A stretch of DNA of 64,000 nt from assembly GCF_000143415.4 (NCBI RefSeq), contig NW_003314323.1:748499-812498 (forward strand), in the 5' to 3' direction. Below, piece after piece: positions 1-64,000 of this stretch (the stretch's first letter is position 1; each line of letters begins with the position of its first letter). Source of the DNA: Selaginella moellendorffii. Lineage: Eukaryota; Plantae; Lycopodiophyta. Below the pieces are notes generated by a model, which saw only the letters and a program-made list of their open reading frames with translations, was not told where the DNA came from and made no database searches. The position numbers and the translations under genes were made by a program.

Positions 1-1279
1 CGAATGATCGTCTCGGGGGCTTCTTTGACAGCCTTTGCAAGTATGCCAGATACAGTCGGTTCGAAGTAAAGGCTACCTTGAGGCATGGGGACTTGCTCAA
101 CACAGCCAACATGGTGTGCTCTCTCAGCTTCGATCGGGACGAGGAATTCTTTGCAACAGCTGGAGTGTGCAAGAAGATCAAGGTGTTCGAGTGCGATACG
201 GTTCTCAACGAGCATGTTGACATTCATTACCCGGTGGTGGAGATGGCTAGCAGATCCAAGCTTAGCAATATCTGCTGGAATAGCTACATCAAGAGTCACC
301 TTGCTTCAAGTGATTACGATGGTGTAATACAGGTACTCTTTGCGATTCATCTTCTGTGCAAACATGACACCTTCATTTTACGCAGCTTTGGGACGCTAGT
401 ACCAGTCAGACACTCGTAGAGTACAAAGAACACGAGAAACGGGCGTGGTCTGTGGATTTTTCGCATGCAGACCCGACGAAGCTCGCAAGTGGTAGCGATG
501 ATGGAACTGTAAAACTGTGGAGCATAAACCAGGTAGGAACAGCCGTATTTCTTTCTTATCATTTAAACTCAAATCCTTGTGTGTGTACTCCAGGAAGCAA
601 GCACTGGAACGATTAAGACCAAAGCCAACGTTTGCTGCGTCCAGTTTCCTTCCGACTCAGCGCACTTACTTACCTTCGGCTCGGCTGACTACAAGATCTA
701 TTGTTACGACTTGAGGAATACAAAGGGTCCCCTGTGCATCCTGTCGAGCCACAACAAGGCCGTGAGCTACGTAAGGTTCGTTGATTCCTCGACGATCGTC
801 TCAGCCTCGACGGATAACACACTCAAGCTGTGGGACCTGAGCAAAGTGATGAGAAATGGAAACTCTAGCAACGCGTGCGGCTTGACTTACACGGGGCATA
901 CAAACGAGAAGGTAGCGACTCTCTTTCGATATCTTCGTGTCTCTTACGTCGTGAACCGACTTGCTTGAGCAGAATTTCGTTGGATTGTCTGTATCCGATG
1001 GCTACATCGCGTGTGGCTCAGAGACAAACGCCGTAAGTCGACCGTAGCTTTTCTTTCGGAAACCTCTCATTCCATCCATTTTCGCAGGTGTTTTGCTATC
1101 ACAAGTCACTCCCGATGCCACTGGCGACTCACAAGTTTGGCTCCTCGGACCCGGTCTCCGGCCAGGAAAACGAAGACGATGGAGGTCAGTTTGTCTCGAG
1201 CGTGTGCTGGAGAGGCAAATCGCAGACTCTCCTCGCTGCAAACTCCATGGGAAACATCAAAGTCCTCGAGCTGGTTTAA
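1..1279 (+). CDS. SPA: SPA1-related (SUPPRESSOR OF PHYA-105 family) protein, C-terminal WD40 exons; 5' part outside window
   Basis: Exon translations [127 protein letters not shown] match the SPA/COP1 WD40 repeat and are closer to SPA. Short GT-AG introns at about 332-385, 533-592, 912-972, 1033-1087. Confidence 0.9.
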
Positions 1280-1313
1280 GCAGAGGAGTTGCAATTTTTG
1301 AGGAACGAAGAAC

Positions 1314-1647
1314 AAAATATCTTCCTCCAAAGCTGTAAAGAGAAAAAGTGAGCTGTATCATTGTAAATGGTGGACGCAATTCCACGAAAGGTTTTTTCTT
1401 AAGATCGTCTTTACCCGTCCCAGCGTGCGCCACGTCGCCCTAGATTTAGGCCACACACGTGGCTAAAATATCAAGCTGGATATCCGAGACCATATCTCCG
1501 CACAATGCGCTGGCCGTTGGATCCGCGGAAATCAATCCCGACGCTCTGATTGGCCTCGGAAATCCATTACTTTATTTTGAATGCTTGCCACGTCGGATGG
1601 AAATATCTCCCAGGGCCCGCCACGTGTGCCGTGAAAGAAAGATATTT
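1314..1647 (+). promoter_or_regulatory. Cluster of evening-element-like motifs and G-boxes upstream of the PRR gene
   Basis: AAAATATCT 1314-1322, AAAATATCA 1465-1473, AAATATCT 1601-1608, AGATATTT (reverse) 1640-1647; CACGTG 1456-1461 and 1621-1626; GCCACGTC at about 1429 and 1587. Confidence 0.6.
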
Positions 1648-1798
1648 CGATCGTTGGCTACTTGACGACGGGGTTTTCTGTGGTTTGTGGAGTGTCTCAT
1701 TCTAGGTTTTTGCCCTGGATCGAGGTTTGTAGCGCGATTTTTGCGAGGAATTCGGCTGTGCGCGGCCCGATTTCGAGGTCAGATCGCCCAATGGTGCG

Positions 1799-4383
1799 AT
1801 GACAATGAGGCAGGCAGGGATTCTTGATGCGCCGAATGGCGCGGGCGCTGGAATTGGCGGGGAGAGTGGGAAATTGAGGCCACACTCACAGCACGGTGAA
1901 GGGTGGGAAAATCTTCCTCCATACAAGCAGCTCAAAGTCCTCCTCGTTGAAGATGATGATTCCACGAGGCATGTCGTGGCTGCTTTGCTACGCAATTGTG
2001 GCTATCAGGGTATGCGTTTGGAGAGCTTTGATTTCTTCTTTCCTTTTTCTACTGAAGAACAGGACTGATACATTTCTTCTTCTTCTTCTTACAGTTGTGC
2101 CTGCTGCAAATGGTTTGCAAGCGTGGTCTTTACTCGACGATCGCAACCGGGAGATCGATCTGGTTCTTACGGACGTGGTGATGCCGGGCTTGTCAGGACT
2201 TGGACTGCTCTCGAAGATAATGCATCACAAGAACCACCAGAAAGTTCCTGTTGTCAGTAAGTAGTTTGTTTTGGGTTGATCGATCGAGCCGGGGGTTTAA
2301 CGTTGCTTGTGTGAATGCAGTGATGTCGTCTCACGATTCGACGAATGTGGTTTTCAAGTGCCTGACGAAAGGAGCTGCGGACTTTTTGGTGAAGCCCGTG
2401 CGCAAGAACGAGCTGAAAAACCTGTGGCAGCATGCTTGGAGGAAAGCTCGAAGTGTACGTGTTATGCTCTTCTTGTTTTGATCGAGAGAGAACAAAAGAG
2501 TAACTTTTCTTATATCAATCGATGCAGTCGAGTGGAAGTGAAAGCGAAACAGGGAGATTAAACAAATGTGGAGGCTCCTGCGGCGAATTAAGCAGTGATT
2601 CTGGAAGTGAGGAAATCCGCATTTCTGATCAAAGTGACACGGAGGTAAAGACTAATTTCCATGTTATCTGTGTTTTGATTTCTCTCCATTCTCAGAGTTC
2701 GTGCACGAAAAAGGTGGCGGAGCTGGAGAGCCCACGAAAGTCCAGGCCGCAAGCTTTCACAAAACCAAAGCCGTGTCCGCCATCCAGGCGGGCACGCCGG
2801 ACGAAAGGTACACGCTCAAGTTCGTCTGATGCTTTTGTTTCGGCTTAAAAAGCTTTGCGGATAATTTCTGAAACATGTCTAGTGACGCCTGCAGATTCTG
2901 ACACGGTCGATGATGTTGGTGCCCGTCTCAAACCCACGGATTCACCAGCAGACACGGATCGAGCAATGGAGGCTGTGGACTTGATTGGAAACATTGCCGA
3001 GCCGAGCACGGCCAAGGCCGCCGAGGAATTCGAGTCCGAGATGGGGGCAAGCAACAGCCCGGAAGTCATCCTAGAACGAGATGTGAGCTCCTCAGACCCG
3101 GCGCCAACGTCGGGAAATCTGGAGCTCGCTCTCAAAAGTCCTGCCCCGGACCACGCTTACGAGCCGAGCTATGTCTTAAACCAGTCAGGACCTTCTGCCT
3201 TCTCAAGGTCATTTTTTCTCTTCTCCTAGCTTCAGATGCTAACACTTACGCATCAAATGTAGGTACAACACGAAACAAAAACAAGCTATTGATCATCACC
3301 ACCAACAGCAACAGCAGCAGCAGCAGCAGCAGCAACATCAACAACAGCAACACCAGTTTTCTTCCACAGCAAGTGTCCAACTTCCAGGCCAGATTTTTAC
3401 GAACGGAGGAACACAAACTGGAAGGTCAAACGATCAGGCAGCGGCGGCCGCAGCAGCAGCAACGGCAGCAGCAACAGCAGCGTTCTTTGCTAGGCCCGAG
3501 CAGCAGCATCATATAGTCACTCCGGTGCAATACGCGACAGTACTTTCTTACGACCAGAGCTTACCAGCGAGAGGAGGAGCTACCTATTACTACACACAGC
3601 CGGCTTTGCCGCCATGGCAGCACGCTTTCTCACCACAACAGCAGCCTCGCCTCGACAATCCAGACTTCGTGGAGCAGCAGCAGCGTCAGCAGCAGCACTT
3701 CGTGGAGCAACAACAGCGTCAGCAGCAGCAGCACGAAGAACAAAAGCACCGGAGTTTCCAAGCGTTTACAAACATCATGGCTCACCACCACCACTACCAC
3801 ATCGAGCACCACCACCACGATAAAGCCAGCGGTAGCAACGAGCTTGAGACTCCGGGCTGTGGCTCCACGAACGTCGCTGGAGATGGTAGCGGTGGTGTTG
3901 GTGGTGGTGAGCTCCACTCAAGTTTGCACGCCTCCAACAATAATGGTGGCAGTGGGAATGGGAATGGTTGGAGCAGCTATGGAAACAATGGCAGCGTGAG
4001 TGGAAGCAACCATGGCAGCAACAACGTTTACAACGACAGCACCGCCAAGATGAGTAACTTTGGCAGCTGCTGCAATGGTGGCGATAGCAATCCGGGCTCC
4101 AACAATTGTGGCGCTCCGGCCGAGAACGCCGCCAACAACAGCAAAGTCAGGCGAGAGGCCGCCCTGAACAAGTTTAGACAGAAACGAAAGGAGAGGTGCT
4201 TCGAGAAGAAGGTACTCGCCATTCTTTGTTTCATTTTCTTTGGCACGTCTCACACTCGTTTCTTTCTTCCAGGTTCGGTATCAAAGTAGGAAGAGGCTTG
4301 CGGAGCAGCGCCCTCGAGTGAGGGGCCAATTTGTGAGCCAAGCGGTGTTCGATTCGTCCATCGACAATGTACCATGTCAATAG
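1799..4383 (+). CDS. PRR: Pseudo-response regulator, circadian clock PRR (PRR7/3/5/9-like): receiver domain plus CCT motif
   Basis: Receiver [24 protein letters not shown]...[10 protein letters not shown]...[17 protein letters not shown]; EAR-like LELALK; SAFSRY motif across an intron; [44 protein letters not shown]; stop TAG at 4381-4383. Confidence 0.93.
3295..3510 (+). repeat. CAG/CAA and GCA trinucleotide tracts encoding polyQ and polyA in the PRR
   Basis: Visible (cag)n runs at 3303-3350 and 3438-3510; further Q/H-rich runs at 3670-3820. Confidence 0.8.
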
Positions 4384-4565
4384 TGTACAGACAATGAGTT
4401 TTTTCTTGGCCTTTTTTTTGTTTCTCTAATGTTATCAAAAGATGCAATTTGACCTTCGTGTTCTTCTCGCCTGTAGCGATTCCATGCTTAAGTCTCTGGA
4501 AATGCCAGTGCTTGCAAAAAGTAGGAAGAAAAAAAAACTAGAAGTTTATTCACTTCGATGAGACT

Positions 4566-5735
4566 CTAGTCCGACTTGCCACTGTGATCATCACTGTCGT
4601 CAATCGGGGCGTATGAATCGTGGAGAACCAGATCTTTCATGTTCTTGAGGTGCTCGTTTCCATCGCCAATCTCGTCCTCCTCTCGCACCTCCCGTCCCAC
4701 CGCACTCCCTTCCAACGCCGGATCCACAAACTCCTTGATGGTCTCGCTCACAACTCCGCCGCCCTCCGGATCATCCTTCTCGCTCTGCCAGTGCTCCTCC
4801 GCCAGCTTCCTCTCGCCATCCTTGTTCACGTCCTCGGCATCCACCGCCTTGTGCTTCTCGGGATCCAGCTCCAAACTCTCCGCGCCTCTCTCCGCCTCCG
4901 ATCGCAGCTTCTCCACGCCACTCGATCCCGAAACCTGCTGAGCTTGCTGCTCCATCTTCCTCTGCAACTCTCCTACGTTCTTCTGGACGTCTCCCGCGGC
5001 TCGCGACGCCGATTCCTGGACGCCACCGAGCCTGCTCTTGAGTTCCTCGAGGCTCTTCTTAGCGGCCTCCACGACTTTGTTCCCTCTCTGCCCGGCCTCC
5101 TCGGCCGCCTCCACCAGGACGCTCACTCGCTTCTCCACTTCCCCTCGAGCAGCCTCCAGTCCCTGTCTTGCCTTCTGTCCACTCTCCAAGCTCGCCTTCA
5201 CGGCCCCCTCCACGTTCTTGTGTAGCTCTTGTCCTAGCCCGGCAACCGGACTCTCCGACCCGGACCCGAGGTGCTCGGCCTCCACCTCGGACGCTCGCTC
5301 GGCCGTTTTTTCCAAGTTCTCGGTCACTTCTTCCACTGCCTCGCCGGTCTTGGATGCTATAGCTCCGGCTTCGTGCTCAGCCTCTTCATGCACTCTCTCG
5401 GGGCTCTCCACCGCCGACTCCGATGCTACATGCGTGACGCTCTCGCGAACATCCTCCTTTTTGACATCCTCGTTTTTGACTTGCTCGTGGTCGGGGACTT
5501 CGATCACCAGCTTCGCGGGCTCGGACTGGCCCGGCGTCTCTGCCTGGATCGTCAACCGGATGGAAGATTTCTTGCTGCCTTCATCACCCTCTAGAGCTGC
5601 TCTCGTCGTGAAACAGGAAAGAGTACCTCTTCTACACGCTCCGCTCGGAAAACAAACCTTTTGGATCGACGGAGAGCGCAAACGATTCCCATTGATGAAC
5701 GAGACACTCGCATTCATCGCAACTACGGCCTCCAT
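4566..5735 (-). CDS. Intronless acidic Glu/Ala/Lys-rich protein of unknown function, possibly plastid-targeted, LEA/coiled-coil-like
   Basis: Long ORF with first ATG at 5735 (MEAVVAMNASVSF...). The N-terminus is rich in S/R/C and ends in TTRA-A like a transit peptide; the rest is E/A/K-rich and helical. Confidence 0.65.
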   Translation of the reverse strand: MEAVVAMNASVSFINGNRLRSPSIQKVCFPSGACRRGTLSCFTTRAALEGDEGSKKSSIRLTIQAETPGQSEPAKLVIEVPDHEQVKNEDVKKEDVRESVTHVASESAVESPERVHEEAEHEAGAIASKTGEAVEEVTENLEKTAERASEVEAEHLGSGSESPVAGLGQELHKNVEGAVKASLESGQKARQGLEAARGEVEKRVSVLVEAAEEAGQRGNKVVEAAKKSLEELKSRLGGVQESASRAAGDVQKNVGELQRKMEQQAQQVSGSSGVEKLRSEAERGAESLELDPEKHKAVDAEDVNKDGERKLAEEHWQSEKDDPEGGGVVSETIKEFVDPALEGSAVGREVREEDEIGDGNEHLKNMKDLVLHDSYAPIDDSDDHSGKSD

Positions 5736-6040
5736 AGCTTTTTCCACACTTGGGAGCAGCGTCAGTGCTCTCTTTTTTAGGGCTCCAGGCGCACAGTTGG
5801 CGGTTCCGGTGCTTGCCACGCTGCAAGAACAGGTGTCAGCCACCACGCCTACGAGATAAAAAAATCACCAAGTTGAAAACTTGACAAGTACCTGTCAAAC
5901 TACACGTCTTCTATCAAAAGCTCGATAATTTATATTCAAAGATCTGCAAGACACAGAGAATTCGAAGAACATGAGTACGGTGGCGATCGAGAGGTGTGTA
6001 CGTAACAACAGGACTCACAACAATTGGACACTTGGAATCT

Positions 6041-7011
6041 TCAACAGGCGCAGCTGCCAGCGTTCTCGGGAGGAGGAGGCTCGTTGCCCGGTCTCAGGAT
6101 GTTCTTCTTCACTGACTTGGCCTCAGCTACCAAGCTGGGCGTTTCCAGAATCTGCGCAAAAACAAGGAGAGAAGAAGACCATTTAGTTGGTAGCAGCCTT
6201 GAATTTTTCAGAGCCTTCCCACCTTCCTGACAAGCTCTTCGAAACACTGTTGGACGTTGATGCGAGTCTTTGCGCTGCTCTCCAGGAACAAGCAGCCATA
6301 CTTCCGGGCGAACGCAATGCCCTCGTGTTGTGAGACCGCGCGCTCGGAATCCTGGAGTTCAAAGGAAAGGAGTCAGACAAATTCATCGGAAACAATAGTA
6401 CAGACCCTGTCGACTTTGTTTCCAACCAGCAGCTTCACACAATCCTGGTTAGTCGAGTAGAGCTCGACCTCTTTGAGCCAAACATCTTGAAGATTCGTGA
6501 ATGTATCTCTCCTAGTAACATCATAAACTGCGAAAGAGAAGAAAAACAAATGAGCTACAAGCAAAGAGAAAGTAAAGCTCGAGATACGCGTACCAAGAAT
6601 GACGCCTTGAGCTCCTCGATAGTATGAACTCGTGAGTGTTCTAAATCTTTCCTGCCCAGCTACGCGAGATCAAGAAAAAAAAAACTCTCAAAACTCATAC
6701 AAGAGATAGCTGTGCTCAAGTTACCGGTGTCCCAGATCGTGAGCTTGAGCCTCTTCCCTTCCAATGTCATGAGCTTGAGCTTAAAATCCACACCTGTGTG
6801 AAGAAGAAGATGAAAATCCTCTCTTACTCTTACTTTTGGAGGCATTGGGGATCCACTCACCGATTGTGGGGGAGAGATCGTCGAATGTGTCGGCGGTGAA
6901 TCGCAGCAGCAAGCTGCTCTTGCCGACACCGGAATCTCCGATGAGCAGTATCTTGAAGAGGTGATCAAACTCATTGCCGCTCACCGACGAAGACGAGGAG
7001 GAGAGCGCCAT
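6041..7011 (-). CDS. RABC1: Rab GTPase RabC (Rab18-like)
   Basis: [71 protein letters not shown]-terminal GSCAC* prenylation motif; multi-exon. Confidence 0.92.
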
Positions 7012-7154
7012 TGGCAAGAGGATGTAGCGCACGGCCTTCACTTACAAGTGGGAATGGATCGATCCCACAGCTCCTCCCCCTTCTCCACCTAGGGCAAACT
7101 AAAAAATAAAATCCTTTCCACGCGTCACTCTCTGTTTTTTAGGGTTCCTCAAAG

Positions 7155-8599
7155 ATGCAGTGCTTGTGCCCGCGAGCGTCCGGAGGAGTGGTGGCCGCGA
7201 TTAGGGCAGAAGCCGGGGCGAAGGTGTCGATCAAATCGCGGGGCAGCGCCCAGCTTCAGCGCTGGGCGAGGGCGCGGCGTGCCAGGACGCTCATCAATCA
7301 GAAGAGCAATTCGAATGCGGCGGGTGTGCTGGACAGGGAAGGCGCCAAGAGCGACGAGAGCGATCGGGATGACGATCGGGATCGGGATGAGGAGGAAGAC
7401 GATGGCAGGGCTGGGGGGAAATCCGTGTTTATGGTGTCGGATGGCACGGGATGGACTGTGGATCACTCGGTTCACGCCGCCTTGGGGCAATTCGAGCATT
7501 GCTTGGCTGACAGGGGATGCGCTGTGAATACTCATCTCTTCTCCGAGGTAAGCTCTACGCTATCCTTGCTTTTTTTTCTCTTCAAAGCTACATTATCTTG
7601 AGTTTTCTTGCCTCTTCTTTCTCTTCTTATCTCTTGCAACAATGCGAGTGAGGAAAAAGAGACTCTTTTCTGTTTTGGCTTCTACAGTTTCATGTTTTCT
7701 ATGGCTGAATGTTTCGTCCATGAGAAGTTCCGAGCCAAACACGTAGAGAAAACGTTCTTCCGTCATGGAGAAACTCACGACAGTGTTTTAGATGGTTCCT
7801 TTAGGTGAATGACATCGATCGATTAATGGGAGTGATCCACCAAGCCGGCGCAGAAGGAGCCATCCTGGTCTACACACTTGCGGATCCAGCCATGGCCGAG
7901 GCGGCGAAAAGGGCTTGCCAGATGCTCGCAGTTCCTTATCTAGATATCCTGGGACCGATCACAGACGCTCTCGGCTCACACCTCAACGTCATCCCACTGG
8001 GACTTCCCCGAGGAGCTCCCGGACGCAAGAGCGCACTCTCCAAGCAGTACTTCAAGAGGATCGAAGCGGTGGACTTCACCATCAAGCAGGACGATGGAGC
8101 TCTCCCACAAAACTTACACAAGGCCGACCTGGTCCTGGTGGGAGTTTCCAGGACGAGCAAGACACCTCTGTCGACGTACTTGGCTCAGATGGGATACAAA
8201 GTCGCGAACGTCCCTTTGGTGCTTGGGATCGAAGCACCAAAGGAGCTCTTCCAGATTGACCAAGACAAGATCTATGGCCTCACCATCGACCCGACGTTCT
8301 TGAGATCTATTCGTGCTGCTCGCTACCGCCACCTGGGGCTTGGGAAAGAAACCAAGAGCTCGTATTTCGACATGGAGCACATAAGAACGGAGCTCCAGTA
8401 CAGTAGGGAGCTGTTTAAGAAGAATCCAACATGGCCAGTGATTGGTATGTTTGTTTCAGACTTTGTTGATCTTCTCATTATGAGGTTTTTTTCAGAGGTG
8501 ACGGGGAAGGCCATAGAAGAAACAGCCGCAGTGATATTGAGGATTTATCACGAGCGCAAGAATAAGTACGTTATACCAAGGATCTCGAAACGGTATTGA
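7155..8599 (+). CDS. RP1: Pyruvate, phosphate dikinase regulatory protein (bifunctional kinase/pyrophosphorylase, DUF299 family), with probable transit peptide
   Basis: [67 protein letters not shown]. Exons about 7155-7547, 7805-8443, 8497-8599. Confidence 0.92.
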
Positions 8600-9971
8600 T
8601 CAATATTGTATAGTTTTCGCTAACACAAGCTATGAGTCTTTGTTATCTTTATCTTTTGGACACGATAAGTTTCTGCTTATCCAGTGGCCTAGAACAAGCA
8701 ATGCCATCTTCCTCGACGTATTCCTGTCGATCGTGGATGATCAGCTTCCAGATCTGGTATGACGAAGACAAGCTTGTAACACCACGGCGGCGCCCGGTCG
8801 CCACGCCACCGGCCAAACTCCTTGATGGCTTGAGTGATGTTGCGAAGATTGAATTAAGGTATTTGTGTCCAGAAAAATCGAAATCACCATCGCTTCTTCG
8901 CAAGCTTTTCTTCAAAAGACTTGCTGAGCGTTCCACTTTTTTTTGTTGCATTGCAGTTAAATAATGTTATGTAAGTTATTTTATGTATACGGATTTTCAT
9001 TTTACAACAACAAAGTCAATCCCAATTCTCACAGTTTTAAAAGAACAAAAAGAATCAACTCTCAAGAATCCAGAATCAACTATAGTGGTTATGTGTTTAT
9101 CTGATTCTTACAGTATTGAAAGAACAGAAAGAATCAACTCTCGAGAATCCATAATCAACTATAATGGTCATATGTTTATCTAGACAGCTTAAAGATGTTC
9201 TTTGCATGCTCTCAAAAGAAAAGGTGCAACTGCGTTGTTGAAGTATGTCAAGCATGCAACTAGATCATCTGAAAAAAACCAACACAACGTTAGTAATGTA
9301 GTTTTCTTATCAGAACAGGAGCCAATGGCAGTTGAGCAGGACCAAGAGGAGCAACACCTCAATCTTATGTTGAACAGCTGCACCAACAAATCCAGCCTTA
9401 GACACAGGCTGCGTTATAAGAGTGGCTCCCTACAAGTTTCCAAGTCGATAACATAATCCAAAACTTCAACAATCTAGCCAGATGCTTAGATTCTGAAACA
9501 GTCCCTTCCAGGCTGCATCTACAGTCCAGATGCTTACGTTGATCGCTAGCACGGTTTCGTCATATAGTGCGCTTACGATCACTTGCAATTTTACTTGCCA
9601 ATATATCGCTCCCATTATGTAAACTTGATTCACAGTATGGATCTCGTGGGATTTCTCTATATAATGCAAGCACTCTCAGAAATCGAAAATGATGGCAACC
9701 GAGTCCTATTTACAAACGACACTAGAGAGTTGTGCTCCGGGTTTTGATATTGTGCCTACCGAGATGGGATGACGAGCTCAGTGCGTTTGAACAGCAGATG
9801 GCTTCTTTCTGCAAGAAAATCTCTTCTTCACTTGGCCGAGAGGCTGAGATCAGATGCGCAGGTGTGTCGTTGTGCAATTCCTCAATGGAGTTTTACTTAA
9901 CGACACTTCCGCCTTTGAGAATCTTATTGAGAATCCGGCAAGTGGTGCAATGTTATATGATGTTTGAAGGA

Positions 9972-11180
9972 TCAAGCCAAATCGTTACGCAGTCTCCCGA
10001 TCGTGGCACCCTCAGCCCTCGGGTTTAGTTTGCGTCGTTTGTTTCCTTCTTCTTCCTCGTCTTCTTCATCCACTTCATCATCGCTCCTGTCCCTGCAACT
10101 CACCTCTTCATCTCCATTGCCCAAAAAGTAACAAATTTTAGCATTGATCACCTTCTTCAACCCGTCTCTAGCAACATCGTCCCATGTCTTGGCACTCTCG
10201 CTATCGTCTTTTTCATCGTCCAAAAGTTTAAAATCACCACTTCTCGCATACTTCACTACAACTTTCACCATGTCCTCATTGCCCAGCCAAATTGGAACTT
10301 CAGCCAGTTTCTTGTTGTGACTACTATGTTTCAGTGCTCGTGAGAAAAGTTCCGAGAAGAGCTGCGTCACCTTCATCCTTCTTCAAGCCAAACAGCCCGG
10401 CTGCTTTTTTCTTTTAACCAAGAGCCCCCAATCCCAATCTTCCAGTTTCCTCACCGCTTCATGGAACTTCTCGTCCATAGCCAAGAGTAGCACAAGCGCA
10501 TCGGCACTCTTAATCTCACTTAGCCCGCCATAGATTTCTTCAAGGTCAACATCCTTGATGAATCTCTTCCTTCCCAAGGCCATTGCAGTATCAGCTGGCT
10601 TTGGACGCTCCCGAGAGCCGACAAGTAGCGTGGAACGTTGTGAGCGTTCACATCCACAACCTTTGCATTGCTCCGCACCAGGCAGAGCCTTGTCCCGTTA
10701 GACACCTCGGCCAGCTTGTGCTTGCAATCGCAGAAGAAAGCCATCTCAAAGTACCCCGTCCTAGAGAAATCAAAAGTGACACTCTTGTTCTTCCTCCCGT
10801 GACTAATCTCCAGCTTGCCACCCTCGTGCCCGGACTGCATTGGAAGCTGCAAGATCATCGTCGCAAACATGCCTTCTTCCTTTTCCGTATCCCTGTGAGA
10901 CTTGAAGTGACCATACAACAGCAGCTTATAGCCAAGCGCCGCGGCATCGATCCCAAGCTCCTCCATCGCGGGGATGGCCATGTCGAGCACCACCATGCGC
11001 CTTGCCATGTGCGGCGAACGTTGGTGTCGAGCACGGTTTCCTCGCCTTTTCCATAGTGTGCTTGCTCCGACACGGCCCTGAGCTTGAGGAAGCCATCGCT
11101 GGAGAGAGGAAGGGCAGCGCCCTCCACTCGCAAGGAGGTGGGCATGACGAATTTGCCTCCCGTGGCATACTTTTGGCGAA
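9972..11180 (-). pseudogene. 2OG-Fe(II) oxygenase-domain protein relic (N-terminal oxygenase part plus C-terminus; middle deleted)
   Basis: QAHYGKGEETVLDTNVRRTWQ and YKLLLYGHFKSHRDTEKEEGMFATMILQLP...HEGGKLEISH...FFCDCKHKLAEVSNGTRLCL (HxD...H...R pattern) split over several frames. Confidence 0.7.
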
Positions 11181-11788
11181 AGAGTCCATACTCAGTTATA
11201 AACCTACAGTTAGTTTCAAATTTACGGAGCATTTCCTTTTTATATGGATTTTTTTGGCTCAAACCCTCAAACAATTTAGTCTTGCAAACATTGGACTCTT
11301 GTTAGCCATATTTTGCCATCAAATGGATTAATGCAAAGCTAATGGTAGCACTGGGGATCTACACTTCAACAGTCATTACTTGGTGTGAGGATGGTGTGTA
11401 CTTAACCTTGAGGGCAAAAACTAAGCTCACCAAGATCATGGAGCATGGTAAAAAGATAAAAAGAATTTAAACGAATTCTATGTTTGCATAAATTTAAGAT
11501 TTATAAAAATTTAAATTTAAAATATTTTAAGCAATTATTAATTCACATTTTAATATTTACTGTGTCAAACATTATGCTGTCAATATTTAGATGCCAACTC
11601 AAAATTATGGATCGATAGGATTGTGACGAACGCCTGCCTGCGCCCGCAAGTTGGTCGAGCTAGAGATTTTTGGAGCGATCGTATAGATTGCGTACGGCCA
11701 GCCCTGTCTCTCCAATCGTGCCTGAAGCAGGGGTAGATGCTCGCGCAGATGATGCTAACAAATCTATCGTCCGAACTTTAAAGACAAG

Positions 11789-13894
11789 TCATAGAAACTT
11801 CTTGAAAAACTCGGCGTACTGTTCGAGGTAGTCCGGTCGAGTGGGAACTATATGCCCCGAGTCATGACGAACTACCATTCGAGAGCCAGGCCTGAACTTC
11901 CCGGCCAATCTCTCGCTTTCCGTGCAAGCGATTTGCCGGTCATTGCCAGTTTTCCCACTGAAAATGTGCAGCGAAGGGCAGTCGATCAATCCTCCCAACA
12001 CCTGTTGCTCTAGCACCGGCGAAACGAACCCCGAGCACAGCACGACGAACTTGATGTCGATCAGTCCAGCATCCTTGAGTGAAGAAAGTATGGCAGCCAC
12101 GGCCGCTCCCTGCGAGAACCCGAGAACGCCATCGAATGGCCCGCGATCAGCCAATACTTGTCCCAGGTACTCCCAGCTCTCGCTCCAACCCGACGTTTGC
12201 TTTTGGTACTGCATGGGATCGAAAGACTTCTGTACTGGAGTCCACGTTTGTGTGCTAGCCTTCGGACCATCCGGATCGGTTAACCACGCAAATTTCTTGT
12301 GCGGCTGGGCTGTAGGTTCGCGCCTCGTTTCGTCCTCGAGAAGTTGATAGAGCAGCGGAAGCTCGTGAGGAGCATCTATGAAGACGAACTCGGCTGTACG
12401 TCTGAGTTTCTTCGACAGCGATGCGAGCCTGCCCTTCAAGTTTGATGCGTTTTGACGAAAGCCGTGCAGGCACAGTATCCTTAACTTCGAGCCTGTTCAC
12501 GGTGGGTCATATGTCTGCTATCAAAATTTGATAAGCACTCACATTTATCACGTCCTGATTCTACTGGTTCACTAGAATGCCGATTAGCAGCGCACAGCTC
12601 GCAGAGATAAGGCACCGACGCCTGAAAGCACAATGCAAGGTAAAGAGAAGACAAAGATCATATACGAATTACCTTGCAACTTTCGCATAAAAGTACCAGC
12701 ATACGACACATGGAGCAACGGAGCCGTGGAGTATAGTCATCGTAGGGAGATTTGCAACTATAGCAGCAGCCAACAGTTTTATCTTGTAGCGATGGAACTG
12801 ATATCCTGCCAGCCAAAGCTTATCAGCTTCCGAGTAAGAGTGATGCATGCACTACCTATGATCGAAAACAAAGTTCTTCCCATGGAAGTATCCTCCTTCA
12901 GGAAATGCCTCCAGATACCGCTGAATGCCACCAGAAAGCTGCGTAGCACGAGGTTAGAATCCACCGTACAAACAGGAGAAAACCAAACAACCTGGTAGAC
13001 GTTCTCGAATTCCTCTCCTTTGCTACGAATGTAAGCAGAAGCCATCTCGCACCGGACACCTCCAGTGCAATACCTGCAACAAACGCAAAAGCATATAACA
13101 CATGAATGAAAGAAACGACTTAGAAAGAAATACATCAGTACTGATTTGTTGCGCAATTGCTCCGCGTGCTCGTCTATCCAAGCAGGCAAGTCACTGTACT
13201 GGCGTATCTTGGGGTCGAGGAAAGCAATTCCCGGAGGCGGGCAAAACTTGCCTATTCGGGTCTCGTAAATGTTCCTTGCATCGAGAACTACAGCGTTGCT
13301 TTGTTTCAAGTTTCCTGCACGAATGAAAATCTTGTAAGTTGGAAAGAAAACAAAGGCAGCCACCAAAACCTGCTTGGTCGAGCATTCCATGGAACTGCTC
13401 TGGCGATAGATGCTTCCCAGCATTTGCAAGCGACGGAGAAGGGAATACACCAAGCGTCACGATTTCCTAAAAAGCCGAAAAAACGAAAAAAGCTTTGCCC
13501 GAGCAAGAACTTGCGAGAAAAGAATTACCTCAACCAGACGAACGGACAAGGAATCAAAGCCACAGCTCGCAGCGGCATCGCGATCCATAGGCCGGGAGCA
13601 CGCAGCGAGCTTGAAATCGCATCCCTGGAACAGCTCCTGGCCCGCGACAGCATCGATGTGCTCCCTCAGCGATTCCATGCTGCCTCCGACCTAGCAAGAA
13701 TCCGTGAGAACACAGAGAAATTCCGGAGAATGCCACTCACATACCGTGACATTGACGCCCCCGGGCGCAATCCGTATCCTCCCCAGCAGCGCCAGCGAAG
13801 AACACGATCGCTCGAACCAGTTCCTGGTCGCCTCGGGATCCGGCAGCGTGACGAACTTGTAGTAGAGAAGAACTCCCTGCTCTGGGAGCGCCAT
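11789..13894 (-). CDS. STR6: Rhodanese-like domain protein 6 (UPF0176/TrhO-type rhodanese fused to FSH1 serine hydrolase); apparently intact copy
   Basis: MALPEQGVLLYYK...GRIRIAPGGVNVT, DARNIYETRIGKF, M/YCTGGVRCEMASAY; C-terminal ILCLHGFRQN, FIDAPH, FDGVLGFSQGA, HDSGHIVP. I did not check every splice junction. Confidence 0.85.
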
Positions 13895-15204
13895 AGCTCC
13901 ACAAAAGCCCTAGTTTTCATGGCTACTTGTTAATGGAAAATTCATAGAGTATAGAAGAGTGGCATTTGCTCATAAATAAACGCACAGGCATTCCCGTAGC
14001 TCTATCACCCACTGGGGTTCTGTCTTCACTGCGACAGTCCCAGTGAAGGACCCAGGATCAGGGATTTTGATCGAGCGACTAGTGGATGGTTTACATCGAG
14101 TCGTAGTGTCTTACGGCATTTGCCTCAGCTGGCATTTCTCTGTTTTTGTCGATGCTAGAAAGTTTCTTCCTCGGAAAGCCAAGAAAATCTCCTAAGAAAT
14201 CTCATCATCTGGGCTCAAATTCAATGTGGAAGTAAGCTAGCGAACGTTATATGAACTTATAGGAGCGCAAATAAGAATGCTGGCGACATCCCAATTAGTT
14301 CCATCCCTATCAAAAGCATTATGATCACATCCACAATTGGCGCGCAATAAAGCTCTTCCATCCCATGGATTTGGAAGGGCTCATAGCAAGCTTCCGAGCT
14401 GGCTAATATCTAGCATTGAAGCAAGCTTGAAAAGCTCCATCCCAGCATTCTGTTCGTCCCCGCCAGGATCTTACAGTCGATCCCTATAAGGCAAGTCCTG
14501 GAAAAAGATATAAATAAATAAGAAAAGCTCGTTCTTTTGAGCTTACGTTCACTCCAAGCCCGAACAATACCTGGAATGAGTTCCTCCCTTGTTCTTGGAG
14601 ATATAATCACAAAACCAAGTCTTTGGTATTTACCTTAGCCATCTAAAAAGACGAGTGCTCGTGAAAGTATCATACACACGACTGACGTGGACAGTGATCT
14701 CCATTACTGGCGCGAGCAAACCATTAGTTGGAAAAACATCAGGATGAGCTTACTTGACCTGCAAGAGGTCCAAAGAACAAAAAGAGATTGCAAAGTAGAT
14801 CCAACTTTTGACGAAGATGAGACACTAAAAGGTTTTGGCATTCAAGAGTGAAAGATCGAAGAATCTACAAGACCATTATCTAGAATGACAAGTACATGAA
14901 AACTTCTATCTCTTCCATCAGTTCTTTGCGGCAGAGCCTTTAGATCGAAGGATCCTTTTTGCATTGGAACCAGCGAGAAACTTAACTGGTGGTGATTCTA
15001 GATCCTCGCCAAGTGATAGAGCTGGACTGTGGCATGGCACGAGAAGAGCAGATAATTCCAAGGTGAATCTCATAAATAGATTCCCAAGAGAATGTACCAC
15101 TCGTCATGTTGCATGTCCGGCGTCTTGTTGAGATTGATTAGAAGAATTTCTCACAGCAAAGACGAATCCCTAGTTCGGCAATGCGGCGTGGAAGGGGAAT
15201 CAAA

Positions 15205-15323
15205 GAATATGTCCGAGACCTTTAGAGTTCCGGTGAAATATTCCTTTAATATTCGGCAACGCGGGAAGGGAATATGTCCGAGACCTTTAGAGTTCCTCGG
15301 GTGAAATATTCCTTTAATATTCG
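15205..15323 (+). repeat. Direct repeat of ~51 bp, two copies, upstream of the unknown gene
   Basis: GAATATGTCCGAGACCTTTAGAGTTCC(TCG)GGTGAAATATTCCTTTAATATTCG at 15205-15255 and 15270-15323. Confidence 0.85.
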
Positions 15324-15366
15324 AAGAGAAATACAATAAGTAAACCTTTGAAGCTCTCTAAGGCTC

Positions 15367-17672
15367 ATGGATTGGGGATGGACTCAGGCAGAGGACATGA
15401 CTCCAGTGGTGGGATGGGATCCGCGCGTGGGTGTGCTCGTGGCCGATTGGTTCCAAAGCAGCATAGGTACCAGATTGCTGAGAGTGGTTGCAGGGGCATT
15501 CCAGCGCTTTGGGCTGGAGCTGAACTATTTAGCAGAGGCGTCGTGGTTCTACGATATGGATGAGTCGAGTGTGTCGGAGCTCAAGTGGAAGATCTGGACT
15601 GTGGCAATCGCTCACGTCCTCCGGGTTCCCGTCCCGGAGGTTTTCTTGCACCTCTTCATCGCTGCCGATTATTTCACGCGCCAGCGAGGTCTCCCCAACC
15701 AGCAACGTTACGGTGGCCCGACAGTACTGTCTTTCGTGCTCCCTTGCTACTACGTTACACACAAGCTTGAAGTGGTGAGTTTATCGAGATTTCTTGTGGC
15801 AAAGCGGTAAAAGATCGTTTATTTCTTGGTTGCAGCTCATGGAGAGAGATATTCCAACGCCAGCCACCGAAGCGATGTATTCGGCGGAAGGAATTACATG
15901 TATGGCTTGTCTCTTTTCCTTTTTTCATTTCTAACCAGCCGGCTGTGCAGATCTTGTGTCGCTCATGTCTAGAGTTCCCTCTACTTTCTCGGCGCGAACA
16001 TGTCTTCTGGATGCCCTTCTCCTGTTTGATGTGAGCGAGCAGCTCTGCGTGCTCTTCTTCGCGTGGCTGCACCTCCAGGTCCAAGCAAACAAGCAGCCGC
16101 GCGAATGGCTCGACGCTTTCGTAGCTCAAGCCAAAGCTGGCGGCGGGGGGCACCTGGGCAAACTCTTGCTCTGCTTCCTAGACACCGTGCACGCATACAG
16201 GTTTCAGAAATTCTTTCTGCCAACCAGGGAGAACATCGACAACGTCTATAACGTTTGGTTCAAGGAACTCCCGATGATAGAGTGGCAATCGATCGACCTC
16301 ACCCCCGGCGTCCGCCAGGTGTTGCAGGTAAAATCCTTAGCTCGATTTGCGAAACAGAGACAGGCTTCTTATTTGTTTCTTTTTTCTTTTTTCTTTTTTT
16401 TTGTTTGTTTGGCAGGAGGTGGTGGCAGCAGTGACTCACACATTCGAGTGGGACCAAAGCCTTGTTGTACCTCTGGAGTGCTGGGTTCGAAGGAGCTCGC
16501 TCGTTTACCAGCACAGGCCTCGCGAGGTTTCATACTTTATGGACTTTAAGGATGCAAGCTTGCAGATTGGCCGTCTGATCTACACTTGGACACTGACGAA
16601 AAAGGGGCAGCGCGACCATGCCGAGCTCCAGACGCTGTGCTCGACGGGCAAGTCGATCGTGGAGCACGCACAGTCGGTGACAGCGGGAAGCAGCGACGAG
16701 CGCCAGCTCTACCGTGCCGCCGCTGCCGTTTTCGGCAAGGATTTTAGCGGCCATTTCGTGCAGCTGTGCAGGAACGCGCAGTGGGAGCCGGATGGGGTCC
16801 CTTGCTCGCAATCCGAGCTGGGAGAAATAAGGGAGCTGGCATGGAGAGGGCTGATTTTAGTCTTCAACTTCCAGCACAGAGTTCCGGAGCATTACTTTGA
16901 CGACGGCCATAAACAATGAGTATTGTGCCGTTCGGTGCCATGGTCGTCTACATTGTTCACGTACGCACACCCTTTTCGTTGGAATGTGTTTCTGATTTGT
17001 TTCCTTTCTTCTTGTGTGTTTTCTTCCGCAGCTGATATTTGAGGATCACTTGGCTCTGGACATTGATTGCAAAGCGTCACAAGAATGTGAGTGACATGAA
17101 TTATCTATCTTTGCTTGGTGGAAGTATTTACTAAAGCTGTTTCTGTAGGCACGGTGGCTCTAAATAGTCACCCAAACCTTGATACAATCTGGAGCACAAG
17201 AGGCATTTTTATTGCATCAGATGCGACTAAGAAGTAACTCTTGAGAAGTTGATAAACTCTCCCAAAATACAGGGGGCCCTGGGAGCCAGCGCTGATGAAA
17301 TAGGTGATGCCATGGTCAAGGCGATTGCAGTTGGTGGTACATATTATGATTGGGAACACAAAGAGTTGTGGTTTAAAATGGCGAAAATATTTAGATGGAG
17401 CTCACTGCATATATTATAGCATATGCAATTTCCAAAGGAATAATTTAAGAAGTGCATGGATCAGCACGTCATGAAGGCCTTTAAAATACAGCCAAGGGTT
17501 AGGGTTTTAGCAGGGACAACCCATTGCTGGAAACATGGCGCGATCGTTGCCGGGAATGCTTTTCTTTGCTTATGGCTTGATCGTGAATCCTGGATGAGGG
17601 CATGGGAGCGAATGTGATTGAGAGTAAAATGGGCGATGTCATCCAGGCATAGCAGAAAAAAGAAAAGTCTGA
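15367..17672 (+). pseudogene. Unknown multi-exon lineage-specific gene, copy 1 (longest; frameshifting deletions in the 3' part)
   Basis: ORFs 15367-15810, 15956-16549, 16347-16919 with GT-AG introns. Relative to the other copies it lacks 7 bp at about 17235 and 10 bp at about 17400. Confidence 0.6.
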
Positions 17673-19183
17673 GGTTGCCATCCTAGCGGTGGAGCCACAA
17701 GACAATAACCAACATAAATCAATATCTATTTTCAAGGCTGATTCGTGCCTATTGGCAATCTCTGACTCTTTTGCCCTCGTATAATTTACAGAAGTTAATA
17801 CAACCAAACTCTTCAACCAAAATCTTCATAAATCTGAATGATCACTGATCTATGAATGAAGAAAACTTGTGCTCATCTCTCTAATTGGGCTCTCTCCTTT
17901 GGTTCTTTCTCTAGTGAGGCGGCTTTCGGTTTTGTCCTTGAAAGGTACCGAAGTCCTCATATGACTATCCATTAGCTCTGCTCCATTCATCCAAGCACAA
18001 TAATTCCCAGAGGTAGGTGGTGGATTTTGATTGAGCTCTCCTGCATGCTGCGCATGTGTTGGGCATGGTCACAAAGGCCTAGATTTCTCGATGGCATGAC
18101 CATTTGGGGCAGGGAATTAAATCTTTTCTCGTTTGCTAACCAGGAGGCAATAACTGGGGTCAGTGTGGAGAGTTATATGTATGCGGCACACATATGGACT
18201 GCTCCCTATTTTCGTATATATATGGACGGGAATCCAGCGGCCCTGAAAGCCATGGTGCATATGTTTTAATGGGCACAGCACCTGAGTGGCCTCATGTCAA
18301 AGGCGGTCATTGTGGGCACAACATGGACCTTGTGCTTGTGTTGGGATCATCGCGCACATGCACATCCATGAGTATAACTGAATAGCCCCAGGCCATCTTT
18401 CACATCATCTTGTCACATATACAGATGGGCAACTGCTACAAGGGGAAAGATGCCCTCTCGGGGCAAATGCTGCATCCGGTGGATGCCAGGGATTAATTAA
18501 TTAGTTCATCTGCCCAGATGCATTTCGCATATGTCACTGCAAAACAAATGCCCAACCAAAAGGGTGTTTTCATTCAAGGAAACCATTTTCTGAAGGTATA
18601 TCTGTAGTATATTCCAACTTGCATGAAATTTCAATAAAAAATAACCTGTCGACAATGGCAATGAAAAATCTTGCACAAACCATATTTCTTAAATATGTCA
18701 ATCATATAAAAAACTGAATATAAATCATGAATCATGAACAATAGCATGGATCACTCACATAGCATAATTGGATCGAGACAAAAATATGATGTGACAAAGT
18801 TTAATCAATTAATTAGAAAGTATAGAACCTGCTCTCTGTTCTAGCAAATCTTATTTTAAAGGTAAATAAAAACATTAATGAATATAATGAGTGATAGCAT
18901 TTGGCCACATGCTATTCCTGAGAATTATAATATAAAATATAAATACCCGGTTATTTTAAGAAATGGCATTTCAAGGTGACCAAGAACAATTTATTAATAA
19001 TTGTATTATTCTACCATGTTTGATCTTGTATTTAGAGCTTATAAATGTGTTTATAATTTATAAACTTTCCTAAACATGTCCTAGTATATTCTAGTTTATT
19101 TTAATAATTGAAGAGTAATATTGCTCACAGCAAATTATTTATTGTTATTAATATTAATCTGATGAATCCGGGTTACAATTGCG

Positions 19184-19735
19184 AAAGCCGTGTGACATTG
19201 ACCGCCCCCGGGCGCAATCCTCCCTAGCAGCGCCAGCGAAGAACACGATCGCTCGAACCAGTCCCTGGTCACCTCGGGATCCGGCAGCGTGACGAACTTG
19301 TAGTAGAGAAGAACTCCCTACTCTGGGAGCGCCATAGCTCCACAAAAGCCCTAGTTTTCATGGCTACTTGTTAATGGAAAATTCCAAGAGTATAGAAGAG
19401 TGGCATTTGCTCATAGATAACGCACAGGCATTCTCATAGCTCTGTCGTTCCCACTGGGAGGTAGAGCTTGGTTCTGTCTTCACTGGGACAGTCCCAGTGA
19501 AGGACCCAGGATCAGGGATTTTGATCGAGCAAGTAGTGGATGTTTTTACATCGAGTCGTAGTGTCTTACAGCATTTGCCTCAGCTGGCATTTCTATGTTT
19601 TTGTCGATGCTAGAAAGTTTCTTCCTCGGAAAGCCAAAATAGTCTCGTAAGAAATCTCATCTGGGCTCAAATTTGATGTGGAATAAGAAAGCGAATGTTA
19701 TATGAACTTATAGAAGCGTAAGTAAGAATGCTGGA
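19184..19735 (-). pseudogene. STR6 copy 3: first exon plus promoter, internally deleted
   Basis: Matches 13743-14285. The left junction GAAAGCCGTG|TGACATTGAC joins sequence from ~12465 to sequence from ~13745. Confidence 0.8.
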
Positions 19736-21984
19736 CTGGATCTAGCATTTGGCTTTAATGGGCATAAGTTTGGTTGCTATGGACGAAAGTCCTTGTTAAG
19801 GCAAGGAAAGAATCTATCCAGATGCATTTGCTTTCAATGGGCATTTGTGTTTCTTTGCTCTTCTATTTGTTGCTACACTTGGTGTTCTAATACTGTAACT
19901 AGTTTTGCTCACATGCCTGACTGACTTTGATCTTTTTTTTTTCTTTTTCTTTGTCTTTTTCACTGATTAGTTTTTTCTCTCCGGTTCTGCCAATAAGCTG
20001 GTCTTTCTTTCATTCTTTTGTTTCAAGCAGGCCTTTCTACTACAAGGCTCTTAAGTTCTCTGTTTTTCTTTAAATGAAATCCAGGTGGCAATTCAAGGAT
20101 ATATAGGGTAAGGTTTTCGGAGAGAACGAGGAAGCTCGACGTCCAAGCCTGGGAGGATGGGAACTGGGTGCCATTGGAGCTGCGTCTTAAGGAGGAGATG
20201 GAGAGGGCCAAGGAGGCAATGCCCTCCTTGGCAAGCACCAAAAACTCAAGGAGAAGATGGTGGCAAAGGAGGACCGTTTCGAAAACAAGGGATTGGGCGA
20301 GGTCAATAAGGTGGGCAAACAAGCCCTAGAGGAGGGCCGCAACCAGGAGGGGGTACAACTCCTCCCCAGGTATGACTTGCCTGACAGACGTTTGTGTGTC
20401 AAGGAGTGATGAATTGTGAATGTAAACAAGTTTGCTTTGTTCTGTCTTGAGCAGTGTAAGCCTATTGGTATCCTTGACCGATTCGAATTTCCCCTTCATT
20501 TAGAGTTGATATAAATTCTCCCTTCATGGTGTGGAATACTATCAGTTGCAATATAGAAAACTTGGAATAAAACTAAAAACAGACCAGCAAGCCAAGATAT
20601 GGAGAAGTCATTTGAGGAACAGTTGAAGAGCTCAGATATGAACATCTTGTACCTGAATGTGCACAATCTAAGAAACTCTAGTATACAAACACATCCCATA
20701 CCTCAAACATGGCACACCTGTGAAAAACGTTTTGGAGCGCCTGCTCTCCCGAAGATGAGATCCCTCTAAAGAAGTACGTTGCGAATATCTGCAGCATCCG
20801 AAGGAAGATAAGCTTGAAGTTGGCTGAAAGCCTGCAGCATCTGACGATAAGCTTGGGGAAGAACCATGTAAACCCAAAGAGGCCACCTCCGAGTCAAAAG
20901 AAACACTTCCCGCTAAGAGCCTATGGTAGCAAAGAAAGGACATACGAAGAACCTATAGAGCAAAATTGATTAATCACCGTGAAGAGAAAGAACTGGGATA
21001 CCATTAGTTTTTGCAAGGGTGCCAAGAAGTAGTGTGTAACAGATTGGTGGCGAAGGAGCTTCATTCGAACACCACCTCTAATTGCAACAAACAAAACATG
21101 TTGTGCTTTTCAAAGGAGCTTGTTCATGTATGTTGTGATAGCAGAGGGATCTCCAATGTAGAACATATCTTCATATGGTCCGTTTTGAGCAACAGAGAAA
21201 AAAATTCGTTTATCATACGCTTCCTCCTGTGATCATCTTCAGACTGCTTCCTCTGCACAAGCACCAAAATGACCAAAGCCAGGTATTGGAAAAACATCAT
21301 CATCTATCTATCAATCAAGCCTTAGATTTACCCCGAATGATGCTCTGTTGGCGTGTGCCTGTGTGTAGGCAGAGGGATCTATGAGAGGGGCTGGGAGGGC
21401 ACAGCGATCTAGAGGGACTCTTGCAAGAAATTTGATAGATCGGAGCTTGCATTACCTAAGCCAGGGATTATCACCTGGAGTTCAACATCAGAATCGATCG
21501 ATCAAAGCCTTGGATTTACCTTGAGCGCTGCTCTGTCGCGGCGTGCCTGTATGTAGACAGAGGGATCCATAAGCAGCGATCTAGAGCAATTCCTCTGAGA
21601 ATTGAGGCGATCATCTCCGTGCTGCCAATGGAACCGCGCCTGGGATCATTGCCTAGAATTTCGACAAAATATCACGAATCTTTCCATCAAGCCTTGGATT
21701 GCGCTGCTCGGTTGGGCACCACAGCTGTGGAGCTGCCATGGTTGCTTTGCGCTAGCCCTGAAAATTTGAATGAAGCGGGAAGAATACTTAATGAGCTGGA
21801 CGGCAACGTGGCGGTGACGTGGTCAGCTTCTGGAGCGCGAAAAAGCCTTGCGTTATACTTTCGGCCTCGGAGAAGCGCCTTGATACTTTCCCTTTAGTAA
21901 CACTATTTAGTCGTGATCAGAGAAGAGCTTTCTCAAGAAATAGTACCTCTGCTTGAGATTCCAGTCAATCTCTCGCCTTCCGTG

Positions 21985-22570
21985 CTTTCCCTGAAATGTG
22001 CAGCGAATGGCAGTCGATCAATCCTCATCCTGTTGCTAACATCTTTTCCTCTAGCACAGGCGAAACCATCGCTGTACCGGCGTATCTTGGGGTCTTACAG
22101 CATTTGCCTCAGCCTTGCATTCCTAGGAAAGAAACATCTAGAAATAAATCTCAGAATTTAAGGTGGAAGTAAGCTAGCGAAACGCTATAAGGATTTACAG
22201 AAGCGCAAACAAGAATGCTGGCCTGTATAGCTCTCCTTGCAGAATTTGCCTGTAATGGGCATAAGTTTGGAGGCTTTGTGTTTGTTTTCCTTGTCAAGGC
22301 ACATTTTCTTTCGATGGGCATTTATGTTTCTTTGATGGCTGCACTGCTCTTCTATTTGTTGCTACATTTGGTGTCGCAGGTTCTAATGACTGTAACTGGT
22401 TTTGCTTATTTATTTATTTTCTTGACTTCTAGAAGAATCTCTATCACTGAATAATGTTTTCTTTTTATCAAGCCGCTGATTTTTTCCCACGAATGCATGA
22501 TGCCTGACTGACTTCGGTCTTTCTTTCGTTCTTTGTTCCGAGCAGGCCTTTCTTCGACAAGGCTCTTGAC
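21985..22570 (-). pseudogene. STR6 copy 4: highly collapsed mosaic of short fragments plus upstream flank
   Basis: Successive short matches to ~11960 (AAATGTGCAGCGAAxGGCAGTCGATCAATCCTC), ~12010, ~13195 (GGCGTATCTTGGGGTC), ~14110 and ~14230, then to 19720-20055. Confidence 0.6.
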
Positions 22571-22689
22571 CGATGAAGCAGAGGAGCTGCAGCTGATTCC
22601 AGGACGTCATAATTTCAGTGTAAGAACTCTTGCAGTTTTCTTGCGGCTCGATCTTAGCCCTGAATTGTATGATGCAGCATTTGTATTCG

Positions 22690-25600
22690 CTCATCATCAA
22701 AAGCCGTGATCAGCACGTTTGGTGGTATTTGCAGAATGGTTTCGCGGACGAATTGTTGGCACTGAAGAAGAAAGAAGGAAGATAATCTAAATAGGTGTTT
22801 GCAATCATGTTAATTCTTCCTGCAAAGTGGAATTTGAGGGTGGACTTTGCTCTTCTCTGGCCTGTACACAGTCTCGCATTGGGCTCAATGTCTGTCCAAA
22901 ATACATCATATTGACAAGAGTCTATGTTCTCGAGAAGTGTGAGAAATCATCCTCTCCTCAAAGATTTCTTCCAGGTAGATATGCAATGTTCCTTTGCTGC
23001 CAGCGTCTGGAGCTTGCTCCTGCAAAGCTTGCATTTGTTTGCAGAAATCATCACTGTCGACATCCGATGGAATACGTTTTTGCCACTTCTCGATCATCAT
23101 CTCAAGCTCCTGCCTGTTGTCTTCCAGCTCTTGGAGCTCCTTCTCGTCGTTCAAGGCCGCTGCTTGTAACTCCTCCACCTTGGCCTGACACTGCAAAAAT
23201 TCTTTGTTCCTCGTGAAAGCTGAGGCTGCTGCTGGAACCAATGAGCATTGCTCGCGTTCTTCGTAAGGCACACTTGCAAATCTTGGAACTTCGAATGTTC
23301 TAAAATAGAGGAAAAACTTTAAACTTGTGAGAAACGAAAACTTTGATCTTACCTCCGTGATCCAATAAGAACTTGGCCTTTGTCACACCTTCCCCCGTCG
23401 AGAGATACTGCTTGGCACGACAAGCTCATCTCGTTCCACGCATTTAGCATGTTTTCCTCCGTGTTGTAGACTTGTAGCTTCCGGAAAACATGGTAGAACA
23501 AGCTCTGGCGCAGCTCCAAGTGCTCGGGTCTCAAGTAGAGAAAGTTGACTCCATAGCCCAAGAAACCAGCCGGGATTTCGCCATTGGATAGAACAGGCGG
23601 TGGAATGTTAAGGAGCTTCTGAGGATGTTGAGCATCTACCGCTGCATTCCCATCCTTACGCTTGTATTGCCTGGTGAAGAACAAGATCACAGCTAAGTTT
23701 TGCTCGATGGGTGACAACTTACTTGATTGCGTCGATACGAAATACTGGAAAGTTCTCTGGAATCCAGAGCTTGTTGCTGCGAACAAACGCTGAAAAGGCC
23801 GTGGAGTTGTCCACGTTTGCATCAGAGCTTCTCAGCCATCGTATGCTGAAACGAGCACAAACACACACACAAAACGTAAGAAAAACAAAACACGTGAAGG
23901 AGAAAAAATAATCTAGGAAGGATTACCTGTTGATTTCATCCTTTTCAACCCGAGCAAGGAGAACAATCGGCCCCAAAATGTCATCCAAAGGAAAGCCTAT
24001 CGGTTTCATCTCTTGAGCCGTGTACAGCGCCAATGCCGGAGAATTCTCCTTGTGAACCAAAGTCTTGAGCTCGTTTAAGATGTCGCCCTCCGTCCTTTGA
24101 GTTTCATTTCCTTCGCAGAGCAAAACCTCATCATCGTTGGCAGCTCGTCGATGCTCATAAACACTCAACAAGCTTGCCTGAGCCCGCTTCAGCAAGTCTG
24201 AAGAAAATATTCACTTAAGGCGGACAAGCAAAAGAACTCTTCTACCTGTATTACGACCCAATGACTCTTGGGCCGCATACAACTTATTTGGAAGATTTTT
24301 GAGAGCTTTATGGCATTCTTTCAGGCCACTGCCAATACTTTTGATCATCTGAAAAAGATAACGTAAGGGGCAAATACACAGCTATAAAAAATGATATCAC
24401 GTACCGTTTCGGATTGTTCTACAATGTACTGGTACAAGTGCTTCTCCACTTGTTCGCGAGAATAGTTGCCTCGAAGAACAGCCAAACGAGAAGTAGCACT
24501 CTTGACGTCGTTAAACTCGCCTCCAATAGCACATACCTTGAACGTAAACAACTCTGGCATGATTTCGAGATCACTGAAAGTAGCCTGCCCATTTATTGCG
24601 GTCATGCAGCAGATCGCAGGCTTGGCAGCGCGCTGCAGCGTGAGAGTGCCACGAAGTGAGATCTCTCGACAACCGAAGCACCTGTTGTCATGAATATCCA
24701 CGACGTCCACCACCACCACGTCGGTATTTTCCTGCTCCATGTTAAACTTGAGCCTATACGGCCTTCCATGGACCACGTTAAGCTGCCACTTGATCGGGGT
24801 CACTTCGTCGCTGCCTTCGAGCACAAACTTGAGGACGTATGGTCCTGCTCTCGCCAGTACCACCAGGCCTTGGAAAATATAGACAGATGCTTCGTCGTCT
24901 CTCTCTCCAGACTTGGTCGAGCAGTTCTTCCCGAGCGGATCCCAGACCGAGATGGTGAGCTGCTGCAAGGCCTGTAGGGGGCGACCGTCTTCACATTCCA
25001 CCAGAACCCGCATTTCCGGCACGACTTGCTGCTCGTCATCCCTGTCCGAGAGTGTGAGTTCACGAGGAGTCTCGCCGAGGAGCCGCAGCAGCGTTGGATT
25101 GTTTCCAGGAGTGACTTCCAACGGGACCGAGACTTGCTTTGAAGATGCTCTGATCACCAAGTTGTAGACGCCCAGCGGCATGTCCAGAAGCTTTGAAATG
25201 CAGCAAAACCATCCGTCGCGTATGCCACTTTCTCAAGTCTTTCACAAGTGTCTGGAACGATGATCTCTAGAGAAACTTCTTTGGCTTTGTAGCCGCTGTT
25301 ACAAACGTTGTCCTTGTGATCCACCAGACAAACTTGTAGCTCCGGAAAAAAGCTACGCCTGCAAACCGAGAACCGGCGGCCCGCATCAGCTGTCATGAGA
25401 GCTTTGAGCAGCTCGTTACGCTTTCCACAGAATGGGACCAATCTGTGAACGTCTCCACAGCCAAGATACACTCTCCAGTTCAAAGTTTGCATAGCGTTCT
25501 TCAACGTGACGACGTAGAAGCCTTCTTTTCCGTCGAGGACAACCCTGAGGCTGTACTTCATGTCTTCTGTACTTGAAATTCTTCTGCTGAGCAGCACATT

Positions 25601-27870
25601 CTCATCGGTGAGGTAGTCTTCCTCGGGAAACACCTCCACTTCCATCTGCAAAAGTGAAAAATAAGTATTTTTGCATGGATAAGTTCTTGGGTGAGAAAAC
25701 AAGGAGCCAACAAAACGACCTGTTCGACGATTTCATTGCTCAGAAATCCAGGAAGGTTGAGCTCGTCGCGGGCTTCAAACTTGAAAGCTATTTCTTCCCC
25801 ACAGCCTCCGGCAATTACTTGTTCTTCATAAACAGGTTTACAAGCAGCCGCCAGTTCAACTTGAATCTGGAAAGATCCAAAGGTGTTCATAATTATGAAT
25901 GAAACATGCTTGCCGTAGTACCTCGAAAGCTAAGCTCATAAGTTGATAGTCCGAGTGCCATGCTCGTCCTTCCCACAATCCAGGAGTCTTGGCATAGTGA
26001 GTCCCCTTAGCTGACACTGTCCCTTGTTGAGGACATAGCAAATGTCTTTGTCCCAGCTCATTGAGATTGTGCCTCCTATTGCTGTGTCGACGTTACCATC
26101 TTCGTCCACAACATGAATGTTGAGTCCGGTAACTTCCCGTCCAATGTAAGATCTTTTTTGTTGCTGAAATCAAATACAGTTTCGCTTCTCGGATGAAAAA
26201 TGGATAGGCATATTGTGCTCACCTCAGATGCAAATTTCAAGGTTCGACTAGCGCCCTTGAAAACTATTTCGAACATTACGATGTCGTCCTCCGAAGAAAG
26301 AACGATGGAACCTGAAAACCCATAATGAAGCAGCATTTTAGCTTTGCATCAAAACAAGCACCTGTCATGTTGTATTCCTTTGCGACTCTGAGTTCGCTCA
26401 AGCGAACAATGCCGGCTCCATCAGTTTCGACTTCTTGCTGTGAGAGGTGTACGCCAGATAGCATCCGAGTTCCCTGCCTAACGGAGTTTCCCCATTCGTC
26501 GAATCCCTGCAGCTTTAGAATCTACATTAATATGGTGCAATGACAAGAACAGTGCCTACCTTGAACACCATGCACGGGAAGTAACAGTCTGGATCCAGTG
26601 GTTGCTTGACGCAAAACATCGATCCAGAAGGAGGGAGCTCGAGAGAGCTATTCACAAGCTCCAGTCGTGCAAGCTTGCCAGGATAAACTGCGGAAGAAAA
26701 ACAAATCATCATTGAGGTAGAAACAACCGAAGCTATCAAGATGACAGCTGATAACCTTGACATCTCCAGTGTCCAAGCTTCTGGTTTCCAACGTAGAAGC
26801 ATAGACGAGCGTCGTGAGCCGGCAGTATGCAGCCCCGAACTATGAAGTTCTGTGGAGCAGACATTATAAGCAAATCCAAAAAGAGGTTTGAGACTTACTC
26901 CGACATTCATTTTGTCCTTTTGGGGAAAGCTCATGCTCTCACGTCCAAGCGAAACTGTACTAAGCCTCGTGCTCTCCAATGCCTCGAGAACCATGCACAC
27001 ATTCGAACAAGGCTGTGAGAATGGCACCAGATTGTCGTAGGTGTCAAATCCCTGAACAGTAAAGTTCTGCGTTACTAGCTCCTCCAAGCTGTAGAATTTA
27101 GAACATAGATAGTAGTTAATAGCAATAAAAGATAAGCTTACGTACGTAATCCCGGTGCATGCCTCGGTATCAATATGCCATCTGGAAACGGACCCCAAGG
27201 ATTTGATATTCACCTCCCAAACTGCTGGCTTAAGGTCCGGATGCCCATCAATCGAGAACTCCACCTTGTACTTCCCAGCCTTGCAAAGATCTGGAAAGAT
27301 TGTGCCCGAAGCGAATGCATAGATCCCCTTGATATCGTTTATGGCTTCAACCTCCGCGTAGTAGCACCATTGCATCTTCGTCTCCTCACGATCTTTCGAC
27401 GAGAAATGCACTTCGGCCTTCATCCGGGGGGGGGGGGGGGGTCTGCAACAGTCACCGATTGCTTGCAACTCGTTCCAGCGCCTTGCTGCGTACGCACCAC
27501 GACCAGAAACGAGTCGATTTGGAGCACGTATCCCGCTTCGAACGTGAGGTTACTCCGATGCAGATGTTTCCCCCCAAACACTAGCCTGTCGTCGTTGTTG
27601 AGAAGCTCTATGAATGCCGGCAGCTTTCCCTTCAGCCGATTCTCCTGTGTATGCCACTCACTTGGAGTCATGCAGTGGCACTTCTCCGAATTCAGAACGC
27701 TACAAGGGAACCACCTGCACCTGTTGAGCTTGAAGCTGCAAATCTGTGCCGTCTCAATCTTGCTCTCTTCTTCCATAGTCAGCAGTTCCACGGGCCTGCA
27801 AACCATCTTCACTTCCCCGTATTGTTCGTCGAGTCCATCGCAGAAGACCCACTCGATGACACCGTAGAAA
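22690..27870 (-). pseudogene. GMI1: GMI1/SMCHD1-like protein (Ig-like repeats, coiled coil, DMS3-type SMC hinge); 5'-truncated and frameshifted; 3' end uncertain
   Basis: Hinge-like PAGFLGYGVNFLYL...LRQSLFYHVFRKLQVY...AVSLDGG and DDILGPIVLLARVE; GMI1-like GVIEWVFCDGL...GEVKMVCRP; repeated VQGFD(T/E)YDN and VDIHDN Ig-like motifs. Frameshifts at the poly-G (~27426-27441) and at ~25195. No GHKL ATPase exons upstream. Confidence 0.75.
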
Positions 27871-27879
27871 TTGAAAGTT

Positions 27880-29555
27880 AGTCCTATCATTGAAATGGTT
27901 CTAGTGGTGTTATTGGATGAAGCTCTTGAGTTTGTTTCTTTGGTGTGTACTTGGTTCATTGACAAATGTTGCATTCTTGACAAAAGTTTGCTGAGTCGTG
28001 CCAAAGTGTTGATCACCAAAGTTTTGGTGTAAAACAGATGTAGAGTAGGATTTACTTTCTTTTGATGAGGTTTGTTAAGCTCAAAAGATTAAACTATGTA
28101 TTCGAAGGCTTCACGATGGGTTTAAGAATTTTATATCATTTGTTGATGACTTGCTTTTTTGGCATTTACATTTTTAATATCACCTTGAGGACAGTCTTCT
28201 TTATTTTCTGAGAATAGATCTTGATGATCATTTATAATTGGTGGTGCCTTCAATCTTTATTCCATACTTTCTTTATACTTACAATAATTCTCCTATTCTA
28301 GGTGGGTATATGGGACATTGTTGTGTGACCTTGAAGTTGCATAGATTTTTTTATTAGTCAGAGATGCAACGTGGGGTTATCTGGTATGTGTGTAGCTGCA
28401 TTTGGTGCCAAGCTCATAATACTTCTCTTTGTACTACAGAAGGACAATTTGAGTCAATTATAGTTTCTTGTTTGTTTGAGTTGGTGGCATTTGATTTGAT
28501 GGGACCTTTTCCATGATTGACTGCTAGCAATGAGTATATCATTATTGTTTATGACTACTTAACTCACTAAGTGGAAGTCGGTGCTTTTGCTAGTGTGTCA
28601 GCAATTATTGTTGAATACTTCTTCCTCAATTGAGTGGTGTTTTAACATTTATGTCTGTAGTAGATTCTTTTGGATAATGATCCCACATTTATGATTAAGG
28701 CATTTCACATTTTGACGTATCAGTTGGGGATGTGCTACACTTTCATGAGTGCTTATCATTCACATTCAAACTATTTAGTGGAATAGCTCTTTCGGACATT
28801 CAAATGGATGATTGTGAAATACGTGAACTTTCAGCATTTGGATTGGGAAGGTTATTTGTTGTCTCTTTGGTATACATATATCACAGAAGTGTAGAGTTCT
28901 ATTAGTGCTTCACTATATAAACTTCTATATAGTCATGATCCAATACTGCCAAAGGGGTTAGGTTTATCTTTGTGATTGCTGCAGACTGCTGATGCTAAAT
29001 CATGAGATCAGTATTTGATGAGCATTCTTCCATTTGTCCGAGTAGAGTTTGTTGAACATCTGGGTTGCATATAAATGGGACAATAACAACACTATAACTC
29101 CCATTATTATTCATCTGCAAAGTACAAAGTGGATGATTTAGTGTAAGCCTATTTTCCCCATCTTATAGTAGATGCTCCTTGCTCAGTGGAAAAGTCCATA
29201 TCAAGTGTTCTGGCAAATTTGACTGCAAGTTTATGAGGTTCAGTATAACATCCAGTAGGCCAATCCTCTAGAAATTGTGCATATACACTTTGTACAAAGG
29301 GATTAAGAACAATTGGCACCACCTACAAATTCATCGATGCCTCTTCTTGATGTTTTTCTAGATCCCAACCCATCTATGAAAGAACTCTGACAATCTTCTA
29401 AGGGATCTGAGGTTATGATATTGTATACTAATATTAGCATAATGGAATTTTGGTAGGTATTGGATTGGTTTTAATCCAAATTACTCACTCCTGTATATAA
29501 GCTAGGGGGATAATTGATATGCACATTTCCTGTATTCTTATTCCATGCATTCACA
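27880..29555 (+). mobile_element. Degenerate Ty3/Gypsy 3' portion: integrase relic plus 3' LTR (~29408-29555)
   Basis: Zn-binding relic NSPILGGYMG...CSCIWCQ, core ELVAFDLMGPFP...YIIIVYDYLT with many stops. The terminal ~150 bp ends in CATTCACA and resembles the LTR at 53084-53247. Confidence 0.75.
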
Positions 29556-29603
29556 ATATTATAATTTTATTTTAATAATATTTAAAAATATAATAAGAAA
29601 ATA

Positions 29604-31746
29604 TGATTGCTGAGAGTGGCTGCAGGGGCATTCCAGCTCTTTGGGCTGGTGGTTCTACAATATGGATGAGTTGAGTGTGTCAAGTGGAAGATCTGGACTC
29701 TGGGTTCCAGTCCTGGAGGTTTTCTTGCACCTCTTCATCACTGCTGACTATTTCACGCGGCAGTGAGGTTGCTCCAACCAGCAAAGTTACAGTGGCCCAA
29801 CAGTATTGTCTTTTGTGCTCCTTTGCTACTACATTACACACAAGCTTGAAGTGGTGAGTTATCAAGATTTCTTGTGGCAAAGCGGTAAAAGAGCATTTAT
29901 TTCTTGGTTGCAGCTCATTCGGATGCCAGCCACTGAAGTGATGTATTTGGCAGAAGGAATTACATGTATGGCTTGTCTCTTTTCCTTTTCATTCCTAACC
30001 AGCCGTCTGTGCAGATCTTGTGTCACTCATGTCTAGAGTTCCCTGTACTTTCTCAGCGTGAACTTGTCTTCTGGATGCCCTTCTCCTGTTTGATGTGAGC
30101 AAGCAACTCTGCGTGCTCTTCTTCGCGTGGCTGCACCTCCAGGTCCAAGCAAACAAGCAGCCGCACGAATGGCTTGACGCTTTCATACCTCAAGCCAAAG
30201 CTGGCAGCAGGGGGTACCTGGGCAAACTCTTGCTCTGCTTCCTAGACACCGTGCATGCATACAGGTTTCAGGAATTCTTTCTGCCAACCAGGGAGAACAT
30301 CGACAACGTCTATAACGTTTGGTTCAAGGAACTCCTGGTGGTAGATGGCAATGGATCGATCTCACCCCCGGCATCTGCCAGGTGGTGGAGGTAAAATCCT
30401 TAGCTCAGAGACAGGCTTCTTATTTGTTTTTTTTTTTTTTTTGTTTTTTGGCAGGAGGTGGTGGCAGCAGTGACTCACACATTCGAGTGGGACCAAAGCC
30501 TTGTTGTACCTCTGGAGTGCTGGGTTCGAAGGAGCTCGCTCGTTTACCAGTACAGGCCTCGCGAGGTTTCATACTATATGGACTTTAAGGATGCAAGCTT
30601 GCAAATTGGCCGTCTGATCTACACTTGGACACTGACGAAAAAGGGGCAGCGCGACCAAGCTCCAGACGCTGTGCTCGACGGGCAAGTCGATCGTGGAGAA
30701 CGCACAGTCGGTGACAGCGGGAAGCAGCGACGAGCGCCAGCTCTACCGTGCCGCCCCTGCCGTTTTCGGCAAGGATTTTAGCGGCCATTTCGTGCAGCTG
30801 TGCAGGAACGCGCAGTGGGAGCCGGATGGGGTCCCTTGCTTGCAATCCGAGCTGGGAGAAATAAGGGGCTGGCATGGAGAGGGCTGATTTTAGTCTTCAA
30901 CTTCCAGCAGCATTACTTTGACGACGGCCATAAACAAATGGACGTTCGGTGGCATGGTCGTCTACATTGTTCACGTATGCACACTCTTTTCGTTGGAATG
31001 TGTTTCTGATTGTTTCCTTTTATCTTGTGTGTTGTTTTGCGCAGCTGATATTTGAGGATCACTTGGCCCTAGACATTGATCGCAAAGCGTCACAAGAATG
31101 TGAGTGACATGAATTATCTATCTTTACTTGGTGGAAGTATTTACTAAAGCTGTTTCTGTAGGCACGGTGGCTCTAAATAGTCACCCAAACCTTGATACAA
31201 TCTGGAGCAAGAGAGGCATTTTTATTGCATCAGATGCGACTAAGAAGAGGTGTCTAACTCTTGAGAAGTTGATAAACTCTCCCAAAATACAGGGGGCTCT
31301 GGGAGCTGGCGCTGATGAAATAGGCAATGCTATGGTCAAGGCGATTGTAGTTGGTGGTATCGGGAACACAAAGAGTTATGGTTTAAAATGGCGAAAAGGC
31401 TCATAGCATATGCAATTTCCAAAGGAATAATTTAAGAATATATTCTTCTTGGGTGCATGGATCTGAATGCACTTACTAGACAACTATTGGACTTGAGTTG
31501 CAACGAGAGTGCCACCACCTGGCTTCCAAAATCACCTGGTCCAGTCATTGGGCAGCATGCCAAGAGAGGCCTTTAAAATACAGCCAAGGGTTAGGGTTTT
31601 AGCAGGGACAACCCAATGCTGGAGATATGGCGCGATCTATGCCGGGAATGCTTTTCTTTGCTTCCTGGATCAGGGCGTGGAAGCGAATGTGATTGAGAGT
31701 AAAATGGGCGACGTCATCCGGGCATAGCAGAAAAAGAAAAGTCCGA
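29604..31746 (+). pseudogene. Unknown gene copy 2 (5'-truncated direct repeat of ~15473-17672)
   Basis: High identity to copy 1, e.g. LCVLFFAWLHLQVQANKQP and VAAVTHTFEWDQSLVVPLECW, with many indels. Confidence 0.85.
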
Positions 31747-32122
31747 ACTTATGGATGTCGCCAGCATTCCTATTTAAGTTCATATAACGTTCGCTAGCTT
31801 ACTTTCACATTGAATTTGAGCCCAGATGATGAGATTTCTTAGGAGATTTTCTTGGCTTTCCGAGGAAGAAACTTTCTAGCATCGACAAAAACAGAGAAAT
31901 GCCAGCTGAGGCAAATGCCGTAAAACACTACGACTCGATGTAAAAACATCCACTACTCGCTCGATCAAAATCCCTGATCCTGGGTCCTTGACTGTCCCAG
32001 TGAAGACAGAACCAAGCTCTACCTCCCAGTGGGAACGACAGAGCTACGAGAATGCCTGTGCGTTTATCTATGAGCAAATGCCACTCTTCTATACTCTTTG
32101 AATTTTCCATTAACAAGTAGCC

Positions 32123-34165
32123 ATGAAAACTAGGGCTTTTGTGGCGCTCCCAGAGCAGGGAGTTCTTCTCTACTACAAGTTCGTCACGCTGCCGGATCCC
32201 GAAGCGACCAGGGACTGGTTCGAGCGATCGTGTTCTTCGCTGGCGCTGCTGGGGAGGATACGGATTGCGCCCGGGGCGTCAATGTCACGGTATGTGAGTG
32301 GCATTCTCTGGAAATTCTTTGTGTTCTCACGGATTCTTGCTAGGTCGGAGGCAGCATGGAATCGCTGAGGGAGCACATCGATGCTGTTGCGAGGCAGGAG
32401 CTGTTCCAGGGATGCGATTTCAAGCTCGCTGCGTGCTCCCGGCCTATGGATCGCGATGCCGCTGCGAGCTGTGGTTTTGATTCCTTGTCCGTTCGTCTGG
32501 TTGAGGTAATTCTTTTCTCGCAAGTTCTTGCTCGAGCAAAGCTTTTTTCGTTTTTTCGGCTTTTTAGGAAATCGCGTGACGCTTGGTGTATTCCCTTCTC
32601 CATCGCTTGCAAATGCTGGGAAGCATCTATCGCCAGAGCAGTTCCATGGAATGCTCGACCAAGCAGGTTTTGGTTGTTTTCTTTCCAACTTACAAGATTT
32701 TCATTCGTGCAGGGAGCTTGAAACAAAGCAACGCTGCCCCCCAAGATACGCCAGTACAGTGACTTGCCTGCTTGGATAGACGAGCGCGCGGAGCAATTGC
32801 GCAACAAATCAGTACTGATGTATTTCTTTCTAAGTCGTTTCTTTCATTCATTGTGTTATATGCTTTTGCATTTGTTGCAGGTATTTCACTGGAGGTGTCC
32901 GGTGCGAGATGGCTTCTGCTTACATTCGTAGCAAAGGAGAGGAATTCGAGAACGTCTACCAGGTTGTTTGGTTTTCTCCTGTTTGTACGGTGGATTCTAA
33001 CCTCGTGCTACGCAGCTTTCTGGTGGCATTCAGCGGTATCTGGAGGCATTTCCTGAAGGAGGATACTTCCATGGGAAGAACTTTGTTTTCGATCATAGGT
33101 AGTGCATGCATCACTCTTACTCGGAAGCTGATAAGCTTTGGCTGGCAGGATATCAGTTCCATCGCTACAAGATAAAACTGTTGGCTGCTGCTATAGTTGC
33201 AAATCTCCCTACGATGACTATACTCCACGGCTCCGTTGCTCCATGTGTCGTATGCTGGTACTTCTATGCGAAAGTTGCAAGGTAATTCGTATATGATCTT
33301 TGTCTTCTCTTTACCTTGCATTGTGCTTTCAGGCGTCAGTGCCTTATCTCTGCGAGCTGTGCGCTGCTAATCAGCATTCTAGTGAACCAGTAGAATCAGG
33401 ACGTGATAAATGTGAGTGCTTGTCAAATTTTGATAGCAGACATATGACCCACCGTGAACAGGCTCGAAGTTAAGGATACTGTGCTTGCACGGCTTTCGTC
33501 AAAACGCATCAAACTTGAAGGGCAGGCTCGCATCGCTGTCGAAGAAACTCAGACGTACAGCCGAGTTCGTCTTCATAGATGCTCCTCACGAGCTTCCGCT
33601 GCTCTATCAACTTCTCGAGGACGAAACGAGGCAAGAACCTACAGCCCAGCCGCACAAGAAATTCGCGTGGTTAACCGATCCGGATGGTCCGAAGGCTAGC
33701 ACACAAACGTGGACTCCAGTACAGAAGTCTTTCAATCCCATGCAGTACCAAAAGCAAACGTCGGGTTGGAGCGAGAGCTGGGAGTACCTGGGACAAGTAT
33801 TGGCTGATCGCGGGCCATTCGATGGCGTTCTCGGGTTCTGGCAGGGAGCGGCCGTGGCTGCCATACTTTCTTCACTCAAGGATGCTGGACTGATCGACAT
33901 CAAGTTCGTCGTGCTGTGCTCGGGGTTCGTTTCGCCGGTGCTAGAGCAACAGGTGTTGGGAGGATTGATCGACTGCCCTTCGCTGCACATTTTCAGTGGG
34001 AAAACTGGCTATGACCGGCAAATCTCTTGCACGGAAAGCGAGAGATTGGCTGGGAAGTTCAGGCCTGACTCTCGAATGGTAGTTCGTCATGACTCGGGGC
34101 ATATAGTTCCCACTCGACCGGACTACCTCGAACAGTACTCCGAGTTTTTCAAGCAGTTTCTATGA
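32123..34165 (+). pseudogene. STR6 copy 2, disabled
   Basis: Original ATG lost by an 8-bp deletion, 1-bp frameshift at ~32275, ~70-bp deletion at ~32735, catalytic GFSQG changed to GFWQG. Confidence 0.85.
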
Positions 34166-34629
34166 CTTGTCTTTAAAGTTCGGACGAGGATTGTGACGAA
34201 CGCCTGCCCGCGCCCCGCAAGTTGGTCGAGCTAGAGATTTTTGGAGCGATCGTATGGATTGCGTACGGCCAGCCCTGTCTCTCCAATCGTGCCTGAAGCA
34301 GGCGAAGATGATCGCACAGATGATGCTAACAAATCTACATCGATCCATAAATTTCAGTGTGTCTTATAGTTGGCATCTTAATGTTTGACACAGTAAATAC
34401 TGGTAAATATGAATTAATAATTGCTTAAAAGATTTTAAAATTTGTGAGGTCCAAGCACGAAAAGGCCTTGGAATTGGAACTGAGTCCCTCTAGCACTAGC
34501 TTTGTATTAATCCATTTTATGGCAAAATATGCCTCTCCACAAGACTATTCAATCCAATGTCTGAGATTTAAGACTAAATTGTTTGAGGGTTTGAGCCATA
34601 AAAAAGGAAATGCTCCATAAATTTGAAGT

Positions 34630-36017
34630 CACTGTGGTCGACCGTTCCCCGCCAAAAGTATGCACGTCCATGTCTGCATGCTTGTGAAGCAAACCTACGA
34701 GAACAATTTCGGCATCGAAGTTGAGACCGAGTACTATGTGGATCGACTGTCTATAAAGGATCAGATTGTGAGGGACAACAGCAACGATAATGACCCTTTG
34801 ACGACGCACCAGACGAGAACACTGTGTCATACACTGGCAACAATGGCGGCGGTGTCAGCTCTTTCTACCACACCGCTGCTCTGGTGGTGTGGCCCAAGGA
34901 TTGCAGAATGGAGGCGCTATGCTACAACAGTGAAAGTGTACTGAAGTGGCTCGAGGAGCAGCACAAATGCGAGCCTGGCCGGACGAATGGGGATTTGGAG
35001 CGATACTTGACAAGTAAAGTGGGGTACAAGACGCATTTTGAAATTCTGCCAGATTTTTGCGTCAAGCACGACTGTCACGACGCAGCCTGCTTGGTCATGA
35101 AGAAGTGGGGGATGACGCATGGCAACAGCAGCACAGGGTATGGTTTCCGTACACTTGGTTCCTTTCCCGCTAGCAGCTTGGTCCAAGTAGCTAAAAAGTG
35201 GGGAGAGAGCAGCTTTCCTCACATGGAAGAGTTTTGGGAGAAGACATTGAATTGAAGAAGCTTTGTGGGAGAGACAAGCAGAGAAGCCCTACCCCGACAA
35301 AAGATATGGGCCCTATGGAAAATATTATTAAGTCAACTTTGCACAGCGAAAGGAAGGAAAAGCTGGCTAAGCTCCAGCACGAAGGAAGGAGAAGTTTTCT
35401 GGGAAGGGTGTTGTGACGCTCGAATCGGATGTCACTGCAATGGCTTTGGGAAGGAAGAGATTCATCAACGATGTTGACCTGAAGAAATCTATGGCAGTGA
35501 GATTAACAGTGCTGATGCGCTTGTGCTGCTCTTGTGAGGAAACTGGAAGATTAATTGGGGGCTCTTGGTTAAAATGAAAGAAGCAGCCGGGCTGTTTGGC
35601 TTGAAGAAGGATGAAAAGGTGACGCAGCTCTTCTCGGAACTTTTGTCACGAGCACTGAAATATAGTAGTCACAACAAGAAACTGGCTGAAGTTGCAATTT
35701 GGCTGGGCAATGAGGAAATGGTGAAAGTTGTAGTAAAGTATGCGAGAAGTGGTAATTTTAACGATGAAAAAGACGATAGCAGCTTGATTGAGAGTGCCAA
35801 GACATGGGACGATGTTGCTAGAGACGGGTTGAAGAAGGTGATCAATGCTAAAATTTGCTACTTTTTGGGCAATGGAGATGAAGAGGTGAGTTGCAGCGAC
35901 AGGAGCGATGATGAAGTAGATGAAGAAGACGAGGAGAAAGAAGAAGGAAACAAACGATGCAAACTAAACCCGAGGGCTGAGCGTGTCGAATATGAGCAGA
36001 AAAGGATAGAAAACTAG
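34630..36017 (+). pseudogene. 2OG-Fe(II) oxygenase family relic copy 2 (middle plus C-terminus; oxygenase domain deleted)
   Basis: SYTGNNGGGVSSFYHTAALVVWPK (family-typical YTGNxG...YH.AAL..WP); 3' part nearly identical to 9972-10590. Confidence 0.65.
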
Positions 36018-37744
36018 GGTGCCACGATCTGGAGACTGCGTAAGCTCTTGAACAATTTTGCTTGATCCTTCAAACAGCATATAATATTGCAGCACTTGCA
36101 ATAAGATTCTCAAAGGCTGAAGTGTCGTTAAGTAAAACTCCATTGAGGAATTGCGCAACGACACATCTGCGCATCGGATCTCGGCCTCCGGCCAAGTGAA
36201 GAAGAGTTTTGCTTGCAGAAAGAAGCCATCTGCTGTTCAAACGCACTGAGCTCGTCATCCCATCTCGGTAGGCACAATATCAAAAGCCGGAGCACAACTC
36301 TCTAGTGTCGTTTGTAAATAGGACTCGGTTGCCGTCACTTTCGATTTCTGGAAGTGCTTGCATTATATAGAGAAATCCCACGAGATCCATACTGTGAATC
36401 TGTGAAGCTTACATAATGTATTGGCAAGTAAAATTGCAAGTGATCATAAGCACACTATATGACGAAACCGTGCTAGCGATCAACGTAAGCATCTGGACTG
36501 TAGATGCAGCCTGGAAGGGACTGTTTCAGAATCTAAGCATCTGGCTAGATTGTTGAAGTTTTGGATTATGTTATCGACTTGGAAACTTGTAGGGAGCCAG
36601 CCTGTGTCTAAGGCTGGATTTGTTGCTCCTCTTGGTCCTGCTCAACTGCCATGGGCTCCTGTTCTGATAAGAAAACTGCATTACTAACCTCGTGTTGGTA
36701 TGTTTCAGATGATCTAGTTGCATGCTTGACATACTTCAACAACGCCTTGGCGCCTTAGTTGCACCTTTTCTTTTGAGAGCATGCAAAGAACATCTTCAAG
36801 CTGTCATGACTATAGTTGATTATGGATTCTCGAGAGTTGATTCTTTCTGTTCTTTCAATACTGTGAGAATCAGATAAACACATAACCATTATAGTTGACT
36901 CTGGATTCTTGAGAGTTGATTCTTTTTGTTCTTTTAAAACTGTGAGAATTGCGATTGACTTTGTTGTTGTAAAAAGAAAATCCGTATAAATAAAATGACT
37001 TTTATGTATAAAACATAGCATTATTTAACTGCAATGCAACAAAAAGGAAGTGGAAAGCTATCTCGCTTCTTTGCTTGCAGCCAGCTCAGCAAGTCTTTTG
37101 AAAAAAAACTAACTTTGCGAAGAAGTGATGGTGATTTCGATTTTTCTGGACACGAATACCTTCGGATTTCGAATTCAGTGTTAAAAAAACACAGGCATAG
37201 AATATTTTACAAATATCCAATTCTTATGCCCCACATGGGGCATCATGCCCATAGCAATGACCCATGCTATGTATGGAATGGAGCCATTCATGGCCAATAA
37301 GCCCATGCATTCTAGCAAGTTGTTAATGTTGCAAACCAAATGGACAATCAACCAAATTCCATACCATATTACCTTATCTAGGGCATTATGTTTTCACATC
37401 TTGCTTTTGGCATTCATGGCAAAAGAATTGAATTATCCTTTTTTGGCACACCTCTTTTAACATAGTGTTCATAATAAATGTAAGTGAACTTTATTTAGCT
37501 CCATTGCAAAGCCATGGATATATATTGTCTGGAGTAATGTCTCTAATACATTTTATTGAGTTTATCCTTCGTTACCATTGATTTCCAGTATAGTTCTCTC
37601 AACATATTAGTTTTGTACCATGATGCTTAGAAGATTTGCATATGACTCAAAAGTAGGTTGAAGTCTAACCAATTCGATGAATTGGTGGGGCTCATACTTC
37701 AATTGTGTACTACGCAAAGGTGCATAGTGTTGATGTTTAGACTT

Positions 37745-38010
37745 GGAATTCTCTCAAGAAGAGCATGTAGAAGGAGATTTGAGAATGTGGAAGTTGCAAT
37801 TGCATGCAATAACATTCAGGATAACAATAGACACTTTCAACATTTTCCAATTATAATTGTTTCAAATTGAATCTGGAGTTCTCTCAAGAGGAGCTTGCTG
37901 AAGGAGATTTGAGAATATAGAAGTTGCAATTGCATGCAGTAACATTCAGGTGAGAAGAGCAATAACAATAGACACTTTCAACATTTTCCAATCATAACTA
38001 TTTCAAATTT
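37745..38010 (+). repeat. Tandem duplication of ~125-135 bp
   Basis: TTCTCTCAAGA...GAAGGAGATTTGAGAAT...GAAGTTGCAATTGCATGCA...ATAACAATAGACACTTTCAACATTTTCCAAT occurs twice. Confidence 0.85.
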
Positions 38011-41000
38011 TAAAATTTGTAAAAAGGGTTTCCAAGTATGGGGCAAAATTATCCAATGTATACTGTATGCTGTGGCTGAAGAACTAGAGTTTTCAGGGAT
38101 TGGAAGCTCATGCTCACTTTGGTAAGAGTAGATTTGTGATGGTTTCCTATATGCTCTAACCCTTTTGCAATGTTTGAGGTTTTTGGGTTTCCTCATGGCA
38201 TGGCAAATTGGAGAGGATTTTATGACTTCTTTGAGGCACAACAATGGATCCAACAAGGGACAAAATTGAGGATTCTATATGATGTTTCCTCCTTTCAAGG
38301 CTCAACAATCCCTCTGACAAGGCAACCCAAAACTACTTCTAATGTTGTGTTAATCACCGAGGGGAAAAGTCCCGCTAAAGAAAGTGATAGTAAGGGATAT
38401 ATTACTGCTCAAGATGCAAGCGAGGACAAGTTCACAGACCTAGAGGGTGATTTTAGTTCTACTATGAAACAGGTTGAGAGTTCCTCAACCGAGGATGGGC
38501 ATCATATAGCACCCAAGCTCGATAGTTTTGACCCAGATCTTAAATTGGGAGCTGCTTTGGAAGCTATAATGATTACCCTTGGTGAGGCAAGCATAAGCCA
38601 AAAGGTACCAAGGGCCGCAAGTGCTTATAATGGGCATTCGTGGAATATTTTGAATATTCTTACTTTTAACTTCACCAATGAACTAAAAAGAGTCTCTTTC
38701 AAAGTGTGAAACATATTTCAAGACAATTATCTATTTTTATTGTGAAAGTGTCTAGATTGTGGTACTTCCATAACATCAGCCCAATCCATACAAGCTCTCT
38801 AGATTTTGGAGTGCTTGGTGGATCTTGTGTTTGGTCCACTCTATTGATAGGTATGTTAAAGGGAAGAAAACTTCTCGTGTGCTTGGGAAATTGAGTAGAT
38901 GATGTATCTTATCTCTCAACTTGGATCCAAATAGGCTCTCTTGGTTGGAACTCTGGAGAATCAACCACAAAGTGATGGAACTTGGATAACTCTTTCGGGC
39001 TCATATCTATAAAATGTTCAAATATACAAGAGTTTTAGTTGTTTGTGAAAGTAAATAGTTACCTCGAATGATGTTCACAATCCAGCTGTAGAATTTCTCT
39101 CCAAAATCCTGGTCAAAGATCAAGCAGTTGATGAACTCTGCAGAAGGAATGGTCGTCCTTACCCAGAAGACCTATAACAAAGCATCTGTCCTAATGAGTG
39201 AAAGCCTACCTAGCAATGCTAGACTCTTGTAAGGCTTTTGATGAGCTTCCATGCGCATTGCGTGTTGGAAGCCATCTTGGAGTAAGTCTCCCACTATATT
39301 TGGCTTGATGAATAGGTAACGCCAGACCATTGCAACCACACATGCCTTCACAGCTTGCTCATAACCTTCACCAAGTTCAGTGAGTCTAGACTCAAGCACT
39401 GCATTGTAATTGGTAATTGCAGGGTTCTCTAGAATGGAATCCACAGACTTGCACCAATTGCCCTCCTCCTTTAAGCTTGATGCACCTTGCAAATGGTTGA
39501 GTGCATTCCAAATATGTAGTGCGCATGCCTTGAAGTCCATCTCATATAGTCCTCTTCAGGCAAGTCGTCGGTCATTCTCATCTGGAACCTCTCCAGTTGC
39601 AATTGCCAATGTTGCAATTGTACACCCGCGAAATACTTGTGTGTTACATTCGAACGCTTGGAATAACAACCAACCCATAAAGACAGCATGTGCATATAGA
39701 AATAAGGAGCATATAAAACTTGTGCTATAAAATTAACTTACCACATCCTACTCTTCTTGTCGCAACGTCCTAGAATGCACTGGCATCTTGGGATGCCAAT
39801 ACATAGCTCTTCCCTAAGCACAAATAGTCCATGCGTTTGTAACATAAAGTTACTCTAGTGAGCCAAATGAAAATTAGATTTACCGATTTTGGAATCTAGT
39901 GAATAGCCTCTCTAATGGCTTTTGCATGTGGCCCACCCACATCTATTGTGGCTTCCTCTCATACCAAAGCTCCTCCAATCTCAGACGCATAGACCACTTT
40001 GTAATTCAGTGTGTGTAGATTAGTATTGAAGGTGAATTGGAAACAACTGAATTCATTGTTTGGTGCAATCTGGAAGGATAAGTGAGGGAACTCCAATTCA
40101 TAGGCAATCCATTACTTACCAGAATGGAGACGGCCTCAAATATGTATGAGTAAGTCTGCATGGCCGAAGCATGGCCTTCTTGATGCAAAAACAGGAGAAC
40201 TTACAATACAGTGTTTCAGTAGTGTCAAATAGTTCTCTCAATTGTTGTGCAACTGAAAATAATAAGATGGTACTAAGTGCTAAGAAATAGATACACATAC
40301 CTCTTCTCAATAAACCATGTTATTGTGGACCCAACAATTGAAGGAGGCACATTAATGTTTCTTTCAACAAGGAGTTGTTGGATTGTGTTGTTATAGAACA
40401 CACCCTTGTACTGTGCTTCTAAAAGGCCAAGCTGAAGGAGAACACTCTCCCAATCCTACCAATGAGGCATAGTTTGGTTGAAAAGCACGTGCTAAAGAAA
40501 TATTTCACCACCAACCCAATAGAACTCAGGGTATTTAGCAACAACATCTAGCATCTCCTTGTCACTTGTGTTCTCCACGCTAAAGCAACCAAGAAGCTTA
40601 TGTTTCAGCCACTGCACATGTGAGAGAACTTTAGCATCCCCTGTGCCCTCACCTCAAGGGCTATGGTGGCATCCTGTAAGGCAGAAACTTCCTCATGTTG
40701 CAACACGATGAAGTTGGCACTATCCTAAGTGGTTAATTGAACAGCTTCATTAAATGCATTGGTGGCATTAGTCCATTGTTGTTGATGCTCCAACAATCTA
40801 CATGCAAACGTTAGTTAAATTTCGAATGCCACAATTTTCAATTATCTTACTCTACTGTAGAAAAGTTGTCAAGCAACTCCATAAGAGTAAGCGGACTGGA
40901 GCTACTTCCCTCTAGAAAGGGGGGTGGAGGCACACCATGGTTTTCAAGGCCTGCGCTGTCACTATCATACACTATTATTGGCCTATCTGCACTCAGAAAT

Positions 41001-44000
41001 TAGAAAATGAAGGAAATATTTATTTATGTTAATACTTTTTACCAGCCACATGGCTTGGAGCCACTATTTCTGGTGACAAGGATGTCTCCAGAGATCCTTG
41101 GTGCGGTTCATCCTCACCATCACCTTGTTCTTTGACTTCAGTAATGTTCATGTTGTCTTGTGTGGGGAGAGTTTCTTCCGGTAATGGAAGAATGTCCTCT
41201 TCATCTGCAGAGTATTCTTCTTCATTATTCTTATCTTGGTTTAGTTTTTGCGTGGTTGGCCTCGAGAGAAATGGCTCTATCACTAAGAGATCATCATTTG
41301 CAATCAAGGTATTTATAGCAGCTACAACTGCAAAGACCACAATATATATTTGTGAGGAGGGAACTTAAAAAAAATAATGACTTAAATTTATGAACATCCT
41401 TCTCCTTGAGTGCTCGGGCTTGTTTTTGATAACTTAGCCAATGTTTGTCACTAAAATACTCCATAACATTGTATAGGTATATTATTGTTGCCTAGTTGCC
41501 ATTGGCCTTGTTTGCTATAGCTCCCCATGATGTTTGAGGAGGCCAGTAGCAAGGCCGGATAGAGCTGAGGCCAAATTTTGCAGACTCGGCATGGGCCTCA
41601 CCACCATTGGATTGCCTTGCACGTTGGACAAATGCTCCTGGGTTGGTCATAGATGAAGGTTGGATTCCTGAGGCTTGGAGTGATAGTAAAATCACATGTT
41701 GGGCCATATCGGGCTGGAAAGGAATACTGGAGTATAAGCCACCCCATATGAGACACTCTAGGAAGTCCATTGTCAACTCGTCAAGTTTCGTCACTTTCAC
41801 AAATGGCTCTCTTTTCCACCCATACAAGTGTACATGCCAAGTCTTTGGGATTGCAATCCACTTGGTGACAAGAACTGTGGTGAACGGTCGGGGGACCAAG
41901 GGTGTCGTAGACGACATCCCACCAATGACTTTGGATCGACTGCCACAACGTCCATGACGACAAGATAAAGACTGCCGATTGTTATTAGCATAAGTGTGCA
42001 TTGCAGCCACAAGTGGTGAGAGAGTCTAGCATAGTGAAACTGTCGCGAATGTGACTTCAAGTATCGAAAGTTACTTGCCAGCCAGTCCTTAAGGACACTC
42101 TTACCTTACTACCACGATGGCAGGAGGTCAGTATTGCCGGTTCCCTTTATTAGCCCTTTTTGTTCAAGTGTTAGTAAACTGGACTTTGCATCTGTACTTA
42201 GCCGGATGAGCATAAGGAAGGAATTCCTAAGTGTCTATTTAGCTGAGCATACTTGGCCTAGCTTGTTAGTTCTCTTTTGCTCTGTCTTGCACTGGCTTGA
42301 CAAGAACCCTTGCGTATTGAGATTAATCCCTCAATATCACTACATGATAGCTTACCGTGTCTGCCAAACACCCTCGCTATCATGCCCTTTGTGTTAGTCT
42401 CAATTCGGTCCCAAATGCTATTTATGGAAAGTGTCCAGATTTGCTCATTTGGCATATCTACGGAATGTAGAGATTGTCTTGAACACAACAGTGTTCGTCC
42501 CATGTCCAAATTTGCAATCTAGGGACATTCCATATTTAGTAAGTTTCGAGCTTGTCCTAGAGACTAACTCCTGATACTAAGGGAGGCTTGGGGTGAAAGC
42601 CCAAAGCATGTGTTCCTCAAGGGGGGGGGGGCTATGGGGGTTTCAAATGTATAATAGAGATAGTGGGTAGGTTGAGTATGGCCGACCAACCTAAGGCATA
42701 GTTTAGCTCCCGTTTGCGTGCCTGTCTTTGTTCTACGTTTAGCTTAGGTTTAAGCCCAAGTTCCATTCCATGCTAGCTGGTGGAGTACCCATATCCTCGC
42801 GTTAGGCCACTGGTATGCCGAAATAGCGCCAGACTCCATTTGGCTTCGTTTTATGTGCTGGTCCTAGCATTGGGATGCTGGTTGCTCCAGGACTGTTCCA
42901 AGTCGCTCCGGGCTTCTGTCCCTTCCCTCCTTGGGCTGTATGCTTGAGAGTTGCTCTGTGGTCCGGTTCCATCACTCCTTGGCTCCATGCTTGGGAGTTT
43001 GGCATCGTTCCTTCATTTAGTGGCCCAAGGCTTTGAACCTCGGGTTCCACACCACGTTCCTTTGGACACGTGGCATGTGACATGTGGCATTTGTCATGTG
43101 GCACAAAGAGGGTTTAGGTTCTGCTTCGTGGTATTATTCTATGGTAAATCACCATAGGATAAAGGGTCAAAACCACATGTGCTACATGAGTCAAACAAAT
43201 TCAAAGAAAAAAAAAGTTGAAGAATGCATGGGTCATATTATACCTATGGCTCACATGGCAGCTTGCCTTGAGGGTCAGCTTGAACATATCTGGATGTTGA
43301 AGCTCCACTAGATGATGATGTCGATCCTTGGGAGTAGTTGTGGAATGCTGATCGGGAACTATAAACTTGCTGGTGTGGCGCAATTGTCAACTCACCCTAC
43401 GCAGAAAAACACATGGAAAAAAGATGGGTACAAATGAAAAACTTACTAAGCTAGACCACTTGTTACTTCGGGAGGTAGATGGCTAGGTATTGGCACTTGT
43501 ACCAGTGGATGGAGTTGCATAAGTTGTAGCGGTTGGTGGAGTTATGGGGCTGGTAGTAGTGGCACTATATGGGCTTCTGTGAGTACGTCTTGTAGTTGGT
43601 GTTGGTGGCAATGTTCCAGATTGGACAACATTGTGGGCATAAGGCATTCGGACTTGCTCATTTTGGATGTTTGGGCTGTTGCTTTCCAAGGAAGGCGAGG
43701 AGAACGAAACATGCTAGAGGTTCCGCATATATTGTAGTGTATGCAATGTTAGGCAGTGCTCTGCTTGCTCAAATGTAGTTGGGAGTTGTGGATGGGATGC
43801 TATTGGAGTTGATGTCCCTACTGCAGAGCTTGGAAAATCAAGTGGCTCACATGTGTCTCGCGAGACTGTTGGCTATATCAATTGCGGAACATCGAGTGCT
43901 TGGCTACATGCTCGTGAGGTGTTTCCTACATAGTGTCTACTGTTGTTGAGGCATGTGGCATTCTTGCTTTGAGCCTAGAAACCACAAGGGATTGGTTATG

Positions 44001-44299
44001 CAAACTTGATCAAGGAGAAGCTACCCACCATCGCAGCTATGGCACTCTTGCTTGGGCGGTGGTCCTGCAATCGAAGGAGTGTGCACTAGAAGCCCTGCCT
44101 CCGGTTAGATGACGCGAATCGATTAGAAAAAATGAATGAATCATCGACAAAAATTATGTCATAAAATGAAATCGCCTCATATCCAAGACACAATTAATAT
44201 GGGTGGGACTTGGTGTAAACCCTAATCCTGAACGTGGGAACCCTAAAATTGAAGAAATCAAGAATTGAATTTAAATTTGAAATGTACTCTAAAGAATAC

Positions 44300-45800
44300 T
44301 CAGTTTTCTCTGAGTATGGCTAAGCATAATTTTTCCAAAGCTTGTCGCTTCACTAGTGTTGCTGTAGGCAAGGCACTCTCAATGTAAAGTGGTAGATCTA
44401 CACCTGCAACATCAACCATTGCACATTCCATTTCTAAATCCAAATGAAGTAGATATTGTTTGTCCAAGTTGAGTCCCTCCCGATGTATAAAAAATACTTG
44501 GTTTCGAACAGTGCCAAGAGCCTGTAAGGTAGTTAAGCACAACGAAATAAATTTAAAGAAATTGTTCTATTCTTGCTCTAAAGATTACCTTTGACAGAGT
44601 TGCACCTTCGACATTGGAGAGAAATGGTCTAGGAAGGTTTTCAATATCTTTTCCACAACACCGGCATAATCTTACAAATGCACAATTTATAAAGAATTCT
44701 ATAACATTACCAAAATTCTTACCCAAGCTCTTGTTCCATCAGTTGAAATAAGTTTGCAAGAACATGAGATAGTCTGAAGTAATCATCACATCAATATAGA
44801 CGGACTTCATGGAGGTTCTAGGTTGCAACCCAGTGTGAAATGTCCTTCTTGAGGTATGGAGCAAAGACACAACATAGACTTTGGTTGTGCCATGGATTAG
44901 ATACATCAAGAATTCTTATGTCTTCCAAAAACCACACCATGTGCTCAAAGAGCTCTCTTCACAAATGCTCTATGCATTGCAAAACAAATTTGATTTAGTC
45001 TTTATTTGGAAAAACTCTAACACTATGAGTACTTGGTTACATGTTGATGTCTCATGTATGAAGCTCCTAGCTGTAGAACCTTAATAGCGGACCATGTCCT
45101 TCTCAACTTCATTGTGCTCTGGAGCATTGTTGCTCTGGATCCGCTTGGGCCTTCCAAATTGATAAACAATCTGTGCATATGTGTTGAATATTGCATGGGA
45201 TTCTTTGGAGGTAGCTAGCTCACAAACTACAATATAATAAGTTGCACCGCAAATAATGGCATATATATAGAAACCATAGCTTACAAACTCGCAATATGCT
45301 ACAATAAACATGTTACCACATATGTTGAAATGAAAGAATATTCACAATCTATATGGCAAACAGCATAAGCCTCTTCGTTCTTATAAATCTGTCGTCAAAT
45401 CCTTGTCATGTGCCTCTGTTCTAGCATAGTTGGATCGTGAGTGGCTAAGGCGTCACAAATTTGGCGTCAGCTAAACCAATATCCTCCACTTCGACAGGTA
45501 GATTGGGAATTGATAATTCCCCCAGTTTGTGCCACCTCGAGTCATAGCATTGTTAGTTCAAACATGATGAAGTACCTCTTCGGGTGGTACTTTATAATAT
45601 ACACCTCTCCAATTTGGATTGACAAGCCGCATATATTTGTACAGTGTTGGCTTGGAAATTCTAAGATAGCATGCGAGGTAAGCAATAGTCTTAGTCTTGA
45701 GGATCTTCAGGTGCATCCATGTGCCAAATGTGGTTGGACTACCAAATCCCCTCAATCACAAAAAATTATGGAAAGCCTAAAAACGTGCAAATCATGACTC
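44300..45800 (-). mobile_element. Degenerate intron-containing integrase-core DDE transposase (eukaryotic IS3/IS481-like type)
   Basis: Spliced HID/AYCEFVSYGFYIYAIICGATYYIV...YGRP-like FGRPKRIQSNNAPEH...SFIHETSTCNQ parallels the WHIDGxxKL..GF.IHG.IDG.SR...G.P.RVRSD.G.EN...S.I.G.S..NQ pattern; in-frame stops present. Confidence 0.55.
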
Positions 45801-46793
45801 TAGGAGGCTAGAAACTAAACAAACCTCTAGGAGAGCATTATTGACACTATCCACACCAGAACCACAGTCCGAATCACTAAAATTGGATGGAAGGCCATCC
45901 ACCTCGTCTTCCAGTAAACCTAGAAGAAAAAGTTTCAGTGACACAAATTTGAAGTAAACTAGGGAGAGAACTATACTCATGGTAAGAACTTGAAAGAGCA
46001 ATCAAGTAGTAAATCAAAGCCACTTCCAACATTGCCCATAAAAACATTTGAAACCAATCACTAGCAAAACAAGTTACTTTCCGCATTTGCTACCAAGAAA
46101 CATGCCAAATAACAAAGCACTAAAGCAAGGCGCTAAGGCAAGGAAGCACCTCCTAAACCCTATGACCTAATGAATCCCTATGTCATGGGGTCAAACTTGA
46201 TGATATGTGGCATCTATGTATAGCACATTGTTCATATTATGGGGACATCATCGACCCATCAGGCTAGCATCCATGGGGTATCCATGAGGCATCCAAATGA
46301 CAGTTAATGCTGAACCAATAGAAAATTGCCACATGGACACTATATTGTGAGTGAAATCTACCACAGTAACACTCACCCTTTTATGAATTGCACACCATAC
46401 AAACAATGTTATTCACAACTTCTAGCATTTGTGCTCTGCTGCAAGGGAATGGTATGGGAAAGAATGTGTCCTTTTGGTACTAAAATGCCATGATTTATTG
46501 CAAATGTGTTGGTGATAAAGCCAACGTTAGTTGGGTGTCTTTTAAGTTGCAAGAAGGTGTGAAACACAAAATCCCTAGGCCCCAAAGTGGAGCCGGAAGG
46601 GTGCCATGTGGTGGTGGCCGAAGCGAAAACCAAATGAGCGTAACACGTTTGGTCTAAAAAGCTCCGACTTGAAAAGGTCGAGAGTGGGAGTGGAACTCCT
46701 AACGAAGTGCTTGAGGAACGAGCACAAAGCGAGCAATAAGCGAGGCTCCAAAAAAGGGACCCAGAAAGAACCAACACATGACACGCAGAAGTG

Positions 46794-46990
46794 TCCGAGA
46801 TGGACCCGAGATGGAGTCCGAGATGGAGCCCGAGATGGAGCCCGAGATGGAGTCTGAGATGGAGTCCGAGATGGAGCCCGAGATGGAACCGAGACCGAGA
46901 CCGAGACCGAGGCCGAGACCGAGGTTGAGTCCGAAACCGGAACCGAGACTGAGTTCGAGTTTGGGTTTGAGCCCGAGTCTGAGTCCGAAT
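46794..46990 (+). repeat. Minisatellite of 12-bp (CCGAGATGGAGY) units grading into 6-bp (CCGAGA) units; poly-G run at ~47036-47058
   Basis: Directly visible tandem array. Confidence 0.9.
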
Positions 46991-49179
46991 ACTAATACAG
47001 GCAGTTGAGTGAAAGCCCAAAGCGATCGTTCCACAGGGGGGGGGGGGGGGGGGGGGGGCCCCCCTGGGGTTCCAAAAGTATAGTAGGGAGAGTGGGGGTT
47101 GGAGCCCAATGGAGTCAGTTTGGCTAGAAAGGGCCAGTTTGGCCCAGGAAAGGCTAGTTTGGCCCAGGAAGGCCATACCCAGTGTTGGGTGATGAACTGA
47201 CCACTAGGAAGTCCAAGACTAGAGTGAATACGGACCGACAAGCGGGGTAGCTTGGTGAAGTGTTCAAAAGTTGGCTCTAGTTCCTCCGGGAGATCAACTG
47301 ACCGATGCTCCCAGTCCAAGTGTGGGTGGCACTACCTACTTGGATACCTGGTGTGGCTCAACGGAACCTCGCTCTAAGCCTCTGGCTAGAGCACCCAAAG
47401 GCAGAAGGCGGGAAGAGTACCCATGAGGCCCGCGTAGGGCCATGGTGGTGAGGAAGTCCTAGAGGACCGTGGGACTTAGTGGTTGGGCCTATGGGCCTCG
47501 ATCCAGTGGCAGTGTTGGTGAACACGGCCATGGGCAGAAAGGGACTTGGTGAAGACTGGAAAAGGGATATTGGGGAAGGTTATTCCCCATGTCTGTGAGC
47601 ATCCTAAGGATGCTAAGGAGTGGATCTGGAATGATCACTCTTGGACGGATGGCCCAGTCCTTGAGAGATGGGACTGTGATGTAGGTGGTGTTAGACTTCC
47701 GGTGTGACCAAGGTAAAGGGGCATGGCCTTAGCATAATGGGCTGATATGTCAGTGGTACCTTGGGGTGTCGGTCATGGGATTGGACACGTGGAGCACTTG
47801 GATCAAGTGCAAAGGTTGAGTGGCGGGGATGCCATTCTCGGGGCTAGCAAGCCCAAGTCTGAAATAGGACTTATGGAGGTTGTGAGTGAGACTCCTCCAA
47901 GTGGTTGGAGGTGTGGTTAAGTGACTAAAGTAGAATGGAAAATTTAGTCGTTTACAGAAGGCAATGCTATGTATTATGAAATCAGAAAGACAGTTGGTGG
48001 TGTCAACTTGGTGTTTGATTTGGTGACATAAAAAATTTGCAGTGCTAGCTATTGTACGCCTTTTGAGTTAGTCATGCCTAAATGCCGACTCTTGAGTAGC
48101 ACAACAGCCTCAAATTTGAATTCTCTACATTCATCCTTTTGTCCCTTCTTGTGTGACATTCTAATGTTTTGCATCAAGTTCTAAAAGACCTAAATGTAGC
48201 GGAAGACACTGGTGGAAAATAAATAAATCATTTAAAAAGAATCAAGCATCATCTTCAAGCTGGCCACTTCAGTCACACTTCAGTTGCTTAGTTGGGGGCC
48301 ATTTGGGCACTTTGAAATCCAGGTTTGGAAGGGAATCCAGGTCCACTAGGGACTCAAACTTGAAAGCTTCTGAGGTGTCCATAGTATGGATGGCAATGGC
48401 ATCAGTAGTGAGCGAATCATAACAAATCTCCCCAATATATAGCTTGTCCCCCTTCAGTACCGAAAGCTCTTGAGACGTCCAGAGTGGCATCGGCATTGAG
48501 CAGTATGTGGGCTGTCCACAGCTGGATGAAGCTCTTGAGAAGTCCAGAGTATTCAGCAAATCTCCTGAGTATGCGGCCGGTCCACTGCTAGATGCTCCTT
48601 CAGTACCGAAAGCTCCTAAGAGGTCCAGAGTAGGGAGGGGGATGGCATCAGCATTGAGCAAATCTCCCCAATATGCTGCCTGTCCACTACTGGATGCTCT
48701 TTCAGTACCAATTGCCCCATGTGCCAGATTCAAGCCAAGACTAGTTACTATATCCCACCGATCTTCACCTTGGTAGGCGCTTGGAACAGCACCATTGCTT
48801 GATGCTCCCTGGGCTCAAGCTAGACAATCAGTCTCCTCTGCCCCTCTTGGAATCCACTTTGTTGCTGCCGCCTGGAAAAAGAACATGGGGAGCATTCCTT
48901 CTTTCGCCCCTGCCCCTACCCCTACCCCTCCTAGAATCCACTCAGCTACTGCTACCGCTGCCGCCCCTTCCAATCCCACCGATCCCACTACATCTAGTCC
49001 CCATAGTGGAATTCCAAAAGCCAATGGAATTCCCATTGCAATGACGGGAGTGGGGGAGAGTAGCGGAGAGCCAAGTACCTGCATTGCAGCTCTCGCCTAG
49101 TCCGCTAGTGCCGTAAAGGAGATTATCAAAGAGCCAGGTACCACTTGTGCTGGGGACTCTACCACCTAGTCCATTGGCG

Positions 49180-49480
49180 CCATAAGGGAGAGTATCGGAG
49201 AGCCTGGTACTGCTCGTGCCGCCTGGTCTGCTGGCACCATGAGGGAGAGGGTCAGAGAGCTGTGCACCTACATAGCAGCTCGCGCCACCTGGTCCGCTGG
49301 TGTCATGAGGGAGAGGGTCAGAGAGTTGGGCACCTACATAGCAGCTCGTGCCGCCTGGTCTGTTGGCATGGTGAGAGAGAGCGTCAGAGAGCCGGGCACC
49401 TACATAGCAGCTCGAATCGCCTAGTTCGTTGGCACCGCGAGGGAGAGTATTAGACAATTGGGCACTTGCATAACAGCTCT
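49180..49480. repeat. ~66-bp tandem repeat (about 4 copies) in an open minus-strand frame (GASCYVGAQLSDPLPH-like units)
   Basis: GAGGGAGAGGGTCAGAGAG...CACCTACATAGCAGCTCG repeated; lies within ORF 48942-49610(-). Confidence 0.8.
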
Positions 49481-49977
49481 GTCCGTTGGCACCGCTTGTG
49501 CCGGACTCACTAGCTGCACCCCTCCAGTTTGGAATCCTCGATTCATAGCACCCCTTAGACCTAGACACTCTGGGCAATGCACAAGGCGATGCGCCATACT
49601 CCCCAGGCAATTTGCAGCTTGCGCTCGGGTGCCAGCCTGGAATGCTGGACTCATAGCTTGCCCTAGAGCAGCTTGTGCCTCCATTGTGCCTCTATTGCTC
49701 TTTGTGGGACAAGCAAATCTCCCTAGAGTATGAGCTCCTGTGTTTTTCTCACCATGGCTTAACCTAATAAAAAATGTGTTGTGAAGTTACATTTATCCCA
49801 TAGTATATTCTAAAGAATATTTTTCCTTTGTGGTTTACCTTGCTCTACTCCTTGTAGACATTGAATATCAAGTATAAAAACTACCAATGGCACAGAATCC
49901 TCATTTAGAAAATCCACAAATGCTAGAACAACAAGCTCGTAAAAAATATGATAAGAGAGCGAAGAAGGAAGAAGAGC

Positions 49978-52900
49978 TTAAGAAAAGGCATTAACATCAG
50001 TCATAAAACTCTTCAGTCGATCAACAACATCAAAATCATATATCTGAAACTTCAAAACCCACCAAACAATACAATCAATCAAGTTCTTCCGCTTCAATAA
50101 TGAAGTAATAGCAGCATAATCACTTTCAAATAACGTCCGAGAACCATGTAGATATCCATGAAGTTTCTCAAAACCCCAAACTGCTGCTAAACACTCTTTC
50201 TCTGTTGTGGAGTAGTTCACCTCCACTAGTTGTAATGTACGGTTTATATATGCAATGGGATGGCACTGACCAGGCACACTCACCTTCAAGACCAATAACA
50301 AAAGCATCAATGCGCAAAATAAAAGGTCAAGTGTAGTCAAGATATACCAAAACTAGAGGAGTCGTCAATAGCTCTTTGAGATCCACGAATGCCCACTCAC
50401 AATCCGGAAACTAGATGAAAGATGACATTGATGACTTCAGCAGCACTCGCAATGATGTAGTGTGATTAGAAAGGTGATCCACAAAATGGCCGAGATACTG
50501 CACCTTGACTAGGAAGTGTTGCATATCATTTACACACTTCAGAATAGGGAACTTTAGAATAGTTACAAGTTTATTAAAATCAACTTGTAAACCCTCACAG
50601 GAAATATGGTACCCAAGATAAATTGTGTCCTTAGACCCAAACACGCACTTCGACTGCTTTAGCTTTAAACCAACATCTCGTGGCCGATCCAACACTTTAC
50701 AAACATCACAAATGTGCTCTTTCCACATCCCCTCTGAATGGATTAAGACATCATCAATGAAATCAATAATCACCTTTGGCATATCGCAAAGAATTTCGTC
50801 TATCATCCACTGGAAAGTTGCTAAAGCATTGTTCAAACCAAACGGCATCACCAAGAACTAGTACAAACCAAATAGTGTATAAAAAGTAGTCTTAGGAATA
50901 TTTTCTTTGGCTATCGGTACTTGCCAATACCCAAAAGCAAGATTTAGATTGGTGAACTAATGATTTCGCCCCAGACGATTGAAGAGATCAACAATATGAA
51001 GAAGAGGGTACACATATGGGATTATCACTTTGTTTAACAAACGATAATCGATGCAAAAATGAATACTCCCATCAAGCTTCATCACAAGATGAAGTTCACA
51101 CGCCCAAGGACTTCACAACTTTCGAATAACACCCTTCTCCAACATTTCCTTGATATTTGCACGTAAAATTTTGATCTCTTTGGGTGACCAACGACAAACA
51201 GAAACCTTGATTGGACAAGCATCCCTGTTTGGAACCGAATGACATGTGGCAATCTTGGCCCTAAACGATAGATCAATTTCAAAGAGATCAAAATACTCCT
51301 TCATGAGCCGGTCAACTGCTGCAACACAAATATTGTCGAAGGGATCGAAAAAGGGAAGAGCAGAACAAGATGGAAACATAGGAGGAAGTAGTGAGGGGAC
51401 AAAAGTAATAGAAACAGAGGTAAAAGCAAAGGGACAAAGAGGTACGGAAGTGAGAGGAATGGATGAAATATATAAAGAAGTATGAGATAAGGGGGAGAAG
51501 CCTCAAAGTCACATTTGGCATGATTACACTACAACTAATCTATACCAAAGATGAAGTCAAAAGCCCTACTCAGCACCACCCACAATGATTGTAACCCAAG
51601 CTGAAAATTGCCCACACGCACAACTAAGTTTGCCTCATCCCATGTACATGTATATGTATGGCCGTTGCTATAAAAATGAAAACTGGCTCCACCACACGAC
51701 ACAAGTGTAGAAAACAACATGTGGCAAAAAATTGAGCAATAGAAAATAAACTCAAACATATATCAACCAATACAGACAAAATAATAGGAGACCACTTGTT
51801 ATAAAAACAAGCTTGGAAAGTAAACACTGGATGAATTGGTGCCGAGTGAACCCCTTGATGATACTCCCGAAAAAAAGATGGAAGGGTCATTGACTTATTC
51901 ATGCAAAGTCCCTCTATTACTCGTGTGACTCTTTGTTTCCTAAATGCATCTCGATGTCCAGATCTTCCACTGCAACAGCACCAACAGGACGTTGTTGATG
52001 CCAAAGTCTCCACCTAGGAAATGATGGCCGCCAATCTGGAAAATGCAGATAACACTGATAAATATGACCAACTTCATCACATGCCCAGCAATGAACATCA
52101 CAGCCATGACCACGGCCTCGCCTTTGTCCTTGGACTTGAGCAGCAACAGCATCAACCTCCATTGGAATAGGACCATCACTCATAGGAAGTGGAGCTGAAA
52201 GACATGCAACGAGAAGTGGAAGAGGTGACGTCTCATAACGTTGTGCCAAGCGAAGAGCATCGTCAAAGGTGGCAAGAGCAATTGCATGCATAAGTCCGAC
52301 AAGATCTTGATGAAGTGTTGGCCACAACATTCTTAGCTCAAGCCACTCTGATATATTTGGCTCCGCACGAAGCAAGAAGTTTCGGAAACGAATGCCAAAT
52401 TGCATCACCGACTCAAATGACCCTTGACGAAGACGATGCAATTGTTAGAAGGCATCATCACAATCATTGGCATGTCCAAATGTAGGTTTGAAGACGTCTG
52501 AGAGAACACTCCAATCCCCACGAGTGGCTATGCTCAAACCATTATACCAATGCAATGCTGTCCTTTGGAGACACGTGGGAAACTTACACAAACATCAAGC
52601 ATCATCCCAAGAATGATATGTGGCAATCACCGTGAAGTGATCAAACCAATGGTACACATCATCCCTGGCATTCATGGCACGTGGTACAACTCCTCTTGCT
52701 CTTGGTGCCAATCCTCGCATTTGGCCGGAATTCTTTCGCGGGAATCCTACCATTAACTAAGTTTAGTTATTCAATTGCAATCGCATAGCATCAAACAATT
52801 GTATTAACTGCTGCTCCAAAGTCAAAGGAGCAGGAGATTGCTAATCTGCCATGAAAATGAATGAAATGGAAGAGCAAAAGAAGAGAAATGGAAAAAAGCT

Positions 52901-53247
52901 AGAAAGAAAGGGAGATCTAAACAATGCAAAAAGCTAGATTTAAACCAAAATCTTAAAAGGAAAGAACAAAAGAAAGGAAATGGAAAAAGCTAAATCCAAA
53001 GGATGCAAAAGCTAAATCTAAACCAAAATCCCAAATCCAAGCACTCCTCAGAGACAATTAAAAGTGCCCCTTAACACCACCAATGTGAGTGCATGGAATT
53101 ATAGAAAGGGAATATTGAAAATGTGCATATCAATTAACCTAAAAACCTTCACTTATATATAAGAACAAATGGTCCAGATTGAAACCAATCCGACAGTTAC
53201 CAAAATCCCATTATACTAATATTAAAATCTGACATAATAGCCATACA
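49978..53247 (-). mobile_element. Degenerate Ty3/Gypsy retrotransposon 5' portion: LTR (53084-53247), gag, protease, RT, RNase H; integrase missing
   Basis: LTR TGT...ACA followed by TTGGTGG (PBS-like); gag LRQGSFESV, PMEVD, CWACDEVGHIYQC knuckle; RT VMPFGLNNALATFQ and FIDDVLI; RNase H NYSTTEKECLAAVWG. Many stops. Confidence 0.9.
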
Positions 53248-53274
53248 CTTGGACCTCACATTTCTTTTTCCTTT

Positions 53275-54456
53275 TTTTTTGGTTTGTTTCACAAGAGGTG
53301 GTGGCAGCAATGACTCACACATTCGAGTGGGACCAAAGCCTTGTTGTACCTCTGGAGTGCTGGGTTCAAAGGAGCTCACTCATTTATCAGTACAGGCCTT
53401 GCGAGGTTTCATACTTGATGGACTTTAAGGATGCAAGCTTGTAGATTGGCCGTCTGATCTACATTGCAGCATGACCATGTCGAGCTCCAGATGCTGTGCT
53501 CGACAAGCAAGTCGATCGTGGAGCACGCACAGTCAGTGACAGTGGGAAGCAGCGACGAGTGCCAGCTCTACTGTGCCGCCCCTGCCGTTTTCGGCAAGGA
53601 TTTTAGCGGCCATTTCGTGCAGCTGTGCAGGAACGTCCAGTGGGAGCCGGATGGGGTCCCTTGCTCGCAATCTGAGCTTGGAGAAATAAGGGAGCTGGCA
53701 TGGAGAGGGCTGATTCTAGTCTTCAACTTCCAGCACAGAGTTCTGGAGCATTACTTTGATGATGGCCATAAACAAATGAGTATTGTGCTGTTCGGTGCCA
53801 TGGTCGTCTACATTGTTCACATATGCACACTCTTTTCGTTGGAATGTGTTTCTGATTTGTTTCCTTTTTTCTTGTGTGTTGTTTTGCACAGCTGATATTT
53901 GAGGATCACTTGGCTCTAGACATTGATCACAAAGCGTCACAAGAATGTGAGTGACATGAATTATCTATCTTTGCTTTGTGGAAGTATTTACTAAAGCTGT
54001 TTATGTAGGGATGGTGGCTCTAAATAGTCACCCAAACCTTGATACAATCTGGAGCACAAGAGGCATTTTTATTGCATCAGATGCGACTAAGAAGAGATGT
54101 CTAACTCTTGAGAAGTTGATAAACTCTCCCAAAATACAGGGGGCCCTGGGAGCCAGCGCTGATGAAATAGGTGATGCTATGGTCAAGGCGATTGCAGTTG
54201 GTGGTACATATTATGATTGGGAACACAAAGAGTTGTGGTTTAAAATGGCAAAAATATTTAGATGGAGTTATGAGAGGCTCACTGCATATATTATAACATA
54301 TGCAATTTTCAAAGGAATAATTTAAGAAGTGCATGGATCAGCACGTCATTGACCTCAGGCCTTTAAAATACAGCCAAGGGTTAGGGTTTTAGCAGGGACA
54401 ACCCATTGCTGGAAATATGGCGCGATCTACCGGGAATGCTTTTCTTTGCTTATGGC
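53275..54456 (+). pseudogene. Unknown gene copy 3 (internal fragment ~16395-17576), cut on its right by the DNA-transposon-like element
   Basis: Identity to copy 1 ends abruptly after TTTCTTTGCTTATGGC. Confidence 0.85.
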
Positions 54457-55529
54457 GGGGATGGTCTAAAGTTGAGTTGAGCTCAATTCAGCTCAAGTCA
54501 ATGCTAGTCAACATAGTCAACCATAAGTTTTATAAGGAAATATTAAGTCAGAAAAATGTTATTCTTTGGTGAACTTGAAATTTATGAGTTTAAGTATCAA
54601 TGGTTCAGAGAGATTTTTATTTTTTGAATCTTTCTATACAATTTCTAGAATTAGAAGTTCGTCTGAACCCATAGAAATTTTTGGGCTTTATTGGTCCCAA
54701 ATAAAATGGGAATATTGAAGTTCGAATGAACCAGAAAATTTCTATTGTCCATTTCAACATTTTAACATTTCAACAATTGACCAGAAATATATAAATAATT
54801 CGAAACACTAATTCACTCGTTCATTCTTTAGGGTTTACAGAGATGGGAAGCAAGGAAGACAAAAAATCTGTAAGTAGTTCTAGCATACAGAAATGTGAGA
54901 ATGTGAATTTTGTTTCACTACCACAATCTCCATATTACACGCTTGGTCCTTATTACCCATCCGGAAATGTGGAGACCATTGTCACTATTGATAAAAATGC
55001 TCCTATTACTTCCGAAACAACAATCCAGAGCAAGAGAAAAGAAGAAATGGACAGCACAGTGGAAAGCACTAATAAATCCACTCTATAAACCTTTCAATGG
55101 CTTTTGTAATCCACTAAAATATTATAAAAAAATGTAAGTTTTTTATATATATCTTATTCCTTTTGATATGTTTTGTCTTTCCAAAGATATATGATGTAGA
55201 CAAATCAAAGAATTAAATCTATATATGATTTTGGGATTGAAAGGTAATCTTGCAAAAAGGCATACTCGCGTGCTTGTGTATATTCGCTATTATTATATAT
55301 GGCAGGCCAACTATATAAAATAAGGCTACATATTAATTATATGCTAGTTTTTAGCTTCTGAAACCCTATAGCCACTTGTTTCTCATAGTAGGTTGTAATT
55401 ACTAAGACTGACAATTATCATTCACTATAGTGTCATGTCATAATAAAACATCATTCCCGAGATTGAAATATAGTATATTAATGAGAGAATTCTTATTGCT
55501 AGGAAGTTTAATTCTTCTTGTGTGTTGCA

Positions 55530-56084
55530 ATGGTTAGGAAGAAGTTTACTTTTGGTCCCGAAGGCCTCTCATATGAGTCTCCACCTCCATCTCCAATCTC
55601 AACCAATAATCCACCTTCACCTCTACGCAACAATCCTCCTTTTCATTTTGAGGGTTGTTGTGAGGCTCTTCCATTTGCGACCTCGAGTGCAACTGAACAA
55701 AAACTCCTTCCTTATGATGTTGTTAAAAAAGTTGGATTGCCTCCAATGCTTCAAGAGCGATGTCAATATTTTCTTCAAGATCTTGCTCCAGATATGGCAG
55801 GGGAGCTTAATGTAGATACATATTATCTTCAGTGTCCTATATGCAACTTTTATTTAAACAAGACAGATGGTTGCATGGGTTTGGTAAATTTTATTGAGCA
55901 TTGTCGCAAATGCCCAAGAGCGGGTTTGGAAGGTGTGCACGCGTGGATGTATAAGAAAATCAAGAAAGAATTAAAAACACACAGCTATTATGATTTCATG
56001 GTGGAGAACAATATTCCATTGGTGAACACTGCATCAGTAAGTGCTAAATATGGGATATTTAGGCCACCCTTTAATGTAATGTGA
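55530..56084 (+). CDS. Small Pro-rich protein with C2H2-type zf-XS-like zinc finger, copy A (intact, 184 aa)
   Basis: YLQCPICNFYLNKTDGCMGLVNFIEHCRKCPRAGLEGVHAWMYKKIKKEL; ATG at 55530; a paralog follows in tandem. Confidence 0.6.
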   Translation: MVRKKFTFGPEGLSYESPPPSPISTNNPPSPLRNNPPFHFEGCCEALPFATSSATEQKLLPYDVVKKVGLPPMLQERCQYFLQDLAPDMAGELNVDTYYLQCPICNFYLNKTDGCMGLVNFIEHCRKCPRAGLEGVHAWMYKKIKKELKTHSYYDFMVENNIPLVNTASVSAKYGIFRPPFNVM

Positions 56085-56342
56085 AAGTCATGCATAGTTT
56101 TTTCAAAAGGTTAATTCTTTATGAGTAAAGTGGAGAATCTTATATTTTCAAGAATGATATTATTCTAGCATGTATAAAGATATTATTATATATACAAGTG
56201 GTTCTGACACTGTTATAATTCTGAAGTCCCATTTTTGAGACTGATAATTTAAACTTTCAAGAACCCCTAGATCTTTTCTTAATATAAATACCAACAAGGG
56301 ATGCTTTCAACATTGAAATTTCAGTTTGTTTAGAGTGTAGGA

Positions 56343-56891
56343 ATGGCTAGGGAAAATGCTATTGCTACTCGCACTTGACCCCCATGCATCTCATATGAGT
56401 CTCCACCTCCGTCTCCAACTTCTACCAACATTCCACCCTTCCCTCCATACATCAATCGTTGTGAGGCCTTTTCTTTTGTAGCCCCAAGTGTGACTGAACA
56501 AGAGATCCCTCTTCCAGATAATGTTCTAGATGTTGCTACTAAAGATGGATTGCCTCATGTGCTTCAAGAGCGATGCCAAATGTTTCTTCAAGATCTTGCT
56601 CCTGATATGGTTGAAACTTTTGAAAGAATGAACACATATTATCTCCAGTGTCCTATCTGCTACTTTTATTTAGATAAAACGGAAGGCTGTATGGGTCTAG
56701 AAACTTTTCTAGAACACTGTCACAACTGCCCAAGAACTGGTGTGGAAGGTGTGCATAAATGGATGTATAAGAAAATCAAGAAAGAGTTAAGAACACACAA
56801 TCATTATCATTTCATGGTGAGAAACAATATTCCGTTAGTAAATCCTACACCCACAAGTGCTGAATATGGTATTTTTAGGCCATCCTACTGA
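56343..56891 (+). pseudogene. zf-XS-like zinc-finger paralog copy B with premature TGA at codon 12
   Basis: ATG 56343 is in frame with YESPPPSP and QCPICYFYLDKTEGCMGLETFLEHCHNCPRTGVEGVHKWMYKKIKKEL; TGA at 56376-56378. Confidence 0.6.
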
Positions 56892-57322
56892 AAATTCCAG
56901 CCACTAATAATTCTTACACTATGATATTATTCATCCCCCCCCACCCCCCCCCCCCCTCTCGCCTTTTTTTTTTTAACAAAATTGTATTACCTATAGATAA
57001 TAAACTGATAATACTAGTAATTATGAATTTTGACAGACTGACACTGTAACTTTGTCATCTCTGACACTAACACTGTCTCTATCACTGACACTATCACTGT
57101 CGCTATCTGCTACACTGACACTGTCAGTGTCACAATCATTATCACATTGACATGTGACACATCTTTCTCATTGCATTCAATTGTCTTTTAATGTATCATT
57201 AATAAATAGATTTTTCATACCACTCCTCAATTTACATATTGCATATGATGTGCCATGCATACCTAGGAAGACTTCTAGAAAACTAAATATATATTATTTA
57301 TAAGTTTTTAAAACATCATAAA

Positions 57323-60300
57323 TTACCTCCTAGAAGCAACTGATAGAGAAGGACGAAAACCTCGAAGATGGCATTTGAAGAACTCATGTTCTTCAATCGC
57401 AAACACCGATCTACCAGAGTCACGTGCTGCTTCGACCATCGAACCACTACCTGCTGTGCAATCGATGACAACACCTCTAGTTGGGCAATAAAGCTCAAGT
57501 AGGACATGCATCGCCGATGGAGATCGGAACCGATACCCAGACAATGTGTTGCGGATGTCGTCGTCTATGAGATTTGGTATGATGTCAGTAAAGCTGTCAT
57601 ACCCTGGCAAAACCCTTGCAGCACGCTCGCTATCACGAAAACCGTCATTTTCTTTTCTGCAAAACACATGGTAGGTCCACATCATAACCTGAATAATAAA
57701 ACTTTAGAGACAACCAAAACAAAAAATGATTTCTTACCTTCTCTGGCATGCCTAGGACACCTTTGGTCTCGACCCCAACACTATCCATGATGCATCCGGA
57801 AGAGAACCTCTTGAAGTTGACTCGACTTGCATACCTCATAAGGCAGGACATCCAATGGGGGTCATTCGGGAGAATGAAGGCAACTTGACCGGTTGTGTGA
57901 AGGAGAATTGCTGCCAAAAGGAATGCATCCTTCAAGTGGTCTTTAGTCAGGTTGTTCCAGCTTGGGACATCACCATTAGCGTCTGGAAGACCATCTGGCA
58001 TGTCAAAGAGCATGAAGTTTGTGCTCTTGAGCGGTCGCCTATGGATCTTCTGACAAAAGCGCTCCCACTTTTGCTGGATAGCCATATTCTCAACATCCTC
58101 CTCAAAAGATGCCATCAATGAACTATAGGAGCCAATAAAGATCCCAACTTCACCACGGAATGCCACTGGAGATACAGGGCGAATCTAGGGGGAGAAGACA
58201 AAGATAAGATGTGAATTTAAAAAAAATTTACATACCGTCATGTGGCGTGTGGTAGATGTAAGTTCCTCCAAGTCCTCTTCTCGAGCATCAAGACGAGCTG
58301 GAATGAAGTTACTCCCGACAGTTTTTGCTGCAACCATTTGAGGAACTAAGAAAAGGAGAGAATAAAAAGAAATATACCTTGAGAAGTTCCTCGGTTACGG
58401 GGACGTCTTGGACGATCATCATCACTGTTGACTAATTCCTCCAGATGTGGATTTGCTCGCTTTCGTCGAGGTAGAACTTCTTGGACGTTCTGGTTCTCTT
58501 GCTCGACTTCGTCTCGAAGAATCTCGTTCTCACCGCCATCTTCACTCTGCTCGCCATTGGCACCAACAGGGTCGACATTCTCATGGCCATCATCTTCGTC
58601 ATCATTGTTGCCTCTTGCAGCCTCATGGTGGGTTGGTTCATAATCTGGCATCTCCAATTCCCAAGGACAAGCGCGCTTTATTGCTGCTGGAAACTTCATT
58701 GTTGTCGGGTACATGCCTCCATCTCTCACACCATGCCTTAGGAGGCGTGTGCATACCGGTGTTTCGAGAGGAACGCTTCTATATTGGAGATACCTATAAT
58801 AGAATATAAACAATTGAGTATAGTTGAGAAATTGTATGTTACCTGAAAGCCGCTCGACGCATGAAGTAAGGTTGGCCAAGTTGTTTATCAAATGGAGTCG
58901 TGCTTGTGGCCTTCTTTGGCAGCCAGTCCTCTCCAAGTTTTGTAAGCTCAATGGTGACGAAGTCCTTAAATGGAAGTTGCTCAGGATCATCCCCTATGAA
59001 AGGCGCTAGAAACATCTCCCCTTCATATACAGTTTGTGAAATGTAGACGGTCCTCCTCATCACAGTCTCCATCATACTGTCCAAACCTTTTTCTCCTTCC
59101 CTGAGTCTACTATTGAGGTCATTCAGAATGTGTATCTGTTCCTCATATGTAAGCTTTGACTTTGAGATGTTGTAAATAATCTCATCTGGAGTCTTGCCCA
59201 CTAAAAAATAACTTTTGTGAGAACCTTCATGTAAATATAAACAATACTTACTTTCATAACAAGCAATCTCTGTTATAATATCGAACCACTCCTTTGGGCG
59301 TCGAGGGTCAGCCACACTAAGTAATTTCTTTACCTTTGTCTTCTTTGTGCTGTTGATTTTCTTGTCAATTGCAGCTAAATGCTCTGAGAGTTCTTGATCA
59401 TTTTCAGCTCGATGCGACTGTGCATATGCATCTTGCTTAACCTTCACCAATGGCTGAAGACAACACAAACATTCTATGATAAGAAGTATACTTAAAAGAA
59501 CATACCTTACTCCACACAGCTGTCATAAAAGCCACTGGATTCTTGTACCATCTATTGGCATCCTGACGACCTCGTTGATGTCGAATAAGTGATGCTAAAT
59601 CATCACCATAGTGGCTGCGGACTGCATCCTCGTCGAGATTGGCAAGAAACCGGATCTGCTCGATATCATGTACTAGGCTTTGTTTCTGCACTGCAAACTG
59701 TCCCAATCTGCAAAACATAAATTGTTAGAAGTGATTGAAGAAGGAGAGGTACTTACGCATTAATTTTGTGGCAAGCTATCACAAGCCTTGCCAAATCTAG
59801 AGATCCTCTCGCGTGTACATGTCCAACCGGAACATTGATGTGATAGATAGGATCGTCTCGGAAGCATTCTCGGATGCACTTCATCCACGCACACCAGCGA
59901 TGATTCCCGTCGATAATGTAGAACATTTTCCCCACAAATTGTTGAGTCTCAGGATGGCTCATAAGCTTGTTGTCAAATTCGCGGGACTTCATTTTCCAAA
60001 TGTCATCCCAATCCCTCTCGATTTCCGGTGACACCGAGAGGGTATTTGTCGTTCCTGGCTTGAAAACCGAAACAAGGAACATACCTATGTTTGTCCCAAG
60101 GCCATTCTGTTTGTACAGACTATAGATGTCCATGTTGACGAAGTGCGGTGAAGCAGACCGAACGATGCTTGTCTGAGTGAATCGACATAGTGGGATTTCT
60201 CGGATCATGTGCCCCGGGCCTTCCCACTTGAGAGACTCCAGAGTCGTGTGAATGGCCTTCTCTTTAGTTCTCAAAATTGTCTCTTGGAAGCGCTTGTCGA

Positions 60301-61537
60301 CAATGTGTTCAGGTAGCTCCACTTCTCTTTCAGCTTCAGCTACACCTCCAGTAGCACCATTATCAGATCTAGCCCCCGACTCGGGCCCAACACCGCCATC
60401 AGGCGCACTTGGGCACTGCTCCGTTTCTGCCATATTTTGTGAATATGTTAAGAGTAGTGGCATTTGTGGTTGTGGCAGCAATGGTGGTGATGACAATGGT
60501 TGCGTTGGTGGTGGTGATGACAATGGTTGTGCTGGTGGTGGTGATGATGGTGGCAGTGGTGGTGGTAATGGTGGTGATGACGGTGGTGGTGGTAATGGTG
60601 GTGATGACAGTGGTGGTAATGGTGGTGATGAAGGTAAAGGTGGCGGTGGTGGTAATGGTGGTGGCGGTGGTGGCGGTGGTAATGGTGGTGGTGGCATCGA
60701 TGGCGGTGGTGGGGGTGCATGTGGACTGGAGCTATGTGGTTGGGAAGACGGTAGAGTTGTCGCTGTGGAAATCTCTATCTGAAGGTCAACTTGATTGTCA
60801 TCCTGGATCTCATCTTCCTCATGTCTTCTCTTTGATCCAACATCCCTCTCCTTTTGTAGTTGCTTCCGTTTCTGAAAATAAAAAAAACTCATTATAAATT
60901 ATAAATGCATAAGAAGAGGGGAACAGGGCGTGGGCTCGGTGCACGCCTCCCCCAAGCACCTTGGCCGGCCCGCGCCAAGACTGCCCGCGAGCCGGCCTTG
61001 GCGCTTGGAGGTGGGCCGGTTCGCTGGCGTACCGGCCCTCGTGGGCATTTGGCGCAAGCACTTGGCGCCTTTGCCAGCCAAGCGCCTTGGCCAGCCTGCG
61101 TGGACTTGGCCGGCCCAGGCGGAGTGCCCAGCCAAATGCCCGGCCTGGGCACTTGGCAGCGGCGGTGCTGGGCAGCAGTGGCCCTAGGCAGTGCGGCGCT
61201 GGCGTGGCGTGGCGTCGGCACGGCAGCAGCGGCAGGCAGCGGCGGCATGGCAGCGGCGGTGCTGGGCAGTGGCGGCACGGACAGCGGCGGCATGGCAGTG
61301 GCGGTGCTGGGCAGGCAGCACTGCGCTGGGCGTGGCATGGCAGTGGGCAGCGCTCGGCAGCCCTGGGCAGTGGCGGTGCTGAGCATGGCATGGTGTGTGC
61401 AACGTGGCGGCGCAGAGCATGGCGTGGGCCCGGGGGTCCTGGGCCCAGGGGCCCTGGGCCCGGCGGCGCTGGCCGGGGAGGAGAGGGAGTGGAGGAGAGG
61501 GAGTGGAGAAGGAGGAAAAACTTACTCTTGGCGGCAT
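57323..61537 (-). CDS. ParB/Srx-like domain plus beta-class N4C/N6A DNA amino-methyltransferase fusion, 8 exons, 1092 aa
   Basis: Exons 61537-61526, 60871-59757, 59707-59506, 59453-58843, 58793-58378, 58345-58236, 58184-57738, 57688-57323 all have GT-AG ends and compatible phases. Motifs: MPPRKRK NLS, poly-Pro, FYIIDGNHRWCAW, FMLFDMPDG, RSPSAMHVLLELYCPTRGVVIDCTAGSGSMVEAARDSGRSVFAIE. Confidence 0.8.
60470..60715. repeat. (GGT/ACC)n low-complexity tract encoding poly-proline in the ParB-MTase
   Basis: Directly visible; explains the overlapping poly-G/V/H ORFs. Confidence 0.9.
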
Positions 61538-61580
61538 TCTGTTCCCGCAGTCACTCTCAATCTCCCGCGATACTTCCTGT

Positions 61581-61620
61581 AAAACCCTAACGCCGGCGGC
61601 TGCCCTAACCCTAACCTAAC
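61581..61620. promoter_or_regulatory. Telo-box and telomere-like repeats just upstream of the ParB-MTase ATG
   Basis: AAAACCCTAA at 61581-61590; CCCTAACCCTAACCTAAC at ~61603-61620. Confidence 0.5.
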
Positions 61621-62343
61621 TTTCATCACAGCCGTTCATCATGGATGCAGTAAATCTTCACTGTACAATAAATAATAAATCTAGCACTGTACAATTTCTA
61701 TTCCGCCCTAGATTTGATCACGTGACAAAGTCCTTTTGAATTGTAATTTAATAATGGAGGTGTGCTCTAATATGACTATGTCATAATGTGAAATAATGTC
61801 ACAGACGCATGTGTTGAATTGATCACAGTACGAAATTGTTAGAAAATATAAGATTATTAAATCGTAAGGTGTTATTTCCAAAGTAATGTATATAGATAAT
61901 TTACTATAGGTGCTAGATGGTAGTACAAAGATGGAATATATTTAAATGAGTTCAGAAGAATATGATGATTTCTAGCTTTAATGAAGTACTGAAAATATGT
62001 ACAATATTTAATTTATTTGGTAACAATTGGTTGATGGTAGATCCTAGAATAAAATCATTCCTATCTTTCATATTATGGCACATGCTTGATGTGATATTTC
62101 TTTCCGTTCTACCAAAAGTTAGTGCATATAATAAATTTGAGTATGTTTTTGAATTCAATGTATATAGACAATTAATATTGTACAACATAGTCCTATATAC
62201 TTCATACAGAATTTATTATAACAACATTATTCGATGTTAGATCCTAGAATAAAATCGCCCTATCTTTTCACATAATGGCATAGCACATGTGAGGTGACAT
62301 TTCATTATAAAAGTTCAGAGTTCCAAAACCTAAAGGCAACAAA

Positions 62344-64000
62344 ATGGAGGGCTTCCTTTTGCATTACCAAGATCACCCACCGCTTTCTATCTCCCAGAGT
62401 CTTATTTCAGAAAGTTTTCTTTGCCGACATTTCGATCTTTCTCTCGGTTCTATTTCATTGGAAGCTGTGATTCGCAACAACATTGGTGTAGTTGAACGAT
62501 CGGAGTTTCTTCTTTCGGGTGTAGGTGAAGGTGGACAACATTGGGATTTGCAACATTCCAAGTCGAAAGAGATTCGAGTTTTTGGATCTCCAATCAAAGT
62601 GCGAGGCTGTGATCCTGCTAAAGTCAATGTGAAGCAAGAGTCGGTCGTCATCATTTCTTCCTCTTCTAGTTCTAGTGGAGATGTTAGTCCAGTGCGAGCC
62701 AAGAATTTCCAAACTCCAACTTCACTGATATTCCAAGCTGTTTGCAACGCTTTCCAGTTTTCCCGCCTCTCTATCGATGTGCGTTCCTTTCTGCATAGGC
62801 TCGTTAGCGAGCTCCCATCTACATACAATGGCAATATCTTCTTTGAACTACCACCTCTTGTCATCTCAAAACGAANNNNNNNNNNNNNNNNNNNNNNNNN
62901 NNNNNNNNNNNNNNNNNNNNNNNNNNNNNNNNNNNNNNNNNNNNNNNNNNNNNNNNNNNNNNNNNNNNNNNNNNNCACACATTTCCAACATTTCGAAGGC
63001 ACAGTGTCCATGGTTCATTGTGGTGGGTATTTGGATTGTGTGAATAAAGCATGCAATCAAGAGCGTGGTAAAAACTCCATATTTTTTGAAGGATCTGCAA
63101 CCAATCCTCCCCTCTGTGACACCATTGGTGTTGGATTCAAGTGTCGGTTTTGCAAGAATGCTCCATTGTGTCGTGCCATCTGCGGGGCCAAGATGTACTA
63201 TTTTCTTCCACGGGATGGAGAGGTTGGTAGAGCTGCAGTACATATTGGCACGCACACACATCCAATGCAGGAAGGGATACAAAGGAGTTCAGTCAACCAT
63301 TTCAAAGATGCAGTGCAGATAGAGACTGTGAGAAACTCATCTGCAACTCCGAAGCATGTTCAGAAGATAGTGCTCAAGGATTTTATCGCAAATACTTTAC
63401 TTGATCCGGACTACAAGAATACTCAACTGGATGAGGCTAGCTTGCAGGAGTTACTACGACATGTGCAACCTGCAACTAGCCTTAGAAGGTATGAAAATAT
63501 TATTACATACTTTTCAATAATATCTCTCTTACATTTTGTTTTATTTAGGATAAAGTCTTGGATGTGTGAATCTCGAGAGGGGAAACTCCAATCAAAAATC
63601 GACTCAATCCTTGAACTAAAACGGACTTGTCCCTATGAGTTTATCCATGGGAGTTTATTTCCAGATCAAGTCGTTAGTGAGCAAGAGCGCCCCTTCGTTT
63701 TCAAAATGTCTACCATGGGCCCTGCCTCTTGTGTGGATCTTGTTTCCCGAATGGATATGTCTGGGTCAAGTGACCTTGCTAATGCATGGGTACATTTTGA
63801 CCATATGGAGCGGGTGGCAGGTTGGACAACCATGGGAGCTCATGTGTATGATCCAAGGTAGTTTTTTTTCTCATTATCTTAAAATGGTTTTAAACATTGC
63901 ACTTTTCACAGGCTACGTTGTAACTTGACAATTGCAACGGTAGAGTTTAAAGTACAAGACCAGATGGCTCAAGAAATATTTTGGAAGTCCCTCTCCGACA
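62344..64000 (+). CDS. Mutator-like DDE transposase with GCM/WRKY-fold Zn domain; continues beyond window
   Basis: CGGYLDCVNKAC...CRFC...CGAKMYY...HIGTHTHP, then WVHFDHMERVAGWTTMGAHVYDPR/LRCNLTIATVEFKVQDQMAQEIFWKSL (first catalytic Asp region). Introns about 63489-63549 and 63858-63911. Confidence 0.65.
62876..62975. other. Assembly gap (100 N)
   Basis: Run of exactly 100 N inside the transposase ORF. Confidence 0.99.

Follow-up and report, generated by a model that had tools for sequence, protein, structure and literature searches.

A probable Mutator-like element in Selaginella moellendorffii with a divergent gene for a ParB-like and methylase-like protein

Gene content and left boundary of the locus

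The window, that is, the whole stretch of DNA analysed, comprises 64,000 nt of Selaginella moellendorffii (GCF_000143415.4, NW_003314323.1), and the part studied here, 54457-64000, covers the left 9.5 kb of the proposed element. It holds two small Cys/His-rich ORFs (+), a ParB-like/methylase-like gene (-) and, divergent from the latter, a probable Mutator-like transposase gene (+).

The candidate left edge was recognised by comparing the three copies of a ~1.2 kb LTR-like repeat in the window (16355-17571, 30406-31663 and 53260-54456). The third copy, which forms the flank, is truncated at 54456, and the other two run on for ~100 bp or more beyond its break, bearing out the sharp junction at 54456/54457 that the first-pass annotation had reported. 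A candidate left terminal region of 31% GC occupies 54457-55517 and begins GGGGATGGTCTAAAG. The motif search of this region returned the 10-bp palindrome TTGAGCTCAA at 54477 and two occurrences of GAAGTTCGnnTGAACC (54654 and 54717), neither motif being above chance. No TIR or TSD was seen in the window, which stops at 64000, short of the right end of the element.

The first two ORFs, both on the + strand, are an orphan of 188 aa (ORF 1, 55518-56084) and its paralogue of 133 aa (ORF 2, 56490-56891), which share 70% amino acid identity. A microsatellite lies at 57057-57145, between them and the ParB-like gene. The dN/dS between the two ORFs is 0.24-0.26 over 128 codons, indicating that they are real coding paralogues. 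They had been described as two tandem zinc-finger genes putatively related to silencing. The tandem pair stands; the sole basis for the "Zn finger" label is a C-x2-C...H-C-x2-C pattern, and no link to silencing was found. The ORFs gave no Pfam match, no homologue and no support from the protein-feature atlas, had no relatives outside their own genome in a length-limited search of 5.8 billion proteins, and had no homologues near the related elements of Selaginella, Riccia or Adiantum described below.

We regard the ORF pair as probably lineage-specific extra cargo of the element family. They fall within the only visible break of the flanking repeat, and their low GC resembles that of the other non-coding parts of the element. 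It is possible, with a lower probability, that they belong to host DNA or another element, with a boundary within 56892-57322, or that 54457 is a rearrangement point and not a terminus. The absence of homologues from related elements and from the proteins searched would fit this, as would the lack of a TIR or TSD at hand to bound the element and the microsatellite that separates the ORFs from the ParB-like gene.

On the - strand, a GT-AG model of six exons was predicted from 60892 to 57323, with introns of 49, 52, 49, 212 and 49 nt. It gives an uninterrupted ORF of 1052 aa, and the intact ParB-MTase gene claimed at first sight was thus recovered as a prediction. Predicted exon 1 (59757-60892) encodes a Pro-rich N-terminus and the ParB/Srx-fold domain (about 59756-60223, containing IIDGNHRWCAW). 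Exons 2 (59506-59707) and 3 (58843-59453) come from the gene model, and exon 4 (58378-58793), acidic and of low complexity, is its least certain part. The predicted methylase-like domain is split between exon 5 (57738-58165), in which DMPDG (57990-58004) replaces the motif IV DPPY, and exon 6 (57323-57688), which carries motif I as VVIDCTAGSGS (57440-57472) and then the stop codon.

Transcription of the transposase would proceed away from this gene. The head-to-head arrangement was confirmed; the spacing of ~800 bp first given for it was wrong because spurious ORFs in a block of 74% GC had been counted, and the two start codons (60892 and 62344) are 1451 bp apart. Within this spacer, the interval 60920-61600 is a GC-rich block (72-74% GC) with degenerate direct repeats and imperfect palindromes, including three copies of CCAAGCnCCTTGGCC at 60952-61092, a motif counted post hoc. 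The remainder (61601-62343) is AT-rich and contains a direct repeat of 75% identity (62010-62103 and 62210-62306) upstream of the transposase.

Predicted exon 1 of the transposase (62344-63857) comprises an N-terminal part, an assembly gap, a region resembling a Cys/His DNA-binding domain and the first portion of the DDE core (WVHFDH...GAHVYD). It is followed by a predicted 54-nt intron (63858-63911) and by exon 2 (63912-64000), which can be aligned by eye with homologue P0001 and the ORF of the Riccia locus L009 and is cut by the window end. The gap is a run of 100 N at 62876-62975 inside the ORF. The apparent in-frame reading through it is a placeholder accident and gives no true length or frame. 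P0001 and the Selaginella relative (locus L007) align to both sides of the gap, in order and on one strand, and in L007 the aligned ends are separated by 78 nt in a single frame; we therefore estimate that ~18-25 codons are missing.

The transposase is 31% identical to P0001 and 56% identical to the Selaginella locus. Homologous loci run on beyond the window piece with ...FMxDxAxAxxxAVRxVF...FHW and a CxC...CxH finger. Across the alignments, the D...D and FMxDxAxA...FHW signatures are readable, together with a Cys/His pattern, CRFC...C...HIGTHTHP in the window and CxC...CxH in L002 and L009. Language-model features assigned a Riccia homologue to MULE with a score of 0.95 (9 of its 10 best family matches agree) and gave MULE/FLYWCH/GCM leads for the window piece. 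Pfam MULE (PF10551) and SWIM matched neither the window pieces nor the homologues.

Predicted domains of the 1052-aa protein

To judge from its structural model, the N-terminal domain has a ParB/Srx fold. The AF2 model has a pLDDT of 88, and in VIA-align it superimposes on Caulobacter ParB with a Z of 8.5 and an rmsd of 2.9 A over 95 residues, a Z of about 8 being borderline taken alone. All of the top 13 VIA-align rows are ParB, Noc, KorB or PadC, and all of the top 36 Foldseek matches are ParB, Noc, KorB or Srx, with E values of 0.016 or worse. At the sequence level, Pfam ParBc matched neither the window protein nor any family member, and a 55-sequence profile of the ParB-like part found no match among PDB sequences; profile searches of PDB sequences found neither ParB nor methylase. 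The CTP-binding GERRxR box of partition ParB is absent. The box in its place, DGNHRW (family consensus VWDGNHRLxAW), resembles the DGxHR found in Srx and in ParB-like nucleases more than GERRxR.

The C-terminal domain is modelled with the fold of beta-class N6/N4 amino-methyltransferases, its catalytic motif IV being altered. For the corresponding domain of a Riccia homologue (P0154:900-1207), the best 44 Foldseek matches all belong to the beta-class N6/N4 DNA methylases (best E, 1.7e-10); the model has a pLDDT of 50, and the homologue that it represents shares 26-33% identity with the protein of the window. Pfam N6_N4_Mtase (PF01555) scored 21.3 bits with window exon 6 and 23.7-26.2 bits with the Riccia members, below the cut-off of 26.7 bits, and was matched at profile positions 165-221 only. 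In the window, Selaginella and Riccia proteins, motif IV precedes motif I (DMPDG upstream of VVIDCTAGSGS...FAIEE in the window). Motif IV reads D-h-P-x-G family-wide, compared with the canonical (D/N/S)PP(Y/F/W): DMPD in the window, NLPD in Selaginella, DLPT and DMPS in Riccia, and DVPF and DFPI in Adiantum.

These features bear on the idea, raised by the first-pass annotation, that the domain is an active amino-methyltransferase, guided by the ParB-like part to place 6mA or 4mC on its own DNA and so control transposition or evade silencing by 5mC and RdDM. Several observations are in keeping with it. The family has a beta-class methylase fold. The window, Selaginella and Riccia proteins all retain the G-x-G of SAM-binding motif I and an acidic residue after strand 2, and the DVPFG of one fern member includes an aromatic residue. 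From liverwort to fern, motif IV keeps its D, its second P and the G after it, and conservation over this distance suggests constraint on the motif. For the Ectocarpus transposon Sola1-1_Ec32, self-modification has been proposed by its authors, with the accessory protein binding and modifying its own element (PMC12477816). However, nearly all members (DMPD, NLPD, DLPT, DMPS and DFPI) lack both the aromatic residue and the first Pro of motif IV, and the Pfam scores stay under the gathering cut-off. To our knowledge, the aromatic residue, which stacks on the flipped base, is present in every characterised active amino-methylase. A working 4mC/6mA enzyme is not supported by these scores or by a motif IV that is non-canonical family-wide, and we consider active methylation of this kind unlikely.

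Recurrence of the gene pair in other land plants

When land-plant loci were fetched by the ParB-like gene alone, the same transposase lay upstream and divergent in six of six (Selaginella L007; Riccia L006, L008 and L009; Adiantum L010 and L012). The pairing is therefore shared by Selaginella, one liverwort and two ferns. Searches with the ParB part gave 152 matches, and all 20 named ones are from Selaginella, Riccia or Adiantum. Divergence of the two genes runs parallel: identity to the Selaginella relative is 56% for the transposase, 44% for the ParB-like part and 55% for the methylase-like part, and identity to the Riccia relatives is 30-32%, 32-34% and 26%, respectively. The first-pass annotation had asked whether all three gene types co-occur elsewhere; the transposase/ParB-like pair was found together at all six loci, and the Cys/His-rich ORFs were without counterparts there.

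Further, both genes lie within a 10.8 kb unit common to Riccia L006 and L008, which are on different chromosomes. Its two copies are 96-98% identical, with sharp ends on both sides, and neither TIR nor TSD was found at these shared ends. Because the pair recurs at 6/6 loci and within this repeated unit, the reading as transposon cargo holds. The ParB-MTase is not a single-copy host gene, the family being multi-copy in Riccia and Adiantum. Domestication of the pair as a host module at a single locus is highly improbable. The intact look of both genes in the window copy would suit it, but every genome seen has several copies of the family, two Riccia chromosomes carry near-identical units of 10.8 kb, and the Selaginella relative is decayed.

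On this evidence we think it likely that 54457-64000 represents the left portion of a large MULE that looks intact, with a divergently encoded accessory protein of ParB/Srx and methylase folds that would act in cis, and that its family is spread through seed-free land plants.

Proposed role of the accessory protein and comparison with known systems

We propose that the accessory protein binds the DNA of its own element and acts in cis on it. Its likeliest targets would be the palindromes repeated in the spacer that separates the genes, an arrangement that is plain to see in the relatives from Riccia and Selaginella. In Riccia, a 21-bp palindrome occurs in nine copies confined to the spacer (0.01 expected), and the Selaginella spacer bears five or six related 28-bp palindromes. 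The GC-rich spacer block of the window corresponds in position to these arrays; the window's own spacer showed no clear array of one palindrome, only imperfect, dissimilar ones. Rather than carry out canonical methylation, the protein would most probably govern the two divergent promoters, the way the transposition complex is assembled or the chromatin of the element.

The locus had been put forward as a candidate new system. It is not one, since ParB and methylase accessory genes opposite the transposase have already been published for transposons of brown, red and green algae (PMC12477816; bioRxiv 10.1101/2025.02.11.637652). The same layout is seen here, with a 1052-aa ParB-like and methylase-like model on the strand opposite the transposase. 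Going by its published description, Sola1-1_Ec32 is likewise a large DNA transposon whose opposite-strand protein (~1100 aa) joins ParB-like and N4C/N6A DNA-methylase domains (PMC12477816), whereas its transposase is of the Sola1 type and its host a brown alga, compared with a probable Mutator-like transposase and a land plant here. The Plavaka/Mutator giants of red algae (Bostrychia PAG2/PAG3, Chondrus) also combine a transposase with ParB-like and DNA-methylase accessory genes, and their tandem inverted-repeat arrays adjoin the ParB-domain gene, as in our Riccia and Selaginella relatives (bioRxiv 10.1101/2025.02.11.637652). They differ in their domain fusions: a 2OG oxygenase is joined to the ParB-like domain in PAG3 and SET to the methylase in PAG2, whereas the ParB-like and methylase-like domains share one protein here.

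Pairing of ParB with an amino-methylase is also found in the ParB-Tls ParB-methylases of phages and prophages and in chlorophyte Dam-type methylases fused to ParB-HTH (PMC4738411). Unlike these, the window gene has introns, a eukaryotic transposon context and a non-canonical motif IV, and it had no detectable sequence similarity to the phage records. In basidiomycetes, KDZ transposons that carry TET/JBP genes (Iyer et al. 2014, as cited by PMC12477816) link a DNA transposon to a gene for a DNA-modification-type enzyme as well, in their case a dioxygenase with another transposase family.

Transposons that bring their own DNA-binding, DNA-modifying-type protein are a recently recognised theme in algae, and the same design on a Mutator-like backbone appears widespread in liverworts, lycophytes and ferns. 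VANDAL elements of Arabidopsis, also Mutator-like, carry an extra gene for the anti-silencing protein VANC, which acts on sequence motifs of the element itself. The likeness is one of analogy only, VANC having neither a ParB nor a methylase fold. The window copy looks intact, with its 1052-aa ORF and a transposase open to the window end, and therefore offers a usable start for asking what the protein does to its element. The family-wide change in motif IV is a caution against labelling such genes DNA methylases, and it raises the question of what use a transposon has for a SAM-binding, probably non-catalytic methylase fold.

Two further ideas are a long shot in our estimation: that the D-h-P-x-G domain works as an enzyme, unusual in its chemistry or its target, and places 6mA or 4mC on the palindromes of its own element, or that the family gave rise by domestication to host amino-methylases of land plants, for example the N4-cytosine methylases specific to Marchantia sperm. 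If either were true, these MULEs would be epigenetic parasites that mark themselves and are conserved from bryophytes through lycophytes to ferns. Marchantia DN4MT1a/b and rotifer N4CMT are host genes with demonstrated 4mC activity (bioRxiv 10.1101/2021.02.12.428880; PMC8885841), in contrast to the transposon gene of the window with its DMPDG. They share with its predicted product a beta-class N4/N6 methylase fold in a eukaryote, and rotifer N4CMT is among the Foldseek matches of the methylase-like domain of the Riccia homologue.

Transposon design and candidate left boundary

The element whose left part occupies 54457-64000 is a new land-plant, Mutator-like example of an already known transposon design. 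The first-pass annotation had recorded its features largely correctly, but its reading of them as a new system is not supported, because a ParB-like and methylase accessory gene opposite a transposase has already been published for Ectocarpus, where the 21.5 kb Sola1 element encodes a 1104-aa ParB-like and N4C/N6A methylase protein on the strand opposite its transposase (PMC12477816). Bostrychia Plavaka elements carry accessory genes with a ParB domain or a methylase domain, inverted-repeat arrays adjoin the ParB-domain gene, and Chondrus is cited in the same paper as having giant transposons of the Plavaka and Mutator types (bioRxiv 10.1101/2025.02.11.637652). Phage ParB-Tls methylases and chlorophyte methylases fused to ParB-HTH have been reviewed (PMC4738411). 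Our literature search found no published account of the land-plant family, which is absence of evidence only.

Two Cys/His-rich ORFs (ORF 1, 55518-56084; ORF 2, 56490-56891) lie on the forward strand to the right of position 54457. They are followed by a multi-exon ParB-like/methylase-like gene on the reverse strand (57323-60892, a predicted GT-AG model). A 1451-bp spacer, partly a block of 72-74% GC (60920-61600) and partly AT-rich, separates this gene from a forward-strand transposase ORF that starts at 62344, crosses a 100-N gap and leaves the window at its right edge. None of eight window ORFs had an exact counterpart in a 15-billion-protein collection, and Pfam searches with all ORF pieces gave a sub-threshold match to N6_N4_Mtase as the sole match. 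The CpG observed/expected profile showed nothing decisive.

On the left, the element adjoins a ~1.2 kb repeat present in three direct copies (16355-17571, 30406-31663 and 53260-54456). Copies 1 and 2 stay alignable for ~100 bp or more beyond the equivalent of 54456, the copy at 17571 continuing ...TTGATCGTGAATCCTGGAT, while copy 3 ends at 54456, where unrelated AT-rich DNA starting GGGGATGGTCTAAAG takes over; therefore, 54457 is a real break. Since a gag-like ORF that encodes a CCHC knuckle (51917-52441, reverse strand) adjoins the repeat, the break is compatible with insertion into an LTR-like repeat. The three copies are probably retrotransposon LTRs, the third being the copy interrupted at 54457. 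Because the other end of the element lies beyond the window, 54457 is a candidate terminus that cannot be proved as such; self-BLAST of the window found no further copies or termini of the element. Elsewhere in the window, inverted segments of ~5.4 kb (8856-14259 and 31775-37162; 93-99% identity, about 18-28 kb apart) may be either a single large inverted duplication or one element present twice in opposing orientations.

The transposase and its divergent partner gene

The left (62344-62874) and right (62977-63858) pieces of the transposase can each be aligned to a single metagenomic protein, P0001, the left through YNGxxxFELPxxV and the right from a Cys/His region through WVxFDH...HVYDP. They also align to one strand of L007, a Selaginella moellendorffii locus (39-48% for the left piece, 56% for the right), in which 78 nt in a single frame separate the aligned ends. 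Because P0001 and L007 each align to both pieces, the two sides of the 100-N gap belong to one gene in the correct order and orientation, with about 18-25 codons missing. The in-frame look across the 100 N is a placeholder accident. Following HVYDPR, a 54-nt GT-AG intron (63858-63911) is predicted; the next exon would read LRCNLTIATVEFKVQDQMAQEIFW, in agreement with the homologues, and the gene stays open up to the window edge.

Pfam gave no match for the transposase pieces of the window or for their homologues. The homologous loci continue with GFMxDxAxAxxxAVRxVF...FHW and finish with a CxC...CxH finger, which are hallmarks of a MULE DDE core and of a SWIM finger. By language-model features, a 511-aa Riccia homologue was assigned to MULE families at 0.95, with 9 of the 10 best family matches in agreement, and the window piece gave MULE/FLYWCH/GCM leads. 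These features suggest that the transposase is Mutator-like, with membership at the HMM level not proven and TIR/TSD unseen.

Using the ParB-like gene alone, we fetched six land-plant loci: L007 from Selaginella, L006, L008 and L009 from Riccia (representing two families), and L010 and L012 from Adiantum. A transposase homologue was located upstream of the ParB-like gene on the opposite strand in all six, and with growing distance both genes lose identity in step. The loci L006 and L008, on different Riccia chromosomes, share 96-98% identity over 10.8 kb, with both genes inside and sharp ends on both sides; no TIR/TSD was found at the ends of this unit. Two refuting conditions set in the first-pass annotation are thereby answered: the pair recurs in a constant order at other loci, and the ParB-like gene is not a single-copy host gene, as it is multi-copy and the 10.8 kb unit is repeated on two chromosomes. 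Together, the conserved divergent pair and the repeated Riccia unit support the reading of a transposon with cargo. Comparison of 633 codons in the two Riccia copies gave a dN/dS of about 0.85, which is compatible with neutral decay after insertion and uninformative on function. A 179-aa ORF without a family assignment lies at the very end of the Riccia unit (L006, 15255-15794).

A ParB-like and methylase-like gene was also noticed in L011 (ENA contig_565, eukaryotic; 6078-6470 and 10412-10705). The 5 kb upstream of it gave no match to a Mutator-like transposase, and this gene may be paired with a different transposase type.

The ParB-like/methylase-like protein

We modeled the accessory gene by picking GT-AG introns that link long ORFs. 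The predicted exons 1-6 on the reverse strand are 60892-59757, 59707-59506, 59453-58843, 58793-58378, 58165-57738 and 57688-57323, separated by introns of 49, 52, 49, 212 and 49 nt; exon 4 is the least certain. The predicted product is an uninterrupted protein of 1052 aa, and the window copy of the element looks intact.

A search of 1.84 billion representatives found 152 relatives of the 210-aa ParB-like part (59756-60385). All 20 named relatives come from Selaginella moellendorffii (50% identity), the liverwort Riccia sorocarpa or the ferns Adiantum capillus-veneris and A. nelumboides, with several members per genome in Selaginella, Riccia and Adiantum. Folded from a 55-sequence alignment, this part reached a pLDDT of 88. 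The first 36 Foldseek matches of the model were all ParB, Noc, KorB or sulfiredoxin, at E 0.016 or worse, and the first 13 rows of VIA-align were all ParB-family (Caulobacter ParB: Z 8.5, rmsd 2.9 A, 95 residues). The family's conserved box, VWDGNHRLxAW, differs from the GERRxR that CTP-binding partition ParBs carry. Pfam ParBc did not match this part, PDB sequences gave no matches to single window pieces or to two profiles of the family, and a word-indexed protein search with the ParB ORF in the 208-663 aa range returned 0 matches. In the annotated proteins P0106 (A. capillus-veneris) and P0098 (A. nelumboides), the ParB-like part is joined to a NIF/FCP1 phosphatase domain or retrotransposon Gag; these fusions probably reflect chimeric annotation of transposon-rich DNA.

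Translation of the C-terminal exons gives ...FMLFDMPDGLP...VVIDCTAGSGSMVEAARDSGRSVFAIEE..., in which motif IV precedes a recognisable motif I, as in the beta class. The predicted model of the Riccia methylase-like domain was poor (pLDDT 50), and its 44 best Foldseek matches were all beta-class N6/N4 DNA methylases, among them M1.HpyAVI (1.7e-10), CcrM, M.MboIIA, M.PvuII, rotifer N4CMT and M.RsrI. The methylase fold is kept, and SAM binding probably is as well. Motif IV was non-canonical in every member seen, namely DMPD in the window, NLPD in Selaginella, DLPT and DMPS in Riccia, and DVPF and DFPI in Adiantum, giving the consensus D-h-P-x-G. Scores against Pfam N6_N4_Mtase were 21.3 bits for the window and 23.7-26.2 bits for the Riccia members, below the cut-off of 26.7. 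Canonical amino-methylase catalysis by such a domain is doubtful, and the active, self-marking amino-methyltransferase proposed in the first-pass annotation is not supported. The value of the locus lies in an apparently intact window copy and a catalytic motif altered family-wide. In tblastn, neither the ParB part nor the methylase part matched any of 50,697 phage records, which gives no hint that the gene came recently from a prokaryote or phage.

Cys/His-rich ORFs and the intergenic spacer

The two Cys/His-rich ORFs are 70% identical to each other, and their dN/dS of 0.24-0.26 at a dS of about 0.7 marks them as genuine coding paralogues. They had 0 homologues among 5.8 billion proteins, within the lengths covered by the search, and no Pfam family, and no counterparts were found in the Selaginella, Riccia or Adiantum elements. 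IBR-like leads from a language-model atlas were rejected as weak and below the recognition level. With no family, homologue or reliable atlas lead, the suggestion of silencing-related zinc fingers finds no support; the ORFs are probably lineage-specific cargo. A (ATCACTGACACT)n-like microsatellite (57057-57145) lies between ORF 2 and the 3' end of the ParB-like gene.

The Riccia spacer contains 9 copies (0.01 expected) of a 21-bp palindrome, TTCCGGCGAGnCTCGCCGGAA, which is absent from the rest of the 23.8 kb, and the Selaginella spacer contains five or six related 28-bp palindromes at ~100 bp spacing. The corresponding place in the window is a GC-rich block whose repeats are degenerate and whose few palindromes are imperfect and unlike one another. 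The motif CCAAGCnCCTTGGCC, chosen post hoc, occurs three times in this block, and the counts of TTGAGCTCAA and GAAGTTCGnnTGAACC in the window are at chance level. From these comparisons, the palindrome array is a feature of the family, and the window copy does not clearly show it.

Just upstream of the transposase start codon is a direct repeat of 75% identity (62010-62103 and 62210-62306), which may be a promoter or binding-site duplication. Telobox-like AAACCCTAA / CCCTAACCCTAACC motifs edge the GC-rich spacer block in the window (61575-61620), and TAGGGTTT occurs twice in the Selaginella spacer too (L007, 8960-8990).
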